64,000 nucleotides of DNA from the IMG/VR virus record IMGVR_UViG_3300015177_000008, positions 47,519 through 111,518 of that record, one strand, 5' to 3'. Every line of letters starts with the position of its first letter. Position 1 is the first letter of the stretch. The stretch is from a virus. Taxonomy: Duplodnaviria; Heunggongvirae; Uroviricota; Caudoviricetes. The position numbers were made by a program, and so were the translations under genes. This document shows positions 1-64,000 of this stretch, one piece after another. The notes beneath the pieces are model-generated. The model saw nothing but the letters and a program-made list of their open reading frames with translations. It did not search any database and was not told the DNA's origin.

Positions 1-1537
1 CAGGTTTAAACGTCAGTTCAGTTTTGATCTGATCTTTCATTCCCGTGATTGGCTGTCCCTCGGCGTCTCGCAGAGACAGAACCAGCGGCTTTTGCGCACT
101 CCCGTTAGCAAGCATTTGGATACGGCTCTGGCCATCAAGCGTTAACGTAGTACGATCGGCGCTCATACCTGCTCCGGTAATGACCACCGCAGTCTGCACA
201 CGTTTCGAGGCATTGCCTTTGTTATCGTATGCAACCGCAGAGATCGCGTAATAATTGTCTTTGCCTGCACGATAAGCCGGGAGCGTTACTTGCCACTGGT
301 TACCCTGACCGGTAATTTTACCGCCTGCGGCCAGCAAAGACGGTGCTTCCCATTGCACATTTTTCAGGCCGTGAGTTGCTTTGCTGACCACGAGGCCAAG
401 AGACACCGTCTGCCCGCCCTTACCTTCAATACGGTCTGGCAAGGCAATACGGATCACCTCAGCTTTGCGATACTCAAGAACTATATTGTTATTACGTTCA
501 ACCAGATCATATCGGCTGCCTGCCAGTACCCGACGCTCGCGAATGCTGTCTGTATCGAGTTGTTTCTCCAGAGGCTCGCCAATCCGGTAGTTAACTTCCA
601 GGCCAAAGCGAGTGTCATTCTGACCGCTCTTGCCCTGTTTGTGCTCTGCACTCAGTGTCAGAAGAGGCACTGGCGTGTAATTCACTTCAGCGGTAATCGC
701 ATGTGGATCTTTCTGGCGTTTATCTTTACCAAACAGCCCAACTTCATCGCCATAATACTGTTCATACATCAGGCTTGCGCCAAGCTGCGGCCAGGCAGGT
801 AAATAACCCTCAGCACGAATATCCCAGCCATTCGCCGGGCGTTCCTGATAATCCTCAACATCCGGTGATTTTTTCCAGCCAGAAGCCCGGATATAACCAT
901 TGGCGCTCAGCTTAAGATAATCACGCCAGTATTCCGTACCAATACCAATGCGGGTATGACTACGAGATAAATCATGGTCAATAAAGGTATTCACCCCCGC
1001 CATCCAGTCATTACCTGAAAAATGACGCCAGCCAAAACCAATATTTGACTGAGTGCGATCGTCAGTGCGATGTATTGCCCCCTGAGTGAACAGCATATTT
1101 GTCGGCGTGTCATATATCGGATAAAGCATTTCCAGCGAAGAATCCTTCAGCGAGAAATCTTTATCGGCATTCAGTTTGACGCGCGCGGTGCCATATTTCC
1201 CGAGCCACTCCTGGATTTCCTGGGTGGCCTTAGCCGTAGCCATTCCGGTAACAAAGTTGCGAGTCGTATCGCTATCCGGCTGACTGCTTAAAAATTTACC
1301 GGCATTCGCGGCAACCGACGCGATATTTTTTTCTGTATTATTGTCAGTAGCAACCGCAGTATTTTCCGTACTTAGACGTGGCAAAGCCGCATTATGCGCT
1401 TGAGCTGTCATTGACGGTGTAAAAGTGACAGCTAATGGGAAAAGAACCTGAACAGAGATGTTTGCCCATGCCACACATCTAGCCAAGGCGGAATAGCGGA
1501 AACGTTGTTGTTTATAGGTTTTATTTAAACGTAACAT
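1..1537 (-). CDS. Intimin/invasin-family inverse autotransporter, N-terminal part; gene runs off the window start (partial)
   Basis: Minus-strand ORF from ATG at 1537 open to position 1 (not in track because no stop in window). Translation MLRLNKTYKQQRF... contains intimin/invasin beta-barrel-type motifs (YGTARVKLNADKDF, GIGTEYWRDYLKLSANGYIRASGW, GSRYDLVERNNNIVLEYRK). Confidence 0.7.
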   Translation of the reverse strand, partial: MLRLNKTYKQQRFRYSALARCVAWANISVQVLFPLAVTFTPSMTAQAHNAALPRLSTENTAVATDNNTEKNIASVAANAGKFLSSQPDSDTTRNFVTGMATAKATQEIQEWLGKYGTARVKLNADKDFSLKDSSLEMLYPIYDTPTNMLFTQGAIHRTDDRTQSNIGFGWRHFSGNDWMAGVNTFIDHDLSRSHTRIGIGTEYWRDYLKLSANGYIRASGWKKSPDVEDYQERPANGWDIRAEGYLPAWPQLGASLMYEQYYGDEVGLFGKDKRQKDPHAITAEVNYTPVPLLTLSAEHKQGKSGQNDTRFGLEVNYRIGEPLEKQLDTDSIRERRVLAGSRYDLVERNNNIVLEYRKAEVIRIALPDRIEGKGGQTVSLGLVVSKATHGLKNVQWEAPSLLAAGGKITGQGNQWQVTLPAYRAGKDNYYAISAVAYDNKGNASKRVQTAVVITGAGMSADRTTLTLDGQSRIQMLANGSAQKPLVLSLRDAEGQPITGMKDQIKTELTFKP

Positions 1538-2078
1538 TGACATAATTTCTTAATGAACGAGTTAACGAACATTTGCAACTGCGAGTAAAAGCATTTGCTT
1601 CCAGAAATATTTAGATTGGAGTGTCTATGCCCCCAACAGGGCCGCGAATGCTATCACAAACGAAAAAGTGCAACAACACATGAATTAACTGAGATTTAAT
1701 GATTGTTAGGCATCTATAACCAAAATGTTGCAACAACTTAAAATCAATGTTACTTGATAATGTATCCCAAATAACAGGAGGAGCTATTTCAGTACATGAG
1801 AGGATGATTATTCTAACAACATGGGAAGTAAAACATTTTTATTATTACATGATCCATAAATTAGAAATAAATGACCTAAGTCGTGAATAAAGCCTTTTAA
1901 GAAATAAAGTCAGCTCTATATCCAAAAAATAACTTTGAGATAATGAACACTATATCACATACCACATCAATTAATAACAACCTTCTACTTATATAACTTA
2001 GAAGTTGGTAGTTATTTATATAAATGCATTATAGTTTGCAAGTGTTTTTAAATGTTCATTTAACGATACTCATGATTT

Positions 2079-2567
2079 CTAATCAAAATTATTCAGTGCT
2101 TTTTTATTTATCATCTCGAACATTTTTAGTTCATCGTCAGATAATCCCTCCCAAACTTTCTTCATGATTATATTTTGCACACGTATCATTCTTTGTATAA
2201 ATAAAACTCCATCTGATGTTAAACATAAATTTTTACCTCGGCGATCGAGTTCATTATCAACACGTTTGATAAGGTTTTGCTTTTCTAAGATATCTGTAAT
2301 TCGCGTTATATTTGTTTTAGAAACCTGCAACAGGTTACTAATTTCAGATGGGGATAAACAATGACCATCAGTAAAATATAATAATGATAATGCCATAAAC
2401 ATGGTATTGTTTATTTTATGCTTCTCTAGCGCATCTGATATGACGTCCTGCATTTTATTGCTAATCCGGATACATAATTGCATTAGCAAATGCTCCTGAA
2501 CAGGATAATCTGTCTCTTTATTTTTTTGATAATCAAGTATTTTTTCTAGAAAAAGCACGTTTTTCAT
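2079..2567 (-). CDS. MarR-family transcriptional regulator
   Basis: 162 aa ORF with ATG at 2567; winged-helix MarR-like pattern (SPSEISNLLQVSKTNITRITDILEKQNLIKR...DRRGK); AT-rich gene flanked by AT-rich intergenic DNA. Confidence 0.55.
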   Translation of the reverse strand: MKNVLFLEKILDYQKNKETDYPVQEHLLMQLCIRISNKMQDVISDALEKHKINNTMFMALSLLYFTDGHCLSPSEISNLLQVSKTNITRITDILEKQNLIKRVDNELDRRGKNLCLTSDGVLFIQRMIRVQNIIMKKVWEGLSDDELKMFEMINKKALNNFD

Positions 2568-2741
2568 TGTTGTATCCGGTATTGAATAATCATCTCATAA
2601 AAACCATGTAGCCTGTGTGTGATATCTATGTCCCAATGAAACTGGTAAAATAAAGTATAGCAGTTCAAGATTCCTTGCGCCACCTGAATTTTCTACAGAT
2701 AATGCAAAACACATAGCAGTAAAACCTTTCGTTTATAAATT

Positions 2742-3041
2742 TTATTTTTTCCTATAAACATATAGTTCTCCATGCGCTTTCTTTCTGTCTCGGTGTATTC
2801 CCATTTCTTTTTCTATTCGTATCGTAGCTTTACGTAACTCTTTTGATGTGCTAACATCTTTGGCTGCAATGTTTTTTGGCACCGCCTGCTTCATGCAGCG
2901 GCGTATTTGTTCTCTAACATATATTCGTTGGTCTACCTGTCCTTCCTGTCGATAATCCATCAGTACTTCCTGCCAGCGAACAGCAGCCCTGCGCCATAGT
3001 CCTCTTTGCTCAAGATCTTCGGCCTTCTTGTCTCTAACCAT
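2742..3041 (-). CDS. PerC-like small transcriptional activator (putative)
   Basis: ATG at 3041 preceded by GGAGG; 99 aa basic protein with GLWRRAAVRW motif reminiscent of the PerC family. Track ORF 2742..3056 begins at an upstream TTG. Confidence 0.4.
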   Translation of the reverse strand: MVRDKKAEDLEQRGLWRRAAVRWQEVLMDYRQEGQVDQRIYVREQIRRCMKQAVPKNIAAKDVSTSKELRKATIRIEKEMGIHRDRKKAHGELYVYRKK

Positions 3042-3418
3042 TTCCCCTCCAAACAAACGTATGCTACAGATTAACTACCTAAAAATTGAGTTTAACACTA
3101 ACTCATGTAATTAATACTAATGCAAGAAAATATTCACTAATATTTTTATCTTTTAGTTATAAACTAAATTTACATGTGGCTGTTTTGCAAAATGTAGACT
3201 TCCTATATTTTTTATGAAATGATTAGGAAAATAAATTTATTTTATAGCCTTAACACTATGGTCAATACATTTCTTAACACCCAATGCCATCACGAATGAA
3301 CTAAGGAAAAGCGGAATGGCCTTTGACGTTAAAATGCTCTAACTGGAGGTTGTTCATGTGTTTTTCTCTTATCGTTTAGTTACTACATTCTTACACAAAC
3401 CAAGTAAGTGTTTACCTA

Positions 3419-5105
3419 TCATTTAACGCGTTTGAAAACGTATACGCTGACTGTGATCCCTGTGTCTTCAAACTCGTTGGTAAACGACTTCCCTCTGGCA
3501 TAAACGTAATTATCCATCGTCATCCAGTCCAGTATTGGCGCAGTGCCCGGCAATACTGCTACAAGACGCCCGCCGACTTTCAGATGCCCCAGCGCAGCCA
3601 GCGTGTGCTCTCTATGACGACCAAGCGAGTACGGCGGGTTCATAACGATTTTGTCGAACTGATAACCTGCGTTGTCCTCAGACCACTTTATGAAGTCGCA
3701 GCAAATCGTGTTCGTATACCCTTTTCCACGCAGGATATCAGCAAAGAGAGGTGCGATTTCTATGCAGGTAACATCTTCCAGATCGGCGTTAATATAGGCC
3801 AGAAGATCCCCACGTCCGGCTTGAGGCTCCAACAGCTTCTCACCAGGCTTCAATTCAGTGGCTCTTGCAACGTACTCAGCAATCAAGCGTGGGGTAGGGT
3901 AGAACTGGTGTGATTTTGTATCCGGTATTAAACCGGTAGCCACAATCGTATTTAGCGTATGGCCGATGTCATACGGGAACTGCCAGTGCTTTTTCTCCTG
4001 CACGCCGCCAATGAAGCTCAGTGTGCGCTCAAGCTCTTCCACCTGCGACTTCTGGAGAGCTGAATCAGAGAAGTACCATACTCCTTTGTCTTTGCTCAAT
4101 CGCCCGTCACGAAGCGCAGTGCGAACCGGGACGGAGATCGTCTTCTGGATTAGCCCGAACTGCTTTGGTGCCCGTGTTTTTTGGCGCTCTGCGGCATGGC
4201 GCGGGGATTGCTGCAGGCATACTGTAAGCCAGCACCTCATTCAACTTCCAGGCCACGTCAGGATGTATTTCAAAGTGAACGTTGCCGTTCTTGAACATCT
4301 TCACGCGCATCAGATTTCCATCGACGTTCATCCAGTCACCGGTCTGGCAGTCGTTTGCCCGATACGCAGCTGATAGCACCTCAGCAGTGCGGTTGATGGT
4401 AATAAATTCTTTGTGCGCGAAGAAATGAAGCAAAACACGCAGATCGTCGATATAGTCCTCTTTGCGATAGTTCACACTAACGCTGTCCCGCCAGAAATCA
4501 GAAATGCAGTCAGCGATTATCAGACGCTCGCTGAAACCGTTCGTCTTATTTGTCTTGTGCGCAGGACTCAGCGCCTTAAACAAGCCATACACGCGCTCGG
4601 AGAGATATTTGTGCCTGTCATTCAGCAAATTAAGCATCGTTGGTATGACCGTTTCTGCTTTGAACTCCGGTACACCAACGAACTCTTTAACCTTCATCTG
4701 ATAGCCGGTTCTGTCAGTTTTGATGACTTCCTGCTTGCCCTCGATAAATTGCTCACGCCACTCGTCGCGACGGGAAGCTGGCATGATCAGCAAAACGTTA
4801 GTCATATCCGTGACCTTCCTCCAGTACTCGGCCCAAATATTCTGTTTCACCCATTCCAGATCGACTTTATCCAACCAACCTCGATTTAAACGCGAGCGAT
4901 CTTCATCTGGTCGATGGTTTAGTCTCAGCAGGCGATTAATCATGTTGTGGCGTTCGTCGCCATAAACGAAGTCGTGTACCTGATACATGAAGTCGATCTC
5001 TTTCTCGCACTCGGCCACGATTTCGTGGATGACATTCATTTCCTGACGATAGTCGATAGCCGTGTTTGAGCTGGCATCGTCGATGATGGAAAGGGCTGTA
5101 TTCAT
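3419..5105 (-). pseudogene. SAM-dependent methyltransferase-like gene (NPPY motif, DUF4942-like), disrupted by a frameshift
   Basis: Two overlapping minus-strand ORFs in different frames (4107..5105 and 3419..4240). The downstream frame carries EPQAGRGDLL and IVMNPPYS motifs; the tail of the first and head of the second look like out-of-frame sequence. Confidence 0.5.
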
Positions 5106-5209
5106 AATTGCACCATTAAGAAAAGATTTGTTTAATAGTGCAATTATTTCAAAAAATGAAAAGGTACTAAATAGAAATTAACAGGCAATCCTTTAAATAA
5201 AGGTATTTG

Positions 5210-5824
5210 CTAATCATACTTTGAGGTATTTATAACCAGGATTTTGTTTGTATAAATCTTCTTAATATCCCATGTGACGTTACCGGAATACCATTGACCG
5301 TTATATACTTGGTTTCCAGTTGCACCGGTCATAGTTACATAGACAGGTCTGTCGTAATCGGTTCGTCTAAAGTTATAAACCCCAACCATAGCAGGCATTA
5401 CCGCACACGGATACCCCATATCTATTGTAAATTGAGGGTCAGAAATAGTGATAAGTTTCGCATCAAGGGGCATCATCTCACCGTGATACACCATTGCGCC
5501 TGCGCTGTTATACATGGCAATGCCATAGCCAGAATGTGGTAACACCATATCAGAAAAAGCATAAACTGTTATTGTTCCGGGGCTACCATTTACCTGATGC
5601 AATCTGAGAGCATTGTATCCGTTACTATGTTCATGAATAAACATCATGTTCGCCTTATTACTGCTTTTTATGAAGAAAAAGCATGATTTGTTTGATGGGA
5701 TTGATGTTTTAAAAACAGAACCTTTAGATGCAGACATTGTCCCTTTATTAATCAGATTTTGCGGAGTAAATTCAGGACTCATCCACAAACTTCCATCTGA
5801 TTGAGTAATTGACATCCCGAACAT
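5210..5824 (-). CDS. Hypothetical protein, AT-rich, Asn/Tyr/Gly-rich
   Basis: ATG at 5824 lies 2 nt after the stop of the upstream ORF; track ORF 5210..5881 starts at an upstream TTG. No recognisable motif. Confidence 0.4.
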   Translation of the reverse strand: MFGMSITQSDGSLWMSPEFTPQNLINKGTMSASKGSVFKTSIPSNKSCFFFIKSSNKANMMFIHEHSNGYNALRLHQVNGSPGTITVYAFSDMVLPHSGYGIAMYNSAGAMVYHGEMMPLDAKLITISDPQFTIDMGYPCAVMPAMVGVYNFRRTDYDRPVYVTMTGATGNQVYNGQWYSGNVTWDIKKIYTNKILVINTSKYD

Positions 5825-5826
5825 AA

Positions 5827-6108
5827 TTATCCCCAGTATGTGTATATGTAAGAACCAAGCCCCGTATATAAATTTGACCAACTAACCGTATTTCCATTAA
5901 TAGTAACATTTGGAACAGGTAAATTGATGTAGTTGTCGTTGTTAAGAGGCATTAATGACCACACGGCATGTAGTGATTTACCCGGTGGCGGATTAGAGTA
6001 CGTCTTAGAGCCTGATGATGCCGTAAACCGATCAAGAAAAAAAATAGGTGTAAGGAAGCCAGTAACGTTAATTCCTTTATTGTTGTAAATCCCTGTACCG
6101 TATGCCAT
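5827..6108 (-). CDS. Hypothetical protein, AT-rich, Asn/Gly/Thr-rich
   Basis: 93 aa ORF with ATG at 6108; directly followed by the 5210..5824 gene. Confidence 0.4.
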   Translation of the reverse strand: MAYGTGIYNNKGINVTGFLTPIFFLDRFTASSGSKTYSNPPPGKSLHAVWSLMPLNNDNYINLPVPNVTINGNTVSWSNLYTGLGSYIYTYWG

Positions 6109-6162
6109 TTTTCATCCTTGTTTTTATCAACATAATATGGCCGATCATGCGGCCATATCAGA

Positions 6163-6732
6163 TCAATTAGAGCTTTGAAAGGCTTTGTGTGGCTGTGTTG
6201 CGAGGTTATGTCGATGGCTTAACTCACGCATCATGTCTTCAAGGCGACTCTTTGTGTCGTCGAGCTGGTCGGCCATTGCTCCCAAAAGCTGACGAACGGC
6301 CATTGGATCGTCACTGTTTAGTGACGGCATTTTATAACCCGCCTTAGAAGACATCAGATTGAATGCAGACATCAACATTGTTAGAGAAAACTTAAGTCCG
6401 GCAATTTCACGATCTTTGCTGGCAATAATCGTCTCACTTTTGTTACCGTCATGAGTTCCTTGAGTCTCGCTCACCATATCCAAAGTCGCTTGCAACTTAT
6501 CAGCTCTCTCTTTTTCAGCAAGGTAATGAACGCCGAAATGATGTGCTAAAGCTACAACCTGAGTTGGTTCTTCAAAGGTGGAATTAAAATTAAGTACTGT
6601 AAACAGTCTCTCAAATATGGAAACGTCTTCTGTTCCCCGAACAATGCCTAACATTTTGACAAGTTCATTAGCATCCATTTCTTCGAATAGGGCGTTTTGT
6701 TCATCAGCTATTGCTTTGCATTTCTCGCACAT
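6163..6732 (-). CDS. Hypothetical protein (first gene with backbone-type 5' signals)
   Basis: 189 aa ORF; start in the conserved context AAGGAAAACACATG and preceded by a class-1 palindrome. Confidence 0.5.
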   Translation of the reverse strand: MCEKCKAIADEQNALFEEMDANELVKMLGIVRGTEDVSIFERLFTVLNFNSTFEEPTQVVALAHHFGVHYLAEKERADKLQATLDMVSETQGTHDGNKSETIIASKDREIAGLKFSLTMLMSAFNLMSSKAGYKMPSLNSDDPMAVRQLLGAMADQLDDTKSRLEDMMRELSHRHNLATQPHKAFQSSN

Positions 6733-6750
6733 GTGTTTTCCTTAATGCTT

Positions 6751-6764
6751 AAACAAGTTGTTTT
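6751..6764. promoter_or_regulatory. Class-1 palindrome AAACAA-N-TTGTTT (putative operator)
   Basis: aaacaagttgtttt, about 20 nt upstream of the 6163..6732 start on the minus strand. Confidence 0.45.
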
Positions 6765-6871
6765 CTTATGTGCTTTATTGTGATGTGGCATATAAGGGGA
6801 GCAAGCTAAACGTAAAGGTGCAAACTCTCTATTTTGGTCAACGAAACACAAGGGCCATTTGGCCCTTGTCA

Positions 6872-7030
6872 TTAACACGTTGCTTTACGGACTAGCGGAT
6901 AGGCGAAGTAGATCGCCAAACCAATGAGGACGCCATCAGAAATGACAGACATCATCTTTCCCGTGAAATCAACCAACACCGCCATCACCAGAAGAGCAAT
7001 GACGGTCACAAGCCGGAATCTCTCAAGCAT
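6872..7030 (-). CDS. Small membrane protein (52 aa)
   Basis: ATG overlaps the stop of the upstream gene (TAATG); hydrophobic MLERFRLVTVIALLVMAVLV...; below the track size cut-off. Confidence 0.3.
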   Translation of the reverse strand: MLERFRLVTVIALLVMAVLVDFTGKMMSVISDGVLIGLAIYFAYPLVRKATC

Positions 7031-7455
7031 TAGAGATAAGCATCCAGTGACAACTGAAGCGCCTGGGCGATCTTTTTCAGCGCCTGCTCTTCTTGTTCAC
7101 CAATGCCGTCCTGGTCGGCAATATCAAGGCACAGACACAGAACATCGACCGCCTCTGGAGTGCCCGCAATATCAGCCAGCTCACGCATAGCCTGTGCATT
7201 AGCGGAACGAGGGGACGCTTCGTAACGAGCACGGATATTGGCGCTCATTTGGGCAATTTCACCAGCAAACGGAGAAAACGCAGGCAGAGCTGCAATTGTT
7301 TTCTCAAGAATGGCAATTTCTTTTGCGTCACATGTGCCGTCGGCATAGGAGATCATGTACGCGCCCCACACGGTGGCCTCAACCGCATCACGGTTCTCCA
7401 TTTTTTTGACTTCAATAACAGCTTTACGAGTTTTCTTTTTGAAGAAACCTAACAT
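7030..7455 (-). CDS. Hypothetical protein
   Basis: 141 aa ORF; start context GGAAAACACATG; class-1 palindrome upstream. Confidence 0.5.
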   Translation of the reverse strand: MLGFFKKKTRKAVIEVKKMENRDAVEATVWGAYMISYADGTCDAKEIAILEKTIAALPAFSPFAGEIAQMSANIRARYEASPRSANAQAMRELADIAGTPEAVDVLCLCLDIADQDGIGEQEEQALKKIAQALQLSLDAYL

Positions 7456-7478
7456 GTGTTTTCCTTTTATTATTTGTC

Positions 7479-7493
7479 AAAACAAGTTGTTTT
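7479..7493. promoter_or_regulatory. Class-1 palindrome (putative operator)
   Basis: aaaacaagttgtttt upstream of the 7030..7455 start. Confidence 0.45.
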
Positions 7494-7548
7494 CTAGTTT
7501 CATATATTGCTTGCGCAAAGATGGTCAATGCATATGCACTAACAACCG

Positions 7549-7737
7549 TCAGAAATAACCAAGTACCGAACCGACTGGAAAAATAAAAATCCCAACTACA
7601 CGAGCCAAGGTCATGCCAGCCTGAAACTGGAGATCGCCAGAGCAAACAAGTTTTATAATGTTCGATACCCAACCGGCGGCCATGAGGGCCAGAATTGCCA
7701 GCCAAATTTTTCCAAAGTGATTTGAAAACCAGTTCAT
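7549..7737 (-). CDS. Small membrane protein (62 aa)
   Basis: Hydrophobic ORF; start overlaps the stop of 7734..7985 by 4 nt. Confidence 0.4.
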   Translation of the reverse strand: MNWFSNHFGKIWLAILALMAAGWVSNIIKLVCSGDLQFQAGMTLARVVGIFIFPVGSVLGYF

Positions 7738-7985
7738 ACAACCGCCTTAGTCACAGCATGATCCTGAGTAACTGGATGAACTTGAGGTATCGCATCCACC
7801 GCCATCCCATCCAGAGTGACAGGACGCTCCACTGGAGTGGTGGTAATTGTCGTCGACGAAGGTGTGGTGATGGATGAATCCGGCATCAAAAGGCTCTGAC
7901 CGGCTGGAACGGCTACCGTCGCCAGTGAAACTATAATGAGAACGTAGGCCATTGGTTTCAGCCTCTTTCTTTGAAAATTTTCCAT
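7734..7985 (-). CDS. Small secreted/membrane protein with Thr/Pro-rich tail (putative)
   Basis: N-terminal hydrophobic segment MAYVLIIVSLATVAVPAG; 4-nt overlap coupling to the next gene; lies entirely inside 7747..8241 in another frame. Confidence 0.35.
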   Translation of the reverse strand: MENFQRKRLKPMAYVLIIVSLATVAVPAGQSLLMPDSSITTPSSTTITTTPVERPVTLDGMAVDAIPQVHPVTQDHAVTKAVV

Positions 7986-8241
7986 CCGAACGGTCCTTGT
8001 TGTTTTTCTCCTTCACTAAAGGCCGTGCATTTTTCGCTTCACATGAAGAACTGGAGGTTACAATCGCCCCCACGTTCGCAACAACTGACGCTTGCTTATC
8101 TAAACGTGCCTTCAGCACCAGAACGGTAGTTTCCAATTCATCAAGACGTGACAGAAGGCGACCGCTAAATAATTCGGCCAAAATTTGACGTAAAGAACGA
8201 GGGCGTTTAGTTGCAGGAGTTAAAAAAAATTGACGTGCCAT
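7747..8241 (-). CDS. Hypothetical protein (C-terminal half possibly out of frame)
   Basis: N-terminal 85 aa look protein-like (coiled-coil); C-terminal part is low-complexity and overlaps 7734..7985. Confidence 0.35.
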   Translation of the reverse strand: MARQFFLTPATKRPRSLRQILAELFSGRLLSRLDELETTVLVLKARLDKQASVVANVGAIVTSSSSCEAKNARPLVKEKNNKDRSDGKFSKKEAETNGLRSHYSFTGDGSRSSRSEPFDAGFIHHHTFVDDNYHHSSGASCHSGWDGGGCDTSSSSSYSGSCCD

Positions 8242-8370
8242 GTGGACTCCATCCAGTGTCAGAAAGAGTTGCGGCTGGCGATTGCCAGCCGCCTTTCTCG
8301 TTCCATCCTGGAACTGTGTCTTACCGACACATTGTCATCCTGACGCCGATAAGATACATGATTTAACATA

Positions 8371-8390
8371 ATAGGTAAACACTTACTTAC
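8371..8390. promoter_or_regulatory. Class-2 AT-rich palindrome (ATARGTA...TACYTAT family)
   Basis: ataggtaaacacttacttac, overlapping the rnhA stop codon. Confidence 0.3.
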
Positions 8391-8980
8391 TGATTATTGT
8401 AAACAAAACCAATATCTTTCTTGTGAGGCGTATCTGCTGCGGAAAAAGCTGCGATCTTCGCCAGTCGATCACAGATTTCATTTTCACGATGCCCGGCGTG
8501 GCCTTTAACCCACTTCCAGCGAACATTATGTCGACTGGCAGCCTCATCCAGACGCTTCCACAGATCAACATTCTTTACTGGTTTTTTATCAGAAGTCATC
8601 CATCCATTACGTTTCCACCATTTCATCCACTGTGTCATGCCGTTTTTCAGATACTGGCTATCAGAGTGCAAAATAACGTTGCATGGATATTTCAAACGCT
8701 CCAGCCCGATAAGTGCCCCCATCATCTCCATGCGGTTATTGGTGGTGCTATGAAAACCATCTGAGAACTCGCGTTCCTCTCCACGATACTGGAGAACGAT
8801 ACCGTAACCGCCTGGGCCACCCGGATTTTTAAGGCAAGAGCCATCACTGAAGATTTTCACGGTTTTAAGCTGGGGATTGAACTCTACGACAGGCGTTGTG
8901 GGATTGGTGCGGGGAGAATTTTTGTTTTTGGCTTTTTTGCGAGTTTTTTCTTGCGATCGGGCTGGTGTCTTCGTCGTCAT
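8387..8980 (-). CDS. rnhA: Ribonuclease H
   Basis: ATG at 8980 with AGGAG upstream; RNase HI motifs ([32 protein letters not shown]). Track ORF extends upstream to 9034. Confidence 0.8.
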
Positions 8981-9039
8981 ATAAACTCCTGAATCAAGCG
9001 CCGCGCCGATTTTTTTCCTCGCGCGTGCGCACACGCGTG

Positions 9040-9560
9040 CGTGTTAATAATTATTAAAATAAACAAATTACTTCCCAGAACAGGTTTTTATAAACCTGAA
9101 CTGAACGAACGAAGTGAGTGAAGTTCACCTCGAACGAAGTGAGAGGTTGTCTTTTCAGGTAATACTCTCCCAGGGAGGTGAGTATAAAAATCCCTCACCA
9201 ACCTGGTCGTTTCATAACCTGAAAAGTTATGGCCTAAGTCTACTGCCAGCTTAGACTTGGGAAGTTATGGATGACAGCACCCCAGAACCGAGATCTTCCC
9301 ACACTTTATGAAGGGGAGTACTGGATTCAACCTCTCGAAACACCCCAGACTCGACAATCATAAAGTGACCCTTGTCTCCGCTCACTTTGGTTCCCCCTTC
9401 CCCGACACCTAAACGGCACCGGTTCTACGCTGGTAGTGAGCTTTTTTAAACCTGACGCCAGTGACGCTTACCCCCACCCATCAGGTCGAGTCTCCAGTCT
9501 ACGACTGGAAACTATCAGATCTTAGCACTTACAATTCATTTTATGAATAGTTTGTACTTA
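9040..9560. other. About 520-bp non-coding region with dense nested hairpins and short direct repeats (candidate structured RNA or origin-like region)
   Basis: No ORF of 60 aa or more; paired segments cttttcaggt/acctgaaaag, ggtgag/ctcacc, aagtcta/tagactt, ccagtc/gactgg; direct repeats gaacgaagtgag x2 and caccccaga x2; GC near 50 percent. Confidence 0.3.
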
Positions 9561-9564
9561 TCTA

Positions 9565-9795
9565 TCATTTCGATTGATTATTTTCTCGACCATGTAGTTG
9601 AACATTCAAGGCAAACACCTCGTTGATCAACTCACCTAAAAGCTGTTCAACAAGTTCGCGATGCTCCCCAAGATGCAAGCACTTAATTGCCCATTCGTAC
9701 AAGTTGAAAGCCTGCTCGCGGTCTTTCATCATTTCACGAGCCTTAGCCAGAAAATCGCTCTCTACGAGCGCAACAACATTGGTCGGGTATGGCAT
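9565..9795 (-). CDS. Hypothetical protein (76 aa)
   Basis: ORF in minus-strand gene array. Confidence 0.4.
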   Translation of the reverse strand: MPYPTNVVALVESDFLAKAREMMKDREQAFNLYEWAIKCLHLGEHRELVEQLLGELINEVFALNVQLHGRENNQSK

Positions 9796-9903
9796 GTTAG
9801 TTTTCCTTAAAGTGGTTCATAAAATCGATTTTAAAGCGTCTGGGAAGGGGTTCTAGTGGATTCTGTAGTGATGTTCAGGTCTGGAGTCTCTGATACAAAA
9901 CAG

Positions 9904-9958
9904 CCTGTTTCCGTATATTAATAATTAATATGTAGTTATTTATATATACAGAAGCAGG
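9904..9958. repeat. 55-bp element with 16-bp terminal inverted repeats (copy 1 of 2)
   Basis: cctgtttccgtatat ... tatatacagaagcagg around an AT-rich core; second copy at 57862..57916. Confidence 0.5.
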
Positions 9959-10488
9959 CTAATTACAGACGCCAGAACAAACTAAGCAGCCTTCTTTGAT
10001 GGTCTTTTTTTTTCTGACCACATTCGCAGGATCATACCCTCCCAGACTTTTCATGACGTCCAAAGGGATCTTGCTTATAGAGTGCCCAGCGTCCTGACAG
10101 AATCCTCGAAAAACAACGAGCATACTGCCACCGGGGTTGATGTTTACTTCTACCTGACCCAGATTGACGTCAGGCTCGACAAACGCTACGCGGCCACCAG
10201 ACAGAATAATCGTCTCATTCGCACACTCTGTTGCACGCTCATACCACTTTGTATCTAGGGATTGAGGAAGGCAATTGTACCTGGCTGTCCCCATTCAGAT
10301 TTCAAAGCATCACGCTCAACGCCTATGAAATTAGGCAGCTTTGCATTGTCCTTGTTGCAGGCAACGTCAACATCAAATGTCACTCCAAGATAACGTTGAA
10401 TGGCAGAAAACAGCCAGTCAGGTGTTCTCCAGAGGTCACGAAGAGAGTTGTCGCGCTTTCGCTGTTTGATTTTTTCGGCTGCAATCAT
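9959..10488 (-). pseudogene. Phage-type DNA N6-adenine methyltransferase (Dam family), disrupted
   Basis: Two ORFs in different frames: 10255..10488 ends ...GTIAFLNP-stop where NPPY/F is expected; 9959..10294 carries the downstream LPxxLDTKWY block. Apparent internal deletion plus frameshift. Confidence 0.5.
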
Positions 10489-10499
10489 CTTCTCTCTCG

Positions 10500-10519
10500 A
10501 TAGGTAAGTAAATACCTAT
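10500..10519. promoter_or_regulatory. Class-2 AT-rich palindrome
   Basis: ataggtaagtaaatacctat, just upstream of the Dam-like ORF start. Confidence 0.35.
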
Positions 10520-10551
10520 TTTTGCATTTGATTTTATGTCTGGCAATCAAA

Positions 10552-10598
10552 TAAAACGCGCCAGAAATGCAAACGAGAAGCTCTCTGGCGCGTTTTTG
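10552..10598. terminator. Bidirectional rho-independent terminator
   Basis: A-run, cgcgccaga ... tctggcgcg stem, then TTTTT; sits downstream of 10672..11481. Confidence 0.55.
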
Positions 10599-10671
10599 TG
10601 GTGCTGGGTATGTAATTGGCTTACCCAGCACTATAAAGCTCTCTATGGGCTTTATTTTCAGTAGGGGAACG

Positions 10672-11481
10672 TCATCCAATAGTGTACTCCGCGACAAACT
10701 TCTTAACGATCGGTGATTCTTCGTTCAATGTTAGATTTCCACCGTCTCTAACGGCAATTCCTGTCGCTGGAAATACAGCCATCATTTGCCCAGCCTGAGT
10801 TGACGCAGTGTTAAGCGGATACGGTTTTTCTGGATTGCTCATTAAAGCAATCTTAATACTATTACTTGTAGCCTTCTTTTCTGTGAGAAGGTGTCTCATG
10901 GAAATTACCGTGTAAACACTAATATCTGGACCTCCGCTAAACCAATTAAGAAGGTTTAATATCTTATCCTTTGCTTTGACAGGCGCGTTCTCATAAGCAT
11001 CTAAAAAAATATCTTTATCTAAACCCGCTTTATTGAAAAACGCATCATCTTTATCACTTAGAGTAAAACGAGGACCTCTTGCAGTACGCGCTTTTTTATT
11101 TGTGTTGCTATCATTTGACTGTTGAACTTTTAATTCATCATTAATCTCAACACACCCTTCAACCTCGATGATCCCCAACTGTTCTGGTTCGTTTTCGGCA
11201 GCTTCACCACTTTCAGCGTTAATTACGTTTATAGGCTCATGCGCTAACTCCAACTCATTTAAAGCTGAGCTGAAATCACCTGCTTTTTCTTCATTGAACA
11301 GTTCTTCGGCAACATCATCAGAACTCATGGCTACGCCAGCATCGAGGCCTAGAAGCAGATCGTCAATATCATCAGTATTTTCGACCTGTGCAGCTTTTTT
11401 TACCGGTTCATCAAGTGATTGCAACATAGCTGTCAGTTCGTCCAGATCATCATTTGTCATTACATTTTCAACCGAACTCAT
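10672..11481 (-). CDS. Hypothetical acidic protein
   Basis: 269 aa ORF rich in Asp/Glu. Confidence 0.5.
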   Translation of the reverse strand: MSSVENVMTNDDLDELTAMLQSLDEPVKKAAQVENTDDIDDLLLGLDAGVAMSSDDVAEELFNEEKAGDFSSALNELELAHEPINVINAESGEAAENEPEQLGIIEVEGCVEINDELKVQQSNDSNTNKKARTARGPRFTLSDKDDAFFNKAGLDKDIFLDAYENAPVKAKDKILNLLNWFSGGPDISVYTVISMRHLLTEKKATSNSIKIALMSNPEKPYPLNTASTQAGQMMAVFPATGIAVRDGGNLTLNEESPIVKKFVAEYTIG

Positions 11482-11639
11482 GTAAGTCTCCTTCTGTTTG
11501 GTTACATTTGCGTTTCGATGGCTACATTTTGACTAAACCTATCAGGCGGAAAAGTATTAAATACAGGCAGGAAATGATTGAAAGGCGACTGTTCTTTAAA
11601 AGAAAGCCTACTTTAAACTTTTTAAAGTAGGCTTTTGTT

Positions 11640-12188
11640 TTACACAATTTCAGAGGGTAATTTAAAAAATCCGTACTTATTACGTGCCTTAAAGAAGCAT
11701 TGCATCATTAAGTTTGTGTCATATAAGGCACTATGTGCTTTGGCATGATCGTATATAAAGCCAAGAGAGAAGGCCAACTCTTCAAGGCGGGGACGTTTAC
11801 CGTCTTCTGTGGCCCACAGGGAAAATAGAGTGTCAATCAATGGGATGTCTGGAAGCGAAAAACCGTAACTTTTCAGCTCATGCCTAATAAACGGAATATC
11901 GAACGCTTCGCCGTTGTGGGCTATCCAAATATCGGAAGAAGAGAGATACGAAGCGACAGATGAAGCGTGATCGGCTAGTAACGGCTCGGCGGCTAAATCT
12001 TCAAGACTGATGCCGTGTACCGCTTGCGCTTTCGGATCGATACTGCGACGCGGGTTGAACCGCATTACAAAACTATCAACCATTGTCTGTGTCTCAATTT
12101 CGTACTTCACCATTGCGATTTCAATGATTTTATGGCCTGAGAGGAAATCAAGACCTGTTGATTCGATGTCCACCCCTGTAGCAATCAC
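11640..12188 (-). CDS. DnaQ-like 3'-5' exonuclease (DEDDh)
   Basis: Exo motifs VDIESTGL, HNGEAFDIPF, HSALYDTNL. Confidence 0.7.
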   Translation of the reverse strand: MIATGVDIESTGLDFLSGHKIIEIAMVKYEIETQTMVDSFVMRFNPRRSIDPKAQAVHGISLEDLAAEPLLADHASSVASYLSSSDIWIAHNGEAFDIPFIRHELKSYGFSLPDIPLIDTLFSLWATEDGKRPRLEELAFSLGFIYDHAKAHSALYDTNLMMQCFFKARNKYGFFKLPSEIV

Positions 12189-12979
12189 TTTTTATCTCCT
12201 TTTACTGGTCGTTTGGACGGTGTGAAGATGGCAGCTTCAACATCCCACCCCCTCAAAATTCGCTGCGAGATAATGGTCGCAGTCAAGCCAACCTCTCTAG
12301 CCCATTCGGTAATTCGCTGAGTTCTGCCGCGACACTCGATCAGACGCTTACTATCTCGGTTGGCATACGTGTCGACGCTGGCGTTAAGCGCGCGATCTAA
12401 TGGCCACCCTTTCTTGATTCGATAGTGAAGAGTTGATGTCTGAATCCCGGCTCTTTTAGCCCATTGTGAGAGAGTCAGCTTTTCCCCCTTATGCTCCAAA
12501 ATTAAGTTTGAACGCGTGTTATTGGCCTGTTCTTCAAAAGTCGCCCATCTGCAATTTTCAGGTTCGTAGTCACCATTCACATCTTTGCGATCAAGAGACA
12601 TCCCCTCTGGTCGCTCTCCCATGTCAGCATAAAAGTTTTCAAATATTTGCCACCGCTCGCAGACTTTGATACCTCGGCCGCCATACCACTTATAGGCGTG
12701 ATGGGTTGGTTTTTCACATCGTTCCCGCATACCCAGCCATATACGATAAATTGGCGTTTTACTCATACCATGAGGCTTTACGCTACGGCGATGTGCGTTG
12801 TAGACACAGCCACACGATATTGTCGCCCCGTGATTTAGCTTCCCGTAACTAACCAGACAGGTGTTGCCGCAATCGCAGATGCAATCCCAAAGTCGCCCTT
12901 GTTTGTTTGAAATACCGGAATATTTAAGTGCAACCAACTTTCCAAAACGTTTACCTGTTATATCTACCGGTTGTCCCAT
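12185..12979 (-). CDS. HNH homing endonuclease
   Basis: Cys-rich N-terminus, HNH-type motif (VNGDYEPENCRWAT), two C-terminal helix-turn-helix-like repeats (TLSQWAKRAGIQTSTLHYRIKKGW / ITEWAREVGLTATIISQRILRGW). Confidence 0.65.
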   Translation of the reverse strand: MGQPVDITGKRFGKLVALKYSGISNKQGRLWDCICDCGNTCLVSYGKLNHGATISCGCVYNAHRRSVKPHGMSKTPIYRIWLGMRERCEKPTHHAYKWYGGRGIKVCERWQIFENFYADMGERPEGMSLDRKDVNGDYEPENCRWATFEEQANNTRSNLILEHKGEKLTLSQWAKRAGIQTSTLHYRIKKGWPLDRALNASVDTYANRDSKRLIECRGRTQRITEWAREVGLTATIISQRILRGWDVEAAIFTPSKRPVKGDKK

Positions 12980-12988
12980 TACTACTCC

Positions 12989-13408
12989 TTACAACTTCTT
13001 AGCGCCCTTGAGTAGTGCACTACGTACAAATTGAGCCGCTTTTTTCAAAGTTTCTTCACTGGTTTCACAGACAATCGGATCTTTCCACTTACCTGACGCA
13101 GTATTGAGAATATTGATTTGGTTGCTATCCAGACAAACAGAGATATAAAGCACCGTGCCACCAGCCAGCATCAAATGCATAGGAAACAGAGGCTTTTTAC
13201 TGTCTTCACTGAACTGAGACATGGCGATGTTAATGGCTTCACCCACTTGTGTACCAACAAGCCCCTGCGCAGTTTCGAATATGGCACGAATAGCCAGACG
13301 AGCCTCTCGATCGCTCATAAGCGACCGGGAATGTTCGTCCGCTACACGAATCAAAGCCTCTGTTGTTTTCCGATCCAGTTCATCTTCAAGCAACATTTCA
13401 CTAAACAT
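12989..13408 (-). CDS. Hypothetical protein
   Basis: 139 aa ORF. Confidence 0.45.
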   Translation of the reverse strand: MFSEMLLEDELDRKTTEALIRVADEHSRSLMSDREARLAIRAIFETAQGLVGTQVGEAINIAMSQFSEDSKKPLFPMHLMLAGGTVLYISVCLDSNQINILNTASGKWKDPIVCETSEETLKKAAQFVRSALLKGAKKL

Positions 13409-13469
13409 TTTTTATCCTTAACCCATTTTGAGAGTTTTATTGTCGCAATGTCGAAGAGGCGAACAATTT

Positions 13470-14114
13470 CTAATGAACGGTCACTCGGCCACAGAACCGG
13501 TTTTCTATCTTTTCTACAGCGTTATCTAGCATTCTCATCACTGATCTGGCTCTTGCTTCAACCGTGCGATATCGGTTGGAAACGACGAAGGTTTGCAGAT
13601 CCCCCCTTTGCGGATGCAGGTGAATTTTTGTCAGTTCCCCGCACATCAACGCATCAATACGAGCGACATACAGACGGTCTAATGATGCTCGTTGTGATCG
13701 CAAGTAATCTCGCTCTGAGAGAGCGACTCCCGGGCGTAGGCCAGCAATGGCGTTAAAGTTTGAAATAGCAGTTTTGTGGCAAAACTTTTCGATATCGAGG
13801 GCTAACTCAATACATCGATCTTCATTGGTATGGCCGACCAAATCCAACGTGTAGGCCATAACATCAGCAGGTGTGCGATCGATAACAAAGCCTTCAACAC
13901 CACGCGTAAGTAGCTCTATATGCTTTGCTATTTCCATTTGAATCTGAAGCCGCTCATATAGAGACATAGACTCACCTACTCGAACACCGAGTCGGCTCAT
14001 CAAACTTCCGACACCAGCATCCACGTAAGGGATTCCGTAATGTTTGTCGATATATTTTGCCAGGGTTGTTTTCCCACTGCCCTGAGCACCAGTGATCCCA
14101 ATCCGGTAATCCAT
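13470..14114 (-). CDS. P-loop NTPase, possible nucleotide kinase
   Basis: Walker A GITGAQGSGKTT near the N-terminus; position next to folA/thyA fits a nucleotide-metabolism role. Confidence 0.45.
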   Translation of the reverse strand: MDYRIGITGAQGSGKTTLAKYIDKHYGIPYVDAGVGSLMSRLGVRVGESMSLYERLQIQMEIAKHIELLTRGVEGFVIDRTPADVMAYTLDLVGHTNEDRCIELALDIEKFCHKTAISNFNAIAGLRPGVALSERDYLRSQRASLDRLYVARIDALMCGELTKIHLHPQRGDLQTFVVSNRYRTVEARARSVMRMLDNAVEKIENRFCGRVTVH

Positions 14115-14590
14115 TACGACCTTCTGTATACGATCTGCGAAAAGCCAGGCTCTTCCTCGCTGGCTCGTTGGGTATAAGCTGTTTCAACAGGCACAAAGCC
14201 TAAATTACGCATCATGCTTGCCGGGAAGAATGCATCGGCGTTTGGCACATCAACGCCGATGTGGGAGAGCCAAATCTCTTCAACATGCGGCATGAATAGC
14301 GAGTAAATTTGTTCCCCGCCAATCACCCACACAGGCTCTGGTAATCGCAACACATCATCCACACCAGCAGGGTAGAATCCATTTGGTACAAAGCCATGAG
14401 AGCGCGTCAAAACGAGGTTATGACGCTCTGGAAGAGGGCGTTTGAGACTTTCCATCGTTTTACGCCCCATAACGACAGTGGCGTTTTTGGTGAGTCTCTT
14501 AAATAGCTTCAGATCGGTAGAACAACGCCAGGGCAGTTCGTTCGCTATGCCGATCTCATAGTTACGGCCAACAGCAGCTATCATCTTCAT
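14114..14590 (-). CDS. folA: Dihydrofolate reductase
   Basis: DHFR pattern MIAAVGRNYEIG...LPW...VVMGRKT...LPER.N.VLTR; stop/start overlap with neighbours. Confidence 0.85.
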   Translation of the reverse strand: MKMIAAVGRNYEIGIANELPWRCSTDLKLFKRLTKNATVVMGRKTMESLKRPLPERHNLVLTRSHGFVPNGFYPAGVDDVLRLPEPVWVIGGEQIYSLFMPHVEEIWLSHIGVDVPNADAFFPASMMRNLGFVPVETAYTQRASEEEPGFSQIVYRRS

Positions 14591-15000
14591 TTGCTCACCT
14601 CATAGATGACCGGTCTATGATGAGAGTCAGCTAAGGCGGCACGGAGTCGAGGATCGTGCACCAGCGCAGCGATAAGCAGATCGCCTTTATGCTCCGCTAA
14701 TGTGCGCTTAATATGCTTCTCATAACTGGTGCCATTCGGTACGAGATGAAGCCAGTCATAATCAACGCCAAAATCTTTCAGCCATCGTTTAGTTGGCGCT
14801 TCAAGAGTTTCAGAGCGGCTACTGATAAGCACCACTTCAGCCCCTGAGCGAGCAAAACCACGCAACATACGGCTGGTGGGGAAAATGAGTTCATCACCGG
14901 CAATGAGCTGGCCTGCATCCGCGTCAGATACTGATTTACGATGGCTGGCATTTGCCAGCACACCTTCAATTTCGCATAAGACATACATACCTCTTGCCAT
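14587..15000 (-). CDS. Hypothetical protein
   Basis: ATG at 15000, 1 nt after the thyA stop; track ORF extends to 15048. Confidence 0.4.
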   Translation of the reverse strand: MARGMYVLCEIEGVLANASHRKSVSDADAGQLIAGDELIFPTSRMLRGFARSGAEVVLISSRSETLEAPTKRWLKDFGVDYDWLHLVPNGTSYEKHIKRTLAEHKGDLLIAALVHDPRLRAALADSHHRPVIYEVSK

Positions 15001-15001
15001 A

Positions 15002-16132
15002 TCACACCGCCACTGGAACCTTGATCCACGGTAGAGGGTCATAGCCAAGAATTAAAACCTCGTCCCATTTGAAATCATCCAACTCTGACCATTCATGAGG
15101 GAAAATAACGACCGGATCTGAATGCTCTGGAGCCTGTCGTTTCATTAGCTCACACACACCTTCCATGTGGTTGTTGTACAAATGCACGTCAAAGCCAAAA
15201 TGCACAAATGCACCGGCCATGTGACCCGTAATCTTCGCGAGAAAATGAGTGAGAATGCCATAGCCAGCAATATTGAATGGCATACCAACAAAAGTGTCTA
15301 CGCTACGCTGTACGAGGCAGGAGTTGAGGATGCGTTTGGGGATTCCAAGTTCATCCAGTTCAGCTTCAGTAACACTGCCGTCCATCTCCAGATCGTATAG
15401 CATCTTGGTGTAGATAGACTCGTAACCGAGGCGACTGTGTTGAAGACCAATGTCAGTTGCCATCGTTAAACGGGTTTCAAAATCCAGCTCACGACTCCAC
15501 AAAGAGAAGACAAAGTGGCAAGGTGGCAGTTTCATATCCTCAAGCTCGCCTACGTTCCATGCGTTAAGCATGATGCGACGATCGGTAGGGTTCGTGCGCA
15601 GTGTATCGACAATACGCTGTAGCTGATCGATTTCACGGGACAGCACTACGCGATCTTCACTGATACCCAGGTATCCCTCGACTTTGTACCCGCGTTCACG
15701 GAAAGTAGCGATCTTGCTCAGATATTCACTATGGCTCACGATGCGGGTATCTTCCCATCGACGCCACTGCTTACCGGAAACCGGCCCCAAATCGCCATTC
15801 TCATCGGCCCATGCATCCCAAATCTTAACGCCGTTATCCTTGAGAAATTGGATGTTGCCCGTGCCTTTCAGATACCACTCAAGTTCGACAAGCAGTGGCT
15901 TAAGATTTACCGCCTTTCCAGAAATAAGCGGCACAGTCCCACCAGTAAGCATGTAGTAAGAGGGAACGTAGCAGGTGCTTAAAGTACCAGTGCCTGTGCG
16001 ATCATCAGCCTGCACGCCGCTTTTAAGCACCGTCTCAATAACTTTTGCATACGATGCGTTTGTTACCTGACCGTTCGTATGCTCACGATTCAAAAGGAGT
16101 GACACAAAAACCTCACAAAGATAAGTAATCAC
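15002..16132 (-). CDS. thyA: Thymidylate synthase (with two insertions relative to ThyA as I recall it)
   Basis: DRTGTGT, WADENGDLGPV, RRIMLNAWNVGEL, LPPCH, PFNIAGYG motifs; true start uncertain because the annotated ATG lies inside a class-2 palindrome. Confidence 0.85.
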   Translation of the reverse strand: MITYLCEVFVSLLLNREHTNGQVTNASYAKVIETVLKSGVQADDRTGTGTLSTCYVPSYYMLTGGTVPLISGKAVNLKPLLVELEWYLKGTGNIQFLKDNGVKIWDAWADENGDLGPVSGKQWRRWEDTRIVSHSEYLSKIATFRERGYKVEGYLGISEDRVVLSREIDQLQRIVDTLRTNPTDRRIMLNAWNVGELEDMKLPPCHFVFSLWSRELDFETRLTMATDIGLQHSRLGYESIYTKMLYDLEMDGSVTEAELDELGIPKRILNSCLVQRSVDTFVGMPFNIAGYGILTHFLAKITGHMAGAFVHFGFDVHLYNNHMEGVCELMKRQAPEHSDPVVIFPHEWSELDDFKWDEVLILGYDPLPWIKVPVAV

Positions 16133-16138
16133 TTATTC
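16120..16138. promoter_or_regulatory. Class-2 AT-rich palindrome
   Basis: gataagtaatcacttattc, overlapping the thyA 5' end. Confidence 0.35.
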
Positions 16139-16275
16139 ATTAAGTGAGTTTACATTTATTGAGGGAACAAGGCCAGATAGATAAAAAATGGTGGCCTATG
16201 GCCACCAAAAACGAATAGTTGCTTCAGGAATTTAACGCGCCAACACAATATACATAGATAGATAACTACCTACAA

Positions 16276-17145
16276 TTATTTTTTGATCATTCCGTACATT
16301 GCTGAGGCTTTAGCTTGCTCAACAAAGGAGGATAAATCGACATCACTATAGGTTGGAGACTTCAGAATCTTTCCATCGGAAATTCGAAAACCGATCATCT
16401 TATCGGTACCATCAGCATGGCGAAATCCCAGGTCTGAAGAGTCGTATTTGCAGTTGGCCACAGCCTGGCGACGTTCCTCGACATCAGCAGGCCATAATTT
16501 TGTCATGTTAGACCGATGAATTTCGCCAACCAGCTCGACTACATTGATGCCGAGGAAATCAGCCAGTCGATAGGTCATCATGCACGCCACATAGATTTTG
16601 TTCATGACACGGCGCAGTTCCTGAATCAGCTCAGAATCCTTAACAGTCTTGTTCTCAAGTTTATCTGCCAGCTCTTCGAGCATACATGACGCCTCACGAG
16701 CTTCCTGAAATGGCATTGCCATATCATCGAAAACAGTGTTACCGGGCACAAAAATTGTCTGAATAAAGCGATCAATGCTCTGTTCCTGCGTGTAATAGGT
16801 CATGCCGGTAGAAATACCACCTTTGATGGCGACCATCGTACCAACACCAACGTATAAAAAGTCGGCCATTGCATCCAGCAGTTGCTCAATATCCCCATTC
16901 ATTGCGGCTGGAATACCTTCCACTACAGCTTCTTCATGAATCAGGCTTGCACGGAGACGAAGCAGCTCTGGTGTCGGCATAACGCGTCTCGGATGCTGGA
17001 AGAGTTCATGAAACTGATCGACCATCTTGTAAATACTTTCAGTAGCTACACCATGACCTTCATGCAACTCATATGGTTCTGGCTTAAATCCAATGAGTCG
17101 CTCGGTGGCAAGTTTCAGGTGGTCAGTCAGTTTGGTAAAGTTCAT
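16276..17145 (-). CDS. Hypothetical protein, possibly tandem MazG-like nucleotide pyrophosphohydrolase
   Basis: Two helical segments with EE...E...D-type acidic patterns; weak assignment. Confidence 0.3.
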   Translation of the reverse strand: MNFTKLTDHLKLATERLIGFKPEPYELHEGHGVATESIYKMVDQFHELFQHPRRVMPTPELLRLRASLIHEEAVVEGIPAAMNGDIEQLLDAMADFLYVGVGTMVAIKGGISTGMTYYTQEQSIDRFIQTIFVPGNTVFDDMAMPFQEAREASCMLEELADKLENKTVKDSELIQELRRVMNKIYVACMMTYRLADFLGINVVELVGEIHRSNMTKLWPADVEERRQAVANCKYDSSDLGFRHADGTDKMIGFRISDGKILKSPTYSDVDLSSFVEQAKASAMYGMIKK

Positions 17146-17222
17146 GCTAGTTTTGTTCCTTCTTAATTCTTGTGATCCATTGTGGCCCAGCGTTGCCAGG
17201 CCACATAATGCTTTGTATCGGT

Positions 17223-18365
17223 TTACAGGTCTGCAAACTGGCTTAGAGAAGCCTTATCCACGGTAGAATCGATCTGACCTACCAGATATGTGCTTTGCTC
17301 TGCCTCTTGTGGTGCAATTTGCAGTGTGTCGGTTAACAACCACTTGTTCATCCAGACCAGCGGATCTGTGGTAACTTCTGGAAATAAAGCCTTCAGGCCA
17401 AGACGATTCATAGCCAGATTGGTTCGGTATTTTACATAGGTCTTCAGAATATCCGCGTTTAAACCAATCATCGAACCGTCTTTGAAGAGATAGTCTGCCC
17501 AGTTCATTTCTTGTTCGGCGACTGATTTCATGGTGTCGTAAATGACGCTTTCTTCATCAGCAGCAATCTCTTTCCACAATAAACCTTCGCGACCGGTACG
17601 CATGAAGCGGATCATGCGTTCAGTTCCTTCGCAATGCAGAGCTTCATCACGAGCAATAAAGCGCATAATTTTGGTGTTACCCTCAAGCAACTTCCGTTCG
17701 CCAAAGGCAAACGTACATGCAAAACTTACATAGAAACGGATCGCCTCAAGCGCATTAATGGACACCAACGTGCGGAAAAGCTGACGGTGCAAAGGGTATG
17801 GCTCCCAGCCATATTCATTTACGTACAGACGTTCAAACTCTTTCTCACCTAACGACTGGCGCTCGCAGGTCATCCCATAAAGCCTGTCATATTCAGCAGA
17901 GATACTGATCGCTCGGTTGATGATTTCTTCATCCGTAACAATACCGTCAAAAACAATGCTCGGATCGTCCACCATGCCACGAATAATGTGGGTGTAGCTG
18001 CGGCTATGGATAGTCTCAGAGAAAGACCATGTTTCAACCCACGTTTCCAGTTCAGGAATAGAGATAAGCGGCAGCAGCGTTGCATTTGGGCTACGTCCCT
18101 GAACTGAGTCGAGTAACGTTTGATAACGGAGATTGCTCAGAAAAATGTGACGTTCGTGGTCCCGCAGCTTCGTGTTGAAGTCGATACGATCGCTCGAAAT
18201 ATCAACTTCTTCCGGCCGCCAGAAGAAAGACAATTGACGTTCAATCAACTTTTCAAAATCACGGTATTTTTGCTGATCGTAACGTGCCACGTTGACAGAT
18301 TGTCCGAGGAACATAGGCTCTTTGGTTGCATCATTAGCACCCAAACGGAACGTTGAATATGACAT
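17223..18365 (-). CDS. nrdB: Ribonucleotide reductase class Ia beta subunit
   Basis: ATG at 18365 in context GGAAAAACACATG; [34 protein letters not shown]... closely resembles E. coli NrdB as I recall it, including the iron-ligand regions. Confidence 0.9.
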
Positions 18366-18395
18366 GTGTTTTTCCTTTTGCTTTTTGATGTGTTT

Positions 18396-18407
18396 AAACA
18401 AGTTGTT
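18396..18407. promoter_or_regulatory. Class-1 palindrome (putative operator)
   Basis: aaacaagttgtt about 30 nt upstream of the nrdB start, followed by a second short palindrome ttgtttaaacaa. Confidence 0.45.
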
Positions 18408-18469
18408 ATCTTATTTGTTTAAACAAGGCTTACAAATCAAAGAGAAGGTGGGATACACCCCACCATATG

Positions 18470-20785
18470 TCAGATTTTGCAGGCTCCGTCGCACTCATCT
18501 TCTGGCTCGACGGCTACAGCTTGCGTCATTGGATTCTGCGGTTCGTCGTCATCACGCTTTCCTGCCCCATCTCTGGTGTTGTGGTAGTAAAGCGTTTTAA
18601 CTCCCATCTTGTAGGCGAGAAGCAAATCTGACAGTAGCGTCATCATTGGGACTTTATCGCCTTCAAAGCGAGAAGGGTCATAGTTGGTATTGGCTGAAAT
18701 AGCCTGGTCAAAGAACTTCTGGATGATCGCCACCTTTGTCAGATAGCCGCGGTTGTCCGGCATATCCCACAGGTATTCATACTGTTCCTTCAGTTTTTCA
18801 AACTCAGGCACGACCATCTTAACGATGCCGTCCTTAGAAGATTTCACCGACACCGGGCCACGAGGCGGTTCGATGCCGTTGGTGGAATTAGTGATCTGGC
18901 TGGAAGTCTCGCATGGCATTTGTGCCGTCAGTGTGGAGTTGCGAAGACCGTATTTTGCAATACGTTCACGCAGTTCTTCCCACGGCATCTTTAACTCAAA
19001 GTTGGTTTCGCCACTTTCGTCTAATGAAGAACGATAATGGTCGATCGGCAACTGACCAATTGCGTACTTGGTCTGCTCAAACCAGTCACACTCACCTTTT
19101 GCTTCAGCAAGTCGGCAGCTGGCATCAAGAAGGTAATACTGGATAGCTTCGAACGTTTCATGCACCAGTTTATTGCCAGCGGTATCAGAATAACGAACGC
19201 CATTCTTTGCCAGGTAATAAGCAAAGTTGGTTACACCGATTCCCAGGCTACGGCGAGCTTTGGCTGGCACTTCGGCTGCCTCCATCGGATAGTCTTGATA
19301 ATCCAGTAACGAATCCAGTGCAGCAACGGCATAGAACGCCACCTCTTTAAGAGACTCCAGTGAACGGATGGCTCCGAGGTTAAAAGCGGATAAAGTGCAA
19401 AGCGCGATCTCACCGTTCGGGTCGTCGGTAAATGCCAGTGGACGAGTGGGTAGAGTGATCTCCATGCACAGGTTTGACTGGCGAACAGGTGCAAGAGCAG
19501 GAATGAAAGCGCCATGCTCGTTAATATGATCGACGTTCGCAATATAAATTCGGCCCGTGGACGCTCGTTCCTGCATCAGAGATGAGAACAGCTCAATGGC
19601 AGGTACTGACTTCTTGCGAATTGAATCATCGGCTTCGTATTTATGGTACAGCTTTTCAAACAGATCCTGGTCTGTGAAGAAGGCTTCGTACATATCAGGC
19701 ACATCACGCGGGCTGAACAGAGTGATGTTCTCGCTTCTGACGAGTCGACGGTACATTAGACGGTTACTCATGACGCCGTAATCAAGATGGCGAACGCGGT
19801 TTTCATCAATACCACGGTTATTTTTCACCACCAGCAGACTTTCAACTTCAAGATGCCAGATCGGGTAAAACGCTGTTGCTGCGCCACCACGAACACCACC
19901 TTGCGAACAAGATTTAACAGCCGTCTGGAAATGCTTCAGGAATGGAATAACTCCGGTATGGGTGGCTTCACCATTGCGGATCTCGCTGCCCAGCGCACGG
20001 ATACGGCCAAAACCAATACCAATTCCAGCACGACGTGAAACGTAGTCGATAATTGCGGCTGAAGCTGCACTAATCCCTTTCAGACTATCGCCAGACTCAA
20101 TCAGCACACAACTGGAGAACTGACGGGTTGGAGTACGGACGCCGGCCATGATTGGTGTGGGCAGAGACAGTTTGAACGTACTTGTAACGTCATAGAAACC
20201 TTTGACCATCTCCATACGTGTTTTGCCAGCGCAGTCGTCTTCCCAATTCTGGAACAGACACATGCCTACCAGCATATAGATATGTTGCGGCCCCTCATGA
20301 ATCTCACCAGTAACGCGGTTTTGAACGAGGTATTTGCTTTGCAATTGCACCGTAGCTGCATAGCCAAAAAGATCGTCACGTTTAGGCTTAATGTAATTGC
20401 CGAGTTCTTCGATCTCTTCAAATGAATAATGTGTCAGCAAATCCTTGTCATAAACGCCCTTGTTAACGTTCTTGACAATGTGTTGGTAGAAGTTCGGATA
20501 GTCGTAACGACCGAAGGCATCTTTGCGGATTTTAAAAATGTTCAGGCGGGCAGCCACCTGTGAGTAATTTGGTGCTTCTGGTGAGATCAAATCAGCGGCA
20601 GATTTAACCAAAGCCTCATGCAACTGGCTGGTGGTAATCCCATCAAAAATGCTGGCCGCAGCTCCCATTGCTACAGCGGATGCGCTTACGCCACGAATGT
20701 CTTCTACGCCATACATTACGACGCGGTTGTATTTATCTTCGGATAACGGCTCTGTTTGGCCGTTACGTTTTACGATGCTTATCAT
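18470..20785 (-). CDS. nrdA: Ribonucleotide reductase class Ia alpha subunit
   Basis: 771 aa; catalytic-site regions (SNLCMEI, C-terminal YxxxxxY-like tail) typical of NrdA. Confidence 0.9.
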   Translation of the reverse strand: MISIVKRNGQTEPLSEDKYNRVVMYGVEDIRGVSASAVAMGAAASIFDGITTSQLHEALVKSAADLISPEAPNYSQVAARLNIFKIRKDAFGRYDYPNFYQHIVKNVNKGVYDKDLLTHYSFEEIEELGNYIKPKRDDLFGYAATVQLQSKYLVQNRVTGEIHEGPQHIYMLVGMCLFQNWEDDCAGKTRMEMVKGFYDVTSTFKLSLPTPIMAGVRTPTRQFSSCVLIESGDSLKGISAASAAIIDYVSRRAGIGIGFGRIRALGSEIRNGEATHTGVIPFLKHFQTAVKSCSQGGVRGGAATAFYPIWHLEVESLLVVKNNRGIDENRVRHLDYGVMSNRLMYRRLVRSENITLFSPRDVPDMYEAFFTDQDLFEKLYHKYEADDSIRKKSVPAIELFSSLMQERASTGRIYIANVDHINEHGAFIPALAPVRQSNLCMEITLPTRPLAFTDDPNGEIALCTLSAFNLGAIRSLESLKEVAFYAVAALDSLLDYQDYPMEAAEVPAKARRSLGIGVTNFAYYLAKNGVRYSDTAGNKLVHETFEAIQYYLLDASCRLAEAKGECDWFEQTKYAIGQLPIDHYRSSLDESGETNFELKMPWEELRERIAKYGLRNSTLTAQMPCETSSQITNSTNGIEPPRGPVSVKSSKDGIVKMVVPEFEKLKEQYEYLWDMPDNRGYLTKVAIIQKFFDQAISANTNYDPSRFEGDKVPMMTLLSDLLLAYKMGVKTLYYHNTRDGAGKRDDDEPQNPMTQAVAVEPEDECDGACKI

Positions 20786-20833
20786 GTATCACCAAATAAA
20801 GAGGGCCACTATATTTAGTGGCCCATATTAATA

Positions 20834-20851
20834 GATAAGCACTTACCTATC
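20834..20851. promoter_or_regulatory. Class-2 AT-rich palindrome
   Basis: gataagcacttacctatc upstream of nrdA. Confidence 0.35.
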
Positions 20852-20858
20852 AATGAGA

Positions 20859-21428
20859 TCAAATGAGAGACTTGAGAACATCGCGCACCTGGCGAAACTG
20901 ATCTGTTTGCATACCGGTATGGATGGCAGCCACCGCATCAGCCAAATGTTCGTTTTTGTTCACGAGAACATCCTGTCCAGATTGCTTACGACGCAGCCAC
21001 GGTGCTTTAGGGTGTTTTTTCGTAGCCCACTGGATAATCTCTTCTTTCGATGTTGTAAGTTTATTGCCGATAAAATGTTTAATTTCGTTTGGAGTAACCT
21101 GGATCAATGGCTTATCTACGCACGCAAGTACACCGATGCAAATACCGTAAGACGTCTGCGAACGAGAGTTTTGGCTCCCAACCGGTAGCTCACAAAAAAC
21201 CATATTTGCCTTATCAATGATTGGCTTCGCAACACGCCATATTTCACTGGCACGGCGCAGATCGTCACTGTTCACACGAACGGTCTTTTTGTTACTCCCC
21301 GCTTTAGTCTCAACAAGAGTAAGGCCGTGAATCTCAAGTTCGTCCGTTTCAAGGTCTAAAGTGCCCACAGCAAGCCCAAAGTTGCTCATTGAGGGATCAA
21401 CACCAACTACGCTGATTTTTTTACTCAT
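20859..21428 (-). CDS. RuvC-like Holliday junction resolvase (putative)
   Basis: N-terminal VVGVDPSMSNFGLAV and C-terminal EHLADAVAAIHTG resemble RuvC-fold catalytic motifs. Confidence 0.55.
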   Translation of the reverse strand: MSKKISVVGVDPSMSNFGLAVGTLDLETDELEIHGLTLVETKAGSNKKTVRVNSDDLRRASEIWRVAKPIIDKANMVFCELPVGSQNSRSQTSYGICIGVLACVDKPLIQVTPNEIKHFIGNKLTTSKEEIIQWATKKHPKAPWLRRKQSGQDVLVNKNEHLADAVAAIHTGMQTDQFRQVRDVLKSLI

Positions 21429-21437
21429 ATAGTCTCC

Positions 21438-22181
21438 TTACCATGTTCCCCATATAGGGTTTTCCAATAATCTCGCCTCCAACGAATTGGTTACTATTGC
21501 CGTTTGCAACGTTGGTTGGGGATAGTTTGCAAAGTCTGAATACTCATTTTCCTGCGTGACACGTTTATCTACGGCATGTTTAACGCCACTTGCTATGAAA
21601 TGACGCATGATGCCCAACAGCCTCCGACTGTCTGCACTATCGTTTGCTAAAACATGAGGGAGCTGAAGTTCGATTTCCACCATTTCCCCATACTTACCAA
21701 CAAACTGTAGTTTGTCCGCACTGTACTTTTTATCCCTCCTTTGGATAAGGAAACCAGTAAAAGCATCACCTGGCGATGCCAAACTATCCACCCGCTTATT
21801 GGCAAGTCGAATAAGGTTCGTGAAAGCCATACAGTGATGCGCACCCATTCCCCCAAAGAACCCTTCGCTATTAATGTTAAGATCTTCAGTTTCATGGGAT
21901 GCAATAAACCCAGGCCCGACGTTGGGAAGATACCCCCCCTCAACAAAAGGATTAATCAGGATCGGCGCAATACATCCAGGTGGTAGTGATTTCAAACTTT
22001 GCATCAATGGTGTCTCGGATATTAGACCAAGCAACGCGGCGAATTGTACTCCGTCAATATTGTTGCTGCCCCACAGAATACGTGGAGCCGCACCATTGGA
22101 AGTATGCCCATTGATCAGTTTTATCGACTGCATCACTGCAAATACCTGCAAAAACTGCGAGCGGCTTAATTTAAACGACAT
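21438..22181 (-). CDS. Hypothetical protein
   Basis: 247 aa ORF; stop/start overlap with sbcC. Confidence 0.45.
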   Translation of the reverse strand: MSFKLSRSQFLQVFAVMQSIKLINGHTSNGAAPRILWGSNNIDGVQFAALLGLISETPLMQSLKSLPPGCIAPILINPFVEGGYLPNVGPGFIASHETEDLNINSEGFFGGMGAHHCMAFTNLIRLANKRVDSLASPGDAFTGFLIQRRDKKYSADKLQFVGKYGEMVEIELQLPHVLANDSADSRRLLGIMRHFIASGVKHAVDKRVTQENEYSDFANYPQPTLQTAIVTNSLEARLLENPIWGTW

Positions 22182-24087
22182 AGCTGCGCCCCTCTTTAAC
22201 TTCCAGCGTAATAGTTTCCCGGAACCATGACTTCATCTCTTTATGGGAGATAATCAGCACAGTACCTCGCTCGCGAGCTTTGGACTCCAGAATACCCATG
22301 AGGCGTTCAAGACCGGCTGTATCGAGTGCATCGTCAATTTCGTCGCCGATAAACAAATCGATGTTTTTACTCGCCCGGTTACTAACCAGATCCTGCAATG
22401 CCAAAGAACACGCAATGCGAACCTTCCGCTTCTCACCACCAGAGAGGGTTTGGAACGACTTACTTGAACCTTTCTTCTGCACACTAATGTTGAATTTGTC
22501 GCGATACTCACCTTTTTTAGTGACATCCATCGTCGACCACTCAGCAGTAATGTTCCCGTCAGACAACGTATTGAGATATTCGGCTGTGCGTGTATTCAGG
22601 AAAGGCGTAACAGACGTCAAAATATGAGAACGCACCCCGGCAGGAGAGTAGACCTGACGAGCTTTTTCCAATAGCAACGTTTGTTCCTGAATAGCCTTCA
22701 ACTCATCTTTTAAGGACTTGAAGGTAGACTTACTGGATACCAGGTTATCTTCGTGTCTGGCGATAAGAGCAATAAACGGATTAATCTCTTTTGATATACG
22801 ATCGACCTCAGTGCGAGCACGAGTCACAAGAGACTCAATAGCAACAACCTCCTTCTCACGATGACGCAAAGATGAGAGTTGTTTCGTAAGCTCTTCAATC
22901 CGGGCAATGATAGCAGTTACATCAGGTGTCGTTTTAACAAGGGCAGACTCAATGCTTAACGCTTTCTCAAGATTCGTTTTGTGTTTAGCCATTGCCTCTG
23001 CAAGTGTCTTCGCCTGACCAATTTCCTGACGTGCTTGTTCAATGAAATTCTCCTTCACCGTTGATAGATCTTCTTCGCAGTAGGCTTTGCCACAAGTAGG
23101 GCATGGTGATCCCACTTTAGTACCAACCTCTTCTGCTTTGGTCTTAAAATTACGCGCGCGGTTCATTGCATCAGCCTGACTATTTTCTGTAGCTTTGATG
23201 CTTGCCCGAATATCAGTTATCGCACCACGAACTTTGAGCAACTTGGCGTCATGTTCTTCTTTTGAGGCTAACTTTTTGCGCTCCCTTTCGATTGCCTTCT
23301 CGGTATCACGTATCTGTTCGGGAAGAGTGCGGATCTCAAGTTCAACTTCCGTTAACTCAACTTCGGCACTGGCCAGCCCAGCCTGGGCATCGTCATAACG
23401 TTTAGAACGCTCTTGCTCCCATGATTCAGAGGAGGCTTTCGCTGACTCAATTTCTGACTGTGTTGCCTCAATGGTCGAGATTGTCGACTCCAATTTGGTT
23501 TTAACCACATCCATACGTGCGGCAGCTGCATTAGCTCGCTCACGAGCAATAGCGTAGGCGCGTGTCAGTCTGTCAACGCCAGCGGCTTCTTCTACGATGG
23601 TTTTGAGGTTTTTGTCGGACATTCCAGGTAAATCTGGCATAGCTTCTTGGCTCGCATAGATGGAAGCCATGAAAACCTCTTTAGATGCACCGATCAGACG
23701 CTCGACGAACTCCTGCGTCAGCGCATCTTTGCCTTTCGTCATATCGCCATCTTCACCACGAACGATAAGACGATTTTTGAACTCTTTGTGTTTACGGTGA
23801 CGAATGATTGCGTATCTCTTGCCTTCATCCTCGATGGTTACTGCAACACGACAGTTCTTTTCATGGTCGGTAGACAACACATCGTCACCCTTCACACCAT
23901 GAGCTGTTTCGCCATAAAGACACCACATCAGGCTATTCATTAGAGTTGACTTTCCAGAGCCATTACTTGATGCGGAACTATCATCACTATTAACACCCTG
24001 AATGAGCACTAAACCACGCTGATCTAACTCGACCTCCGCGCTGGCGATAGCCATAAAATTCTCAACCTGGAGCTTTAAAAACTTCAT
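22171..24087 (-). CDS. sbcC: SbcC/Rad50-like ATPase
   Basis: Walker A SNGSGKST, long coiled-coil with zinc-hook CPTCG, signature LSGGEKRK and Walker B LFIGDEID; GAGGTG before the ATG. Confidence 0.8.
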   Translation of the reverse strand: MKFLKLQVENFMAIASAEVELDQRGLVLIQGVNSDDSSASSNGSGKSTLMNSLMWCLYGETAHGVKGDDVLSTDHEKNCRVAVTIEDEGKRYAIIRHRKHKEFKNRLIVRGEDGDMTKGKDALTQEFVERLIGASKEVFMASIYASQEAMPDLPGMSDKNLKTIVEEAAGVDRLTRAYAIARERANAAAARMDVVKTKLESTISTIEATQSEIESAKASSESWEQERSKRYDDAQAGLASAEVELTEVELEIRTLPEQIRDTEKAIERERKKLASKEEHDAKLLKVRGAITDIRASIKATENSQADAMNRARNFKTKAEEVGTKVGSPCPTCGKAYCEEDLSTVKENFIEQARQEIGQAKTLAEAMAKHKTNLEKALSIESALVKTTPDVTAIIARIEELTKQLSSLRHREKEVVAIESLVTRARTEVDRISKEINPFIALIARHEDNLVSSKSTFKSLKDELKAIQEQTLLLEKARQVYSPAGVRSHILTSVTPFLNTRTAEYLNTLSDGNITAEWSTMDVTKKGEYRDKFNISVQKKGSSKSFQTLSGGEKRKVRIACSLALQDLVSNRASKNIDLFIGDEIDDALDTAGLERLMGILESKARERGTVLIISHKEMKSWFRETITLEVKEGRSYVV

Positions 24088-24316
24088 ATAACACCTCTGA
24101 TACCGTGTGTTAGCTTTTGGCCTTCTTTCAATCTGAACTCCGTATGCGCCGGGAAGGATCTGCGCCTCAATACGCCTTTTCTTGTTAACCTTCCAAGATA
24201 AAACGCTACGGGATTTCCTTGTGGGGGGTAGGGCTTGTGAAACATCACCGTCTGGCCTCGTTCAAGTCTTTTCATCGTGATGGCAAAGTCTCGAAAGCTC
24301 CCATAACGACTTTGCT

Positions 24317-25402
24317 TCACACAGCCTCCGAACTCTCCGCTTCGGTGAGGATTTCCTGACACAAAATATCCAATTTGCTCAGATCAAATCCGCCGTCAGT
24401 ATCGTGGACAATCTTGCAATAAGCAGATACCGACTCTCCCAGGCTATCGATTTTGCTGGTTTCAGTTGTGCTGGCTGTCCCTTCCATCATTGATGACTTA
24501 CGGATGAAGTTGCACACGACACCTTTTGCACCCATTGTTTTGAGGATGTTCTGGTACTTAATGCCTTCTTCATCGTTCTCAATTACGGCGCGGAAACGCA
24601 CGTAGTTGCCGCGAATTTGGTCATCAGCAACATCATCTTCCAGGTTAATGAATTTAGGCGCACTGGTTTCGTAGTGACTGAAACTGCCGTCCGGGTTTAC
24701 GATCATGTAGCCAGCCAGAGATCCAACATCTCCCCAATTTTGATGAGTCAGTGCACCGACACTGATAACTCCAGGAATGACCTCTTTGTGGTTGTGGTAA
24801 TGCCCACTAAGCACGAGACGAAAGCCGATATCCTTTAACTCCTGCGCATCGATACCGACGTCAGGCATTGTTGGAATGGCTTTGTTAATGGATGTATGGA
24901 TAACAACGTCATGGTTATCACCTTCTACGCTCTTACGTAATGCTTTCAGATCGCTGATAAGCTCCGCATGATTGTTACGCCAGCTAATCAGGTGGACAGT
25001 CACATCACCAATTTTTATTGAGTGTGGGCGCTTGCCACATACGATTACCACGCCGATAGAACTCAGCGATGCTGCTGCGTTGGCGCTATATACTGAATCG
25101 TTGGTTTCAAGATCGTGATTACCGGCCAGCATTACTACTGTCAGATCAAGCTCGTTGATAATCCACTTGTACGTTTCAGTTACGTAATGCAAAACAGAAG
25201 GGGACACAGTTCCTCGGACGTGAAATGTATCACCGGCAACCAACATGTACTTACAACCGGCCTTCTTCATGGCGATGGCTGCTTCTTTCGTTGCTTCCAA
25301 CTGTATTTCAAGTCTGGAGTTAAGCCCCTCAGCGTTCGTCGTGGAGAACGCATCCCATTTGTGGTAGTGGCAGTCAGAAATGACGCCGTATGGCAAAGTC
25401 AT
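24317..25402 (-). CDS. sbcD: SbcD/Mre11-like nuclease
   Basis: Calcineurin-like phosphoesterase motifs DCHYH, AGDTFH, GNHD. Confidence 0.8.
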   Translation of the reverse strand: MTLPYGVISDCHYHKWDAFSTTNAEGLNSRLEIQLEATKEAAIAMKKAGCKYMLVAGDTFHVRGTVSPSVLHYVTETYKWIINELDLTVVMLAGNHDLETNDSVYSANAAASLSSIGVVIVCGKRPHSIKIGDVTVHLISWRNNHAELISDLKALRKSVEGDNHDVVIHTSINKAIPTMPDVGIDAQELKDIGFRLVLSGHYHNHKEVIPGVISVGALTHQNWGDVGSLAGYMIVNPDGSFSHYETSAPKFINLEDDVADDQIRGNYVRFRAVIENDEEGIKYQNILKTMGAKGVVCNFIRKSSMMEGTASTTETSKIDSLGESVSAYCKIVHDTDGGFDLSKLDILCQEILTEAESSEAV

Positions 25403-25514
25403 GTATTTTTCCTTTGTGGTTATTTTGATACAAATTCTAAGAGCAATGAGGAGGTAAACAACTATGCATAACGGTATGTTAGGAATGAAACGAGTGCCTT
25501 AATATACAAAATTT

Positions 25515-25534
25515 ATAAGTAAGTATATACCTAT
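25515..25534. promoter_or_regulatory. Class-2 AT-rich palindrome
   Basis: ataagtaagtatatacctat upstream of sbcD. Confidence 0.35.
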
Positions 25535-25656
25535 TTATTTTGGCGTGAAGTTGCTTGTCTATATGGCTAAAAATAAGACAACGTCACTGTAGAACGAAAT
25601 GAGAGCGATTTTGAGGAGGCGTAGATTCTATCTACGCCAATATGCGATCTGGAGGG

Positions 25657-26301
25657 TTACAGCGCGTCAGTGGTCTTTTTACGCGCTGCGTTTATGCTTA
25701 TGACGCCAGCTTTTGGACGTGGGTCAACAAGGTTAAGTTCTTCTTCACTGTGGTATTCGAGGTCGAACTCACGTTTTACATGTCTGATGTAGATTGCGGT
25801 GAGCAGGCTATCTTTGGTCAGAAAGTGTCCGTAGGATTTGCGGATCACTTCTTCTACCTTCTCGATTTTCTCACCACCCATACAGAGATGATTAAACCGG
25901 CTGTGTTTCCGCAACATTTCGTCTACTGGGCCTGAGTAAACCTTGTCTACTTTCCCAAAACGGATGATTTTTCCTGTGTCTGCGGATACGAGGCAAATCA
26001 GCTTGTCTGGTGATAAACGATCTCGCCACGTCACACCTGAACGGAGTGTGTTGAAGTAGGGGGCATCCAATCCGATGATCGGTTTACGAAATGCGAGTAA
26101 TGGAACGTACCTGATGCAACTGTTTAAATGAAAATTCACACCAGCCTTATCAAGTTTAATTCTGGTTTCGTAGATCGGGCACTTCGCCGCTATACCGCAG
26201 ATGTCACAAAGCAACTTCTGCTTATTCAGGTTGGAATTTGATTCGATAGTGTAGGAGCCGTCTTCAAGACGACGAACCCAGCGCGTGCGTTTTAGATCCA
26301 T
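25657..26301 (-). CDS. Hypothetical protein
   Basis: 214 aa ORF. Confidence 0.45.
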   Translation of the reverse strand: MDLKRTRWVRRLEDGSYTIESNSNLNKQKLLCDICGIAAKCPIYETRIKLDKAGVNFHLNSCIRYVPLLAFRKPIIGLDAPYFNTLRSGVTWRDRLSPDKLICLVSADTGKIIRFGKVDKVYSGPVDEMLRKHSRFNHLCMGGEKIEKVEEVIRKSYGHFLTKDSLLTAIYIRHVKREFDLEYHSEEELNLVDPRPKAGVISINAARKKTTDAL

Positions 26302-26384
26302 ATGTCATTTTTCTGTGATTGTTAGCCGAGGCAACGATAACCCACCAGGTGCGCCGAAGGTAGTAAATGCCTGTTTTAATTATT

Positions 26385-26460
26385 CACATATCCACAGGAT
26401 AGATCCTAATAAAGAGATCCATAGATAGATCCTTGTATAGATCAAATAAGATCCCCGATC
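26385..26460. promoter_or_regulatory. Origin-like segment: DnaA-box-like site plus dense GATC cluster
   Basis: atatccaca (8/9 match to TTATCCACA) followed by six GATC sites within about 60 bp, immediately upstream of the iterons and repA. Confidence 0.45.
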
Positions 26461-26496
26461 GCTGTAAGCCGCGCCACGACTGGTCTGAAGCCATGT

Positions 26497-26605
26497 TCAT
26501 GTATGCTGTCAGCGGTAATTGATAGTCTGTCAGCGGTTCACCGTATGCTGCCAACTGTTTTTGGTATTCTGTCAGCGGCAAATCAAGTATGCTGTCAGCG
26601 GTTGA
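26497..26605. repeat. Iterons, upstream set (about 5 copies of TATGCTGTCAGCGGT and variants)
   Basis: Direct repeats tatgctgtcagcggt, gtctgtcagcggt, tattctgtcagcggc with irregular spacing. Confidence 0.7.
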
Positions 26606-26622
26606 ATGACAAAGGTGTCCAC

Positions 26623-27717
26623 ATGTCCACAAAAAATAAAAAAGGTAAAAATAACAAAGAAGTAGAAGATAATCTCGACAACTTTGAAGAAGGTTCCCTT
26701 GAATTGTACACAGGGGAACTTGTCCCTAATAGCAACAATACAGTCCAACCAATTGCGTTGATGCGGCTGGGATTGTTCGTGCCCACGCTCAAGGGGACAA
26801 AATACAGCAAGCGTAACAAGCCAAATGAGATCGATGCTTCAAAGGAGCTTGTTCAGCTCGAAGTAGCCCGTTCTGAAGGCTATTCCGATATCAAGATAAC
26901 CGGTCCTCGTCTCGACATGGATCATGATTTCAAAACGTGGGTGGGCGTTGTGCGTTCGCTGGCAGAATACGGCGAACCTAACGGTCGTGTCGAGTTAAGC
27001 ATCACGAAATTTGCGAAGTTTTGTGGCTATCCATCGTCACAGATCCGCAAAACACTCCGCGACCGGCTTACAAACAGTCTTTTGAAGATCATGCGTACAA
27101 CTCTGTCTTTCCAGAGAACATATGAAGAAAAGAACGTCGACGGCTCTAACAAGATCTCGCTTCTGATGGTGCACCTCATCAATAGCGTGGACTACAACGA
27201 GCAGAAAGATACGGTGGTGTTCTATGCAGAACCGAAGCTGGCCGAACTATATCGCTTTGACCATAAGGTTCTTTTGCAGTTAAAGGTTATCAATAAGCTA
27301 CCACGCAAAGAAACAGCACAGGCTCTGTACACCTTCATCGAAAGTCTTCCAACCAAGCCTGCGCCGGTGTCGCTTGCTCGATTGCGTGCGCGACTCAATT
27401 TGAGTAGCAGGAATGTCAGCTCGCAGAATCAGACTATACGCAACGGCTTAAAAGCTCTCCAAGATTTGGGCTATCTCGAATACAGCGAGATTAAGCGAGG
27501 GCGGTCGATCTATATCCAGATTCACAGCCGTAATCCAAAACTTAAAGTCGCACCGCCAAAACCTGAAGACATCGAACCCAAAAAAACAGATGAGAAAGCC
27601 GGGGAAATTGATGCTAAACAGAACATTATCAACAAGATAACTGAGCTTTCGCAGAATTTGACGCCTGAAAATATCAAGATGATTGAGATCCTTTCCAATA
27701 GTCTCAAACTGCTTTGA
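26623..27717 (+). CDS. repA: Iteron-type plasmid replication initiator (RepFIB-like)
   Basis: ATG at 26623 after AAGGTG; motifs TVQPIALMRLGLFVPTLK, ITGPRLDMDHDFKTWVG, LYTFIESLP, SLARLRARLNL match RepFIB-type RepA as I recall it; flanked by iterons. Track ORF starts upstream inside the iterons. Confidence 0.8.
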   Translation: MSTKNKKGKNNKEVEDNLDNFEEGSLELYTGELVPNSNNTVQPIALMRLGLFVPTLKGTKYSKRNKPNEIDASKELVQLEVARSEGYSDIKITGPRLDMDHDFKTWVGVVRSLAEYGEPNGRVELSITKFAKFCGYPSSQIRKTLRDRLTNSLLKIMRTTLSFQRTYEEKNVDGSNKISLLMVHLINSVDYNEQKDTVVFYAEPKLAELYRFDHKVLLQLKVINKLPRKETAQALYTFIESLPTKPAPVSLARLRARLNLSSRNVSSQNQTIRNGLKALQDLGYLEYSEIKRGRSIYIQIHSRNPKLKVAPPKPEDIEPKKTDEKAGEIDAKQNIINKITELSQNLTPENIKMIEILSNSLKLL

Positions 27718-27718
27718 T

Positions 27719-28250
27719 ATGCTGTCAGCGGTGAAATGTATGCTATCAGCGGCTATTTTTCTGAAAAGTATGCTGTGAACGGTTAAAGATATGCTACCAG
27801 CGGTATAGTGAGATGAACGTATGCTGTGAGCGGTAAATCATCTATCACCACTCAATGCTCTGTCATACCTCCCCAGTGGTTACTAACCTCGAAGAGTGCA
27901 TTCCATATAGGTTTGCGCTCACTAACATTCTATTGCTATTGCGCTGATTGCTTGTAGTGAAAGGCATTTATTGCCTGCTGCTCCCTGATAGAACGTATGC
28001 TGTCAGCGGTGTTTTATTGAGGAATTTTTGTTTGGATATGCTATCAGCGGTAATTAATGGTATATGTCAGACCTTCGTATGCTGCCAGCGGTAATTTTGT
28101 TCTGGTTATACCCATACCGGTACACATTATTCATGCAATGTCTTAAGTATGCTGTCAGCGGTAAAAAATCGAGTAAAGTATGCTGTGAGCGGTGAGATAG
28201 ACTCTCGATATGCTATCAGCGGTAGTTGATTGTGTATGCTGTCAGCGGTG
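27719..28250. repeat. Iterons, downstream set (at least 11 copies)
   Basis: tatgctgtcagcggt and variants (tatgctatcagcgg, tatgctgtgagcggt, tatgctgccagcggt) spaced about 20-35 bp apart, with a 160-bp gap. Confidence 0.75.
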
Positions 28251-28296
28251 ACGACTATGAAATATGACTGCGGAACGTGCCGCAGTCAGTTTGCAT

Positions 28297-28509
28297 TTAG
28301 TGTATTTTCTTTAACAGACCCCAAAGTGTTCCGGCTTTTGTAGTCAGTTTTCCTGTTTCTGGATCGTACATACGCCATTCACGCCGCTGGTGGACGATAT
28401 ACCCATCTTCACGTTCCAGACGCTCAAGAATGCCAGGTTGCTTGAAACCCTTAGCACGCCAGTAGCCGCTTGTTTTCTCGATTTCCAGACCTGCCAGTGT
28501 TAATGCCAT
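28297..28509 (-). CDS. Hypothetical protein (70 aa)
   Basis: ORF; start overlaps the upstream stop. Confidence 0.4.
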   Translation of the reverse strand: MALTLAGLEIEKTSGYWRAKGFKQPGILERLEREDGYIVHQRREWRMYDPETGKLTTKAGTLWGLLKKIH

Positions 28510-28844
28510 TATTCAACCTCCTTGCAGTCATCGAAAAGGTAGCTTTGCTGAGAAGCGTGAACGCCATAGAAGCCCTTGTATTTGTTGTATACGAAGTGGT
28601 CTTCTCCGACGCCGGTTAATTTGCCATTACGGTTTGTGAGATATGGGGATGACAACACTCGATCGTCACGCACAACATAGAACTGGTCGCCGCTGTCTAC
28701 GACCATCGCTCCATATGGTGCTTTTATGACGTCGGTAAGAGCGCCATTCTTAACGTCGGCTACAGACATTTCACACTGATAAACAGTGGTGTCGGCCACA
28801 ACGATCGAAGAAAGGAACAACAGCGCGAATGGGATGGCCTTCAT
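28509..28844 (-). CDS. Hypothetical secreted protein
   Basis: N-terminal signal-peptide-like MKAIPFALLFLSSIVVA. Confidence 0.45.
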   Translation of the reverse strand: MKAIPFALLFLSSIVVADTTVYQCEMSVADVKNGALTDVIKAPYGAMVVDSGDQFYVVRDDRVLSSPYLTNRNGKLTGVGEDHFVYNKYKGFYGVHASQQSYLFDDCKEVE

Positions 28845-29020
28845 GCTGCCACCTCTTTGATTACATCAAATGCTGAATTAAATACGAGCACGATAGCCAA
28901 AGCGTTTATGACTACGTCGTTCACCGGGGAAAAGACTTTACGAATGACACCGGTGAAAATGCAGTCGATGACAAAAGCTATTGAAACGATGAGTAACAAG
29001 TATTCAATAAAAATCTTCAT
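28841..29020 (-). CDS. Small membrane protein (59 aa)
   Basis: ATGA overlap with the downstream gene; two hydrophobic segments; below track cut-off. Confidence 0.3.
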   Translation of the reverse strand: MKIFIEYLLLIVSIAFVIDCIFTGVIRKVFSPVNDVVINALAIVLVFNSAFDVIKEVAA

Positions 29021-29059
29021 GATAGGTAGATACTAACTTATATAAATTTTACTGTAAAC

Positions 29060-29335
29060 TCACTCAAAAGTGCTGATGCTTAAAATACGCTCAAGATGTG
29101 CGGCATCTTCATCACTGATTTGTTGAGTCTCTTCTACGTACCAACAGTTGCCGTTATGCCAACAAACACCATCATCATCAACCATCACTGAATCAGCGTC
29201 ATGACCTGTATATTCAACGAGAATACGCTGGATCAGCGCGTCAGTTTCTTCGTCGTTAAGGCCATCGGCTTTGACCATAAAAACCGGAAACACGTCATAG
29301 ACAGTGCTGGTAACGATTCGAACTAAAACTCTCAT
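29060..29335 (-). CDS. Hypothetical protein
   Basis: 91 aa; start context GGAAAAACACATG. Confidence 0.4.
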   Translation of the reverse strand: MRVLVRIVTSTVYDVFPVFMVKADGLNDEETDALIQRILVEYTGHDADSVMVDDDGVCWHNGNCWYVEETQQISDEDAAHLERILSISTFE

Positions 29336-29390
29336 GTGTTTTTCCTTTTGTGGTTAGTGTTTACTTATTTTGTTAGTTATGAATAGGCGA

Positions 29391-29816
29391 TCAATCTTCT
29401 TGTTTAGGGAAAAACTGTTCAATAACTCTGTCAACGGCTGTGTCTATATGGAGTAGATGCCACACAACCATATCTTTGCTTCCCATGCCTTGTGTGAATA
29501 TCACGTCATACTTACGCCATGCGCAGTGGAACCAATATGCTGAGTCATCAATTGGTAAATCCTCTCCCGCCTCTTTGAAGTATTTCAGCAGCATTGCCTG
29601 CTCTGCCGTTGGCGTTGGGCCTATTTCCTGAGCGTACATACGGATGAATCGCTGCCAGTCTGTCTCGTCGGGAGTTGGATCTGGTGGATTCATTTCGGCG
29701 ATAGCTTTTCGCAGCTGATGCGCCCAATCAGGTTCAGGAAAGCCTTTTGCTACTTCATCATCAATAACATCCAGAGCCACGTTTGCGGCATCGTAGAGTT
29801 TCTTAATAGCTGTCAT
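29391..29816 (-). CDS. Hypothetical protein
   Basis: 141 aa; class-1 palindrome and a terminator upstream. Confidence 0.45.
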   Translation of the reverse strand: MTAIKKLYDAANVALDVIDDEVAKGFPEPDWAHQLRKAIAEMNPPDPTPDETDWQRFIRMYAQEIGPTPTAEQAMLLKYFKEAGEDLPIDDSAYWFHCAWRKYDVIFTQGMGSKDMVVWHLLHIDTAVDRVIEQFFPKQED

Positions 29817-29832
29817 GTTTTCTTAACCCTTT

Positions 29833-29846
29833 AAACAAGTTGTTTT
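29833..29846. promoter_or_regulatory. Class-1 palindrome (putative operator)
   Basis: aaacaagttgtttt between the terminator and the 29391..29816 start. Confidence 0.45.
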
Positions 29847-29864
29847 CTTAATAGGATAATTGCG

Positions 29865-29890
29865 ATAAAAAAGGCGTCCAACTGGACGCC
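29865..29890 (-). terminator. Rho-independent terminator
   Basis: Minus-strand GGCGTCCAGTTGGACGCC followed by TTTTTTAT, downstream of the SPFH gene. Confidence 0.6.
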
Positions 29891-29907
29891 TGAACTTTTA
29901 AGGGGAG

Positions 29908-30738
29908 TTATTTCACTGTAATGAAAGGAGTGTTAGCCCCTTGAGTCATGTACTGCGGTAACTGGCCATTCCATTTATTGATGGCTTCCAGCTCCATAAC
30001 GTTCGGGTTTTGACGCAGAGCTTCACCGCGCAGACGAATGGCGTCTGCTTCTGCTTGCGCACGAGCACGGATAGCATCAGCTTCACCATTAGCCTGTTCA
30101 CGCAGCATATTCGCCTCAGCTTTACGTTGTTCAACTTCCTGCTGACGTTGCAGAGTACGCTGGTTAGCCGTTACTTTGGCGTTAATAGATTCAATGACGG
30201 TTTTTGGGTAATCAGGCTTTCCAACCCATGACAAGCTCAGTACCTCAATACCAACCGGAGACATCTCTTTCTGAATATCTTTCAGTGCGTTGTCCAGCAA
30301 TTGTGCCTTACCACCGTCGATAAATGAGTCAGTGGTCATACGGCTGGCCAAACGGTTTAGAGAGTCGGCAATTTTCTGACGCAGATCTGATTCGGTGATA
30401 TCGTCTACGCCTTTGCGATAGGTCTGGAACACCGTCGTTACCTTGTCACGATTAACCAGATACGCAACGCCAATTTTGTGACCAATAGCAGTACCGTCAC
30501 TCATCTGGAATGTGAACGGCTCGTCGTAGGTCTTCATTTGTTTGAAGGTCGGGAATACGTAAAGTTCGGTGTTAAGACCTGTCCATTGGCGACCAACGCC
30601 AACCACTTCACCAATCCCTTTGTCTTCACCTAATTTGTTTACTTTGATGCCAACGTATCCAGACTCCACGCGATCGCAGCCAGTAAGACCCATTGTGCAA
30701 ATAGCCGCCAGAGCAACTGCAAGTAAACCTTTCTTCAT
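29908..30738 (-). CDS. SPFH/band-7 (stomatin-prohibitin-like) lipoprotein
   Basis: Lipobox LTGC after a signal peptide; SPFH-like core and Ala/Glu/Arg-rich coiled-coil C-terminus. Confidence 0.6.
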   Translation of the reverse strand: MKKGLLAVALAAICTMGLTGCDRVESGYVGIKVNKLGEDKGIGEVVGVGRQWTGLNTELYVFPTFKQMKTYDEPFTFQMSDGTAIGHKIGVAYLVNRDKVTTVFQTYRKGVDDITESDLRQKIADSLNRLASRMTTDSFIDGGKAQLLDNALKDIQKEMSPVGIEVLSLSWVGKPDYPKTVIESINAKVTANQRTLQRQQEVEQRKAEANMLREQANGEADAIRARAQAEADAIRLRGEALRQNPNVMELEAINKWNGQLPQYMTQGANTPFITVK

Positions 30739-30741
30739 TAC

Positions 30742-30942
30742 TTATTTCCCCTTTGCTTTGATTAATGAGTTGATAAACTTACGACCAGCAATAAGACCGA
30801 TTACAGGAGCACCAAAACCAACGATAACTCCAAACATGACGGCTAAATCACTCTTGGTAGAAATCAGCGACGGAACCAGTAATCCGTAGATGAGAGCCAC
30901 TGAAAGGCCTGTGGCTACTGCCAATAGATAGATTTTGATCAT
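30742..30942 (-). CDS. Small two-TM membrane protein
   Basis: 66 aa hydrophobic ORF immediately upstream of the SPFH gene in the same operon. Confidence 0.4.
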   Translation of the reverse strand: MIKIYLLAVATGLSVALIYGLLVPSLISTKSDLAVMFGVIVGFGAPVIGLIAGRKFINSLIKAKGK

Positions 30943-30973
30943 GTGTTTTCCTATGTGGTTGTTATGTGAAAAT

Positions 30974-30990
30974 GATAAGTAAGTACTTAT
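30974..30990. promoter_or_regulatory. Class-2 AT-rich palindrome
   Basis: gataagtaagtacttat upstream of the 30742..30942 start. Confidence 0.35.
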
Positions 30991-31034
30991 ATATTTTCAA
31001 GAAATAAAAAAGGCGTCCTGTGGACGCCTTGTGT

Positions 31035-33374
31035 TTACTCTTCTACTGACTCGGTGGGATTGTCTTTTGATCTCCGGTCGTCGATTGCCTGTAAAGCCGC
31101 AATGATTTCAGCTAGTGGCTTCTCCCGATACATCTCGACGATCTGTGATTTGGTGTATTTCTTGTCACCAATTTCTACTCGACCGCTGGCGTTCTTTGGC
31201 AGGTATCCTTCTTCCAGCATGTACTCGACGAGCGACTCGATAACGTCGAGGCCACGAGTAGGATCGAAGTAGAATTTCCAGGTGCATTTGCCATACGGTG
31301 GTGCAACTTTGTTTTTGATGCACTCTGCGCCTACGTCCTGACCGATCTTCTCTTTCCCATCCTTCATCACCGATGCACCGAGACGGATGCGCACAGAAGC
31401 GTAAAACTTCGGTGAATCGCCGCCTGGAGACGTAGTAGGGTCGCCAAACATTACACCGATTTTTGTGCGAACCTGATTCAAGAAGATGATGCAGGCGTTG
31501 TATTTGCGTGCCCACAAAGCCAGAGTGGGGAAGTTCGCACTCGTCGCACGAGCCAGCGCCGTATTGTCGTTCATGTTTAGCTGATCTTTGTCTTTGGCAG
31601 TGCCTTCAGCCATCTTTTCGAACTTCTCGGCTTTGGAGTTCGGAACCATAGACGCAAGTGAGTCAGCCACGATACAGATAGGTGCTGATTCAGGAATAAG
31701 CTCTTCATCACGTACCAATTTAAGAATTGTGCCGATCAACTCTACAGAGTCTTCGAAGGTATCAGGCTGCTTGTATACCCACTGACCGTCATCCTCATCT
31801 GCATTCAAACCATTGGCTACAGCCAGGCCAACGTCAAAACTGTTTTCATGATCGAGGAATACCGCCAGACCATCTTGTTTTTGAGCGGAGATCATCGCTG
31901 CTGTTGCAAGGAATGTGTTGTGGCTGATAATCCCGTTAGACCAGAAAGAGTGTGTTTCCGGCATCGCTACGTCGAACGTTGGTGCTTCACCTTCCTCAAT
32001 AGCCACGACTTCGTCGTAGAACAAGTTAGAGCCAATTACCGCTGCCAGTTGTGCAAACAGATGCTCGTTAAAACGATTCTTTCTGCCAATGAAGGAGACA
32101 TAGATTTCTCGCAGTTTGTCTATTCCGACACGATCGCCGCGGCCAATAACGTGGTCTACCAGAGCGTAGTCTTCACGGGTGGTCTTGGTGAGCGACTCGT
32201 AGAGTGATTTCACTAAGCCGCTGATGTGCGGAACATAGCCTGAGTAAGTGCGGTCAAAACCAATGTCCCGTTTGGTTGCCACTGATAAACGTGCCGGAGA
32301 TTCGAAACCAATCGTTGACAGAAAAAGGTCGTAATTAGAGCCACTGAATGACAGCCGGTAATATGTATTTTCATAACCCGCGACGTGTTTTTCAGAGATA
32401 GTTGACGTAATCCCCAGATTCAGGAGCATGAGGCGAATTTGCTGTAGCAGCAGCCCACTCGCGCTCACAACCTCAATGCAGCGACCATCATTGACGTGGC
32501 ATTCCAGCTCAAAGTAGCCGCGAAGGAATGCAATTTGAGCCTCGCTATTGGCGCGACGCACACTCAACGGAACCTGCTTGCCAGCAGCTTTCTCATACTC
32601 CAGACCATATTCTTTAAAAAGCAGCGAACGCACCTCTTTGCTAAACAGCACATGGTCTTCCGAGCCGTTATGTTTTCTCGTAACTGGCATCTTGTCTGAT
32701 ACCAGCGAAATGAGGCGGTAGTACTCATCCTTGATGAAAGGATCTGTGTTAGAAAAATTCACTGAATTTTCAGAGGCCACGTATCCGTCAGCAATTAAAT
32801 AGCCCATCAGTTTTGCGATATTGGCATCCAGGTGCTGATCGCCGAATTGATGTGTGCCAACCATTGAAGGAATCGTGTCGCCTACACTGATTTTTTCAGC
32901 ATGTCGCCAGACGACATTACCTAAGTCGTCAACCACACGGATTGGGTGACGGAACGTAGCCTCGATATAACCGCCTGATGCCAGCTTAATACGCTTGAAT
33001 TTGCGACGGTTGTTCCATGTCAGGTGTGAGGTCTTCTCTATCACGCCATTTTCATTGATGAGTCCAACGTTATGCTCTACATCGCGAGTAGTGCATGTCG
33101 CTTTGTACCCTTCAATCTCAAACAACTCTTTCACTGTTACCATTCCACGCTCCGTCAGCAGCATGGTGTCTGCGGTAACACATTTCCCCGCACTTGGAGG
33201 ACCGAATACTTCGACGATACGACCACATGGGAAGCCGCCATCGTAACGACCAGAAATAGCTTTGTTTAACGGTGGAAAGCCTGTATCAATCCAATGAGTT
33301 ACTTTCTGAATTTCGTCGTTGCTACCGATTTTCTTTTTCAGAGCAAGTGCCAGTGCGGATTTTCCTTTTGCCAT
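31035..33374 (-). CDS. recA: RecA-family recombinase interrupted by an intein
   Basis: Exteins GRIVEVFGPPSAGK...TFLATAAM and FLNQVRTKIGVMFGDPTTSPGGDSPKFYASVRIRLGA resemble RecA; a 422-aa insertion splits the Walker A motif. Confidence 0.8.
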   Translation of the reverse strand: MAKGKSALALALKKKIGSNDEIQKVTHWIDTGFPPLNKAISGRYDGGFPCGRIVEVFGPPSAGKCVTADTMLLTERGMVTVKELFEIEGYKATCTTRDVEHNVGLINENGVIEKTSHLTWNNRRKFKRIKLASGGYIEATFRHPIRVVDDLGNVVWRHAEKISVGDTIPSMVGTHQFGDQHLDANIAKLMGYLIADGYVASENSVNFSNTDPFIKDEYYRLISLVSDKMPVTRKHNGSEDHVLFSKEVRSLLFKEYGLEYEKAAGKQVPLSVRRANSEAQIAFLRGYFELECHVNDGRCIEVVSASGLLLQQIRLMLLNLGITSTISEKHVAGYENTYYRLSFSGSNYDLFLSTIGFESPARLSVATKRDIGFDRTYSGYVPHISGLVKSLYESLTKTTREDYALVDHVIGRGDRVGIDKLREIYVSFIGRKNRFNEHLFAQLAAVIGSNLFYDEVVAIEEGEAPTFDVAMPETHSFWSNGIISHNTFLATAAMISAQKQDGLAVFLDHENSFDVGLAVANGLNADEDDGQWVYKQPDTFEDSVELIGTILKLVRDEELIPESAPICIVADSLASMVPNSKAEKFEKMAEGTAKDKDQLNMNDNTALARATSANFPTLALWARKYNACIIFLNQVRTKIGVMFGDPTTSPGGDSPKFYASVRIRLGASVMKDGKEKIGQDVGAECIKNKVAPPYGKCTWKFYFDPTRGLDVIESLVEYMLEEGYLPKNASGRVEIGDKKYTKSQIVEMYREKPLAEIIAALQAIDDRRSKDNPTESVEE
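31917..33182 (-). mobile_element. Intein with LAGLIDADG homing-endonuclease domain inside recA
   Basis: Starts with Cys directly after GPPSAGK, ends ...SHN followed by Thr; LAGLIDADG-type blocks LMGYLIADGYV and LRGYFELECHV. Confidence 0.7.
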
Positions 33375-33376
33375 GA

Positions 33377-33649
33377 TCAGGCTCCTTTTGTTTCGTTGAT
33401 TCGTTTTAAAGCGGCGGATTCATCGAATACAATCGCATCGTGGTTAAGGAGTCTGGATACACGAGCGAGGATTTTTACGACTTGCTCGCTGACTAATCCA
33501 AACTCGCGATCTGTCGCTTTCATTCCGACAGCGCCCAGAATTGACGGCAGTGCGATGACAGCGTACTCACCGTGATAAAAGACAATCTCTTTTGCCAGTT
33601 GGGCAGGGGTGGTTGTAGCGCCATTGATAATCGATTTAAGCATTAGCAA
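33377..33649 (-). CDS. Hypothetical protein
   Basis: 90 aa ORF; overlaps neighbours by a few nt. Confidence 0.4.
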   Translation of the reverse strand: MLMLKSIINGATTTPAQLAKEIVFYHGEYAVIALPSILGAVGMKATDREFGLVSEQVVKILARVSRLLNHDAIVFDESAALKRINETKGA

Positions 33650-34638
33650 TACCTTTCGAATGGAAGAACAAACACTTCAAGGTCTTCAAGGAACGAACGG
33701 AAATTCAGCTCGTAGCACAGTTGCTCGAATGCTTTCACGTCACGATTGCCTTTGATTGTTTCGATTTCGGTAGGCGGAAACTTCGTCTCAATCAGGTTCA
33801 TTAGCGTGATGTTTCTCTTGAACGCTTCGAGCATTCGACAGCCTGTTTTCTCGTTGAAGGCATTCTTCGCTAGTTTGTTGAAGGCGGTCTTATGACGCCC
33901 TTTATTAACCACGATTGAGCCGTCGTTGATGCCGCGTACCATCGTTGCGACACTTCCCCATTCATGCAGCAGCTCTTTCGCACCGCCAGCACCAATGCCA
34001 CCAACACCGCTAATGTTGTCCGAGTTATCGCCTTGTAATGCTTTTGCTTCCAAAAATGCGCGAGGCGTGGCGAATCCTGTCAGCTCCGCAAATTGCTCAA
34101 AATTAACCTGCTTGTTTTTGGCGTCTTCACGCAGGCTTACCCAGCTTACGTTTTCACGAACTAACTGAAGCCAGTCGCTATCGCCTGTTAACAGATAGAT
34201 GTGTTCAACGGTTGGCTGCGGTGCCATGCGGGATACCAGCAGCCCGGCCAGATCATCCGCTTCTGCATCTTTTGCAATGAGTTGGGTAACTCCAAGCGCG
34301 GTCATCATTTTGAGGATGTATGGCTTCTGGATAGCAAAGCCTTCCTTCATCTTTTTCATATCAGGATCGCCGTCGCGATTTGCTTTGTAGTCCGGGTAAA
34401 AGTCGCGACGCTTGTCACTAAATCCATCCCAAAGAATCATAGGTCGGGCATGGAGGATGGAGGCATAACGACGGACGTTCTTAACAAAGCCGAAAGCAGC
34501 CTGTACTTCCATTTCGCCGTTGTGCAATTTGTCAGATTGTTGATGGTAATAACCCAGGCTATTGCCATCTACGAAGAGATAATTCACCGGTACATTCCTT
34601 CCAAAAAGTAAGGCGTCCGTAGACGCCTTACTGGTCAC
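33643..34638 (-). CDS. 5'-3' exonuclease / flap endonuclease
   Basis: FEN-type motifs VDGNSL, EADDLAG, GDSDWLQL and a helix-hairpin-helix-like GVGGIGAGGA. Confidence 0.8.
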   Translation of the reverse strand: MTSKASTDALLFGRNVPVNYLFVDGNSLGYYHQQSDKLHNGEMEVQAAFGFVKNVRRYASILHARPMILWDGFSDKRRDFYPDYKANRDGDPDMKKMKEGFAIQKPYILKMMTALGVTQLIAKDAEADDLAGLLVSRMAPQPTVEHIYLLTGDSDWLQLVRENVSWVSLREDAKNKQVNFEQFAELTGFATPRAFLEAKALQGDNSDNISGVGGIGAGGAKELLHEWGSVATMVRGINDGSIVVNKGRHKTAFNKLAKNAFNEKTGCRMLEAFKRNITLMNLIETKFPPTEIETIKGNRDVKAFEQLCYELNFRSFLEDLEVFVLPFERYC

Positions 34639-34647
34639 GTAATGGGA

Positions 34648-35676
34648 TTACAGAGAGTCCAGCTCTCTCAGTAGGTCATCCAGACCTTCATCTTCCGTCG
34701 CAGATGCGGTTGCTACAGATGTCGCTGCGACTGCTTCAGACTCTTTGACTGATACGGCAACGGCAGCGGAACTTGCCTCTGGTTTAAATTCAGTTTCAAC
34801 GGCACGGAGGATTTCTTCATCAACCAGACTGGTTGGTTCAGAAGCCGGTGTGTGCGCGGTTGCTACAGCCGTCGCTCCTTCTGTATGACCAGTGACAGAG
34901 CCAAATCCAGGTAGTGCCGCAGCCGATGTTTTCGCGGTTGAGGAAATTGCTGGTGCAGATGCTGCGGCAGTTGGTGCAGCGATGCCAATCAGACGACCCA
35001 TAGTGCGAACTGTCGACAGAAGACGAGTTTCATCAGCCTGATTTGCGTATGCGATCAGATCATGCTGGGTGTTCCAGAATTTATCTTCGATATCGCCTTT
35101 GTAGACTTTACGCTTAGGCGAGACGTCATATTTGGTATCGCGACCAGAGCCAGTACGTTTAATCAGGAATGCGTAGCCTTCCTCTTTGCTCAGTGGATTG
35201 CCGATATCATCAGCGATGTCTTCGGTGATTGCTTTGCAGATATCATCGAATACAGTAGACGGCAGCTCGATTAACTGGCATTTCTCAGCATCTGCGAAAT
35301 CCTCACGAGCAGAAAGAATGCCGTTGACCAGGTAGCGAGGAGTGGCACGCATTTGACCGATGCGTTCTTCCATTGCTTTGTTACCCTTGTGACGAGCGCG
35401 ACCTTCCATAACCATTTCGCATAGCTGACAAGCGCGACCGTGAGTATGTTGCTCACAAATATAAGCGTTGGTTGCTTCTTTACCTTCCTCGTTCTGATAC
35501 TTAACGTAGTGCATACCGAAAGTCTGGAAGAACTTACCGTTTGGGTCGTCTTTATTCGGGAAGATGCGGATATAGTTGACGCCGTCTTTTAAGCGAGTCA
35601 GATCAACGTTGTTGCCACGTTTGGCGGCAATGTCTTCACGAGTTTTGTTAAGCAAATCAAGTAATGTCTTAGACAT
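34648..35676 (-). CDS. Single-stranded DNA-binding protein-like (putative)
   Basis: Cys/His cluster (CEQHTHGRACQLCE), Ala/Ser/Thr-rich linker and acidic C-terminal tail DEGLDDLLRELDSL. Confidence 0.4.
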   Translation of the reverse strand: MSKTLLDLLNKTREDIAAKRGNNVDLTRLKDGVNYIRIFPNKDDPNGKFFQTFGMHYVKYQNEEGKEATNAYICEQHTHGRACQLCEMVMEGRARHKGNKAMEERIGQMRATPRYLVNGILSAREDFADAEKCQLIELPSTVFDDICKAITEDIADDIGNPLSKEEGYAFLIKRTGSGRDTKYDVSPKRKVYKGDIEDKFWNTQHDLIAYANQADETRLLSTVRTMGRLIGIAAPTAAASAPAISSTAKTSAAALPGFGSVTGHTEGATAVATAHTPASEPTSLVDEEILRAVETEFKPEASSAAVAVSVKESEAVAATSVATASATEDEGLDDLLRELDSL

Positions 35677-35759
35677 GTGTTTCTCCTTGTTGTGATTTGG
35701 CCGATGGCGCTATGCGCGTTGGGCTTTCGTTCATTCGTGGCTCTTTCGAGCTGTTAAAT

Positions 35760-35788
35760 GATAGATCAGTACTTACTTATTATCTATC
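35760..35788. promoter_or_regulatory. Class-2 AT-rich palindrome
   Basis: gatagatcagtacttacttattatctatc upstream of the SSB-like gene. Confidence 0.35.
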
Positions 35789-35793
35789 AAAAA

Positions 35794-36225
35794 TCAACGG
35801 GGAGTAATAAAGCGTTCAGAGCCTAATCGCTCTAATTCAACGATGGCCATCTTTGACGCCTGAACGATCATGTCTCGGCGATGCGAAAAGGCGGCGACAG
35901 CATGTTTGTATATGTCTGCGATGTGCCGTGCTTCATCCAACTTCTGCCGTTTAGACAGATACTGTGGGTTTGTTTTAACCTTAGCGTCCAGTACAGACTC
36001 GTTGAACTTAATGCCGTTCATACTCAAGTTCTTACGCTCTGTGTCGTATAGCTTTGCTTCAACAGCTTCAAGGTTAAGTTTTGCCTCTGCGACATCTCGA
36101 TCTGCCTGCGCTAGTTTTGACCCATACTCCATTAAAAGCCGTGGCTGTTTACGCCATACTTCCTCAAGGTTGTCGCGGTCGAACTCCAGATCGGCCATGA
36201 TTTTAGAAAAAATATCAGTGTTCAC
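35794..36225 (-). CDS. Hypothetical protein
   Basis: 143 aa ORF. Confidence 0.4.
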   Translation of the reverse strand: MNTDIFSKIMADLEFDRDNLEEVWRKQPRLLMEYGSKLAQADRDVAEAKLNLEAVEAKLYDTERKNLSMNGIKFNESVLDAKVKTNPQYLSKRQKLDEARHIADIYKHAVAAFSHRRDMIVQASKMAIVELERLGSERFITPR

Positions 36226-36433
36226 TCTAATAGGTTCCTACTTATAAAATCTGTATCAATTATATCAAACAGAGAACGGGTTTATGGCGTCATGTCAACT
36301 TTGTTCAGGGGAAAATATTGAGATCACCGAAGATAATTAGTTGTCTTATTTTGGTAAGCTGTGCTGACCATCTTTAGGTCACATACATGAGATGGATGGG
36401 GGTGTGGCATGAACGGATGAAATTCAGTCGCCG

Positions 36434-36462
36434 TTGACAGATGTCAACACTGTGAATAGAAT
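36434..36462 (+). promoter_or_regulatory. Sigma70-like promoter with palindrome over the -35
   Basis: TTGACA - 17 nt - TAGAAT; the -35 sits inside the palindrome ttgacagatgtcaa; GGAGG and ATG follow at 36480. Confidence 0.5.
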
Positions 36463-36479
36463 ACTATTATCGGAGGCGA

Positions 36480-36704
36480 ATGAAGCAACATCCGAATAAG
36501 CATATTCAAGCAGCCATTGACTATGCATTAAGTAAAGGCTGGATCTGGGTAGCAGCTGGTGGTGCTGCACATTGTTTTTGCAGACTGCGATGCGGTAATC
36601 CAGAAGGTGAACACAAAACTCACCAAATGAGCGTATGGTCGACTCCGGGTAATCCCGAAAACCATGCCAAACAGATCAAACGAATGGTTGATCGTTGTAA
36701 ATGA
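36480..36704 (+). CDS. Small basic protein, possible HicA-like toxin
   Basis: 74 aa; KGW...AH...HKTH pattern loosely like HicA; first gene of a two-gene plus-strand insert. Confidence 0.3.
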   Translation: MKQHPNKHIQAAIDYALSKGWIWVAAGGAAHCFCRLRCGNPEGEHKTHQMSVWSTPGNPENHAKQIKRMVDRCK

Positions 36705-36764
36705 TTTCAAGGCGGCATTAGCCGCCTTTTGCAGAAACTGTCCAACTATCTTCAAAGGAAAACT

Positions 36765-37328
36765 ATGGCGCTTTATAACTTCACTCTGACGCTCTCAGGC
36801 GTATCGTATGAGACGGAAGGACTGGAAGACGCGCTGTACCAAAACGGCTGTGACGATGCGCTAATTTGCGCATATGGAAACTCCGTCTATGTAGAATTTG
36901 ACCGCGAAGCACAATCACTTGATGCAGCTATCGCATCTGCGGTCGACAATATTGAATCAGCCGGTATCGGTGCAATTGTTGAATCCGTCGACTCGGCTCT
37001 TGTGGGCTTAAGCGATATCGCGGAACTGACAGACCTGTCTCGCCAGGCAGTGGCGTTGCTCAAAGACGGTAAGCGCGGAAGCGGCGACTTCCCTTGCCCT
37101 GTACAACGCATAAAAGGCCAGTCTCCTCTCTGGGATTGGGCTGATGTGGCTGAATGGCTCATGAATAACGGACGACTTAAAGAGGGCGATCAAATTGTCC
37201 AAAATGCCCGAACTTTGAGTAAATGGAATCTGGCGCTTCGAAACAGCGTCTCGAAAGATTTCAACGAAATAGAGCAAATTGCGGAGAAACTGATTAAACG
37301 CCGCAAAGATATTGCGAAATGCGCATAA
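36765..37328 (+). CDS. HTH-containing protein, possible HicB-like antitoxin
   Basis: ATG at 36765 after AAGGAAAA; helix-turn-helix LSDIAELTDLSRQAVALLKDGKRG; terminator-like hairpin atgcccgccaattggcgggcat follows. Confidence 0.35.
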   Translation: MALYNFTLTLSGVSYETEGLEDALYQNGCDDALICAYGNSVYVEFDREAQSLDAAIASAVDNIESAGIGAIVESVDSALVGLSDIAELTDLSRQAVALLKDGKRGSGDFPCPVQRIKGQSPLWDWADVAEWLMNNGRLKEGDQIVQNARTLSKWNLALRNSVSKDFNEIEQIAEKLIKRRKDIAKCA

Positions 37329-37657
37329 TGATGCCCGCCAATTGGCGGGCATCTGTTCTCTGTAAAGGTGTCTGGCATCGTCTGGTTCGTTAACGTTTAC
37401 TAAACCAATGGTGACAAAAATTAGTTATCTTTGAAAAATAAAGGTTGCATGAAAAGAAGGGGTATGCGTTAATAGCATCGTTGGTTTGCAAGACAGACCT
37501 TATGTAAGCAGTTTTAGTAAAGCAGTCTCAGTTCAGTGTTATCTTCTGATTTCCCTTCTTCGTGAGTCTCCTCCTTAAGTGCCTAAGTAAGTCCCAATCT
37601 ATACAGATCAAATTCTCGCCGCACTATGTGGCTCACAAAATTAAGAAGGTAATATCT

Positions 37658-37873
37658 ATGTCTAATAAAATGACTGGTTTAGTAAAATGGTTTAACTCTG
37701 ATAAAGGCTTTGGCTTTATTTCTCCTGCTGATGGCAGTAAAGATGTTTTTGTACATTTTTCGGCAATTCAGAGTAATAATTTCCGCACTTTGGAAGAAGG
37801 CCAGCAGGTCGAATTCTCTATCGAGAATGGGGCTAAAGGCCCAGCAGCAGCAAATGTCGTTGCTCTAAGCTGA
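37658..37873 (+). CDS. Cold-shock protein, CspA family
   Basis: [38 protein letters not shown]... (RNP1/RNP2 motifs); long 5' leader of about 160 nt; track ORF starts upstream. Confidence 0.85.
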
Positions 37874-38151
37874 TTCAACGCTGATGATCCTCATTTCTAC
37901 AATAACGAAGACGGTGTAAGCCTGAGTGGATAGATTTGTAGGATTGTACAAGTTGAATAAATTAGCATGGTAAGGCCATGCTAATTAAATCGACACAACG
38001 GCCAGTTTATTCCATAAAAGTGAATTGCCCATTGTGGCGAAATGCGGGGTTGCCGCATGAATAGTCAAAGGCAGAAGCTAACTGCCGGCATGGCAAAACA
38101 AAGTGCGTAAGAGGAGTGACTTCCTCAACAAGCGCCATAATTCTTTATAAA

Positions 38152-38178
38152 CCCGCCAACAGGCGGGTTTTCTTTATT
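38152..38178 (+). terminator. Rho-independent terminator
   Basis: cccgcc aaca ggcggg followed by ttttctttatt; abuts the dnaE stop on the other strand. Confidence 0.5.
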
Positions 38179-41100
38179 ACTTATTTATTGTCTCCGCGAT
38201 ATCAGCCAGAATGGCCTCCAGTCGCTCTCCTTCTTCCGGTCGGAAGTACAGGATATTCGGGTTAAATCCGTAGAAGACGGTTGCATCAAGCTCTGGGAAG
38301 TACTCCTTACGACCAATCAGATCTGATGGTTTACTCTTATTGTTAAATAGTGCGGTTGAACGACTACCACACGTCAAAATGTAGGTTGGTCGTACAAGAT
38401 TAATTTCTTCCCGCATAAAGTCTGTGAACTGGCCTATCTCGTCTTTGGTATAGTCTTTCTCTTTGTCCTTAACCTTCTTACAAACACCCGTGACATAAAG
38501 ATCGCCCATGCGCAGATCTCCAACTGTCAGTAGTTTTGCCTTAAAGTCGTCGTATCCGTTCTCCATGAAGTAGCCGGTACGAGCGTCATTGCCGTTCGCA
38601 TTGTCCAGAATGATCATGATTTTGGGTTTAATACCAATAGTCGGGCGTATCAACTCCTCACCCAAGCCCATTTCAGCCGCCATACGTGTCATGAGTACGT
38701 TGATTTCGGCAGAACGCTTAGGATTCATTTCGAACGGACGTGATGCTTTAACAGCGTCAATGATGAGATTGCCCATCAGCTCAGCCTGGTCGCGCAGTCG
38801 TTCAGGATCAGTTGCTGGCAGACTGCCTGGCTCAATTGACGCAAAAGCCCCTACTTTATGAAGCGACTCGCGTACACGACTGTTACATGCACGCTTCTCG
38901 ACCGCTTCATCGAATTGTGCCACTGACTCGAATTTGCCACCAACTTTCTCACGCGCACGCATAATTGCCTGACAACCATTTTCAGAACAGCCTTTCACAG
39001 CAGAGAATGGCGCATACAGTGCCTGACTGCCGTCTTCGAGTGTGCGGATCTCAATTCGGTTAGATGACACATTAACGTCTGGTGGCAATACGCGAATGCC
39101 ATAGGTCAGCGCATCCTTCACCAGCCCCTGATGCTTATCCTCGCCCAGAATGGTGAGCGCAGCTGCGAAGAACTCAGCAGGGTAGTGCGTCTTTAGCCAC
39201 ATAGACTGATAACTGATTAAAGAATAAGCAACGGAGTGTGATTTATTGAACTGATAGGCTCCGTTTTTCTCAAATGCGGTCCAGATCTCCTTCGCTTTCA
39301 TCTCTGATAGCCCTGGATGTGACGCTGTAACGCGTACTGCGTTTATAGGTAGTTTTGCGCCGTGCTCAAGTGCCTCTTCGACAGTTTTCAGAGTTCCGTC
39401 TTCGCATTTAAAATGTTCCGCACGGTGAATGCGCTGTGTAGTGCCATCTTCCAGCTCAACGTCTATCCAGCCAGCTTGAGCCTGAACGATGAACTTCTCG
39501 CCCATGCTCTTCATTTTTTCCATGTTCTTCTTACCGATTGCGGAACGCACAGCGTCAGCTTCAGCCATTGTGAAGCCGGCAAGCAATCGAGTCGCGTTCA
39601 TCGTCTGTTCCTGATAGAGAATCACGCCATTTGTTTCCGCGGTAAGTTTATCAAGAACGGGGTGTAATGATTCCGGCGTCATAAAGCCTTTGGCGACAGA
39701 AACATAGTCATCCAACATGCCTGATTGAATTGGCCCCGGCCGGAAGAGCGCAGTTGTAGCGACGACCGTTTTAAAGCTCATTGGCTCAATTCCACCACCT
39801 AAATCTTTAAGCAGCTTGCGCATTGGGCCTGATTCAAGCTGGAAAACACCTTGAGTGTACCCAGCAGCAAAACCATCCAGCACCTTGCGATCTTCAAGAG
39901 AAATGGCATCAAGATTGATATCTTCACCTGTGTTCTCTTTTATGTAGCGTTTTGCACTATCGAGCAAATCGAGAGTTGCCAGGCCAAGCACGTCCAGCTT
40001 AATTAGGCCCATAGCCTCGCAGTAACGCTTGTCAAATGCGATACAACGCGCGTCACCACGGCGCTCAACCGGTGTACGTTCTGTCAGAGGAACACCTGCT
40101 ACGATCATCCCTGCCGCATGTCTACCAAAGCCACGCATAAGGCTTTGTAACTTGCAGGCTGCATTGAATGCATCAGGATATTTTGTTGCGTATTTGTCGA
40201 GACTTGCCAGTTGTTCGCGCAGTTCTTCCAATGGAAGGCTATCATCCTCAGCGTTCTTCAGTTCTTTTGATACCGCCATATCTGCGGACTCCACACCATA
40301 AATACGAGCGGTGTCACGTAGTGCAGAGGCTGCGCCCAGGTAGGTGAAGTTCGGAATGCCTGCAACGTAATCTTCGCCGTAGCGTTCATTCAGATACTCG
40401 ATCACCTCATGGCGACGTGCCTGGCTGAAGTCCAAATCCGCATCTGGCAAGTCGAGACGCTCAGGGTTGATGAAACGCTCAAACAGAAGACCGTGACGGA
40501 TTGGGTCGACGTTGGTTATGCCTATGCACCACGCCACCAGAGAACCGGCAGAGGAACCACGACCAGGCCCAACGGGAATGCCAGTTTCACGACTATGATT
40601 CATCAGATCGCGCACCATCAGGAAGTAACCACAGAATCCCAGGCGAGTCAGCGTGTCCATTTCGTACTTTAGCCGCTCAACATAAACCCTGTTCTCAGAA
40701 GCAGGTGGTGTGTATCCAAACTCTTTTGTGGTAAGACGTTTACGCAGCCCTGCAACAGCCAGTTTCATAAGCGTTGCAGGCTCGTCGTCTGCCATCTTTG
40801 GCAGTGCTGGCGGCAATTCATGCCAGCGCCATGTGCAGGCATCGATAATGGTATCCTGCGTTGTTGAGGCCATTGCAGCTGTTACCGGCACATCCATGCG
40901 AACGGAGAAGGCTTTAAGCGCCTCAAGGAGATGGCGGCGACCATTGACGGCGTTATCTCGCTGGTGGGGGATACGCAGACGATGCGGCTGGTCGATTTTG
41001 ATGTTGTTCGTAACCATGTGCGCAATGTCTTTAATGTCTGCATCGTCGATCGATTCGTAATAAGCGGGATAGAACGCCACTGGCTCTATTTTCAATGCGC

Positions 41101-41695
41101 TGGCGACTTTCATCGCCCGGACGTTAATCTGGTCGTAGAATGGGGTAGGGTGCGGATAAACCACACTATAGAAGTTGTCTTTTCCACCCGCTGTAATCAG
41201 TGTGCTTATGATTTTTGCAAAATCGTTGCGTTGGAACACGCTACCGATGTCGGAAGTAAGCAGGATGATGTTGCCTTTGGCATATGTAGAAACCAACTGT
41301 TCGAGCGAGAGACGCGGTACAAAGTAGAACTGTTCTCGTGTGTTGGCCGCCGTCATTAGTTCGCAGATGTCGCGATATCCTTGCTCATTTTTAATTAGAG
41401 CGGTAAACGAGTAGTTACGTCCCCGCTCTAATGATTCCATACATCTCATAGATTCTTTAGCAAGTTTAGCCCGGTGCTCGTATGTGGGATCATCAACAAT
41501 GTTTAGTTTCACACCACAAATAACCGCCATGTCGTCACCAGCGGCACGTTGTAGTGGAATAACGCTCGCAATATTCATGCTATCTGCTGAAATTACAGCG
41601 GTGTAGCCAGCTTCTCTGGCAATCTTCACCGCGTTTTCTGCTTTTAGAGCCGACTCCCCAAGTGAGAAGTCAGTTCGAACCATCAGTGCCTTCAT
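38177..41695 (-). CDS. dnaE: DNA polymerase III alpha subunit (DnaE family)
   Basis: 1172 aa; N-terminal PHP-like region and polymerase-core motif GRGSSAGSLVAWCIGIT; start context GGTAAAAACACATG. Confidence 0.85.
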   Translation of the reverse strand: MKALMVRTDFSLGESALKAENAVKIAREAGYTAVISADSMNIASVIPLQRAAGDDMAVICGVKLNIVDDPTYEHRAKLAKESMRCMESLERGRNYSFTALIKNEQGYRDICELMTAANTREQFYFVPRLSLEQLVSTYAKGNIILLTSDIGSVFQRNDFAKIISTLITAGGKDNFYSVVYPHPTPFYDQINVRAMKVASALKIEPVAFYPAYYESIDDADIKDIAHMVTNNIKIDQPHRLRIPHQRDNAVNGRRHLLEALKAFSVRMDVPVTAAMASTTQDTIIDACTWRWHELPPALPKMADDEPATLMKLAVAGLRKRLTTKEFGYTPPASENRVYVERLKYEMDTLTRLGFCGYFLMVRDLMNHSRETGIPVGPGRGSSAGSLVAWCIGITNVDPIRHGLLFERFINPERLDLPDADLDFSQARRHEVIEYLNERYGEDYVAGIPNFTYLGAASALRDTARIYGVESADMAVSKELKNAEDDSLPLEELREQLASLDKYATKYPDAFNAACKLQSLMRGFGRHAAGMIVAGVPLTERTPVERRGDARCIAFDKRYCEAMGLIKLDVLGLATLDLLDSAKRYIKENTGEDINLDAISLEDRKVLDGFAAGYTQGVFQLESGPMRKLLKDLGGGIEPMSFKTVVATTALFRPGPIQSGMLDDYVSVAKGFMTPESLHPVLDKLTAETNGVILYQEQTMNATRLLAGFTMAEADAVRSAIGKKNMEKMKSMGEKFIVQAQAGWIDVELEDGTTQRIHRAEHFKCEDGTLKTVEEALEHGAKLPINAVRVTASHPGLSEMKAKEIWTAFEKNGAYQFNKSHSVAYSLISYQSMWLKTHYPAEFFAAALTILGEDKHQGLVKDALTYGIRVLPPDVNVSSNRIEIRTLEDGSQALYAPFSAVKGCSENGCQAIMRAREKVGGKFESVAQFDEAVEKRACNSRVRESLHKVGAFASIEPGSLPATDPERLRDQAELMGNLIIDAVKASRPFEMNPKRSAEINVLMTRMAAEMGLGEELIRPTIGIKPKIMIILDNANGNDARTGYFMENGYDDFKAKLLTVGDLRMGDLYVTGVCKKVKDKEKDYTKDEIGQFTDFMREEINLVRPTYILTCGSRSTALFNNKSKPSDLIGRKEYFPELDATVFYGFNPNILYFRPEEGERLEAILADIAETINK

Positions 41696-41873
41696 GTGTT
41701 TTTACCTTTCTGGTTTTTTTGATTTTGTCATTGGGGAAGCCTACGAACTTCCCATGCATCGAAATCGCAACTTCTTTTGCTGATTGGTGACAATCGGGCT
41801 TGTCTGGACACACCAGACAAGCCTTACCAGTTTCAGAAGCAGCGATAAGAGAGCCGAAACATCCTTTACGCAC
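41670..41873 (-). CDS. Small Cys-rich protein (possible zinc ribbon)
   Basis: 67 aa with C-x-x-CPDKPDC; overlaps the dnaE start by 26 nt. Confidence 0.3.
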   Translation of the reverse strand: MRKGCFGSLIAASETGKACLVCPDKPDCHQSAKEVAISMHGKFVGFPNDKIKKTRKVKTHEGTDGSN

Positions 41874-41875
41874 GA

Positions 41876-43111
41876 TTAACCAAATATTTTTTGAACAACT
41901 TCACGAGCCGCTTGTGCAGAAGCTGAAGGGAGTTTGTTAATGAAAGAACGCTCAATACCTGTCACAAAGTCGCCTCGCATCATTCCAATCTTGGCCGACA
42001 ACAAAAGTTCACGAGGGCCAATTGGCTGACTAATAAGGTGTTCTTCGTATCCATCGCGAACGATACCGGCAAACTTAACCATCTTTTCAGCGTATTCATC
42101 CACGATGCCTGCATTTATCAACATGTTGATCTCTGCGTCTTTGCTCATGTATTTCACATTCGAAACGATGCCAAAACGCGAAAAGTTCGCGGCGTTCTGG
42201 ATGTTTGTACCCTGGTACAAGCCGGTTTCATCACCAGATCCGTTCGTGTTGCCAGTGCCAATGAAAGCAAACCGTTCATGCGGAGTAATGCGACGCCATT
42301 CTGGAGTCGCCTCTTTGATGACCAACGCCTCACCTTCCAGCACTGGCTGATACACGCCAAGAATTTGTGGAAACGCAAAGTCGTATTCATCCGCGAGGTA
42401 AACCCAGCCATGCTTCATTGCGAGCGCAAGCAAGCCAGGCTCGAAATACGTAGAGCCATCACGCGCCAGAATTTGCCCCGTAACATGTGCCTCTTCCATT
42501 GATGCTGTATGTTGGGCACGGATCAACGGACGATTGAGCAAAGCACATAGCTGTGTAGGCAATGACGATTTGCCTGTTCCTGCATGACCCCACAAATAGC
42601 CAGGTATGCCAAGTTCAAGCATCATGAAAATATCTTTGATCAGTTCGAAGTCGCCATATACGTAGCCCTTCTTCACTTCTGGAACGAACTCTGGATACGG
42701 CGTATTGACGTTGACGCTAACCATGAGCGGCGTCCCACGTTTTGTTCCGAGTTCTTCCACCGTTACGTTTAGCAGTTCGTGAGCTGCGACCAGATCTGTC
42801 TTGTACTCAACTGTGCCTGTGTAACCAGGGCTACTGGTCAAGCCAGAAGATTTGGCCATTTCGCTTTTTTGCTCGGCACGTTTAGCTTGAATTGCATCAA
42901 GTGCCTTTTTCGATAGCGTTGGCTCATCTGGAAACTGCGTTGTGTACATTTTCAGTACGGTGTCAGGATCGGCATCTTTTACTGACTCAGGAATGCCCTC
43001 GCAATTACCATTGGCTACATGGGACTTAAAATAGTGAAATGATTTGCCGCACCACTTGCAAACAAGGTAATCAGAATGATTTTTTTCATTTTGCAGTGCA
43101 GTAGTCGTCAT
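41876..43111 (-). CDS. CobS-like AAA+ ATPase (MoxR family)
   Basis: Walker A GHAGTGKSS and Walker B LADEYDFA; paired with a VWA-domain protein. Confidence 0.65.
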   Translation of the reverse strand: MTTTALQNEKNHSDYLVCKWCGKSFHYFKSHVANGNCEGIPESVKDADPDTVLKMYTTQFPDEPTLSKKALDAIQAKRAEQKSEMAKSSGLTSSPGYTGTVEYKTDLVAAHELLNVTVEELGTKRGTPLMVSVNVNTPYPEFVPEVKKGYVYGDFELIKDIFMMLELGIPGYLWGHAGTGKSSLPTQLCALLNRPLIRAQHTASMEEAHVTGQILARDGSTYFEPGLLALAMKHGWVYLADEYDFAFPQILGVYQPVLEGEALVIKEATPEWRRITPHERFAFIGTGNTNGSGDETGLYQGTNIQNAANFSRFGIVSNVKYMSKDAEINMLINAGIVDEYAEKMVKFAGIVRDGYEEHLISQPIGPRELLLSAKIGMMRGDFVTGIERSFINKLPSASAQAAREVVQKIFG

Positions 43112-43172
43112 GCGTTTTTCCTTTGTTCTCTAATGAGCGTTCAACTTCTTATATAAATATACCATTAACTAT

Positions 43173-43190
43173 CGTAAGTGCTTACTTATC
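43173..43190. promoter_or_regulatory. Class-2 AT-rich palindrome
   Basis: cgtaagtgcttacttatc upstream of the CobS-like gene. Confidence 0.35.
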
Positions 43191-43206
43191 ATTAAGGCTG
43201 TTTTAT

Positions 43207-45315
43207 TCACTTCAAAATGATACGAGATAGTTCAGTAACTACAGATGAACCAAGACTATCAACGCTCGTTACCAGGGCATGATTTGAGTAAAATCTCTCC
43301 GGTGCGTCAGTCATGATGCCAATTGCCATCAAATCAATGTCAGTCTGCGTTTCAATTTGCTTCGCAACCGAACGCAAATGAGCGTCAAAACCTCTCCCAA
43401 CAGCCCACGGCGCGCCATCGCTCAGAACAAGCATGATCTTCCTGTCCTCCAAGCGACCGGAAAATAACGATGCAAGGCTGGCTATGCTTTCACCATCCAC
43501 GTTATTAAGAAGTGGGAATGTGTAGCCTACGCACCCCATACGTGAGCGAACTTCGCGAGAATTTGCTTTTTCATTCCAATTTTTGATGATAGGTAGCATT
43601 AAAGATTCAAAGCGAGAGAACTCATATTTGATAGCCTTAAGTTCTCCTGCTGCCATATGACTGCCAAATGTAGTGAAGCCGGTGATAATGTTGGGAACAT
43701 TTATTCGATCAAGTGCATCGGCGATGGTATATGCACTTGCAAGAGCTAGTTTTATCGTTTCGCCACTCATTGAACCCGATAAATCAATCACTTGTTGAAC
43801 ACAGGCGTTAACGGCTTTAGATTCTTCTTTTTTACGAAACACGCGATCATCATTCATTGTTAATCTGTAGATACTTGAACCATGAATGCGCCCCCGACGC
43901 TGGCCAGGTATAAACTGAACTCTGTTTCTGCTTGCTATTGCACGTTCCAGGTCTTTTGCCAGCGTCGACGAAACACCTGACGAAAGGTGCTTTTCAATAT
44001 ATTTGTCGAAGAGTTGGTTGCCTTCAGGAACGATGCGATAACGGCTGATTGGATATCCACCTAAATCAATATCGGAGAATGTTTTAATAAGCCGTTTGAT
44101 ATGGGCTTCTGCCTGATCAATCGAGCCGATGAAGTCGTATGAGCGATTGTATGGCCTGTATTCGCTTTTCGAGCTTTCTGTTAACTCGCTTTTAATCGTT
44201 TCGGATAGCGCATCTTCTGTCATGCCTCCGACTTCATCTTCCATGCTATCCAACTCCTCTAAAGCCTCTTCCAGACTCATTTTTGACGGAGTTGGAATGT
44301 CTGAAGAGCCGTCTTCTGTCGATTTTCTTTTTTCGTGGTCAGTGGTAAATGATTCTGACGCCGCGTTATCAGAAGCACCAGAATCTGATACCTCTTTATC
44401 ATTTTCTGTATCATCGAATATTGTTTCTGATGATTCAGAATTATCTGAATCATCACTGTCGTTATTATCATGTTTGTGCTTACTGTGTGATTCTGATTTG
44501 ATAGATTTGTGATTATCTAACGCTGGGGGTGTCTCATGATCTTCGTTGTCTTCATTGTTTTCTCCAGAGGCATCCGTCTGGTCAGCGTCTGAAGGATCGG
44601 AAGTTTTTCCCGGAGCTGACTCCTTACCTTTGCTTTCACTTTCAGTGTCTTTGAGGATCTTAGCTATGGTCGCAGCCACCTTTACACAATCCTCGGTGCA
44701 AGACATGTTACGCACGGCCACATCGATACCATGTTCTTTTAATAATGAAATTGGTTTCTCAATGACAGGCCAATATTCATCCATGAAATCTACGAACGGT
44801 GCTTGGCCATCCCAGGCTCTTACAACCGGACAGAGAAAGAAGTTTAGAAAAAGCGCGCGCTGATCTTTACCACAATAAGCAATAGCCTCTGAAGCCTTTG
44901 GTTTAAAGACTTTTTCGATTATAAGGCGCTGAGTTGCCATCAGATTACGTCTTGTTCCGTTAAAGACCTGACCCATTTTTCGCTCGATGAACACGTCTTC
45001 TAAGGCATTCCATAGCGACCAGGAAGGAACGCGTCCTTTTTCTCTCATTTTGTTGGACACACGAATATCGGTAAACAAAATGTGAGCAACCTCATGATCG
45101 AGAAATCCGCGCACAGCATTCATCAATGCCGGTGTTGCGTTATCCGGGATTGATGGGATGTTTACGAGAATTGGCTCTCCATCATCGTTATAGCGTACAT
45201 AAGCGTCGTCCCCTCGTTCTGCAACAGGGATGTTTTTACCTGAAAGGAGAGCGACTACTCGTTTTACACTGTCACGGAAGTCCTGAACCTCTTTGATGGA
45301 ATGTTTTTTAGACAT
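43207..45315 (-). CDS. CobT-like protein with von Willebrand A domain
   Basis: MIDAS-type DLSGSM; long acidic Ser/Asp/Glu-rich low-complexity insert; degenerate class-1-like site upstream. Confidence 0.6.
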   Translation of the reverse strand: MSKKHSIKEVQDFRDSVKRVVALLSGKNIPVAERGDDAYVRYNDDGEPILVNIPSIPDNATPALMNAVRGFLDHEVAHILFTDIRVSNKMREKGRVPSWSLWNALEDVFIERKMGQVFNGTRRNLMATQRLIIEKVFKPKASEAIAYCGKDQRALFLNFFLCPVVRAWDGQAPFVDFMDEYWPVIEKPISLLKEHGIDVAVRNMSCTEDCVKVAATIAKILKDTESESKGKESAPGKTSDPSDADQTDASGENNEDNEDHETPPALDNHKSIKSESHSKHKHDNNDSDDSDNSESSETIFDDTENDKEVSDSGASDNAASESFTTDHEKRKSTEDGSSDIPTPSKMSLEEALEELDSMEDEVGGMTEDALSETIKSELTESSKSEYRPYNRSYDFIGSIDQAEAHIKRLIKTFSDIDLGGYPISRYRIVPEGNQLFDKYIEKHLSSGVSSTLAKDLERAIASRNRVQFIPGQRRGRIHGSSIYRLTMNDDRVFRKKEESKAVNACVQQVIDLSGSMSGETIKLALASAYTIADALDRINVPNIITGFTTFGSHMAAGELKAIKYEFSRFESLMLPIIKNWNEKANSREVRSRMGCVGYTFPLLNNVDGESIASLASLFSGRLEDRKIMLVLSDGAPWAVGRGFDAHLRSVAKQIETQTDIDLMAIGIMTDAPERFYSNHALVTSVDSLGSSVVTELSRIILK

Positions 45316-45413
45316 GGCTAATCCTTTGTTATGAAAACAAATTATTTACTAGTGTGTTTAATGTAGCACTGCGCGAACAGGGAACTAAGCCATTCGCGCA
45401 GGGAGAAGAGGGG

Positions 45414-45626
45414 TTAACAGATTCTGACGGCTAAAGACCCGGAGCCGGTATTGAGAAGCGTGAAGCGTTTGTTGTTAAGTTCGAATATAAAGCCAGTTGT
45501 GTCATTCACACCAACCTGAATCTGCTCATTCGGTAGATCGGTGAGGATGTCAGCCACATACTCATCAGCTAATTTCTGTACGTGTCCGATCTCAAGAGCG
45601 ATTAGACTGGAAATAGTGGTTTTCAT
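45414..45626 (-). CDS. Hypothetical protein (70 aa)
   Basis: ORF. Confidence 0.35.
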   Translation of the reverse strand: MKTTISSLIALEIGHVQKLADEYVADILTDLPNEQIQVGVNDTTGFIFELNNKRFTLLNTGSGSLAVRIC

Positions 45627-45804
45627 TCAATCAATCCATTCTAACTTATACTATGGTAAGGAATACTACTAAAATTTGTATCAATACTGAATACATCTAT
45701 ATCAGATGCAAGTTAATTTTCTTACCTATTTTGGGCTGGTTTTTCTCCATGCATGGACCTTTGCTCGGTCTTACAAGTGCCTGCCGAAAAAAAATGATAA
45801 TAGC

Positions 45805-45832
45805 TTTACAACCCTAACCTTTGATGTAATAT
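45805..45832 (+). promoter_or_regulatory. Sigma70-like promoter of the HTH regulator gene
   Basis: TTTACA - 16 nt - TAATAT, immediately followed by the class-2-type palindrome ggtaagcacttacc. Confidence 0.45.
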
Positions 45833-45833
45833 C

Positions 45834-45847
45834 GGTAAGCACTTACC
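45834..45847. promoter_or_regulatory. Class-2-type palindrome at the regulator's transcription start region
   Basis: ggtaagcacttacc directly downstream of the -10 (autoregulatory position). Confidence 0.4.
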
Positions 45848-45878
45848 AGAGAGAATTAAACGCGCAAAGGTTGTAACA

Positions 45879-46265
45879 ATGTCTGACAACAAGATTGAAT
45901 TTATAGAAAGTCGCTATGCTGCTTTTATCGCAGGGCTGATTGAATCCTCACCTATGAGTCAGGCCCAAATAGCCAGACTTATTGGTTATAAAAATGCCAA
46001 CAACCTTTCTTTAATTAAAAGTGGCAAAATTCCTTTGCCTATCGATAAGGTTCGTCCGCTGGCGCTGGCACTGGGTATTGAGCCAAGTCGTCTTATGATG
46101 ATGGTGCTGGAAGAACGCCAACCCGAACTTGCAGCATTTTTATACAAAGAAGGCACTGCTCCTCTTAACGAGGACGAAAAACAGGTTCTTGCTGCATATA
46201 ACGAGCGATTCGGTAAAGAGAAAGGCGCATCACAAAAGGTTGTTGAGGCCATAAAGTCTCTATGA
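45879..46265 (+). CDS. XRE-family helix-turn-helix transcriptional regulator (candidate repressor)
   Basis: HTH MSQAQIARLIGYKNANNLSLIKSG; plus-strand gene convergent with the recombinase. Confidence 0.65.
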   Translation: MSDNKIEFIESRYAAFIAGLIESSPMSQAQIARLIGYKNANNLSLIKSGKIPLPIDKVRPLALALGIEPSRLMMMVLEERQPELAAFLYKEGTAPLNEDEKQVLAAYNERFGKEKGASQKVVEAIKSL

Positions 46266-47363
46266 AAAATTTACACGAATAAGCTCTGTTGATAGACGAT
46301 CTCCCTTAAATTTGTGGTCAATTTCGTCTAAATCCGGTTGCTCTACGATTGATGCGATGTACGTCGAGAAACTTTCTAAGGCGTCTCGCATCTCGTCCAT
46401 ATAATCGTGCCGGTCGTAGACCCGATCTATCCCCTCAAGACTGTGGTTCATGATTTTGCGTGATACCTCCTGGCTTATGCCTAATGCTGGGAAGTAACTA
46501 CGCGCAGTACGGCGCAAATCTCGGGGTGTAAATGGCTCAAGCTCCATCAGTTCTGGTCGTTCCAGAATACGACGTAATGCCTGGGCTATTGCCACTTTAG
46601 ACATAGGAAGGTCTTTCCCGATTTTTTTATTCGAAGGCACGAGCCACTGGCTGTCTTTACCGTATTCGAACAACTCTTCAATGCATGTGCGCATTAATGT
46701 GCTTAAAGGCAGAGAATGCTCACGGGCAGATTTGTTCCTCTTGCCTTGATTCCAAACCCCACGCTTAAGATTGAACTCACTTTTTTTAGCCCGCAGTACT
46801 TCGTCAGGTCGTCTTGCGGATACAAGACATAGCCTGGCCGCCCATTTTGTACCAGCGCACACATTGAAGTAGTCCCATATATTCCAGAACACCCATACCT
46901 CTGCGTCAGTCAGCTTCCGCTCGCGGGGCGTGGGCTTTGCGCCACCGGCAACTTTGTTAAGTGACATATCGTTTAACGGTGACACGTCTATCATCCCCTG
47001 GAAGGCGCACCAGCTAAGGAACTGCTTCATTAGAGAGAAAACGCGGCGGCCCATAACAATTTTGCCATCCAGTATTAGTGGGTTGACCAGTTGGTTCACC
47101 ATGAACCTATTAATGTCACTTACTTTTACATCGGCAATGTGCGGCAAAACATGTATCAAAATACAATGAACAGCGATCTCTGGCCGACGTCTGGTTATCA
47201 GCAGAGATAAGCGAGTGAATAACATGAATGCGTCCGAGAATCTCAAGTCATTGCTGACCTGGGAGATCATAACGGCCTGCATTTGAGATGCTCTTTCGAG
47301 ATACTCTATCGCCTCTTTTGAGGTGTTCTCCGCAGCGCGTGCTCTGTCAAAGCTATTTTTCAT
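46260..47363 (-). CDS. Tyrosine recombinase/integrase
   Basis: C-terminal catalytic region PFTPRDLRRTARSYF...NHSLEGIDRVYDRHDY (R, H-x-x-R and Y signature). Confidence 0.7.
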   Translation of the reverse strand: MKNSFDRARAAENTSKEAIEYLERASQMQAVMISQVSNDLRFSDAFMLFTRLSLLITRRRPEIAVHCILIHVLPHIADVKVSDINRFMVNQLVNPLILDGKIVMGRRVFSLMKQFLSWCAFQGMIDVSPLNDMSLNKVAGGAKPTPRERKLTDAEVWVFWNIWDYFNVCAGTKWAARLCLVSARRPDEVLRAKKSEFNLKRGVWNQGKRNKSAREHSLPLSTLMRTCIEELFEYGKDSQWLVPSNKKIGKDLPMSKVAIAQALRRILERPELMELEPFTPRDLRRTARSYFPALGISQEVSRKIMNHSLEGIDRVYDRHDYMDEMRDALESFSTYIASIVEQPDLDEIDHKFKGDRLSTELIRVNFS

Positions 47364-47573
47364 ATGACAATCACCGAGTTACGCCGATGCACTGTATAAG
47401 TAAACAGTATATTAGGCATAGATTCTTATAGGATCAAGAGTAAAAGTAACTCATTTTCAGCAATGATTCCATACATAGTAGGTATGGAATCATTTTGACG
47501 TTGTTTTTTGAATTTTAAGGGAAATGGGAGTGAGTTTGGTGGGAATAAAAACGGCTCCTGTGAGCCGTTAAAA

Positions 47574-47819
47574 TCAGAGGGTGCTGACGTATGCAGCCAG
47601 TTCTGTGTATCCGCCAATCGGCTGGCCTTCGATCAGCACCTGGGGGATAGTCTCTACCGGTTTACCAACAATTTCACTTAGTTTTTCCTTGTCGATACCG
47701 GCAGTGGTGATGTCGATGTACTCATAATCACCGTAGCCATGTCCCTTTAGTTGCTTCGCTAGCTCGACCGCACGTTTGCAGTATGAGCAGTTATCTCGTC
47801 CGTAGATAGTGATCGTCAT
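47574..47819 (-). CDS. Glutaredoxin (NrdC/NrdH-like)
   Basis: ATG at 47819 after GAGGT; active site CSYC in MTITIYGRDNCSYCKRA. Track ORF extends upstream. Confidence 0.75.
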   Translation of the reverse strand: MTITIYGRDNCSYCKRAVELAKQLKGHGYGDYEYIDITTAGIDKEKLSEIVGKPVETIPQVLIEGQPIGGYTELAAYVSTL

Positions 47820-47861
47820 TGTTACCTCATAGAATTGATATGCAACTTTACTCACAAAGAA

Positions 47862-47883
47862 GATAGGTATGTGCATACTTATC
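47862..47883. promoter_or_regulatory. Class-2 AT-rich palindrome
   Basis: gataggtatgtgcatacttatc between the glutaredoxin gene and the plus-strand membrane protein gene. Confidence 0.35.
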
Positions 47884-47993
47884 TTTGCAGTCTGCATTAT
47901 AAAGCTATTAAAGCCTCGATCAATCTATTAATTAAGGCATTGTTTGGTTAACATTACCCTAATATTTTATAGTTAGTAGAGTGAAATACATAC

Positions 47994-49256
47994 ATGCCTT
48001 TTTTAATTTTCATTATTATACTACTGCTCACCGTGATTTTTTGGGATTGGGTTGTTTTAAATGGTCAAATTGTTGGAACATTGGCTACAGCATTTGCTTT
48101 TATAGCAACAGCATGGAATGCCTACGAAGCGAGAAAAAGTGCAAAAGCAGCTTTTTCAGCCCTTCAATTAACAACAGAATCATTGTTCGAAATGCGAAAG
48201 AGTGCATTTAAACAATGGTTTGATTCCTTATTAAATCAACATGATGAGCTATGTCTTCTTGCAAAACAAATTATCGATAAACGCAAAATTAATTTAAACA
48301 GCGATGAGTTACATAGACTATATTACCCATTGGTAAAACAGCATGAGGTAATACAGTATGTGAAGCATATTATTAATATTTTTGAGTATGTGGATAGTTC
48401 ATTTTATATTGATGGGGAATGTCTAAAGGAAAAAAGAGCGTATGTGTCACAATTAATTTTCAAAATCCCACCTCAGATGAAGTTGATTATTGCTATCTTT
48501 GGATTAAAGATCGATTATTGTGAACATATTAATTCGGGAAAACTGTGTTGTTTATTAAATAAATATGATTTTTTCAATGATGAAATATTTTTTGATGATG
48601 CTTATTCAGATATGCCTTATCTGGATGCATTCATAAACCTTAGATTCAACAAAATATTCAAATCTCGAATGATAAATTATTTTGATAATATCATTAAAAG
48701 TTATTATGTTCCATCGGACGTTAAAAGGGACTGGATGTTTCGAGACCCAAAGCTCGTACCGTCGGTTCTTATGAATTATAAAACTCCTTGTTCTCCTATA
48801 ATTAATGATTACTTTGAGAAGTTGCCTTTACATGTAAGAGACTACTTTGAGAAAGTACTTAAAACTGCGCATGATAGAGTTACTAATTTTGATGCTTACA
48901 TCCCACGCCTTATTGGTTGTTCAATCGTACAACGTTACGAAGATGTACCTTCCGAAAAAAACAGGTTAAATGACAGGAACGATGTAATAGCTATGGCTGA
49001 AGATTACATCGAGAAAAGGAGATCTAATCAACTAGATTACAGACTTGAAAATATATACTTTAAGAGTGACAAAGATATAATCCCAGGCCACAATTTGATT
49101 GTGGCATTTGATGACTATGAATATAAATTAGCACTAATTAAGATAAATGAAAATAAAGATAACGGCAGTCTTTTACATCGAATTTACATTGAATCTTGTG
49201 ACATGGTTAAAGAATATAAGCGCGAAATATTAAAACTGGGCGACTATGTAAAGTAA
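47994..49256 (+). CDS. AT-rich membrane-anchored protein of unknown function
   Basis: 420 aa; two N-terminal TM helices then an Ile/Lys/Asn/Tyr/Phe/Asp-rich domain; GC clearly lower than the backbone; followed by a strong terminator. Confidence 0.5.
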   Translation: MPFLIFIIILLLTVIFWDWVVLNGQIVGTLATAFAFIATAWNAYEARKSAKAAFSALQLTTESLFEMRKSAFKQWFDSLLNQHDELCLLAKQIIDKRKINLNSDELHRLYYPLVKQHEVIQYVKHIINIFEYVDSSFYIDGECLKEKRAYVSQLIFKIPPQMKLIIAIFGLKIDYCEHINSGKLCCLLNKYDFFNDEIFFDDAYSDMPYLDAFINLRFNKIFKSRMINYFDNIIKSYYVPSDVKRDWMFRDPKLVPSVLMNYKTPCSPIINDYFEKLPLHVRDYFEKVLKTAHDRVTNFDAYIPRLIGCSIVQRYEDVPSEKNRLNDRNDVIAMAEDYIEKRRSNQLDYRLENIYFKSDKDIIPGHNLIVAFDDYEYKLALIKINENKDNGSLLHRIYIESCDMVKEYKREILKLGDYVK

Positions 49257-49271
49257 ATTGCACTGTTCAAC

Positions 49272-49302
49272 AAAAAAGGGGCCGAAGCCCCTTTGAATTT
49301 TG
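49272..49302. terminator. Bidirectional rho-independent terminator
   Basis: AAAAAA ggggc cgaa gcccc TTTGAATTTT. Confidence 0.7.
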
Positions 49303-49368
49303 CGCTGAAAAAAGTGTTGCTAGGATGTTAGCAAGCTATGGTTAAGAACGTCTGCCGTAATTGTCTAT

Positions 49369-49446
49369 CACAGCGTTGAGCGGTCTGGTTTATGTTAGCG
49401 GAGTCTTAATCGAGTTGATTAAAAGGCCAAACCGCTCAACGCTGTG
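49369..49446. repeat. Long hairpin A (16-bp perfect stem, 46-nt loop), 2 nt after tRNA-Ser
   Basis: cacagcgttgagcggt ... accgctcaacgctgtg. Confidence 0.55.
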
Positions 49447-49448
49447 TC

Positions 49449-49535
49449 TGGCGGAGAGTAATGGAATCGAACCATCATCGCTTGCGCAATGGGACGGTTT
49501 TCAAGACCGCTTGAGCACCATGCTCCCTACTCTCC
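49449..49535 (-). tRNA. tRNA-Ser (anticodon UGA), type II
   Basis: Manual fold: acceptor GGAGAGT/ACTCTCC, anticodon loop CTTGAAA, long variable arm, T-loop TTCGATT, discriminator G, encoded CCA. Confidence 0.7.
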
Positions 49536-49679
49536 GGCCGTTGTGGTGGCCGGTACTGAATCTCCGGCATACGGTGCAGCCAATTAGGACTACGGACGAT
49601 CACCGCTCGCGAAAGGGAAGATTTGCGGCCGCATTTCCCTAACATCCAAGAAAGCTATCGCATCAGTCTGCGAATCCAC

Positions 49680-49759
49680 CACAACGGTAAGATCACTACC
49701 TTTCGACCAGTCATTGTGCACATGAACGACGATTAACCGTAATGATCTTATCGTTGTGT
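49680..49759. repeat. Long hairpin B (16-bp stem, 1 mismatch)
   Basis: cacaacggtaagatca ... tgatcttatcgttgtg. Confidence 0.5.
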
Positions 49760-49809
49760 TGTGAAGCCAGATGCTTATCTTCTGGTTGCTTCAAAGAGCT
49801 GCACTTCCT

Positions 49810-49897
49810 CACAACGGTAAGAGCACTGGTCTGACTCTATCGATTTACGGGCTTGTGGGTCAGTATCGCCGATTCGCCCAATGCTCTTACCTGTTGT
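49810..49897. repeat. Long hairpin C (16-bp stem, 1-nt bulge), 2 nt after tRNA-Thr
   Basis: cacaacggtaagagca ... tgctcttacctgttgtg. Confidence 0.5.
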
Positions 49898-49899
49898 GT

Positions 49900-49975
49900 T
49901 GGTGCCGGTTAACGGGATCGAACCGCTGACATCCTGCTTACAAGGCAGGCGCTCTACCAACTGAGCTAAACCGGC
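49900..49975 (-). tRNA. tRNA-Thr (anticodon UGU)
   Basis: Manual fold: acceptor GCCGGTT/AACCGGC, D-arm GCTC..GAGC, anticodon stem CCTGC/GCAGG with loop CTTGTAA, T-loop TTCGATC, encoded CCA. Confidence 0.8.
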
Positions 49976-49977
49976 AT

Positions 49978-50052
49978 TGGCGATGGTGGGTGGATTCGAA
50001 CCACCGACCAGTTGGTTAACAGCCAACTGCTCTACCGCTGAGCTACACCATC
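49978..50052 (-). tRNA. tRNA-Asn (anticodon GUU)
   Basis: Manual fold: acceptor GATGGTG/CACCATC, anticodon stem GTTGG/CCAAC with loop CTGTTAA, T-arm GGTGG TTCGAAT CCACC, encoded CCA. Confidence 0.8.
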
Positions 50053-50319
50053 AATTCAGCACTGACAGTATTTATTACTCAACAGTGCCAATCGCGGCGG
50101 TGTTAGTTTCTGCCAGGAAACGCACCGCTACTTGCACTTTTCGTTAGTGCCAGACGCTTTCGACTTCGCTCAATAGTAGAAGGCAAAATCTTTAAGTAGA
50201 TGATGTTTCTGAGGACAGCACCTACTTTGTAATTTATACAATGTGATGTATGGAATCATTTGTTGTGAAAACAGGCACCAATGGCAACAGTGGTTAAACC
50301 TACACAACAATCCTGTCTT

Positions 50320-50441
50320 CACAACGTTGAGGCCACTACTCCGATTGAATGTTTGCCCAACATGTTACATATCAACGCTCGCCGGTATCTCTGTGAATAG
50401 AACCTTAGAATTGATAAAAATGTAATGGCCTCAACGTTGTG
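50320..50441. repeat. Long hairpin D (15-bp perfect stem, 92-nt loop)
   Basis: cacaacgttgaggcc ... ggcctcaacgttgtg. Confidence 0.5.
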
Positions 50442-50800
50442 TGCTGGCTAACCATACCAGCCGGGCTACGTCGCCGCTTTTTAACCCAGTATAAACGACA
50501 TAATTGAACAAAATGACGTAACAGGATGGGCGGTCAGTGGCTAAGAATCCGGGAGTCATATGGAGTTGAAAATATACCAACCGCCCATTCTGTTACTTCA
50601 TCGGAGGGAACATTCATGTTCCCTCCTGCGTTCTGCAATCACACTCGCTCAGTGTGTCCCATTTCGGTAACGAGGCTGGAAACTGACCTCGCTGGTGTTT
50701 GGCTTATTAGGCTACTGCCAGATAGACTTCTTCGTTTGCACTTGTATTTAAGTTCAAACAGTCGCGTCTCAACGAAAACAAAGTCATCTTATACACAAAA

Positions 50801-50822
50801 GATAAGTAAGTAAATACTTATC
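50801..50822. promoter_or_regulatory. Class-2 AT-rich palindrome (perfect 8-bp arms)
   Basis: gataagtaagtaaatacttatc. Confidence 0.4.
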
Positions 50823-50831
50823 AATATGTTT

Positions 50832-51122
50832 TTATTCGGTTGTGACTTTTTTGATCAAGGCCACGCTGCGACTAGGTGTTCTTGTAATGGTGGCAGTGAA
50901 TCGTTTCGCTTGGATAGTAATGGTTTCGTTCTCCTTAAGTTGCCCGTAGCGAGTTTCCACCAGGGTGCCAAGACGCCACAGACCATCATCGATACGTTTA
51001 TGACTAGCAAATTTAATCAGCAACAGTTTTACGACTAACTGACCTACGTAAAAGGCGAATGCGACTCCGGCCGCTAAGAAATAGGTGGCCAACCACCATT
51101 CCCAAGAAGTTAAATTGCTCAT
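50832..51122 (-). CDS. Hypothetical membrane protein
   Basis: 96 aa with N-terminal hydrophobic segment. Confidence 0.4.
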   Translation of the reverse strand: MSNLTSWEWWLATYFLAAGVAFAFYVGQLVVKLLLIKFASHKRIDDGLWRLGTLVETRYGQLKENETITIQAKRFTATITRTPSRSVALIKKVTTE

Positions 51123-51271
51123 TTTTTCACCTTTGTTTCATGAACTACCCGATACACACGCTTTCCGATGCACAGTGTTTTGGTTTTAAGTTCCTGCTTA
51201 ATTAAATCACGACAGATGCCGAAGCCGATAAGGAAGCCACCCATAAAAGCTAATGAGATGTATGGAATCAT
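51119..51271 (-). CDS. Small membrane protein (50 aa)
   Basis: MIPYISLAFMGGFLIGFGIC...; ATGA overlaps at both ends; GGAG before the ATG. Confidence 0.3.
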   Translation of the reverse strand: MIPYISLAFMGGFLIGFGICRDLIKQELKTKTLCIGKRVYRVVHETKVKK

Positions 51272-51483
51272 TTTAACGCTCCTGATTCTACTAATTGCTG
51301 TAGCAATACTTTCCCTTTATCAGTTAACTGGTAGTTGGCCGAACACCACGTTTCAGAAACGTTTGCAACCAACCCTAAACGCTCTAACTTAGCTCGCGTT
51401 TTAGGCTTCCAGTACTCAGGGAACTCCGGCCACTTACTGATTTCATGAAGCGTTTCCTTCTCCCGTTTACTTAATACGATCAT
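51268..51483 (-). CDS. Hypothetical protein (71 aa)
   Basis: ORF in overlap-coupled chain. Confidence 0.4.
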   Translation of the reverse strand: MIVLSKREKETLHEISKWPEFPEYWKPKTRAKLERLGLVANVSETWCSANYQLTDKGKVLLQQLVESGALK

Positions 51484-51646
51484 CCTTAATCTCCTTCAGG
51501 GTGTTGGTTATTTCTACAATGCGATAAATACGACCGCGTCTTTCTATAACACCGCTTTTAATGTAGTCATTGATGCAACTGGACATCACCACAATACCTA
51601 TGAAAAAACCAACTGCTAAAAATGCAATCATCCAGCCGAGCATCAT
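51467..51646 (-). CDS. Small membrane protein (59 aa)
   Basis: MMLGWMIAFLAVGFFIGIVVM...; overlaps both neighbours. Confidence 0.3.
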   Translation of the reverse strand: MMLGWMIAFLAVGFFIGIVVMSSCINDYIKSGVIERRGRIYRIVEITNTLKEIKDDRIK

Positions 51647-52965
51647 TCTTTATCTCCGATTCGATCTTCTGTATCGCGTAAGCAACGCGGCCATTTCAGT
51701 CGTGGGTGGCGTAAGCTGCCGTCCGGTGTTTTCTCGTGACAATGAACCTCGACAATACGACCACGGTACTTCTCTTTGTTGTTCCAGATCTCATCCAGAT
51801 ATTTATGCTTAATGCCGCTCGCACGAACGATGACGCCGTTTTCAAGACGAATAACAATTTTTCCAAGTGTGTTGGCAAAACCAGAGTCCGGGTCGCCCGG
51901 CTCAAAGTCGATAATTTCACCATCTTCGGAATCTTCGTCTTTTAACTTCCACCAGCTGCGGGTACGTTTAAACTCGTAAACAGAGTTCGGATCTTTGCCC
52001 ATCTCCCCTTCTTCGTTATCGTCCAGGCGTTTCATGAAGCGTTCGATGAAGTCTTCGTGGCTATGGATGATATAGAACGGATGCAGGTGAATGTCTTGTG
52101 TGTAGCCTTCACTGCGATCGTTTTTGAACAACGCCACCAGCATAGCCAGGCGCTCTTTCAGCTTCATACCTGTCTTTGCATACTCTTTGGATTTAGCCTG
52201 TGCTCGCCATTCCGGTAGGAAGAAGTCGAAAACATGATAAATAGCGCCAATTGCCTGCACGTTCTTTTTGCGCAATGCAGATACGGACTGGTTAAATGAA
52301 CCGGCAGTTCCTTCACCATCGAAGAAGATGTGTTTGTGGCCTGAAAGTTTGCCTAATTCGAGCATTGCTGGCTTTAGGTGATCGAGAGACGTGATTGGAT
52401 TACCAGTACGAGAAAGGAAGTTAACCTCTTCCTCGTCAACAATAACCTCGCAAATTACTCGCAAACCATCGAGCTTAAGACTGCCAATCATCGGCCATTT
52501 TGCTTTAGGATTTGGCTTGAAGGGGTATTTGTCGCCTTTTTCTTTATACGGTGACGCCAGCTGCACCTCGAATTTCGGAATGGGATTTTCAAAAACCTTG
52601 TTGCATAGGCTAATCCCAACACCTGCTTTCGGGTCTTTTAAGAGGAAACGACGGAACACGTCCTGCCCATCGGCGCACATTGACGCCACGATAGACTCAA
52701 CAGCTGCTATTGCTGCGTTCCCCGTTAGCTCGCGAGAGGCCAGCTTATTCAGTACATCAATGGCTTTTTCGTCACTTGGGATGGACTCACTAAGCGGCTC
52801 TGCCACTTTGTATTTCTTTACCCCAAAACGGATGAAAGGGTTGAGCATCAATGAAACCATGCTTTGCTCGAAGTCATCCATGTTGGCCAATGCCTCTTTT
52901 TTTGCATTGGTTCCCATAGCTTTCATTTCGTCCAGCTTATGCTTAAGTGCGATCAACTTTTTCAT
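51643..52965 (-). CDS. ATP-dependent DNA ligase
   Basis: Adenylation motif I KLDGLR and downstream nucleotidyltransferase motifs. Confidence 0.8.
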   Translation of the reverse strand: MKKLIALKHKLDEMKAMGTNAKKEALANMDDFEQSMVSLMLNPFIRFGVKKYKVAEPLSESIPSDEKAIDVLNKLASRELTGNAAIAAVESIVASMCADGQDVFRRFLLKDPKAGVGISLCNKVFENPIPKFEVQLASPYKEKGDKYPFKPNPKAKWPMIGSLKLDGLRVICEVIVDEEEVNFLSRTGNPITSLDHLKPAMLELGKLSGHKHIFFDGEGTAGSFNQSVSALRKKNVQAIGAIYHVFDFFLPEWRAQAKSKEYAKTGMKLKERLAMLVALFKNDRSEGYTQDIHLHPFYIIHSHEDFIERFMKRLDDNEEGEMGKDPNSVYEFKRTRSWWKLKDEDSEDGEIIDFEPGDPDSGFANTLGKIVIRLENGVIVRASGIKHKYLDEIWNNKEKYRGRIVEVHCHEKTPDGSLRHPRLKWPRCLRDTEDRIGDKE

Positions 52966-53444
52966 TGTTGTTTTACCTCCATATGTTGATCGATTTGCTC
53001 ATGTGTTTCTTTTGTTGTTTCTTCAAGCAACGCCGCATACACGTCAGTGATCGCTGTTTGTGATGTGGTGCTCTTCTTAACCATGCTATTAATCGTTACA
53101 CTGTCACGTTTTCGTTTTAAAGTTCTGGCTTGTTTATTCCGTTCTTCAACCTCCTTAATGAGCGCGGTCATATCTTCGAAATACAGAGATTCTCCTTTAC
53201 GAATCTCTTCAACCATCATTTTTAACGCCTTGCATTTGCCTGCTTTGATAGCGGTTGCGCACGACTGGAATGAAGTTCGAGGAAGACGGTTTTCTTTGAA
53301 GGCAAGAATGGTGTGCTGGCAAACGGAGTAGCTGCAATATGCCGACTCACCGTTTATCTTTACTTCCTCACAACGAAGTGAATAACCATTATTTCCTGAA
53401 ATAGAGGGGATTTTTGACAAATCAGCTTTCACAACTACCGCCAT
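52962..53444 (-). CDS. Hypothetical protein (Cys-rich N-terminal region)
   Basis: 160 aa ORF. Confidence 0.4.
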   Translation of the reverse strand: MAVVVKADLSKIPSISGNNGYSLRCEEVKINGESAYCSYSVCQHTILAFKENRLPRTSFQSCATAIKAGKCKALKMMVEEIRKGESLYFEDMTALIKEVEERNKQARTLKRKRDSVTINSMVKKSTTSQTAITDVYAALLEETTKETHEQIDQHMEVKQQ

Positions 53445-53454
53445 AAATAATCTT

Positions 53455-53467
53455 GTACTTACCTATC
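53455..53467. promoter_or_regulatory. Class-2 AT-rich palindrome (partial)
   Basis: gtacttacctatc. Confidence 0.25.
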
Positions 53468-53499
53468 GTTATTTGCGTAAAAAACGACGCGCGGAGAGA

Positions 53500-54282
53500 T
53501 TACCAACTTCCCCAGCTAATCATCTTGCGCTGATTGCTTTCTAAGCGATAGGGGACAAGAAGCTCTGTGACATGATTGATGGCGTATGATTTAGCCTCTT
53601 GCTCTATCATCGGTAATTCGTTAGCAATCCTGACCATCTTCCCAGCAAATTCCGCCATTACGCCATCACATGCCTTCCCAGCATCAATAACGATATGCAC
53701 CAGATCCAACTGGCTTTTGCACATGTCGCAAAGAGACGCATACTCACTCTCTCTGATTACATTTACGGCATCATTAGCCCCTTTATTAAGCAAGACTTCC
53801 AACAGGTTTGTCGGGGTAACGAAATCGGCTTTAAGTGACAATGTTCTCTCACCTTTTATCGACCGTAAGTACTCTTCGTAGTTTTGCTTGTCTTCCAGCA
53901 AAACTAAGCTATGCATAGTTAGAAGTGATTCTTGAATAGCCTCTTCAATAATACTGTCATTTGACGCACAAAAAACGGTATTTGTGTAGATCACTTTGCC
54001 ATCCATCCATGCCCCAACCTGCACTTTAAGACTGATCGGGTTTTCTTTGCTAATAAAAACAACTAATGCAGAACGCCGTGCACAAGAAGGTTCACCCCAT
54101 ACGTGTAACTCAACTTTCAGATAAGGTAGCCCTGGTAGCGGGATCTCAACCAAACGAGTGGCGATATGATCCATTGCTGTTTTTACGGCTTTTTCAATGA
54201 TGTCTAGCCGATTGCTCTCGCTGATTTCTAAACCAGTTTTATCAATGATGTCGCAGGCTAATTTCTGAATTTCGTCTTTCAT
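53500..54282 (-). CDS. Hypothetical protein
   Basis: 260 aa ORF. Confidence 0.45.
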   Translation of the reverse strand: MKDEIQKLACDIIDKTGLEISESNRLDIIEKAVKTAMDHIATRLVEIPLPGLPYLKVELHVWGEPSCARRSALVVFISKENPISLKVQVGAWMDGKVIYTNTVFCASNDSIIEEAIQESLLTMHSLVLLEDKQNYEEYLRSIKGERTLSLKADFVTPTNLLEVLLNKGANDAVNVIRESEYASLCDMCKSQLDLVHIVIDAGKACDGVMAEFAGKMVRIANELPMIEQEAKSYAINHVTELLVPYRLESNQRKMISWGSW

Positions 54283-54323
54283 ACCAACTCCTAGCTAACA
54301 GATGAAAGTATTCTTACAGAAAG

Positions 54324-54343
54324 ATAAGTAGTCATCTACTTAT
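54324..54343. promoter_or_regulatory. Class-2 AT-rich palindrome
   Basis: ataagtagtcatctacttat (8-bp arms). Confidence 0.35.
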
Positions 54344-54357
54344 TTTATCGGCGTTTG

Positions 54358-55539
54358 TTACGATAGAGCCTTAATGCCTAAAACCTTGCTTTGCAACTCC
54401 AACTGTTTGGTATACGGTTTTGCCCGATAATAGGCTTTGATAATTTGTTCTGGCGTTGCATCGCCGGGGTCGAGTCCTTCCTCGCCCAAACACGCTACTT
54501 TGACATTAAGACCAATACTGGTCAGTCGCCTGGCTGCGGCCATAGTGTTTCGTATAGCTTGCTTTTCACTATCCCACATCATGATCACATTACGTAATCC
54601 ACGCGCCTTGAGCGTCAGGAACGCGCCTAACTGATCTTCTGCATCCTGAGTGGTGTTACCAGATAGATGCATCCCGAACGTTCCTATCGGCTCCACGTAA
54701 TGACGTAATGTTTCTTCATCAAAAATAGCTCGTTTAACCCCCATAACATCGAACGCCCCCTCACAGACAACTACAGTCTGTTTGCCGACCGCATTATGGC
54801 CGTTGTAGAGAAATTTACCTGAAGCTGGAAGCTGCATAGGAAAGAGGTAGCGGCGTTCTGCTGTACCGGTAATGTCTCGTCCCTGAAATGTCTTCATTAC
54901 CCCATCCAGATCGTAAACCGGTATCAGTATTCGCATATCGAATATCTGCCCTTTGACCTGGTCTGTGTACGGATCGACGTATGCGTGCTTGCCTTCGACG
55001 CAGTAACGCAGATCAAAGTATTTGGCCAGATCCGGGGAGATATGGCGCTCCACCAGATAATCAGGAAGACGACCGTCAATGGGGAGTTCGTAATGTCGAG
55101 GGAGAGCTACTGGCCCTTCGAGTTCAACCTTGCTGGCCAGCACGACCTCTTCCTTCTTCGGCGCCCATCCTTGTGAGATCAGCGCGTTCTGCACATATTC
55201 CTCGAACTGTCGTCGTGATTTACCGCTGTAGTGCTTGAGGAAGACCAGCTTATTGAACTGAATCTCTTCGGGATGATCACCAGCAAAGCATTTGCCGACG
55301 CCACTGGTCAGATTGAAATATACCTTCCAGTTGGAGCTGCCACATACCGGACACTCCTTGATATTCACTTCACGACCGCGAGCACTCACGCCTCCACGTC
55401 GATAAACGATACCTTCAGTGTCCAACCATTGTTCAAAATCTAATTCGGTAATTAGCTCTTTCAGCTCGCTCACGATAATTCCACTTTTAATAGGCAATAT
55501 TGTGACCAACCTAAATGTTGATATAATATAAAGGTTCAT
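54358..55539 (-). CDS. DnaG-like DNA primase
   Basis: ATG at 55539 in context GAAAAACACATG; zinc-binding CPVCGSS...C..GDH and TOPRIM VVVCEGAFDVMG. Track ORF extends upstream into a hairpin. Confidence 0.75.
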   Translation of the reverse strand: MNLYIISTFRLVTILPIKSGIIVSELKELITELDFEQWLDTEGIVYRRGGVSARGREVNIKECPVCGSSNWKVYFNLTSGVGKCFAGDHPEEIQFNKLVFLKHYSGKSRRQFEEYVQNALISQGWAPKKEEVVLASKVELEGPVALPRHYELPIDGRLPDYLVERHISPDLAKYFDLRYCVEGKHAYVDPYTDQVKGQIFDMRILIPVYDLDGVMKTFQGRDITGTAERRYLFPMQLPASGKFLYNGHNAVGKQTVVVCEGAFDVMGVKRAIFDEETLRHYVEPIGTFGMHLSGNTTQDAEDQLGAFLTLKARGLRNVIMMWDSEKQAIRNTMAAARRLTSIGLNVKVACLGEEGLDPGDATPEQIIKAYYRAKPYTKQLELQSKVLGIKALS

Positions 55540-55591
55540 GTGTTTTTCTTTTGTGGTTTGGCAAAAGAAAAGTTGTTTCACCAATGAATCA

Positions 55592-55622
55592 AGCGTGGAG
55601 GTGTTCTCCACGCTTATTTTTT
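55592..55622 (+). terminator. Terminator-like hairpin oriented for the plus strand
   Basis: agcgtggag gtgtt ctccacgct then TATTTTTT; lies between the helicase stop and the primase start. Confidence 0.35.
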
Positions 55623-56961
55623 AGGTAACGTCTAAGATTCGCTCAATGAAGCGCATTTGTTCGAGGTTTTGTTTAACGCGAATGCTGATCCCTCCCTGCT
55701 GGTTACGAGAACCAGCAAAGTAGAGACGAGCCTCTCCTTTCGCTTCTTCTTCTTCGGTTTTGTTGATCGTTATTACCAGGTCAGCAATACGTACTTTTTC
55801 GATGTTGTCGGCGGCGTGCATCATTGTGGCAACTTCTGACGCGCCACCTTCACGGTTTGTCTGCGATGCCGTGATCCCAGCAACGTTATGCTTGTCATAA
55901 AGAGCACGTAAATCGGTGTAGATACTACGAATGTTAGCGCGATCATCACGAAGGTCATAACTGGCACGCATCAAATCTGCGTAGTCGACAACAACCATAT
56001 CAGGCACCATGCCATTGGCTTTCATGCTGTTAAGCATACGGTCCAGATCTGCCGGTGACATACTTCCTGACGGACGCTCAACCACCCACAAACTACCAAT
56101 CCCCTTCGTGGCTCCCAACTCTGCCAACTTACGATGAACCTCATCGCGCCGTTCCACCAGCTTGGACATTTCCGTCTCCGACAATCTTGCATCAAAACGG
56201 TCGGATAAAATGGTGGTGTGAACCTCCAGCGAGAGATACAGAACATTGTAGCCAGCAAGCGTAGCGTTTATGGAAAACTCACCCATTGCGGTCGATTTAC
56301 CGGATTTAGCGAACCCCATGAAGAGCACCATTTCACGCTTCGCCCAGCCTTTTTGGTACAGCAACCTATCGAGCAGAGGGAGTCCAGTTGTAATGCTGTT
56401 TGGCACATACTCCTCTGAAGCCTCATATTCACGCGCTTTCAATCGCTCACTTGCGGAGGTGTAGTAGTCATAGATTCCGGTCGCTTCGTTCGATCCAATC
56501 TGCTGAACCTTGGCCATTATTGACATCGCCCCCTGAAAGTCGCCTTTCTCTTTCAGTTCAGCAGCCTTAATCAGAGCATCATCAAACGCTACGCTTTTTG
56601 CGAAGGTTGATACCTGGTCAATCATGTACGAGGTATCGGACAATTTTTCTGCAAGGATGCGCTTAAACGCAGCAACAACATCGGCGAATAGTTCCTCACG
56701 GATAGTCTTATCGCGTTTCGCACGCTTAAGCATATCCAGAATCGCAGATGAAGAGGGCGCGCTCTTGTACATACGGTAATAGCCCGAAACCATATTAACC
56801 AATATGGCATTGGCCGCATTGGCAAATTGACTAGGCACAACAAGATCTCCCGCACGAGTAAGAAACTCGTGATCACGACAAAAATAGGCCGTCAATCTGT
56901 TCTGAAAATCTTCATCAAACTCTTCGGACAGCCCGCGTCCTGTATGGCAAAGTTCGGTCAT
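55621..56961 (-). CDS. DnaB-family replicative helicase
   Basis: Walker A GFAKSGKST and RecA-like C-terminal domain; start context GGAAAGCACATG; class-1 palindrome upstream. Confidence 0.85.
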   Translation of the reverse strand: MTELCHTGRGLSEEFDEDFQNRLTAYFCRDHEFLTRAGDLVVPSQFANAANAILVNMVSGYYRMYKSAPSSSAILDMLKRAKRDKTIREELFADVVAAFKRILAEKLSDTSYMIDQVSTFAKSVAFDDALIKAAELKEKGDFQGAMSIMAKVQQIGSNEATGIYDYYTSASERLKAREYEASEEYVPNSITTGLPLLDRLLYQKGWAKREMVLFMGFAKSGKSTAMGEFSINATLAGYNVLYLSLEVHTTILSDRFDARLSETEMSKLVERRDEVHRKLAELGATKGIGSLWVVERPSGSMSPADLDRMLNSMKANGMVPDMVVVDYADLMRASYDLRDDRANIRSIYTDLRALYDKHNVAGITASQTNREGGASEVATMMHAADNIEKVRIADLVITINKTEEEEAKGEARLYFAGSRNQQGGISIRVKQNLEQMRFIERILDVT

Positions 56962-56980
56962 GTGCTTTCCTTTATTTTTT

Positions 56981-56994
56981 AAACAAATTGTTTT
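56981..56994. promoter_or_regulatory. Class-1 palindrome (putative operator)
   Basis: aaacaaattgtttt about 20 nt upstream of the helicase start. Confidence 0.45.
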
Positions 56995-57004
56995 CTAGTG
57001 TTAG

Positions 57005-57745
57005 TTAATTAGATAGGGAATCAATAAACCGCCGTGCTTCTTCCAGTTCTTCTGGAAAGTGGGCGGAAATAAGGCGCTCTGGAACGATTTCCATTAGCCA
57101 GGTAGCGGAGAAAATTGCGCGTATGCGCTTGCTGCGGGGGATGGCGCGTAAACGCTCCAGAATCCACTCAAAATAGCTTTCCTGAATCGGGTTGAACTGC
57201 ATGTCTCCCATATGCTTAAAGCTAACCAGAGAGTCATCCAGACGGGTTGTTGCGCGTCTGGCTAATTTCTCTTCAAATATCTCAATCAGTTCTGGCTGCC
57301 ACAAATGCTGTGGGCGAGGCAGCTTGTCCCACAAACGTCGTGCAGCTGCGGAAAGCACGGTGGAGATAAAGTAGTCGTATGAGCAGCAATAGCGATCCGC
57401 AAACTGGCGTGCTTTCCATAGCGACGTTTTATTGGCAGTCGACAACTCCTGATAAGGCAGGCGTTTTAACCCGGTGGTGAACGGAGCTGTTTCAAAGTGT
57501 TCGCGACCGTGCGTCAGCATGATATTTGAGTACTGACGTTTGTATGCCTCCGTAAAAAGGCAGGTGGCCATGAGAGGATGCATGTCGCGGTAATCAAACC
57601 ACTTCGTCTCGAAGAGTTCAGCCTCGTCTTTACAGCGCGACAAACCAATGTTTTCAGCGACCCACTTGTCCATAACAGCGGTATTCCACTCTGTCATGAA
57701 GTCGTACTGGTCGTTGTCGATGGTATCGAAAAAGATTTGGCTCAT
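57005..57745 (-). CDS. Hypothetical protein
   Basis: ATG at 57745; track ORF starts at an upstream GTG. Confidence 0.45.
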   Translation of the reverse strand: MSQIFFDTIDNDQYDFMTEWNTAVMDKWVAENIGLSRCKDEAELFETKWFDYRDMHPLMATCLFTEAYKRQYSNIMLTHGREHFETAPFTTGLKRLPYQELSTANKTSLWKARQFADRYCCSYDYFISTVLSAAARRLWDKLPRPQHLWQPELIEIFEEKLARRATTRLDDSLVSFKHMGDMQFNPIQESYFEWILERLRAIPRSKRIRAIFSATWLMEIVPERLISAHFPEELEEARRFIDSLSN

Positions 57746-57756
57746 GTGGCTCACCT

Positions 57757-57778
57757 GGTAGGTAGTTACTTACTTATC
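57757..57778. promoter_or_regulatory. Class-2 AT-rich palindrome
   Basis: ggtaggtagttacttacttatc. Confidence 0.3.
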
Positions 57779-57861
57779 ACAATGAGCGGATGATAGCGAC
57801 TGGTGGCAGTTTTTGGAAGTGGAAACGGAAGGGAGTTGTTCTGGTGGTGTCTTTTAAAAGA

Positions 57862-57916
57862 CCTGCTTCCGTATATATTTAATAAGTTACTTATTATTTA
57901 TATATACAGAAGCAGG
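57862..57916. repeat. 55-bp element with 16-bp terminal inverted repeats (copy 2 of 2)
   Basis: cctgcttccgtatata ... tatatacagaagcagg; core contains ataagttacttat. Confidence 0.5.
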
Positions 57917-58027
57917 CATAACTTGTCGTCTTAGACGCCCAGAAGCTCTACACTTTGAGCCTGTTAAATTGATTAAAAACTTATGTGTAAAATAGAACGC
58001 ATTAGTCAGTAGCTAAGAGATGCAATA

Positions 58028-58795
58028 ATGGACGATTTATCGGTATACGCGAGATCATTGGATAAGGCTAAATACTATGTTTATTGTCTCTATGATACAG
58101 AAGACAAGATGAAAAGACCGTTTTACATAGGAAAAGGCAAATCGACTCGTTGTCTCGATCACATCAAGTATCCCGATGACTCTCCCAAATCCATGCGGAT
58201 CAAAGAACTTTTGGCTAATAAAAAATTAGGCATAGATATTCTTCGTCATGGTATGGATGAAACCACAGCCAAACTTGTTGAGGCGACATGCATCGACCTT
58301 ATGGGGGTCGGAGAGCTTACGAATAAGGTACGAGGAAGTGGTTCCATGATGGGCAGAATATCACTGGACGCCTACCATCACTTAGTGCTGCAAGAGGAAA
58401 CTGAAATTGCTCCTGAGCACGCCGGTCTTGCCTTCCTGCTAAACAGCACCTACAAGTCAGGAATGTCCGCTCTGGCATTATATGAAGCTACGCGTGGCGT
58501 ATGGGCAAAGGTTCCAAGAGACGAGAATCTCAAATATGCCTACGCTACATATGGTGGGCTGATAATGGAAGTTTATCAGATTGAATGCTGGGTCAAAGCC
58601 GGTTCTCAGCAGTACTTTACAAGGGATATAGCTCTTGGCCCCGACACAAAACGTTATGAATTTGTTGGCAGAATAGCCGATGAGCATATTAGAAAACTGT
58701 ATGTAGGCAAATTAATCAAGAAGCCACCAAGCTACGGTAGCCCTTTTGTGAAGGTTGGGGTGGTTAGGACTGAACATAGTGTTAGTGCGGCATAA
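58028..58795 (+). CDS. GIY-YIG endonuclease (free-standing, homing-endonuclease-like)
   Basis: GIY-YIG-like N-terminus YYVYCLYD...PFYIGKGKSTRCLDH; isolated plus-strand gene with its own terminator. Confidence 0.55.
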   Translation: MDDLSVYARSLDKAKYYVYCLYDTEDKMKRPFYIGKGKSTRCLDHIKYPDDSPKSMRIKELLANKKLGIDILRHGMDETTAKLVEATCIDLMGVGELTNKVRGSGSMMGRISLDAYHHLVLQEETEIAPEHAGLAFLLNSTYKSGMSALALYEATRGVWAKVPRDENLKYAYATYGGLIMEVYQIECWVKAGSQQYFTRDIALGPDTKRYEFVGRIADEHIRKLYVGKLIKKPPSYGSPFVKVGVVRTEHSVSAA

Positions 58796-58811
58796 AGCTG
58801 ACACTGTAGTT

Positions 58812-58849
58812 ATGCATTGGCGCAATATACGCGCCAATGCATGATTTTT
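58812..58849. terminator. Bidirectional rho-independent terminator
   Basis: atgcattggcgc aatata gcgccaatgcat then gaTTTTTaa, between convergent genes. Confidence 0.6.
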
Positions 58850-59207
58850 AACCTTTCTTCATCAACTCTCGTTTGATTTCATCGGTACGCATCGTGACAT
58901 CGGCAGCGGTGATCGCCTCATTCAATTTCACGATGTCCTCGATTTCCTGCGGTGACTTCTCTGCCAGATGGAAAATGGCTGCTCGAATCACGTCAGAACG
59001 AGTGAACTTCTCGAAGCGAGGGATGAACTTCATCATCTCCAGCAGTTCGAAGTATTCGTCCTCCAGTGACATTGTGCGGCTTTTAATTTTCTCTTTGCCA
59101 CGAGTCGGGCGTCCCTGTGGTCTGACTGGTTGGCGCAAAGGAGTTGTGTTCTTAGCCGGTGCATCAGGCTCTTTGCGCTTTGCTAGGTCACCCATTTTCA
59201 TGGACAT
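58848..59207 (-). CDS. Small partition protein, ParG-like (putative)
   Basis: 119 aa basic protein immediately downstream of parA; RHH assignment not checked against sequence. Confidence 0.45.
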   Translation of the reverse strand: MSMKMGDLAKRKEPDAPAKNTTPLRQPVRPQGRPTRGKEKIKSRTMSLEDEYFELLEMMKFIPRFEKFTRSDVIRAAIFHLAEKSPQEIEDIVKLNEAITAADVTMRTDEIKRELMKKG

Positions 59208-59875
59208 TATTCTTCTTCCTCCAGACTCAACAGATAATCTACAAATTCTTCAAACTCGGCTTCCGCCTTTTTGTCGCGCTCGCTACCGGTCATTTCAAAG
59301 ATAGAACGACCAGACTCTTCCGCATCATCATAGACGTTGCGGTTATATAGATTGACTGGCGCAGACTCGATTCCAAACGTCTCAACAATCTCTTTAGCCG
59401 CCAGAATGCGAGACACTTGTGATGGCAAAGCCGGGCACTGGTTCATGACCGCGCGGACCTTCACTTTATCGTTTACATTGCGAACATTGTCGATAATAGG
59501 ATCGATGTCACGTAAAGATTTCAAATCACGACGCTTAGGACGCAGCGGGATAATGATAACGTCAGCCATCAGCATCGCTTGTCGCTGAATTTCGGAGTCG
59601 AAGCCACCAGCATCTACCACTACAAACTCAGCTCTACCCTGAAGCGATTTTAGGTGCTTAATGATGTCATCCTGAACGTATGCAAAAGGAATCAGCTCAA
59701 GGTCTTCGTTCTGTCGACGGTCTTCACACCAGCTCGTTGTCGTGCGCTGAATATCTATATCGGTAATATAAACCTTCTTCTTCTTATTGACTTTCAGGCA
59801 AACGGCAATTTGCTGGGCAACGGTGGATTTGCCAGGCCCGCCCTTTGTGCCGCCAACCACAAAGATCTTGGTCAT
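59207..59875 (-). CDS. parA: ParA-family partition ATPase (small, type Ib-like)
   Basis: Deviant Walker A GGTKGGPGKST; class-1 palindrome in its upstream region. Confidence 0.8.
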   Translation of the reverse strand: MTKIFVVGGTKGGPGKSTVAQQIAVCLKVNKKKKVYITDIDIQRTTTSWCEDRRQNEDLELIPFAYVQDDIIKHLKSLQGRAEFVVVDAGGFDSEIQRQAMLMADVIIIPLRPKRRDLKSLRDIDPIIDNVRNVNDKVKVRAVMNQCPALPSQVSRILAAKEIVETFGIESAPVNLYNRNVYDDAEESGRSIFEMTGSERDKKAEAEFEEFVDYLLSLEEEE

Positions 59876-59910
59876 TGGAGAGTTCCCTTTGCGTATATAA
59901 TTATCGTCTG

Positions 59911-59924
59911 AAACAACTTGTTTT
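59911..59924. promoter_or_regulatory. Class-1 palindrome (putative operator) upstream of parA
   Basis: aaacaacttgtttt preceded by TATAAG. Confidence 0.45.
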
Positions 59925-60021
59925 CTTATATGTGATATAGCCTAAATGCCTACGGCTACGGTGTAAAGGTTAAATGGTAGGTTGTGGTTAACAATTGGCA
60001 ATCATTGCTTGTATTTGCCTG

Positions 60022-60073
60022 TTGAAAAAAGTAACAATGACCTCTATATTACAAGTACGGTGATATGCCGTAC
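60022..60073 (+). promoter_or_regulatory. Sigma70-like promoter plus palindromic operator of the toxin-antitoxin operon
   Basis: TTGAAA - 17 nt - TATATT followed by palindrome gtacgg tgatat gccgtac. Confidence 0.5.
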
Positions 60074-60193
60074 ACAATTTGATAATGCACACGTAATGGG
60101 CTATAGCCTTTTAAAGTAATTTTTGAGTCGAAAACTCAGTTTGAACAGAGGAGATTGATGGCCTTCCTACATCACGGCCATCAGGAGGAATAC

Positions 60194-60463
60194 ATGTCAG
60201 CACTAAAAAAGCAGCGCATCGATTTGAGATTAACCGATGACGATAAAAGCATCATCGAGGAAGCTGCCGCAATGTCTAACCAGAGCATTACTCAGTTTAT
60301 GGTTAGCAGTGCATCTGAACGTGCCGTGAAAGTTATAGAGCAACACCGTAGACTAGTTCTGAATGAAGAATCCTGGAATCTGGTTATGGACGCTATAAGC
60401 AATCCTCCGGCACCGAACGATAAGCTGAAACGAGCTGCTAATCGTCTGAAAAGCATGGAGTAG
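60194..60463 (+). CDS. DUF1778-type antitoxin (TacA-like)
   Basis: ATG at 60194 after AGGAGG; 89 aa MSALKKQRIDLRLTDDDKSIIEEAA...; directly upstream of a GNAT gene. Track ORF starts upstream. Confidence 0.65.
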   Translation: MSALKKQRIDLRLTDDDKSIIEEAAAMSNQSITQFMVSSASERAVKVIEQHRRLVLNEESWNLVMDAISNPPAPNDKLKRAANRLKSME

Positions 60464-60470
60464 TTTACTC

Positions 60471-60992
60471 GTGAGCAATACGACGATAGAGATTTTCTCT
60501 GGAGAGAAAGATTATGATCTAAACGGTTTTGATTGCGGCGAAGAGTCACTAAACGCCTTTTTAGCCAACCACTTAAAAAGGCAGCATGAGGGAAAAATTC
60601 TTCGTGCTTATGTGCTTTGCACTCAAGAAGAAAGGCCAAAAGTGTTAGGGTATTACACTTTGTCAGGTAGTTGTTTTGAAAAGGAGTCCTTACCTTCACG
60701 AAGCAAACAAAAGAAGGTTCCTTATCGGAATGTTCCAAGTGTTACTTTGGGTAGGCTGGCTTTGGACAAGTCCCTTCAAGGTCAAGGATTTGGCTCAATG
60801 CTTGTAACACATGCAATGCGCGTTGTGTACAATGCATCTCTTGCTGTAGGCATTCATGGACTTTTCGTTGAGGCGTTAAATGACAAAGCCAAGGCGTTTT
60901 ATAAAAGTTTAGGCTTTATCCAGCTGGTTGGTAACAACGAGCGTTCTTTGTTCTATCCTACAAAATCTATCGAAAAATTGTTCGAAGAATAA
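60471..60992 (+). CDS. GNAT-family acetyltransferase toxin (TacT-like)
   Basis: 173 aa with GNAT core (QGQGFGSMLVTHAM...); GTG start 8 nt after the antitoxin stop; hairpin gttcccctca tt tgaggggaac follows. Confidence 0.7.
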   Translation: MSNTTIEIFSGEKDYDLNGFDCGEESLNAFLANHLKRQHEGKILRAYVLCTQEERPKVLGYYTLSGSCFEKESLPSRSKQKKVPYRNVPSVTLGRLALDKSLQGQGFGSMLVTHAMRVVYNASLAVGIHGLFVEALNDKAKAFYKSLGFIQLVGNNERSLFYPTKSIEKLFEE

Positions 60993-61160
60993 TGTGTTCC
61001 CCTCATTTGAGGGGAACTTCGACATCACCAACCACAAACCCTCTCTCCCATCGTATTGTGAAAAAGGATTTGGCGTTCGGTTTCTTCAGTCATTACATCA
61101 TTATTGCTGATATAGATAGGCTCAGCTCCATCGCAGAACAATACGCTGGCGGTTTGTGGT

Positions 61161-61412
61161 TTAATGACGCACCCACTTATCATACAACTCACGATGAACG
61201 GCAGAAGCATCTTTCTGACGTATTTTATTGCTCGTCTCATTCACCACTTCCACTGTGCTTTGAAGTCGTTTTCTGTCTTCCTGTTTTGCCTTCTCTTCCA
61301 TTGCTCGTCGCGCCGCATTTCCGCCCATCGTGTAAGCGCCGACCAGAACGAAAAGAACGGCAGCCAGCGTAATCAAAGCAACTTTTAGCTTTGTCATCAG
61401 GCTGCCTAGCAT
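61161..61412 (-). CDS. Membrane protein with N-terminal TM helix and charged coiled region
   Basis: 83 aa; architecture like an i-spanin or Rz-type protein but short. Confidence 0.35.
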   Translation of the reverse strand: MLGSLMTKLKVALITLAAVLFVLVGAYTMGGNAARRAMEEKAKQEDRKRLQSTVEVVNETSNKIRQKDASAVHRELYDKWVRH

Positions 61413-61413
61413 A

Positions 61414-62106
61414 TTAGACCATCCCTTTCTGGTGTTTTCTTACCTGCGACCAGGCAATGAATCCTGCCACAACAATAGTGGCAATACCGAAGATGATGCG
61501 TACTGTATCCCCGCTAGAGATATGACCTTGTGCCTTATCCATAGCAGCGGAAACCTGCGGCATAACATCGGCAAGCTGCGCCAGACCAATACCTGCTGTA
61601 ACAGTTGCGCCAGCGGTTTCTTTAGTTACAGGAACAGCCTTCACGGTTTTCACCGGCTTAACGACGCCAGCTCGACGCAGACCTTCCTCAATAACTTCTG
61701 CCGTATACCAGGTGTTCAGCGTTTTTAGCGGGCCTCGGCCATTCTCGTGGCGAATGATTGCCTCAACCAAAGGTCGAAGGATGTCGTAATCATGCAGATC
61801 GATGATCATGTCTGCGGTTACACCAACGGCTTTAGACACCTCATTAATGTAGGCGTCAGTATTGTTTTCATTCGGCGGTGCCCAGCGTTCAATAACTTCA
61901 CGAATGGTATCGATACTTGAGCCGTCTTTTGCGCGACGTTTATCGTGGTAGGTAATTAGAGTCACCGCCAGCGCACGAATCCCCCAAACAGGGTCTTTAA
62001 ACGTGCAAAAGCGCGGTTCGTCTGGATTCGCAACCAGACCTTGCCACGGTGATCCTTTATCCAGATTACCGGGGTTATTATTACGAATGCCTCTCGGAGT
62101 CTTCAT
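61414..62106 (-). CDS. Hypothetical protein with C-terminal TM helix
   Basis: ATG at 62106 after AGGAGAT; N-terminal motif GIRNNNPGNL; C-terminal hydrophobic anchor. Confidence 0.4.
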   Translation of the reverse strand: MKTPRGIRNNNPGNLDKGSPWQGLVANPDEPRFCTFKDPVWGIRALAVTLITYHDKRRAKDGSSIDTIREVIERWAPPNENNTDAYINEVSKAVGVTADMIIDLHDYDILRPLVEAIIRHENGRGPLKTLNTWYTAEVIEEGLRRAGVVKPVKTVKAVPVTKETAGATVTAGIGLAQLADVMPQVSAAMDKAQGHISSGDTVRIIFGIATIVVAGFIAWSQVRKHQKGMV

Positions 62107-62119
62107 CCTTGATCTCCTG

Positions 62120-62455
62120 TTATTGCAGTCCACTTTTTACGCCATACGCGGCTAACCCCAAAAGCAGTGCGGTAATAATGAACGACGTTATTTTAGAAAC
62201 AATGCCGCCAAAGAACCCACTTGAGATGGAGTCCAACCGGTTAAGGAGTTTGTCCAGATTGGAGTGTTGAATACTATGTTGCGCCGGGGTCATATCACCA
62301 AAGTAGGTTTTCAGCTGATCGTTGACCTCCTGGCCAATTTCTTCACGTAGCTCTTTACCTAATTTGCCGACAACCTCCCGAGCAACGATCGCGGCAATGC
62401 GCTCAACTTGCTCTGTTGTTACGCCCGCCATCTCGTTCGACATATTTTCCTCCAT
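62120..62455 (-). CDS. Hypothetical protein with C-terminal TM helix
   Basis: 111 aa ORF. Confidence 0.35.
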   Translation of the reverse strand: MEENMSNEMAGVTTEQVERIAAIVAREVVGKLGKELREEIGQEVNDQLKTYFGDMTPAQHSIQHSNLDKLLNRLDSISSGFFGGIVSKITSFIITALLLGLAAYGVKSGLQ

Positions 62456-62505
62456 GAAAAGTCAAATCGGGATGGCGGATTTATATCACATTTTATCTTT
62501 TTTGT

Positions 62506-62526
62506 ATAGGTATGCACTTACCTATC
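62506..62526. promoter_or_regulatory. Class-2 AT-rich palindrome
   Basis: ataggtatgcacttacctatc. Confidence 0.35.
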
Positions 62527-62624
62527 TGTAAATAAACTTAAACACCAACAATAAATTACCTCAGAACATCTCTCTTTATATTTATTGCCTTCTTTGCGTA
62601 AGCTATATCTCAGTTAATCTTATA

Positions 62625-62909
62625 TTAAATAAAAATATATAATAATGTGCACGCTAAAAGTGGAATCGCAAAATCCATCAGGCTTGCCACATCCCAAGCG
62701 CGCGGATCAAAACCGCCCCACCACGGCATATTCATTCGCTTGCCATGCCCAAACATTTCAATCCAGCGATATTCTGCCTGGGTGTGTTCACGCGCAATGA
62801 AGAACGTACAACCAGCTATCGCCCCGTAAGCCCAGTTTCCGGTAAAAAGACCAACCAGTACCTGCGCAGCCACAGCACAAAGTGCATGAAGGAAAGGTGT
62901 TATATCCAT
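62625..62909 (-). CDS. Hypothetical membrane protein
   Basis: 94 aa with two hydrophobic segments. Confidence 0.35.
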   Translation of the reverse strand: MDITPFLHALCAVAAQVLVGLFTGNWAYGAIAGCTFFIAREHTQAEYRWIEMFGHGKRMNMPWWGGFDPRAWDVASLMDFAIPLLACTLLYIFI

Positions 62910-62919
62910 TACGCCTCCT

Positions 62920-63624
62920 TTATCCGATATCGCTTCGGGAAACGGATAACAACTTTAATTCTGACTCAAGTTCATCAACTCTTTCAGTCAGCTTCTGGAT
63001 ATGGTGAATCAGTGGAACAACCAGACGTTCGTACATTACACCTTCGGCAACAAGGCCATTGCTGGAAATGGTTTCCGGTGCATCATCTTCGTTGGCTGGT
63101 CGCCAGTGAACAAACTGAGGGGCAATTTCTCCAACTTCCTCGGCAATCAATCCATAGAATCCCCAGTCACGCCTGTCATTTTCGCATTGCGACCTGTACC
63201 ACACAGGGCGCATCCTGAAAATGAGATCGGCGTGCTCTGAATCTATCGTCTCTACTGAATGTTTATAGCGGATAGACGATGTTGACCGCAGCACAGACGA
63301 AATTGCAGGGTCAGGATTAAGATAAAGATTTGCCGCCGCTGTAGTTGTGCCCAATCCCCATAAATAAAACGCTTCACGACCTGTCAGTGGATAAAAATCT
63401 CCGCCATAACGACCGCTTTCCAGATCGTTCACTTCCACTTTGTTTTTCAGCTTATTATCCACTTCTGTTTTTGTGTATCTGGTACTGATATCCTGCTTTG
63501 CACTGTCCATATCAGTCTGAAGCGTTGATACTTTTCCGCTAATTGATGAAATATCTTCCTTAGCTTTACTGACATCCCCCTTTAGCTTGGTGATATCTCC
63601 TGGAATTACTGTCGATGTAGCCAT
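62920..63624 (-). CDS. Tail-fibre-like protein with C-terminal intramolecular-chaperone (peptidase S74-like) domain
   Basis: N-terminal coiled-coil repeats (DISSISGKVSTLQTDMDSAKQDIS) and C-terminal WGFYGLIAEEVGEIAPQFV block; short for a complete fibre. Confidence 0.45.
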   Translation of the reverse strand: MATSTVIPGDITKLKGDVSKAKEDISSISGKVSTLQTDMDSAKQDISTRYTKTEVDNKLKNKVEVNDLESGRYGGDFYPLTGREAFYLWGLGTTTAAANLYLNPDPAISSVLRSTSSIRYKHSVETIDSEHADLIFRMRPVWYRSQCENDRRDWGFYGLIAEEVGEIAPQFVHWRPANEDDAPETISSNGLVAEGVMYERLVVPLIHHIQKLTERVDELESELKLLSVSRSDIG

Positions 63625-63633
63625 TTCTCTACC

Positions 63634-63915
63634 TCACATCCAGCCACGAAGTTGATGCTCAACAACAACCGCGTATTTATCGAATATTGACGATTTTTTT
63701 GCATCATTAATGATGCGCACGTTTACAAAATATCCGTCTTCCTTAACACATACCGGCTCGCCATCTTCAGTAAGTTCTCCGGTTTCTTTGTACACGTTAC
63801 CTATCACATCAATGAGAACATTGTTCTGCATCGACTCGTCATCATAATAGCTAATACTCTCCATAAAGGCCGAAAAGTCGGCCCTGTCGGCAAATTTGAG
63901 TGTTAAATCTTTCAT
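63634..63915 (-). CDS. Hypothetical protein
   Basis: 93 aa ORF. Confidence 0.4.
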   Translation of the reverse strand: MKDLTLKFADRADFSAFMESISYYDDESMQNNVLIDVIGNVYKETGELTEDGEPVCVKEDGYFVNVRIINDAKKSSIFDKYAVVVEHQLRGWM

Positions 63916-64000
63916 TAGATTGACTCCCCCACCTGAGCATCAGTCAATGCCTTGTGCCATATTCTGAAATTCCTGACATGACCAAATAAATGACGTAACC

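What the first reader, a model, noticed from the sequence alone, without database searches (positions are those of the whole stretch)
12185..12979. Free-standing HNH endonuclease (and a GIY-YIG endonuclease at 58028..58795) inserted between conserved genes
Together with the LAGLIDADG intein this gives three different homing-endonuclease classes in one window. The GIY-YIG gene is on the opposite strand to its neighbours with its own terminator, typical of mobile insertions.
Basis: partly seen in the sequence, partly recalled or inferred. Interest (0 to 1): 0.4.

Follow-up and report, generated by a model that had tools for sequence, protein, structure and literature searches.

The report
One homing endonuclease, one defence nuclease
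In this E. coli phage-plasmid the "HNH" gene looks like a selfish homing-endonuclease gene that arrived with part of the neighbouring exonuclease gene, while the "GIY-YIG" gene is not a homing endonuclease but a known type of anti-phage restriction enzyme in a swappable defence slot.

Summary
The window is an SSU5-type E. coli phage-plasmid, 100% identical over 11640..13408 to plasmid NZ_CP117002.1. Both ORFs exist as described.

**GIY-YIG gene, 58028..58795(+).** It is homologous along its length to PD-T4-3/CMoRE, a type IV restriction enzyme for hydroxymethylcytosine DNA (PADLOC 1.3e-23; PDB 9U7U 2e-15). In relatives the same slot holds a candidate defence gene (PDC-S31) on the other strand.

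**Verdict.** The window holds two homing-endonuclease classes (HNH-like and the RecA intein), not three. Both genes are new members of known kinds.

The parts
12185..12979 (-). Free-standing HNH-like (His-Me finger, PacI-type) endonuclease gene, 264 aa. N-terminal Cys-rich strand region; a beta-beta-alpha core at residues 127-154 with the motif [D/E]130-R131-x-[D/N]133...Y138...N142...N154; two C-terminal helix-turn-helix repeats.
11800..12993 (.). Imported (co-converted) tract: the HNH gene plus the first ~370 nt of the exonuclease gene. Breakpoints lie at 11799/11819 and 12983/12994.
   Evidence: Sliding identity: 58-73% to E. coli phage Cyrano but 90-99% to Klebsiella phage GArcari-2022b inside the tract; 97-100% versus 56-83% outside it. 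Informative-site runs. Among 7 E. coli carriers the tract shows 2.9 differences/kb and 0 informative sites, against 12.7-18.3/kb and 50 informative sites in the flanks.
11640..12188 (-). DnaQ-like 3'-5' exonuclease gene. It is the host gene next to the insertion and the probable target. In this allele it starts at a GTG that overlaps the HNH stop codon (GTGA), with AAGGAG at 12196..12201 inside the HNH 3' end. The HEG-linked allele block is 11820..12186.
   Evidence: Pfam RNase_T 1.3e-22. Junction alignment. Exo motifs are intact in the translation. HEG-less plasmids carry the same block: pPK8276-110kb and pKPN20-2, and 28 E. coli records of which only 7 have the gene.
12985..12988 (-). GGAG ribosome-binding site. 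It serves the exonuclease gene in empty alleles and the HNH gene in this one.
   Evidence: Alignment of filled and empty junctions.
12989..13408 (-). Conserved upstream neighbour (phrog_5373, function unknown). The right-hand recombination breakpoint lies at its stop codon.
58028..58795 (+). PD-T4-3/CMoRE-like single-gene defence nuclease: N-terminal GIY-YIG domain (Y17, Y19, Y33, R41, conserved Glu) plus a C-terminal domain homologous to CMoRE's modification-sensing domain.
   Evidence: Pfam LEM-3_GIY-YIG 5.5e-7. PADLOC PD-T4-3 1.3e-23 over residues 11-231. PDB 9U7U/9U75, 2e-15 over residues 12-230. Function of CMoRE from PMC12923530. Subfamily alignment.
57927..58849 (.). Swappable cassette (promoter region, defence gene, terminator). 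Phage Cyrano has an 816-bp cassette here encoding a PDC-S31 candidate defence protein on the other strand. SSU5 and pJN2-26 have a three-gene block.
   Evidence: BLAST breakpoints 57926 and 58850. Annotations. PADLOC PDC-S31 3e-41 and 2e-33. Flank identities.
58808..58846 (+). Terminator-like hairpin followed by TTTTT, downstream of the defence gene.
   Evidence: Sequence. RNA fold -25.1 kcal/mol, z -5.67.
57862..57916 (.). Imperfect AT-rich palindrome at the left edge of the cassette, present in relatives. Role unknown.
   Evidence: Self-inverted BLAST matches in Cyrano, SSU5 and PhiR41_1. DNA fold z -5.7.

Best explanation
The finding covers two unrelated things.

**(A) The 264-aa gene at 12185..12979 is a free-standing homing-endonuclease gene of an HNH-related (His-Me finger) family.**
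- Shown: the usual catalytic His is an invariant Arg, and an invariant loop Tyr is present.
- Inferred: the Tyr does the His's job, as in R.PacI.
- Shown: the gene is wedged between the ribosome-binding site and the coding sequence of the DnaQ-like exonuclease gene. It carries a replacement ribosome-binding site and GTG start for that gene, so the host gene stays expressed.
- Shown: it is absent from most related phage-plasmids.
- Shown: it came into the E. coli backbone together with the first ~370 nt of a foreign exonuclease allele.
- Shown: that gene-plus-allele block is much less diverse than the backbones carrying it.
- Shown: the gene is under purifying selection.
- Inferred: when an element with the gene meets one without it in the same cell, the enzyme cuts or nicks the naive exonuclease allele. 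The site would be some 100-370 nt inside that gene, because some gene-less plasmids carry only that part of the linked allele.
- Inferred: repair copies the resistant allele, usually with the endonuclease gene, from the carrier.

**(B) The 255-aa gene at 58028..58795 is a PD-T4-3/CMoRE-type type IV restriction endonuclease.**
- It is carried as a self-contained cassette (own strand, own terminator) in a slot next to the partition genes. Related elements hold other candidate defence genes in that slot.
- Inferred by homology: it cleaves incoming phage DNA that contains modified cytosine. That would protect the host and the resident phage-plasmid from T-even-like phages.
For: **(A) HNH-like gene**
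- Empty junction in Cyrano and SSU5.
- Exact junction: 12 nt replaced by 797 nt.
- Mosaic identity profile and sharp breakpoints.
- 7 of 168 E. coli and 104 of 278 Klebsiella plasmid matches carry the gene.
- 8 of 204 complete E. coli genomes with the locus carry it.
- Tract 2.9 differences/kb with 0 informative sites, against flanks at 12.7-18.3/kb with 50 informative sites; Fisher p 0.004.
- dN/dS 0.083, and similar dS for the gene (0.14) and the linked exonuclease block (0.17).
- Gene-less plasmids carry the linked block with different 5' boundaries.
- beta-beta-alpha unit with invariant R131/Y138/N142/N154.
- C-terminal HTH repeats.
- The family is scattered over 695 phage records, often in more than one copy.
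- Free-standing phage HEGs are known to cut at a distance and co-convert flanking DNA (PMC2790892, PMC2988022).

**(B) GIY-YIG gene**
- PADLOC PD-T4-3 1.3e-23.
- PDB 9U7U/9U75 alignment across both domains.
- Y-x-Y, YIG Tyr, Arg and Glu conserved.
- CMoRE biochemistry.
- PDC-S31 genes occupy the same slot in Cyrano and SSU5.
- Precise cassette boundaries.
- DefenseFinder has already reported PD-T4-3 on SSU5-group phage-plasmids of E. coli and Shigella.
Against: **(A)**
- No enzymatic evidence exists.
- The canonical catalytic His is missing, and no Pfam HNH model matches.
- One PacI-like phage HNH was tested for exclusion activity in Skunavirus; the passage I read names only two other enzymes as showing a strong effect.
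- The seven E. coli carriers share one exonuclease protein, so the E. coli entry may be a single event followed by ordinary recombination.
- Gene-less plasmids with the linked block could equally arise by loss of the gene.
- The right-hand breakpoint lies within ~10 bp of the insert, which is unusually tight for gap repair.

**(B)**
- Identity to the characterised enzymes is only about 30%.
- The acidic autoinhibitory loop is 5 residues shorter and keeps only two of the four acidic residues, throughout this subfamily.
- Substrate specificity may therefore differ.
- PDC-S31 is only a candidate system.
Confidence: 0.66

Rival explanations
1. The HNH-like protein is a catalytically dead, domesticated DNA-binding protein, for example a regulator. 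The mosaic around it would reflect ordinary homologous recombination between co-resident phage-plasmids, not endonuclease-driven homing.
For: The catalytic His is replaced by Arg in every family member examined. No Pfam HNH match. Two HTH repeats. His-Me fingers that lost catalysis exist, such as Smad MH1. The backbone recombines freely anyway, with 50 informative sites in the flanks.
Against: The invariant Tyr138, Asn142, Asn154 and acidic residue 130 form exactly the set used by the active His-less enzyme PacI. The foreign tract is centred on this gene with sharp breakpoints, and it crosses a genus-level backbone divide at 58-73% identity, where ordinary recombination should be rare. The sporadic, multi-copy distribution in unrelated phages is typical of selfish nuclease genes.
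Confidence: 0.17
2. The HNH-like enzyme acts mainly as an exclusion weapon. It would cut competing SSU5-type elements or phages carrying sensitive exonuclease alleles, to the benefit of its carrier. Homing would then be a by-product.
For: Marker exclusion by free-standing phage HEGs is documented. The linked resistant exonuclease allele is three times commoner in E. coli than the gene itself: 28 records against 7. That is what selection for resistance would produce.
Against: Sequence alone cannot separate this from homing. The same cleavage and repair steps are involved.
Confidence: 0.1
3. The GIY-YIG gene is, a free-standing Seg-like GIY-YIG homing endonuclease.
For: It has a GIY-YIG domain, lies on the opposite strand with its own terminator, and is present in only 123 of 732 plasmids that match the flanks.
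Against: The whole protein, including the C-terminal domain, aligns with the type IV restriction enzyme CMoRE. There are no NUMOD or HTH modules. The site is never empty in the relatives examined; it holds other genes. The flanks carry no foreign tract like the one at the HNH locus; only the last ~100 bp on the left are divergent. Close homologues are lone chromosomal genes in diverse Gammaproteobacteria.
Confidence: 0.04

Closest known systems
Free-standing HNH homing endonucleases of T4-like phages (MobE; also the GIY-YIG enzyme SegG)
   Same: An intergenic gene next to a DNA-metabolism gene, variably present among relatives. Inferred: it cleaves inside the neighbouring gene at a distance from its own insertion site. 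Flanking sequence is co-converted, so that the resistant allele travels with or without the endonuclease gene (PMC2790892, PMC2988022).
   Different: The host is a phage-plasmid, not a lytic phage. The active site lacks the canonical His. The transfer documented here crosses between Klebsiella-type and E. coli-type backbones. No biochemical data exist.
R.PacI and PacI-like His-Me finger nucleases (group 20 of Jablonska et al. 2017; 'PacI-like' free-standing HNH genes in Skunavirus phages)
   Different: No sequence-level match to PacI. The protein has additional N-terminal Cys-rich and C-terminal HTH modules. PacI is a restriction enzyme with an 8-bp site. Correspondence of the Tyr was inferred from motif position, not from a superposition.
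PD-T4-3 / CMoRE (PDB 9U7U, 9U75; Liu et al. 2026, PMC12923530)
   Same: Single-gene system of ~255 aa with an N-terminal GIY-YIG domain. It has the extra Tyr (Y-x-Y), the YIG Tyr, and the catalytic Arg and Glu, and the C-terminal domain is homologous. It is already found on SSU5-group phage-plasmids by DefenseFinder.
   Different: About 30% identity. The alpha2-alpha3 acidic lid is 5 residues shorter, with PDDS in place of DDDE. A conserved C-terminal tail (K-K-x-x-S-[YFH]-G-x-P-F-V-x-V-G) marks this subfamily. Specificity for hydroxymethylcytosine is untested.
I-TevI / Seg family GIY-YIG homing endonucleases
   Same: Shares the GIY-YIG catalytic domain.
   Different: The C-terminal domain is unrelated. 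No empty-site polymorphism and no co-conversion tract were found. The homologues are cellular defence genes.

Membership tests
HNH / His-Me finger homing endonuclease | beta-beta-alpha-metal fold | tested here: inconclusive
HNH / His-Me finger homing endonuclease | Catalytic His (general base) at the end of strand 1 | tested here: not met
   The position holds Arg131, invariant in 35 homologues.
HNH / His-Me finger homing endonuclease | Structural Asn and a metal-binding Asn/His in the helix | tested here: met
   N142 and N154 are invariant. The acidic residue 130 is D or E in nearly all sequences.
HNH / His-Me finger homing endonuclease | Match to curated HNH profiles (Pfam HNH, HNH_3 and others) | tested here: not met
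   0 of 35 family members match at E <= 1. Only PHROG families named HNH endonuclease match.
HNH / His-Me finger homing endonuclease | Presence/absence polymorphism at a fixed site between conserved genes | tested here: met
HNH / His-Me finger homing endonuclease | Co-conversion of flanking markers with the gene | tested here: met
   The ~370-nt exonuclease block travels with the gene.
HNH / His-Me finger homing endonuclease | Site-specific cleavage or nicking of the allele that lacks the gene | not testable with these tools
   Needs purified protein and empty-allele substrates.
PacI-like His-Me finger (His-less) | Tyr in the loop between the two strands substituting for His | tested here: inconclusive
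   Invariant Y138 lies in the loop 132-142. Equivalence to the PacI Tyr was not checked by superposition.
PacI-like His-Me finger (His-less) | Cys4 zinc sites flanking the catalytic unit | tested here: inconclusive
   Nearly invariant C33, C35, C37, C56, C58, C88, C143 and invariant C107. Their geometry was not examined.
GIY-YIG homing endonuclease (I-TevI/Seg) | GIY-YIG catalytic domain | tested here: met
   Pfam LEM-3_GIY-YIG, 30.1 bits against a cut-off of 27.
GIY-YIG homing endonuclease (I-TevI/Seg) | Sequence-specific DNA-binding domain (NUMOD, HTH or Zn finger) after a linker | tested here: not met
   No such Pfam hit. The C-terminal half aligns with CMoRE's modification-sensing domain.
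GIY-YIG homing endonuclease (I-TevI/Seg) | Empty cognate site in relatives, and co-conversion of flanks | tested here: not met
   The slot always holds other genes in the relatives examined. Flanks are 93-100% identical to a non-carrier up to the cassette, except the last ~100 bp on the left at 77%.
PD-T4-3 / CMoRE type IV restriction endonuclease | Match to the system's profile and to the crystallised proteins over both domains | tested here: met
   PADLOC PDLC04031, 1.3e-23, residues 11-231. 9U7U/9U75, 2e-15, residues 12-230.
PD-T4-3 / CMoRE type IV restriction endonuclease | 'GIYxY-YIG' motif with three Tyr, plus catalytic Arg and Glu | tested here: met
   Y17, Y19, Y33, R41 and the Glu of VEATCID align with the CMoRE residues. 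All are conserved in 15 subfamily members.
PD-T4-3 / CMoRE type IV restriction endonuclease | Acidic autoinhibitory loop (four consecutive acidic residues) between alpha2 and alpha3 | tested here: not met
   The loop is 5 residues shorter, with PDDS in place of DDDE, and its acidity varies across the subfamily. The paper says only 'most' members have the loop.
PD-T4-3 / CMoRE type IV restriction endonuclease | Cleavage of 5hmC/5ghmC DNA and protection against T-even phages | not testable with these tools
   Needs plaque assays and nuclease assays.

The most novel reading that the evidence does not exclude
The 264-aa protein belongs to a very large phage-borne clade: more than 7,700 database clusters and 695 phage records. 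No Pfam model recognises it, and annotators often call it 'hypothetical'. The clade would be a Tyr-dependent, PacI-type His-Me finger family working as homing endonucleases. This member would target the DnaQ-like exonuclease gene of SSU5-type phage-plasmids at a distance from its insertion site. It would thereby drive replacement of exonuclease alleles across genus-level backbone lineages (Klebsiella-type to E. coli-type). That would be the first homing system described in phage-plasmids, and a natural case where the resistant allele outruns the endonuclease gene.
Probability: 0.4. Interest if true: 0.55.

Novelty: new member of a known kind. Interest (0 to 1): 0.38.

Why it matters
**HNH-like gene.** Phage-plasmids of the SSU5 group are widespread in clinical Enterobacteriaceae, and how they exchange genes matters for tracking them. 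A homing endonuclease that moves a block of a replication-associated gene between Klebsiella-type and E. coli-type elements is a concrete, testable mechanism of targeted exchange. My literature search found no paper that mentions homing endonucleases together with these elements. The case also flags a large, poorly annotated nuclease family whose catalytic chemistry (Arg and Tyr in place of His) has not been tested.

**GIY-YIG gene.** The correction matters for annotation. A GIY-YIG domain on the 'wrong' strand in a phage is not necessarily selfish DNA. Here it is a defence cargo that probably protects the host from T-even-like phages. It sits in a hotspot that could be mined for further defence genes.

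Tried and rejected
- **Pfam and NCBIfam on the HNH-like protein.** No HNH hit. Scanning 35 homologues also found none.
- **PDB sequence searches.** The single-sequence search returned only chance crystallin matches. The profile search returned only chance ribosomal-protein and sex-pheromone-protein matches.
- **Foldseek against PDB.** Nothing with E <= 0.001.
- **PacI structure paper (PMC2886031).** Not held, so PacI residues came from reviews.
- **Consensus terminator scan.** It missed the hairpin after the GIY-YIG gene. Direct folding showed it.
- **The repeat finder on the imperfect palindrome at 57862..57916.** Nothing found. Folding and BLAST showed it.
- **Second comparator for dN/dS.** K. 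variicola p_AC125 (86% identity) was dropped because the locus has no intact ORF, probably through assembly errors.
- **HNH as a packaging (terminase-associated) enzyme.** Rejected because it lies among replication and nucleotide-metabolism genes and is absent from most relatives.
- **Second copy of the family in the window.** None found.
- **Defence-island context of chromosomal GIY-YIG homologues.** Only suggestive: variable regions near mutS, Fic, RelA/SpoT-like genes and transposases.
Full report
**What the window is**

Megablast of both regions finds Escherichia phages CMS-2020a, PhiR41_1 and Cyrano at 97-99% identity. Salmonella phage SSU5 and Klebsiella phage-plasmids are more distant. 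The stretch 11640..13408 is 100% identical to E. coli plasmid NZ_CP117002.1. The window encodes a Rep3-type initiator, ParA, DNA polymerase III alpha, ribonucleotide reductase, RecA, ligase and lysis genes. It is therefore an SSU5-group phage-plasmid of E. coli.

**Observation**

Both ORFs exist at the stated coordinates.

- **GIY-YIG domain.** It passes Pfam's cut-off (LEM-3_GIY-YIG, 30.1 against 27 bits).
- **HNH label.** This rests on PHROG family names (phrog_374, E 2e-79). No Pfam or NCBIfam HNH model matches the protein or any of 34 homologues.
- **LAGLIDADG intein.** It lies in the RecA-like ORF 31035..33374.

**The HNH-like gene is a presence/absence polymorphism with a co-conversion tract**

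*Junction.* In Cyrano and SSU5 the exonuclease gene directly follows the phrog_5373 gene. In the window, 797 nt (12187..12983) replace 12 nt of the empty allele.

- In gene sense the empty allele reads TAA-GGAGTTCTG-ATG ACA ACG ATT, which is the exonuclease start.
- The filled allele reads TAA-GGAGTAGTA-ATG GGA CAA, which is the HNH start. It ends AAA GGA GAT AAA AAG TGA.
- The exonuclease then starts at the GTG that overlaps this stop codon. An AAGGAG lies 8 nt upstream, inside the HNH coding sequence.
- So the insert takes over the host gene's ribosome-binding site and supplies a new one.

*Mosaic identity.* I compared the window with Cyrano and with Klebsiella phage GArcari-2022b in 100-nt steps.

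- Outside 11775..12990 the window is 97-100% identical to Cyrano and 56-83% identical to GArcari.
- Inside the exonuclease part (11775..12171) it is 58-73% identical to Cyrano and 90-95% to GArcari.
- The HNH gene itself is 94-99% identical to GArcari.
- Informative sites place the breakpoints between 11799 and 11819, and between 12983 and 12994.

*Frequency.*

| Collection | Records with the locus | Records with the gene |
|---|---|---|
| PLSDB, Escherichia | 168 | 7 |
| PLSDB, Klebsiella | 278 | 104 |
| Complete E. coli genomes | 204 | 8 |

*The block is younger than its backbones.*

- The seven E. coli carriers come from four continents and several hosts, and share one exonuclease protein.
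- Within the tract they differ at 2.9 sites/kb, all singletons.
- In the flanks they differ at 12.7-18.3 sites/kb, with 50 parsimony-informative sites (Fisher p 0.004).
- So one young block sits on older, recombining backbones.

*Selection.* Between the E. coli and Klebsiella copies the gene has 22 synonymous and 7 non-synonymous differences. That gives dN/dS 0.083 and dS 0.14. The linked exonuclease block has dS 0.17, so the two have diverged together.

*The linked allele without the gene.*

- E. coli pPK8276-110kb has the E. coli-type first ~100 nt of the exonuclease gene. It then carries the window's foreign block up to the same 3' boundary, with no HNH gene.
- K. pneumoniae pKPN20-2 shows the same pattern with a different 5' switch point.
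- The core of the block (11820..12086) occurs at >=99% identity in 28 plasmid records, matching the 28 Escherichia records hit; only 7 of the Escherichia records have the gene.
- Two readings fit. Either repair of a break inside the exonuclease gene copied the resistant allele without reaching the endonuclease gene, or the gene was later lost by recombination with an empty allele.
That resembles SegG and MobE, which cut at a distance and co-convert flanking DNA (citation of Liu et al. 2003).

**What kind of enzyme**

*Family.* More than 7,700 database clusters match at E <= 1e-5. tblastn finds it in 695 phage records, including Staphylococcus, Pseudomonas, Bacillus, Enterococcus and Vibrio phages, often twice per genome.

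*Conserved residues.* Alignment of 35 members shows invariant R87, Y99, G100, G103, C107, W110, F113, F116, D119, M120, R131, Y138, N142, W145 and N154.

*Structure.*

- The AlphaFold model (pLDDT 90.8) has strand 127-131, loop, strand 143-147 and helix 148-153. This is a beta-beta-alpha unit.
- [D/E]130-R131 lies at the end of strand 1, Y138 in the loop, N142 before strand 2, and N154 just after the helix.
- In canonical HNH enzymes the residue after the acidic metal ligand is the catalytic His (I-HmuI D74, H75, N96). Here it is always Arg.
- PacI is the known His-less member of the superfamily. A loop Tyr takes the His role, and Asp and Asn hold the metal.
- Foldseek finds nothing significant, and I could not superpose residues. 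The PacI-type chemistry is therefore an inference.
- The C-terminal third is two HTH repeats, which is plausible for DNA-site recognition.
- PacI-like free-standing HNH genes have been noted in Skunavirus phages and regarded as probable homing endonucleases.

**The GIY-YIG gene is a defence gene**

*Homology.*

- PADLOC's PD-T4-3 model matches residues 11-231 at 1.3e-23.
- The protein aligns over residues 12-230 with PDB 9U7U and 9U75 at 2e-15.
- Those structures are CMoRE (PD-T4-3), a single-protein type IV restriction endonuclease. It degrades 5hmC- and 5ghmC-containing DNA and protects E. coli from T-even phages.

*Match to the defining features.*

- The window protein keeps Y17, Y19, Y33, R41 and the catalytic Glu.
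- Its loop is 5 residues shorter and reads PDDS instead of DDDE. This holds across its whole subfamily, which also has a conserved C-terminal tail.
- Its closest relatives (51-79% identity) are lone ~246-aa genes. Many are on chromosomes of Gammaproteobacteria, in variable regions.

*The slot.*

- It has fixed edges at 57926 and 58850.
- PhiR41_1 and one CMS-2020a record share the window's cassette.
- Cyrano has an 816-bp cassette encoding a 267-aa protein on the other strand. SSU5 and pJN2-26 have a three-gene block beginning with a DUF2971 protein.
- The Cyrano and SSU5 proteins match the PADLOC candidate system PDC-S31 (3e-41 and 2e-33).
- 123 of 732 plasmids matching the flanks carry the window's cassette.
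- Flanks are 93-100% identical between carrier and non-carrier right up to the cassette. The exception is the last ~100 bp on the left, the palindrome region, at 77%. There is no imported tract like the one at the HNH locus.
- A DefenseFinder survey has already listed PD-T4-3 among the systems on SSU5-group phage-plasmids of E. coli and Shigella.

They describe an autonomous cassette, not a homing element.

**Verdict**

It comes with the twist of a His-less, PacI-like active site and a resistant host-gene allele that spreads further than the endonuclease gene.
- The GIY-YIG part is not supported. That gene is a divergent PD-T4-3/CMoRE-type restriction enzyme in a defence hotspot.
- Both are new members of known kinds. 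The window contains two homing-endonuclease classes (HNH-like and the LAGLIDADG intein), not three.

Noticed in passing
window 9959..10488 (deletion at about 10258..10269): The phage N6-adenine methyltransferase gene is broken in this window. About 88-89 bp are missing between short direct repeats, which removes the NPPY catalytic region and splits the gene into 77-aa and 111-aa ORFs. The 198-aa gene is intact in phage Cyrano; the 88-89 bp are also present in GArcari and in six other E. coli plasmids (their MTase genes are only partly covered by the fetched loci).
   Followed up: partly
window 31035..33374 (-): The RecA-like gene carries a LAGLIDADG intein (Pfam RecA, LAGLIDADG_3, Intein_splicing). 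The intein is itself polymorphic. It is present in PhiR41_1, Cyrano and Klebsiella phage vB_KpnS_p4727. It is absent from both CMS-2020a records, where the match covers 46% of the query in two pieces spanning 1,074 bp.
   Followed up: partly
window 57862..57916: An imperfect AT-rich palindrome (DNA fold z -5.7) lies exactly at the left edge of the swappable defence cassette. It is found in Cyrano, SSU5 and PhiR41_1. It might be a recombination or regulatory site, or a partition site, but its role is unknown.
   Followed up: partly
window 59983..61000: A second variable slot lies on the other side of parA. The window and Cyrano carry an RHH antitoxin plus a GNAT (KacT-like) toxin pair at 60155..60992. 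PhiR41_1 and SSU5 have unrelated genes there, and their similarity to the window stops at 59982.
   Followed up: no
plasmid NZ_CP019002.1 (E. coli), exonuclease gene; compare window 11640..12188: Some E. coli plasmids without the HNH gene have an exonuclease 5' region only ~84-87% identical to the HEG-linked block. This is a further allele class. The 5' third of this gene is hypervariable across the whole plasmid group.
   Followed up: no
window 47994..49256 (+): A 420-aa ORF on the opposite strand to most neighbours has no Pfam match. It could be another accessory or cargo gene.
   Followed up: no
plasmid CP050276.1 (K. pneumoniae), HNH locus: One Klebsiella record matches the HNH protein in two pieces. 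This suggests a frameshifted copy, either a decaying endonuclease gene or a sequencing error.
   Followed up: no

What the first reader, a model, noticed from the sequence alone, without database searches (positions are those of the whole stretch)
26385..28250. Complete iteron replicon: DnaA-box-like site, six GATC sites in 60 bp, repA flanked by at least 16 iterons
Classic iteron-plasmid origin architecture next to phage-type replication genes. The GATC cluster suggests Dam methylation and SeqA-type sequestration control, which is notable because the element's own Dam-like methyltransferase gene at 9959..10488 is decayed.
Basis: partly seen in the sequence, partly recalled or inferred. Interest (0 to 1): 0.5.

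Follow-up and report, generated by a model that had tools for sequence, protein, structure and literature searches.

The report
P1-type plasmid replicon in a phage-plasmid
This stretch is the plasmid-maintenance replication origin of an SSU5-like E. coli phage-plasmid, built part for part like the textbook origin of phage P1, so it is real and well formed but ordinary.

Summary
The region carries two abutting DnaA-box-like 9-mers (26380-26396) and six GATC sites in 59 bp (26402-26460). Five iterons at 21-23 bp spacing (26501-26602) precede repA (26623-27717). Twelve more iterons follow, starting at the repA stop codon (27717-28249). That makes 17 iterons, all in one orientation, with none elsewhere in the 64 kb.

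RepA is 46% identical to P1 RepA and has the two-winged-helix initiator fold. The DnaA-box/GATC/GC-spacer core aligns to P1 oriR at 77% nucleotide identity. The layout matches the curated P1 map (DnaA boxes, Dam sites, incC iterons, repA, incA iterons).

The element is a ~108 kb SSU5/pECOH89-type phage-plasmid. This replicon occurs in 120 of 5,426 complete E. coli genomes, always on plasmids.

The Dam/SeqA reading is reasonable by homology with P1. The emphasis on the decayed dam gene is overdrawn: it is an 88-bp deletion seen in only two of 177 related plasmids, and host Dam is available anyway.

Three points go beyond the finding:
- The iteron-repA-iteron block is a swappable specificity cassette inside a conserved backbone that includes the origin core.
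- The number of control iterons varies between relatives (12 or 9).
- An unexplained, conserved pair of palindromic boxes (27871-27930) sits among the control iterons.

Verdict: new member of a known kind, low to moderate interest.

The parts
26380..26396 (+). Two abutting DnaA-box-like 9-mers (TTATTCACA, ATATCCACA), at the outer edge of the origin
   Evidence: one mismatch each. The position is homologous to the annotated DnaA site of P1 oriR. Boxes lie 14 and 22/23 nt before the first GATC in 27 of the 39 distinct relatives examined, the H89-, Salmonella- and Klebsiella-type replicons; the SSU5/Cyrano-type regions keep a single box.
26398..26460 (.). AT-rich origin core with six GATC (Dam) sites at 26402, 26416, 26428, 26440, 26450 and 26457. 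Five lie in AGATCC/AGATCA heptamer-like contexts. This is the presumed unwinding and methylation/SeqA target.
   Evidence: unique cluster; 0 of 2000 simulations reach six. (67% A+T over 26372-26460 against 55% for the window). (corresponds to the P1 Dam sites). (spacing conserved in 37 of 39 relatives).
26461..26498 (.). GC-rich spacer (gctgtaagccgcgccacgactggtctgaag...) between the GATC core and the iterons, conserved with P1
   Evidence: window 26369-26483 aligns to P1 oriR at 77% identity, E 8e-16.
26501..26602 (+). Five origin iterons (incC-equivalent), core (G/A)TATGCTGTCAGCGGT, start-to-start 21, 21, 21, 23 bp. The repA promoter is presumed to lie among them.
   Evidence: The number and spacing match P1 incC and are invariant in relatives.
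26623..27717 (+). repA, iteron-binding initiator, 364 aa from the ATG at 26623 (Shine-Dalgarno AAGGTG at 26612-26617). Automatic annotation starts it at 26503, inside iteron 1.
   Evidence: Rep3_N. (46% identity to P1 RepA, E 3e-86). (the model matches the RctB, RepE, TrfA and pi initiators).
27717..27834 (+). Control iterons, cluster 1 (five copies; the first begins at the last base of the repA stop codon, as in P1 incA)
27871..27930 (.). Conserved bipartite element of unknown function. Box B is CCCCAGTGGTTACTAACCTC and box A is GCGCTCACTAACATT. Box A is a perfect 16-18 bp palindrome in relatives.
   Evidence: conserved in the SSU5, Cyrano and Klebsiella types. (70 of 80 loci with an exact box-B match carry a RepA homologue nearby). 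(unique in the 108-kb plasmid).
27995..28249 (+). Control iterons, cluster 2 (seven copies, spacing 41, 41, 70, 31, 30, 26)
   Evidence: Three of these are missing in phage PhiR41_1.
28265..28288 (.). GC-rich hairpin (terminator-like on both strands) that closes the replicon. The right-hand end of the swapped cassette is at about 28280.

Best explanation
This is the plasmid-prophage maintenance replicon of an SSU5/pECOH89-type phage-plasmid, and it is a homologue of the P1 oriR-incC-repA-incA replicon (RepFIB family).

The mechanism below is inferred by homology and not shown here:
- RepA monomers bind the five phased origin iterons.
- Host DnaA binds the tandem boxes at the far edge.
- Together they open the AT-rich GATC core, so that host DnaB and Pol III start theta replication.
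- The repA promoter lies in the iteron array, so RepA represses its own synthesis.
- The twelve downstream iterons act like P1 incA. They titrate RepA and pair with ('handcuff') the origin iterons, which holds copy number low.
- The six GATC sites make initiation depend on Dam methylation. Once hemimethylated after firing, they are bound by SeqA, which blocks immediate re-initiation.

The iteron sequence, and therefore the incompatibility specificity, differs from P1.
For: Protein. RepA is 43.5-46% identical to P1/P7 RepA over nearly the whole P1 protein. It has the Pfam Rep3_N WH1 domain. Its predicted fold matches the iteron initiators RctB, RepE, TrfA and pi.

Layout. The window is collinear with the curated P1 record: DnaA site, five Dam sites, five incC iterons with PrepA inside, repA, and incA iterons starting at the stop codon. 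The origin core aligns with P1 oriR at 77% nucleotide identity.

Specificity. Iteron sequences track RepA clades. Klebsiella relatives with 85-88% RepA identity have the same core. The SSU5, P1 and RCS47 types have different iterons.

Constraint. Six GATC with fixed spacing are kept in 37 of 39 distinct relatives whose RepA ranges from 45 to 99.7% identity, and 27 of the 39 also keep the tandem DnaA boxes.

Use as a plasmid. The replicon is found in 143 PLSDB plasmids, with MOB-suite replicon rep_cluster_488 given for the records examined. It is in 120 of 5,426 complete E. coli genomes and never on a chromosome. The related phage-plasmid Cyrano was measured at 5.5 copies per cell.

P1 and methylation. 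This rests on the titles of Abeles & Austin 1987 and Abeles et al. 1993, listed, and on my own knowledge of Brendler et al. 1995 on SeqA binding to the P1 origin core.
Against: - No experiment on this replicon was found. Every mechanistic step is by homology.
- The consensus scan found no sigma-70 promoter among the upstream iterons. The best manual candidate, TTGGTA-18-AAGTAT, is weak.
- Both DnaA boxes deviate from consensus and overlap by one base.
- All 12 control iterons are direct repeats, whereas P1 incA has 3 direct and 6 inverted, so handcuffing geometry may differ.
- A conserved non-iteron element sits among the control iterons and has no P1 counterpart.
- The element encodes its own DnaE, primase and helicase, so reliance on the host replisome is assumed rather than shown.
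Confidence: 0.82

Rival explanations
1. The locus is, or doubles as, the origin for lytic (phage-mode) replication. It would be served by the element's own DnaB-like helicase, primase and DnaE rather than by the host machinery in plasmid mode.
For: A full phage replisome is encoded on both sides of the locus. No other origin was identified in the window.
Against: In P1 the homologous replicon is the plasmid-maintenance origin and lytic replication uses a separate replicon (own knowledge). Iteron titration and handcuffing architecture limits copy number, which is the opposite of what lytic amplification needs. The DnaA boxes point to host-dependent initiation.
Confidence: 0.1
2. The GATC cluster matters mainly as a methylation-dependent unwinding element, or as part of the promoter region of the divergent ASCH-like gene (25657-26301, - strand). 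SeqA sequestration would then have little role in copy control.
For: The cluster is the most AT-rich part of the origin. It lies about 100 bp upstream of the divergent gene's start codon. For P1, two levels of methylation control were reported (title), so a requirement for methylation and sequestration are separable.
Against: GATC spacing of 7-14 bp with fixed phasing across clades suits cooperative SeqA binding (own knowledge of SeqA site requirements). In P1 the cluster is annotated as part of oriR.
Confidence: 0.2
3. The downstream repeats are a partition centromere or another cis site and do not act as RepA-binding copy-control iterons.
For: Arrays of direct repeats can be centromeres. No par genes or parS site were identified beside the replicon, and the ParA-like gene is 31 kb away.
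Against: The downstream repeats have the same sequence as the origin iterons, and they change together with RepA between clades. The array begins at the repA stop codon exactly as P1 incA does.
Confidence: 0.04

Closest known systems
Bacteriophage P1/P7 plasmid replicon (oriR, incC, repA, incA; IncY)
   Same: RepA is homologous (46% identity). It has two DnaA boxes, a phased GATC cluster and a GC-rich spacer, all alignable at 77% nucleotide identity. Five origin iterons sit at 21-bp spacing, and a second iteron array starts at the repA stop codon. It lives in a phage that lysogenises as a low-copy plasmid.
   Different: - The iteron sequence differs (TATGCTGTCAGCGGT against GATGTGTGCTGGAGGGAAA), so the incompatibility specificity is different.
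- It has 12 control iterons, all direct and in two clusters, against 9 in P1 (3 direct, 6 inverted).
- It has six GATC against five.
- RepA has 12 extra N-terminal residues and a tail of about 55 residues with two predicted helices.
- No parABS lies next to the array.
- An extra conserved palindromic element sits inside the array.
SSU5 / pLF82 (phage Cyrano) / pHCM2-type replicon of the same phage-plasmid family
   Same: The backbone and flanking genes are the same (96-97% identity to Cyrano up to the iterons). The origin core has the same six GATC, and the conserved bipartite element lies among the downstream iterons.
   Different: RepA is only 48% identical and the iterons are unrelated (AACCACTGTAGAGAG type). 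SSU5/Cyrano have a second, degenerate origin core plus an extra iteron set upstream of repA, and both direct and inverted downstream iterons. The bipartite element is inverted relative to repA.
Klebsiella IncpKPHS1 phage-plasmid replicon (PMC6735626)
   Same: RepA is 85-88% identical, the iteron core is identical, and it has the same 5 upstream iterons, the same six GATC and tandem DnaA boxes.
   Different: It has nine downstream iterons, and the bipartite element lies after the last iteron instead of between clusters. The published description lists only four downstream iterons and no recognised RepA domain.
RepFIB replicons of F-type and P1-like plasmids (e.g. phage RCS47), and more distantly F RepE, R6K pi, RK2 TrfA and Vibrio RctB
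   Same: RepFIB RepA is 41% identical and has the same DnaA-box/GATC/iteron-repA-iteron plan. RepE, pi, TrfA and RctB share the winged-helix initiator fold.
   Different: The iterons are different. For RepE, pi, TrfA and RctB there is no sequence-level similarity and the origin layouts differ.

Membership tests
P1-type (RepFIB-family) iteron replicon | Initiator homologous to P1 RepA | tested here: met
   tblastn gives 43.5% identity, E 2e-64. BLASTP gives 46% over aa 32-309 against 20-284 of 286, E 3e-86.
P1-type (RepFIB-family) iteron replicon | Two-winged-helix (WH1-WH2) Rep fold | tested here: met
   Pfam Rep3_N WH1 at 4e-9, above the cut-off. The AlphaFold model (pLDDT 73) matches RctB domains 2-3 (1e-7), RepE (5e-5), a WH1 Rep domain, TrfA and pi. 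TM-scores are modest (0.4-0.5).
P1-type (RepFIB-family) iteron replicon | Five direct iterons at about 21-bp spacing just upstream of repA | tested here: met
   Iterons at 26502, 26523, 26544, 26565 and 26588. P1 has spacing 21, 21, 21, 22.
P1-type (RepFIB-family) iteron replicon | Tandem DnaA boxes at the outer edge of the origin, followed by a cluster of GATC heptamers | tested here: met
   It aligns to P1 oriR at 77% identity. The GATC cluster is conserved in 37 of 39 relatives and the tandem boxes in 27 of them. Protein binding was not tested.
P1-type (RepFIB-family) iteron replicon | Second (incA-like) iteron array beginning at the repA stop codon | tested here: met
   The first downstream iteron starts at 27717, the last base of the TGA, as in P1. 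Orientation and number differ from P1.
P1-type (RepFIB-family) iteron replicon | Autonomous replication dependent on RepA, DnaA and Dam; SeqA binding to the hemimethylated core; copy-number rise on deleting the control array | not testable with these tools
   The only indirect support is that the replicon occurs exclusively on circular plasmids and that a relative has low copy number.
IncY (P1/P7) incompatibility group | P1-type iteron sequence recognised by P1 RepA | tested here: not met
   The iteron core is unrelated to the P1 19-mer. This is therefore a P1-like replicon of another specificity and not a member of IncY.
IncY (P1/P7) incompatibility group | P1-type parA-parB-parS operon adjoining incA | tested here: not met
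   The genes after the array are small and sit on the opposite strand. The only ParA-like gene in the window is a 222-aa ATPase at 59207-59875.
MOB-suite rep_cluster_488 / PlasmidFinder IncFIB(H89-PhagePlasmid) type | Near-identical repA to the reference plasmids of that type | tested here: inconclusive
   Records 99.3-99.8% identical to the window are typed rep_cluster_488 by PLSDB. The link to pECOH89 is indirect: its RepA is reported as 48% identical to that of pLF82, the same figure found here against Cyrano. pECOH89 itself was not aligned.

The most novel reading that the evidence does not exclude
The conserved pair of palindromic boxes (27871-27930) may be a binding site for a backbone-encoded or host protein other than RepA. 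It is embedded among the copy-control iterons, kept across replicon types whose RepA and iterons have diverged beyond recognition, works in either orientation, and is unique in the 108-kb plasmid. Such a site could couple plasmid-mode copy control to partition, multimer resolution or the prophage switch. The P1 paradigm has no such component.
Probability: 0.2. Interest if true: 0.5.

Novelty: new member of a known kind. Interest (0 to 1): 0.25.

Why it matters
SSU5/pECOH89-type phage-plasmids are common in E. coli (about 2% of complete genomes here), Klebsiella and Salmonella, and some carry CTX-M genes.

Knowing that their maintenance replicon is a P1-type iteron origin has three practical consequences:
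- It gives an immediate, testable model for their copy-number control, incompatibility and Dam dependence.
- It corrects the automatic start codon of RepA.
- It explains why near-identical backbones fall into different replicon types, because the specificity cassette is exchangeable.

Variation in the number of control iterons is a plausible route to copy-number change, and hence to change in resistance-gene dosage. None of this alters what is known about how iteron replicons work.

Tried and rejected
- **PDB by sequence.** phmmer of RepA against PDB sequences found nothing relevant. The fold search was needed.
- **RNA families.** An Rfam scan of 26200-28400 at E up to 1 found no RNA family, so there is no sign of antisense-RNA control.
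- **Promoter.** The sigma-70 consensus scan found no promoter in the origin iterons.
- **Gap as a relic origin.** I tested whether the 160-bp gap between the downstream iteron clusters is a relic second origin core, as in SSU5. The local alignment score was 22 against a shuffled mean of 16.7 and maximum of 26, which is not significant.
- **Inverted or stray iterons.** None were found.
- **Known sites for the bipartite element.** By eye it does not match the recalled consensus sites for Tus/Ter (one-base insertion in the core), XerCD dif/cer, LexA, CRP, IHF or DnaA. No further copy exists in the plasmid that would suggest a multi-operator repressor.
- **Papers not reachable.** The classic P1 papers and a 2026 preprint on phage-plasmid heteroresistance that mentions repA 41 times could not be opened.
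- **Failed scripts.** One script timed out and one failed on file names.
Full report
**1. What is in the sequence**

Reading 25800-28800 and listing ORFs shows a 364/404-aa ORF (26623 or 26503 to 27717, + strand) flanked by copies of one repeat.

- **Iterons.** The core TATGCTGTCAGCGGT with up to three mismatches occurs 20 times in the 64 kb against 1.5 expected, and 17 of these fall in 26502-28249. A weight matrix built from them finds exactly these 17 (at least 18.5 bits), all on the + strand. Nothing above 13.6 bits occurs elsewhere on either strand. Five lie upstream of the gene with start-to-start spacing 21, 21, 21, 23 bp. Twelve lie downstream in two clusters, 5 at 27718-27834 and 7 at 27996-28249. 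The first downstream copy begins at the last base of the stop codon.
- **GATC cluster.** Upstream of the origin iterons there are six GATC sites in 59 bp (26402-26457). The window holds 267 GATC sites in all, but this is the only 60-bp span with four or more, and none of 2000 first-order Markov simulations reached six.
- **DnaA boxes.** Immediately before the cluster are two abutting DnaA-box-like 9-mers with one mismatch each. Such boxes are not individually significant (25 found, 15.7 expected).

**2. What the element is**

The 2-kb region matches 143 PLSDB plasmids at 95-99% identity. Most are non-mobilizable E. coli plasmids of 100-114 kb, typed rep_cluster_488 in the records examined. It also matches three phage records, PhiR41_1 and two records of CMS-2020a.

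The window is 99.8% identical to E. coli plasmid p108_MLI108-3 (NZ_CP117002.1), whose record starts at the repA ATG, window position 26623.

The neighbours are phage-type DNA-metabolism genes: SbcCD-like, NrdAB, ThyA, DHFR, RNase H, a RecA-like gene, a 5'-3' exonuclease, DnaE, primase, a DnaB-like helicase and ligase. The rest of the plasmid encodes tail, capsid, portal and terminase genes. This is the SSU5/pHCM2/pECOH89 family of phage-plasmids.

In RefSeq complete E. coli genomes the replicon occurs in 120 of 5,426 genomes, always on plasmids and never on a chromosome.

**3. Homology with P1**

- **Protein.** RepA matches Pfam Rep3_N (WH1) at 4e-9. tblastn against phage records gives 85-88% identity to Klebsiella SSU5-like phage-plasmids, 48% to SSU5 and Cyrano (pLF82), 43.5% to P1/P7 RepA (E 2e-64) and 41% to RepFIB-type RepA of P1-like phages. 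Pairwise BLASTP to P1 RepA gives 46% identity over residues 32-309 against 20-284 of 286 (E 3e-86).
- **Fold.** An AlphaFold model from a 50-sequence alignment (pLDDT 73) has an ordered core from about residue 42 to 310. The N-terminus is disordered and lysine-rich. A two-helix C-terminal tail (329-363) has no counterpart in P1. Foldseek against the PDB returns iteron initiators first: RctB domains 2-3, RepE, a WH1 Rep domain, TrfA and pi.
- **Layout.** The curated P1 record (AF234172) annotates, in order, a DnaA site of two boxes, five Dam sites, five incC iterons with PrepA inside them, repA, and nine incA iterons beginning at the stop codon. The window is collinear with this, part for part.
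- **Origin DNA.** The origin core itself is alignable. Window 26369-26483 matches P1 oriR at 77% identity (E 8e-16), including the GC-rich spacer gccgcgccacg.

**4. Differences from P1**

- The iteron sequence is unrelated to the P1 19-mer, so this is not an IncY replicon.
- All 12 control iterons are direct. P1 has three direct and six inverted, and SSU5 also mixes orientations.
- There are six GATC where P1 has five. P1 has GGTC at the position of the second site.
- No parABS follows the array. A 222-aa ParA-like ATPase with a 119-aa partner lies 31 kb away at 58848-59875, next to a TacA/GNAT toxin-antitoxin pair.

**5. Conservation**

I examined 39 distinct upstream regions taken from IMG/VR loci whose RepA ranges from 45 to 99.7% identity to this one. 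Thirty-seven have six GATC with spacing 13/14-12-12-10-7. DnaA boxes lie 14 and 22/23 nt before the first GATC in the 27 H89-, Salmonella- and Klebsiella-type regions; the SSU5/Cyrano-type regions keep a single box. That is strong purifying constraint on the host-factor part of the origin.

Iteron sequences follow RepA clades. The Klebsiella type has the same core; the SSU5, P1 and RCS47 types have different ones. This supports RepA as the iteron-binding protein.

**6. Mechanism**

The mechanism is inferred by homology. RepA monomers on the five phased iterons, together with DnaA on the tandem boxes, open the AT-rich GATC core (67% A+T). The host replisome is then loaded. RepA represses its own promoter in the iteron array. 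The downstream array titrates RepA and handcuffs the origin, as described for P1 and iteron plasmids generally.

For P1, a methylation requirement and two levels of methylation control are on record (titles). SeqA binding to the P1 origin core is from my own knowledge (Brendler et al. 1995). A related phage-plasmid, Cyrano, has 5.5 copies per cell, which fits iteron control.

Two weak points remain. No consensus promoter was found among the iterons. The use of the host replisome instead of the element's own is assumed.

**7. The dam remark**

The gene at 9959-10488 (- strand) is indeed broken. Two PF05869 fragments result from an 88-bp deletion between 11-bp direct repeats (TTCCTCAATCC) that removes the NPPY motif and shifts the frame. 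There is also a 1-bp insertion in an A-run.

Of 177 related plasmids only one other shares the shortened form. The sampled relatives have the longer 738-bp form, with a 197-aa gene annotated as a phage N-6-adenine-methyltransferase and read as intact in the one I translated. Because E. coli Dam methylates GATC anyway, this strain-specific lesion says little about origin control.

**8. Things beyond the finding**

(a) **Cassette exchange.** Against Cyrano/pLF82 the window is 95.9% identical over 23608-26489 and 97.1% over 28280-31000. The block between them (iterons, repA, iterons) is diverged, at 65% nucleotide identity in part of repA and with unrelated iterons. The DnaA/GATC core therefore belongs to the conserved backbone, and the RepA-iteron specificity cassette has been exchanged with breakpoints at the edges of the iteron arrays. 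The 48% RepA difference between pECOH89 and pLF82 was noted in 2014.

(b) **Variable control iterons.** The number of control iterons varies. It is 12 here and in p788309_2, and 9 in phage PhiR41_1 and in a Klebsiella relative. The five origin iterons never vary.

(c) **An unexplained conserved element.** The 160-bp gap between the two control clusters holds a conserved bipartite element at 27871-27930.
- On the - strand it reads AATGTTAGTGAGCGCAAACC, about 27 nt of spacer, then GAGGTTAGTAACCACTGGGG.
- Box A is a perfect palindrome in Cyrano (TGTTAGTGATCACTAACA) and in Klebsiella relatives.
- An exact-pattern scan of IMG/VR gave 87 stretches. Of the 80 examined, 70 carry a RepA homologue in the fetched DNA and have both boxes. 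These span RepA clades from 43% to 99.7% identity, and the element is inverted relative to repA between types.
- It is unique in the whole 108-kb plasmid and absent from P1.
- By eye it does not resemble the recalled consensus sites for Tus, XerCD, LexA, CRP, IHF or DnaA. I regard it as a probable protein-binding site of unknown partner.

(d) **RepA start codon.** Automatic annotation starts RepA at 26503, inside iteron 1 (404 aa). The ATG at 26623 with a Shine-Dalgarno sequence (AAGGTG) is more likely. It agrees with the P1 layout and with the start chosen in PhiR41_1.

**9. Comparison with the literature**

In the open-access library, papers on SSU5-type phage-plasmids that mention repA do not mention iterons. 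The one description of a closely related replicon (IncpKPHS1) lists four iterons downstream of repA and no recognised RepA domain. The full P1-like anatomy of this replicon type seems not to have been spelled out. It is nevertheless an ordinary homologue of a textbook system.

**10. Verdict**

This is a new member of a known kind, with interest about 0.25. The only piece that could lead somewhere new is the conserved bipartite element.

Noticed in passing
window 27871-27930: A conserved pair of palindromic boxes (GTTAGTG..CACTAAC type) lies among the control iterons. It is kept across replicon types whose RepA and iterons differ, is inverted between types, and is unique in the 108-kb plasmid. 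Its binding partner is unknown.
   Followed up: partly
window 26490-28279 against L011 (phage Cyrano/pLF82): The iteron-repA-iteron block is a swapped specificity cassette. The flanks are 96-97% identical to Cyrano right up to the iteron arrays, while the cassette itself has diverged (RepA 48% identical, unrelated iterons). The DnaA/GATC origin core stays with the backbone.
   Followed up: yes
window 27996-28249; L002 (PhiR41_1) 3907-4059; L005 (Klebsiella p4727) 2597-2849: The number of downstream control iterons is polymorphic (12, 9 and 9), while the five origin iterons are invariant. This could be a source of copy-number variation.
   Followed up: partly
window 9959-10488 (- strand): The phage-type Dam methyltransferase gene (PF05869) is inactivated by an 88-bp deletion between 11-bp direct repeats (TTCCTCAATCC) that removes the NPPY motif, plus a 1-bp insertion in an A-run. 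Only one of 176 other related plasmids shares the shortened form.
   Followed up: yes
L004 (SSU5) 1780-2375; L011 (Cyrano): SSU5/Cyrano-type replicons have two origin-like cores upstream of repA, each followed by its own iteron set. One has six GATC; the second is degenerate. The window has a single core.
   Followed up: partly
window 26503-26622: Automatic annotation (PGAP, 404 aa) starts RepA at an ATG inside iteron 1. The ATG at 26623 with Shine-Dalgarno AAGGTG gives 364 aa and fits the P1 layout. TGTCCACA occurs twice in tandem across this start (26615-26630) and may be weak right-hand DnaA boxes.
   Followed up: partly
window 58848-59875 (- strand) and 60155-60992 (+ strand): A ParA-like 222-aa ATPase with a 119-aa partner that has no Pfam match is the probable partition system. 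A TacA antitoxin/GNAT toxin pair lies next to it. Both are 31 kb from the replicon instead of adjoining it as in P1.
   Followed up: partly
window 25657-26301 (- strand): A conserved 214-aa protein is divergently transcribed from the origin. It has no Pfam hit here and is annotated as an ASCH RNA-binding domain protein in Cyrano. Its start codon is about 80 bp from the DnaA boxes, so its promoter must overlap the origin edge.
   Followed up: no
window about 31035-33374 (- strand): A 780-aa gene is annotated as a LAGLIDADG homing endonuclease in one record and as RecA-like in PhiR41_1 and Cyrano. It may be a recA interrupted by an intein.
   Followed up: no

What the first reader, a model, noticed from the sequence alone, without database searches (positions are those of the whole stretch)
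29908..30942. SPFH/band-7 lipoprotein with a small two-TM partner, in a terminator-bounded two-gene operon
Membrane scaffold proteins of this fold (HflK/HflC-type) modulate FtsH, which controls lysogeny decisions in lambdoid phages. An element-encoded SPFH pair could tune host proteolysis or act in superinfection exclusion. The operon has its own class-2 palindrome upstream and terminator downstream.
Basis: partly seen in the sequence, partly recalled or inferred. Interest (0 to 1): 0.5.

Follow-up and report, generated by a model that had tools for sequence, protein, structure and literature searches.

The report
Phage SPFH lipoprotein with two-helix partner
A phage-plasmid of E. coli carries a self-contained two-gene unit, a small two-helix membrane protein plus a lipid-anchored SPFH (prohibitin/HflK-like) scaffold protein; the same pair, side by side or fused, turns up in very many unrelated phages (including coliphage N4 gp19-gp20), and nobody has yet shown what it does.

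Summary
On the minus strand, a 66-aa two-TM protein (30942..30742) and a 276-aa SPFH lipoprotein (30738..29908) form one unit. It has its own sigma-70-like promoter and lies between two strong terminators that share one stem.

The window is an SSU5-like E. coli phage-plasmid. The pair is not peculiar to it. The same cassette sits in P2-like P88, Stx phage phiP27 (partner unannotated there), N4-like phages (gp19-gp20) and PVP-SE1. In 73 of 80 diverse viral contigs the partner lies upstream of, downstream of, or fused to the SPFH gene. Every distant relative whose context I examined was in a phage.

By profile search the family is closest to prohibitin and HflK/C, but it is not a member of either. 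There is one SPFH gene, a lipid anchor instead of a TM helix, and no NfeD partner.

Predicted topology: the SPFH domain sits on the periplasmic face of the inner membrane, and the partner is an N-in/C-in hairpin.

Public RNA-seq of the 94.5%-identical Cyrano element shows the operon silent in an LB-grown lysogen and induced inside macrophages, independently of its neighbours.

An FtsH link is plausible but untested. A role specific to lysogeny is unlikely, because many carriers are virulent phages.

Verdict: a real and widespread variant of a known kind, with unknown function.

The parts
31010..31030 (-). Intrinsic terminator of the upstream RecA-like (intein-containing) gene.
   Evidence: 9-bp stem, dG -16.9 kcal/mol, z = -6.5, followed by a U-tract; the same stem as the downstream terminator; conserved in SSU5 and Cyrano.
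30972..31000 (-). Sigma-70-like promoter, TTGAAA-17 nt-TATCAT.
   Evidence: 10 of 12 matches; the 29-nt block is identical in SSU5, whose genes are only about 78% identical; in Cyrano the operon is transcribed independently of its neighbours.
30979..30990 (.). Operator-like palindrome GTAAGTACTTAT (consensus GTAAG-NN-CTTAC) in the promoter spacer.
   Evidence: 7-8 sites in the window against 1.3-1.4 expected, with 0 of 100 shuffles reaching that number. One perfect copy (45835) lies in the divergent region next to the putative HTH repressor gene. Binding is inferred, not shown.
30742..30942 (-). Gene for the 66-aa two-TM hairpin partner. Its motif is IYGLLVPSLISTKSD at the periplasmic end of TM1, followed by a basic C-terminal tail. 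Predicted topology is N-in/C-in.
   Evidence: phrog_1130; present next to the SPFH gene in 80 of 83 close loci; present in 73 of 80 diverse loci; homologous to the N-terminal hairpin of natural fusion proteins; positive-inside count.
30747..30753 (-). Shine-Dalgarno sequence AAGGGGA for the SPFH gene, inside the end of the partner gene. The partner's stop codon TAA is 3 nt before the SPFH ATG.
   Evidence: Read; tight or overlapping junctions are the rule in relatives.
29908..30738 (-). Gene for the 276-aa SPFH/Band-7 lipoprotein. It comprises a signal peptide (residues 1-20), the lipobox LTGC (Cys21 at 30678..30676), Asp at +2, the SPFH domain (24-209), a long helix (about 179-243) and the conserved C-terminal motif NKWNGxLP.
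   Evidence: AF2 model, pLDDT 75.6. Foldseek matches to full-length HflK/C, prohibitin, erlin, stomatin and flotillin chains..
29872..29891 (-). Intrinsic terminator of the operon.
   Evidence: dG -15.7 kcal/mol, z = -4.8; conserved in SSU5 and Cyrano; the Cyrano gene downstream (CYRAN_58) stays low when the operon is induced.

Best explanation
This is a two-component membrane scaffold that belongs to phages, not a host-type HflK/HflC pair.

Shown or directly predicted from sequence:
- The two genes form one autonomous, translationally coupled transcription unit.
- The larger product is exported and lipid-modified at Cys21. Its +2 Asp should keep it on the periplasmic face of the inner membrane.
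- It has the complete architecture of the cage-forming SPFH proteins: SPFH domain, long helix and C-terminal cap segment.
- The smaller product is an N-in/C-in helical hairpin in the same membrane. A conserved acidic loop (P-x-x-I/V-S-x-x-S/D) faces the periplasm, where the lipid-anchored N-terminus of the SPFH protein sits.
- Across phages the two are adjacent in either order, or fused into one polypeptide that still keeps the lipobox cysteine. They therefore work together, probably about 1:1.

Inferred:
- The SPFH protein oligomerises into a ring or dome on the outer face of the inner membrane, and the hairpins lie in or under it, fencing off a patch of membrane.
- The SPFH protein is strongly conserved across unrelated temperate and virulent phages of Gram-negative, Bacteroidota and Gram-positive hosts. 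The target is therefore probably a conserved host inner-membrane component or a property of the membrane, not another phage. FtsH-type membrane proteolysis is the leading candidate (about 25-30%). General stabilisation of the membrane during infection is the next.
- In this element the promoter carries an operator-like palindrome that is also found at the putative repressor gene, so the unit is probably held off in the plasmid-prophage state and switched on early after derepression or under stress.
For: Identity and boundaries.

The same cassette in unrelated phages:
- P88 gp11-gp12.
- phiP27 L05 plus an unannotated 62-aa ORF overlapping it by ATGA.
- N4-like Jura gp19-gp20, annotated as homologues of N4 gp19/gp20.
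- PVP-SE1 gp115/gp117.
- SSU5 and Cyrano.

Linkage of the two genes:
- The partner is adjacent in 80 of 83 close loci.
- In 80 diverse IMG/VR loci it is upstream in 49, downstream in 21, fused in 2, elsewhere in 1 and undetected in 7.
- Junctions mostly overlap.
- About 18 of the 150 best cluster representatives, and 26 proteins found, are natural fusions of hairpin, basic linker, signal peptide with lipobox, and SPFH. The Cys is invariant, as are P, S and G in the hairpin. The AF2 model of a fusion shows three helices followed by the SPFH domain (pLDDT 81.7).

Phage specificity: all six distant relatives whose contexts I read lie in phage or prophage DNA. There are 415 phage records with a match.

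Fold and nearest families.

Topology:
- Partner K+R counts are 2.1 (N-terminus), 0.4 (loop) and 2.8 (C-terminus) over 59 distinct partners.
- The residues after the lipobox Cys are Asp-Arg in 94 of 116 enterobacterial homologues.
- In 15 of the 116 the Cys is replaced by Tyr, Trp or Phe. That should leave an uncleaved signal anchor, which can only sit in the inner membrane.
- The Asp +2 retention rule is established knowledge for E. coli.

Expression (PMC9928086 S1 Table; values are log2(FPKM+5)):
- CYRAN_56 and CYRAN_57 read 2.32/2.32 and 4.30/3.02 in LB.
- They read 7.61/7.70 and 7.25/7.42 in macrophages at 6 h.
- The flanking genes stay near 4.

Operator-like palindrome.
Against: - No oligomer, lipidation, localisation or partner contact was measured. 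The cage is inferred from fold similarity alone, on a monomer model of moderate confidence (pLDDT 75.6).
- The +2 rule is specific to Enterobacterales. Many family members from other hosts have Ser or Thr at +2. A possibly related Pasteurella prophage protein was reported in outer-membrane vesicles (PMC9872710), so an outer-membrane location is not excluded for all members.
- Some phages have no recognisable partner next to the gene: LUZ24-like Ab22, phiEa104 and 7 of the 80 contigs.
- Nothing links the protein to FtsH beyond family resemblance and orientation.
- The other genes preceded by the palindrome (RNR, gp32-like SSB) are not co-induced in macrophages, so the shared-operator idea is only partly consistent with the expression data.
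Confidence: 0.55

Rival explanations
1. Superinfection exclusion or anti-phage defence. The pair sits in the inner membrane and blocks DNA entry by, or aborts infection by, other phages. It would act either from the resident phage-plasmid or early in infection, in the manner of T4 Imm/Sp.
For: The location (envelope-facing lipoprotein plus small inner-membrane protein) is that of many exclusion proteins (own knowledge). The unit is autonomous and bounded by terminators. The family occurs in virulent phages as an early or middle gene, which fits early exclusion. In PhiSH19 an SPFH gene lies next to an annotated superinfection exclusion gene (PMC3220722), though this is only anecdotal.
Against: No PADLOC model matches either protein. 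The operon is at the detection floor in the LB-grown Cyrano lysogen, so there is no constitutive protection. The SPFH protein is unusually conserved for an arms-race protein: 85% mean column identity among enterobacterial phages, and recognisable in phages of Gram-positive and Bacteroidota hosts. That points to a conserved host target rather than variable phage parts.
Confidence: 0.15
2. One reading: an element-encoded HflK/C analogue that tunes FtsH specifically to bias the lysis-lysogeny decision or the stability of the element.
For: The nearest characterised families (prohibitin, HflK/C) both gate FtsH-type proteases (the function is own knowledge). The orientation is the same as HflK/C. 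In phiP27 and in a Rhodopseudomonas prophage the gene lies in the int-proximal arm, on the same strand as the cI-like repressor gene.
Against: The family is common in phages of groups generally held to be strictly virulent, which make no lysogeny decision. The HflK/HflC models score far below their cut-offs, and there is only one SPFH gene. No cII/cIII-like partner genes are linked: clustering of neighbouring ORFs found no third conserved gene.
Confidence: 0.1
3. Lysogenic-conversion or envelope-stress factor. The operon is switched on in the carried state under host-imposed stress and helps the bacterium, for example through membrane integrity inside macrophages or effects on virulence.
For: In Cyrano the partner rises roughly 40-fold and the SPFH gene roughly 18-fold in macrophages at 6 h, while neighbouring replication and recombination genes stay flat and the authors report no lytic induction there (PMC9928086). 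Deleting a prophage-borne 'HflK/C-like' protein attenuated Pasteurella multocida (PMC9872710). Host SPFH proteins contribute to stress tolerance (titles and abstracts listed).
Against: This cannot be the ancestral role, since virulent phages carry the pair. The macrophage induction coincides with a rise in the gene divergent from the putative repressor (CYRAN_46, 4.3 to 10.8) and in the integrase. It may simply reflect partial derepression. The homology of PM0222 to this family was not tested here. There are only two replicates in one strain.
Confidence: 0.12
4. Lysis-timing device. The two-TM protein is a holin or antiholin-like protein, and the SPFH cage controls when the membrane is permeabilised.
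For: The partner has the size and shape of a class II holin: about 66 aa, two TM segments and a basic C-terminus. N4, which carries the pair, is known for greatly delayed lysis (own knowledge).
Against: In Cyrano the holin, endolysin and spanin genes lie about 30 kb away (CYRAN_22-25). The pair sits among early, replication and recombination genes in every context read. Pfam holin models give only noise (E = 0.044). The partner can be fused to the exported lipoprotein, which would be odd for a holin.
Confidence: 0.08

Closest known systems
HflK/HflC (E. coli FtsH modulator complex)
   Same: It has the full cage-forming SPFH architecture (Foldseek top hits 7vhq_G and 7vhq_E) and detectable sequence relatedness. 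The SPFH domain is predicted on the periplasmic face of the inner membrane.
   Different: There is one SPFH gene, not two paralogues. The anchor is a lipid (lipobox), not an N-terminal TM helix, although some variants have lost the Cys and would be TM-anchored. Scores are far below the TIGR01932/TIGR01933 cut-offs. There is an extra two-TM partner. The gene is phage-borne. FtsH binding is unknown.
Prohibitin (PHB1/PHB2) family
   Same: Prohibitin gives the best profile match among solved structures (PHB1, E = 6.7e-11 over nearly the full length). NCBI names some distant members 'prohibitin family protein'. Prohibitin also faces the outer side of an energy-transducing membrane (own knowledge).
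   Different: Identity is about 14-17%. This is a bacterial-virus protein, lipidated, apparently a homo-oligomer, with a dedicated hairpin partner.
SPFH-NfeD operons (e.g. QmcA-YbbJ, PH1511-PH1510)
   Same: A two-gene operon pairs an SPFH protein with a small membrane protein, with occasional fusions. In the solved QmcA-YbbJ structure (8z5g, listed) the partner's TM helices sit with the cage (own knowledge).
   Different: The partner has no NfeD/OB domain (no Pfam hit) and is only a 2-TM hairpin. QmcA faces the cytoplasm (own knowledge), whereas this protein is predicted to be periplasmic. QmcA is the weakest of the solved SPFH profile matches (1.5e-4).
PHROG 200 ('lipoprotein') and PHROG 1130 ('membrane protein'), including coliphage N4 gp20/gp19 and PVP-SE1 gp117/gp115
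   Same: Direct membership: E = 2e-107 and 2e-25. The same gene pair is found in these phages.
   Different: None in kind. These families have no assigned function, and I found no description of the two as a linked or fused module.

Membership tests
SPFH / Band 7 superfamily (Pfam PF01145) | Match to the Band_7 model above the gathering score | tested here: met
   104.5 bits against a cut-off of 23.6, E = 8.7e-30, residues 24-209.
SPFH / Band 7 superfamily | Cage-former architecture: SPFH domain, long coiled-coil helix and C-terminal segment | tested here: met
   strands 28-95, helices, strand 164-176, and a helix spanning 179-243; full-length alignments to HflK/C, PHB, erlin, stomatin and flotillin chains, all at probability 1.00.
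SPFH / Band 7 superfamily | Assembly into a large ring or dome on a membrane | not testable with these tools
   Only monomer prediction was available.
HflK/HflC FtsH modulators | Scores above the equivalog cut-offs (TIGR01932 hflC, TIGR01933 hflK) | tested here: not met
   30.2 bits against 134.4, and 18.7 bits against 159.4.
HflK/HflC FtsH modulators | Two paralogous SPFH subunits encoded together | tested here: not met
   one SPFH gene. The partner is a 66-aa hairpin with no SPFH domain.
HflK/HflC FtsH modulators | N-terminal TM anchor with the SPFH domain in the periplasm | tested here: inconclusive
   A periplasmic orientation is predicted (signal peptide and lipobox). The anchor is a lipid, not a helix, but 15 of 116 homologues have lost the Cys and would keep a TM anchor.
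HflK/HflC FtsH modulators | Physical association with FtsH and an effect on its substrates | not testable with these tools
   Needs pull-down, cryo-EM or a multimer prediction.
SPFH-NfeD operon partners | The partner carries an NfeD/OB-fold domain | tested here: not met
   five partner variants give no Pfam match of significance, even at E up to 10.
Bacterial lipoprotein (Lgt/LspA substrate) | Signal peptide ending in the lipobox [LVI][ASTVI][GAS]C | tested here: met
   L-T-G-C with Cys21. The Cys is conserved in 100 of 116 close homologues and invariant in 26 fusion proteins. Lipidation itself was not measured.
Inner-membrane-retained lipoprotein (E. coli +2 rule) | Asp at position +2 after the lipidated Cys | tested here: met
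   Asp-Arg in 94 of 116. The rule is established knowledge for Enterobacterales. Localisation was not measured.
Flotillin (FloT/FloA) | Flot/flotillin models above their cut-offs | tested here: not met
   PF15975 at 19.9 bits against 27. FloT at 16 bits against 700.
Known anti-phage defence systems (PADLOC-DB v2) | Match of either protein to any defence-system model | tested here: not met
   no hits at E up to 0.1 for either protein or for four neighbouring proteins.
Class II holins | Small 2-TM protein encoded within a lysis cassette | tested here: not met
   In Cyrano the lysis genes lie about 30 kb away. Holin models give only noise.
PHROG 200 / PHROG 1130 | Significant profile match | tested here: met
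   2.1e-107 (profile positions 80-359 of 379) and 2.1e-25 (positions 1-65 of 66).

The most novel reading that the evidence does not exclude
The hairpin-plus-SPFH-lipoprotein pair is a general phage device, found from N4 to crAss-like and Lak phages. It builds a periplasm-facing cage on the host's cytoplasmic membrane in order to take over a universal membrane function. The most attractive version is that it corrals or shields FtsH-type quality-control proteolysis, or shields the membrane against depolarising abortive-infection effectors, so that the infected cell stays energised. The fused forms would be natural polyproteins cut by signal peptidase II into a 1:1 pair.
Probability: 0.2. Interest if true: 0.75.

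Novelty: new variant of a known kind. Interest (0 to 1): 0.5.

Why it matters
What SPFH proteins actually do in bacteria is a long-standing puzzle. Here is a compact two-gene version that phages of many hosts have kept, moved between genomes and sometimes fused. It is present in genetically tractable phages (N4, P2-like, SSU5-like) and in about 7% of complete E. coli genomes.

That makes it a convenient handle for three questions: what an SPFH cage encloses, whether phages manipulate FtsH or membrane integrity through one, and what the gene contributes when a phage-plasmid is carried in a pathogen (it is induced in macrophages in strain LF82).

On the practical side, the partner gene is unannotated in some records (phiP27). 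The pair should be annotated as one module.

Tried and rejected
- **Defence-system membership.** PADLOC gave no hits.
- **NfeD or any Pfam family for the partner.** Nothing matched.
- **Programmed readthrough.** In the window the two ORFs are in frame, separated only by TAA GTA, which suggested readthrough or a recent fission. I rejected this: only 8 of 49 separate upstream partners are in frame, fewer than the one-third expected by chance, and most junctions overlap out of frame.
- **A third conserved component.** Clustering all ORFs within 2.5 kb in 80 diverse loci found only the SPFH gene, the partner (upstream and downstream forms) and antisense artefacts.
- **Co-regulation with DNA-metabolism genes.** The shared palindrome suggested it, but the Cyrano RNA-seq shows RNR, SSB and polymerase genes flat while the operon rises. 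I keep the operator only as a hypothesis tied to the putative repressor.
- **Literature.** Eight searches found no functional study of phage SPFH proteins or of N4 gp19/gp20. One 2026 paper says that why a phage carries such a gene 'remains unclear' (PMC13239085).
- **Sub-family assignment by fold.** Foldseek does not discriminate between HflK/C, prohibitin and erlin. Only the sequence profile ranks them.
- **Predicting the pair as a complex.** This was not possible, because only single chains could be modelled. A natural fusion was modelled instead, and only its secondary structure and confidence could be read.
Full report
**1. What is there**

The window is an SSU5-like phage-plasmid of E. 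coli. The 1.25-kb region is 98-99.8% identical to about 180 E. coli plasmids of roughly 105-115 kb. It is also close to phages CMS-2020a, PhiR41_1 and Cyrano, and 78.6% identical to Salmonella phage SSU5.

Two co-oriented ORFs lie on the minus strand:
- a 66-aa protein at 30942..30742;
- a 276-aa protein at 30738..29908.

The larger protein is an SPFH/Band-7 protein: Pfam E = 8.7e-30 and phrog_200 'lipoprotein' E = 2e-107. Its N-terminus is a textbook lipoprotein signal, MKK-hydrophobic-LTG|C.

The smaller protein has two hydrophobic segments and a basic tail. It matches phrog_1130 'membrane protein' but no Pfam family.

The partner's TAA stop is 3 nt from the SPFH ATG, and an AAGGGGA ribosome-binding site lies inside the end of the partner gene.

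Strong minus-strand terminators flank the unit at 31030..31010 and 29891..29872. Their z-scores against shuffles are -6.5 and -4.8. They share a stem found nowhere else in the window.

The upstream hairpin terminates the preceding RecA-like gene.

A TTGAAA-17-TATCAT promoter lies at 31000..30972. Its 29-nt block is identical in SSU5, although the genes themselves are only about 78% identical.

The only correction concerns the nature of the upstream palindrome.

**2. The pair is a mobile phage module**

The same two genes occur in unrelated temperate phages:
- P2-like P88, as gp11 'membrane protein' plus gp12 'lipoprotein' in the early operon.
- Stx phage phiP27, as L05 preceded by an unannotated 62-aa two-TM ORF that overlaps it by ATGA, near int-xis.

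The pair also occurs in phages of groups generally held to be virulent:
- N4-like Jura gp19-gp20, annotated as homologues of N4 gp19 and gp20 and bounded by annotated terminators.
- PVP-SE1 gp115 and gp117, separated by one inserted small gene.

A tblastn search with the SPFH protein finds 415 phage records. These include LUZ24-like Pseudomonas podophages, FelixO1-like Erwinia phages, phiCbK, crAss-like phages, a Lak megaphage and Bacillus phage B4.

An exhaustive profile-free search finds 181 cluster representatives at E <= 1e-30, all aligning end to end at about 280 aa. Of the best 150, 112 have a lipobox.

I read the contexts of six distant relatives, and all lie in phage or prophage DNA. 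They comprise:
- a Rhodopseudomonas prophage (next to the integrase);
- a Cohaesibacter prophage;
- a Eubacteriaceae phage region with a terminase gene;
- three large metagenomic contigs with phage-type gene content.

**3. The partner belongs to the system**

The partner ORF abuts the SPFH gene in 80 of 83 loci closely related to the window. It is far more divergent than the SPFH protein but keeps the motif (L/V)-P-x-(L/M)-(I/V)-S-x-x-(S/D).

In 80 diverse IMG/VR loci I combined a hairpin HMM with ORF clustering. The partner is upstream in 49, downstream in 21, fused in 2, elsewhere in 1 and undetected in 7. Junctions usually overlap.

About 18 of the 150 best representatives, plus 26 proteins from a further search, are natural fusions. 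Their order is hairpin, basic linker, signal peptide with lipobox, then SPFH. In these fusions the lipobox Cys is invariant, as are a Pro, a Ser and a Gly in the hairpin.

An AF2 model of the Rhodopseudomonas fusion gives three helices followed by the SPFH domain (pLDDT 81.7).

Gene-order permutation together with repeated fusion is classic evidence that two proteins act together. Retention of the lipobox suggests that the fusions are cut into two proteins by signal peptidase II. That step is an inference.

Clustering of neighbouring ORFs found no third conserved gene.

**4. Topology**

Over 59 distinct partners, Lys+Arg average 2.1 in the N-terminus, 0.4 in the loop and 2.8 in the C-terminus, and the loop is net acidic. 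The hairpin is therefore N-in/C-in, with its conserved loop in the periplasm.

The fusions fit this. Their linker is basic (cytoplasmic), and the signal peptide then carries the SPFH domain outwards.

The residues after the lipobox Cys are Asp-Arg in 94 of 116 enterobacterial homologues. Asp at +2 is the E. coli inner-membrane retention signal (established knowledge).

In 15 of the 116 the Cys is replaced by Tyr, Trp or Phe. These include an abundant lineage of E. coli SSU5-like elements. Such proteins should keep an uncleaved signal anchor, which can only be in the inner membrane.

The most economical reading is an SPFH domain on the periplasmic face of the inner membrane, the orientation of HflK/C. 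One caveat applies: the +2 rule does not extend to other phyla, where Ser or Thr at +2 is common.

**5. Which SPFH family**

The AF2 model (pLDDT 75.6) has the full cage-former architecture. It matches full-length HflC/HflK, prohibitin, erlin, stomatin and flotillin chains about equally well.

A profile of 66 family members ranks prohibitin-1 first (6.7e-11), followed by HflK (3.6e-7), HflC (7e-6) and QmcA (1.5e-4).

The protein fails the HflC/HflK equivalog models by a wide margin. It lacks a second SPFH subunit and has no NfeD partner.

It is therefore a distinct, phage-associated SPFH family on the prohibitin/HflKC side of the superfamily, with its own kind of partner.

**6. Expression**

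[quoted passage not shown] Its published transcriptomes are in PMC9928086, S1 Table, with values given as log2(FPKM+5) and a floor of 2.32.

| Gene | LB overnight | Macrophages, 6 h |
|---|---|---|
| Partner (CYRAN_56) | 2.32 / 2.32 | 7.61 / 7.70 |
| SPFH (CYRAN_57) | 4.30 / 3.02 | 7.25 / 7.42 |
| RecA (upstream neighbour) | 3.56 / 3.12 | 4.06 / 4.05 |
| CYRAN_58 (downstream neighbour) | 2.69 / 2.32 | 4.20 / 3.94 |

The operon is not among the 13 Cyrano genes the authors call morons in LB.

Three things follow:
- The unit is transcribed on its own, so its promoter and both terminators work.
- It is off in an ordinary lysogen culture.
- It can be switched on without the replication genes.

In the same condition the gene divergent from the putative repressor (CYRAN_46) rises from about 4.3 to 10.8, and the integrase rises too.

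In the window, the promoter spacer holds a palindrome, GTAAGTACTTAT. The consensus GTAAG-NN-CTTAC has 8 sites against 1.3 expected by chance. One perfect copy lies between the putative HTH repressor gene (45879..46265) and its divergent neighbour. Others precede the RNR, gp32-like SSB and CobS-like genes.

I read this as a candidate operator of the element's repressor, which would place the operon among the first genes to respond to derepression. The reading is only partly consistent with the RNA-seq, because the RNR and SSB genes stay low.

**7. How it most likely works**

Shown or directly predicted:
- an autonomous, coupled two-gene unit;
- an exported lipoprotein with a complete SPFH cage architecture;
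- an N-in/C-in hairpin partner that is genetically inseparable from it across phages.

Inferred: the SPFH protein forms a ring or dome on the outer face of the inner membrane, with the hairpins in or under it, fencing off a membrane patch.

The protein is highly conserved (85% mean column identity among enterobacterial phages). It is present in phages of very different hosts and lifestyles. The target is therefore more likely a conserved host membrane component or a property of the membrane than another phage.

FtsH is the best single candidate, by analogy with the two nearest families and because of the shared orientation. Nothing here tests that, and I give it 25-30%.

The rivals are set out with their evidence in the Rival explanations section:
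- early superinfection exclusion;
- a lysogeny-specific FtsH role;
- a stress or virulence benefit to the carrier;
- control of lysis timing.

**8. Novelty and verdict**

The genes are annotated in databases ('SPFH domain-containing protein', 'lipoprotein', 'membrane protein'), and about 7% of complete E. coli genomes carry the SPFH gene (373 of 5,426). The element itself is ordinary.

Several points appear in none of the papers I could search:
- the hairpin and the SPFH lipoprotein form one conserved, permutable and sometimes fused module;
- the module is phage-specific and includes N4 gp19-gp20;
- it has a predicted periplasmic-face topology.

The function remains unknown.

I rate it a new variant of a known kind, of moderate interest. 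It is a tractable route into SPFH biology and into phage manipulation of the host membrane, but it is not a surprise in kind.

Noticed in passing
window 31035-33374 (minus strand): The RecA-like recombinase gene just upstream is interrupted by an intein carrying a LAGLIDADG homing endonuclease, giving a 779-aa product (Pfam RecA, Intein_splicing and LAGLIDADG_3). The SSU5 homologue is only 1077 nt and has no intein. Some plasmid records annotate the gene only as 'LAGLIDADG family homing endonuclease' or 'hint domain-containing protein'.
   Followed up: partly
window 20835-20846, 30979-30990, 35766-35775, 43174-43185, 45835-45846: An operator-like palindrome, GTAAG-NN-CTTAC, recurs in intergenic regions: 8 sites with at most 1 mismatch against 1.3 expected. 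It lies before the RNR large-subunit, gp32-like SSB and CobS-like genes, inside the SPFH operon promoter, and in the divergent region between the putative HTH repressor gene (45879..46265) and its neighbour. It is a candidate repressor regulon of SSU5-like phage-plasmids.
   Followed up: partly
window 26497-26602 and 27713-28249: About 15 iterons (GTATGCTGTCAGCGGT) flank and overlap the start of the Rep3-type repA gene (26503..27717). This is the plasmid replication origin of the element.
   Followed up: partly
Homologues P0002-P0012, P0076, P0077, P0082, P0083 (window residue Cys21, 30678..30676): The lipidated cysteine has been lost repeatedly by single-base changes (Cys to Tyr, Trp or Phe). 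One case is an abundant lineage of E. coli SSU5-like elements; P0005 alone was seen on 175 contigs. These variants should be signal-anchored instead of lipid-anchored.
   Followed up: partly
L001 (phiP27, NC_003356) 3304-3492, minus strand: An unannotated 62-aa two-TM ORF overlaps the start of L05 (the SPFH lipoprotein) by ATGA. It is the partner gene, and it is missing from the record's annotation. L05 itself is mislabelled 'putative serine protease' in the original record.
   Followed up: yes
window 28297-29020 (minus strand); Cyrano CYRAN_60-62: The small genes downstream encode a 59-aa hydrophobic protein, a 111-aa protein with a signal-peptide-like N-terminus, and a 70-aa 'Cra'-like protein. 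Their Cyrano homologues are also strongly induced in macrophages at 6 h (from about 2.3-3.8 to 8.3-9.0 in log2 units), as is the SPFH operon.
   Followed up: no
L091 (metagenomic phage contig) 4639-7265: In one large phage contig that has an SPFH gene without a partner, a MotA/ExbB-like protein and a trypsin-PDZ (HtrA-like) protease are encoded 2-4 kb upstream on the same strand. This is a single case of possible envelope-related neighbours.
   Followed up: no
window 29391-29816 (minus strand): The gene immediately after the operon's terminator encodes a DUF7238 protein (phrog_1451, function unknown). One database protein (P0018, 303 aa) joins SPFH and DUF7238 domains, probably through a frameshift or an assembly artefact.
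   Followed up: no
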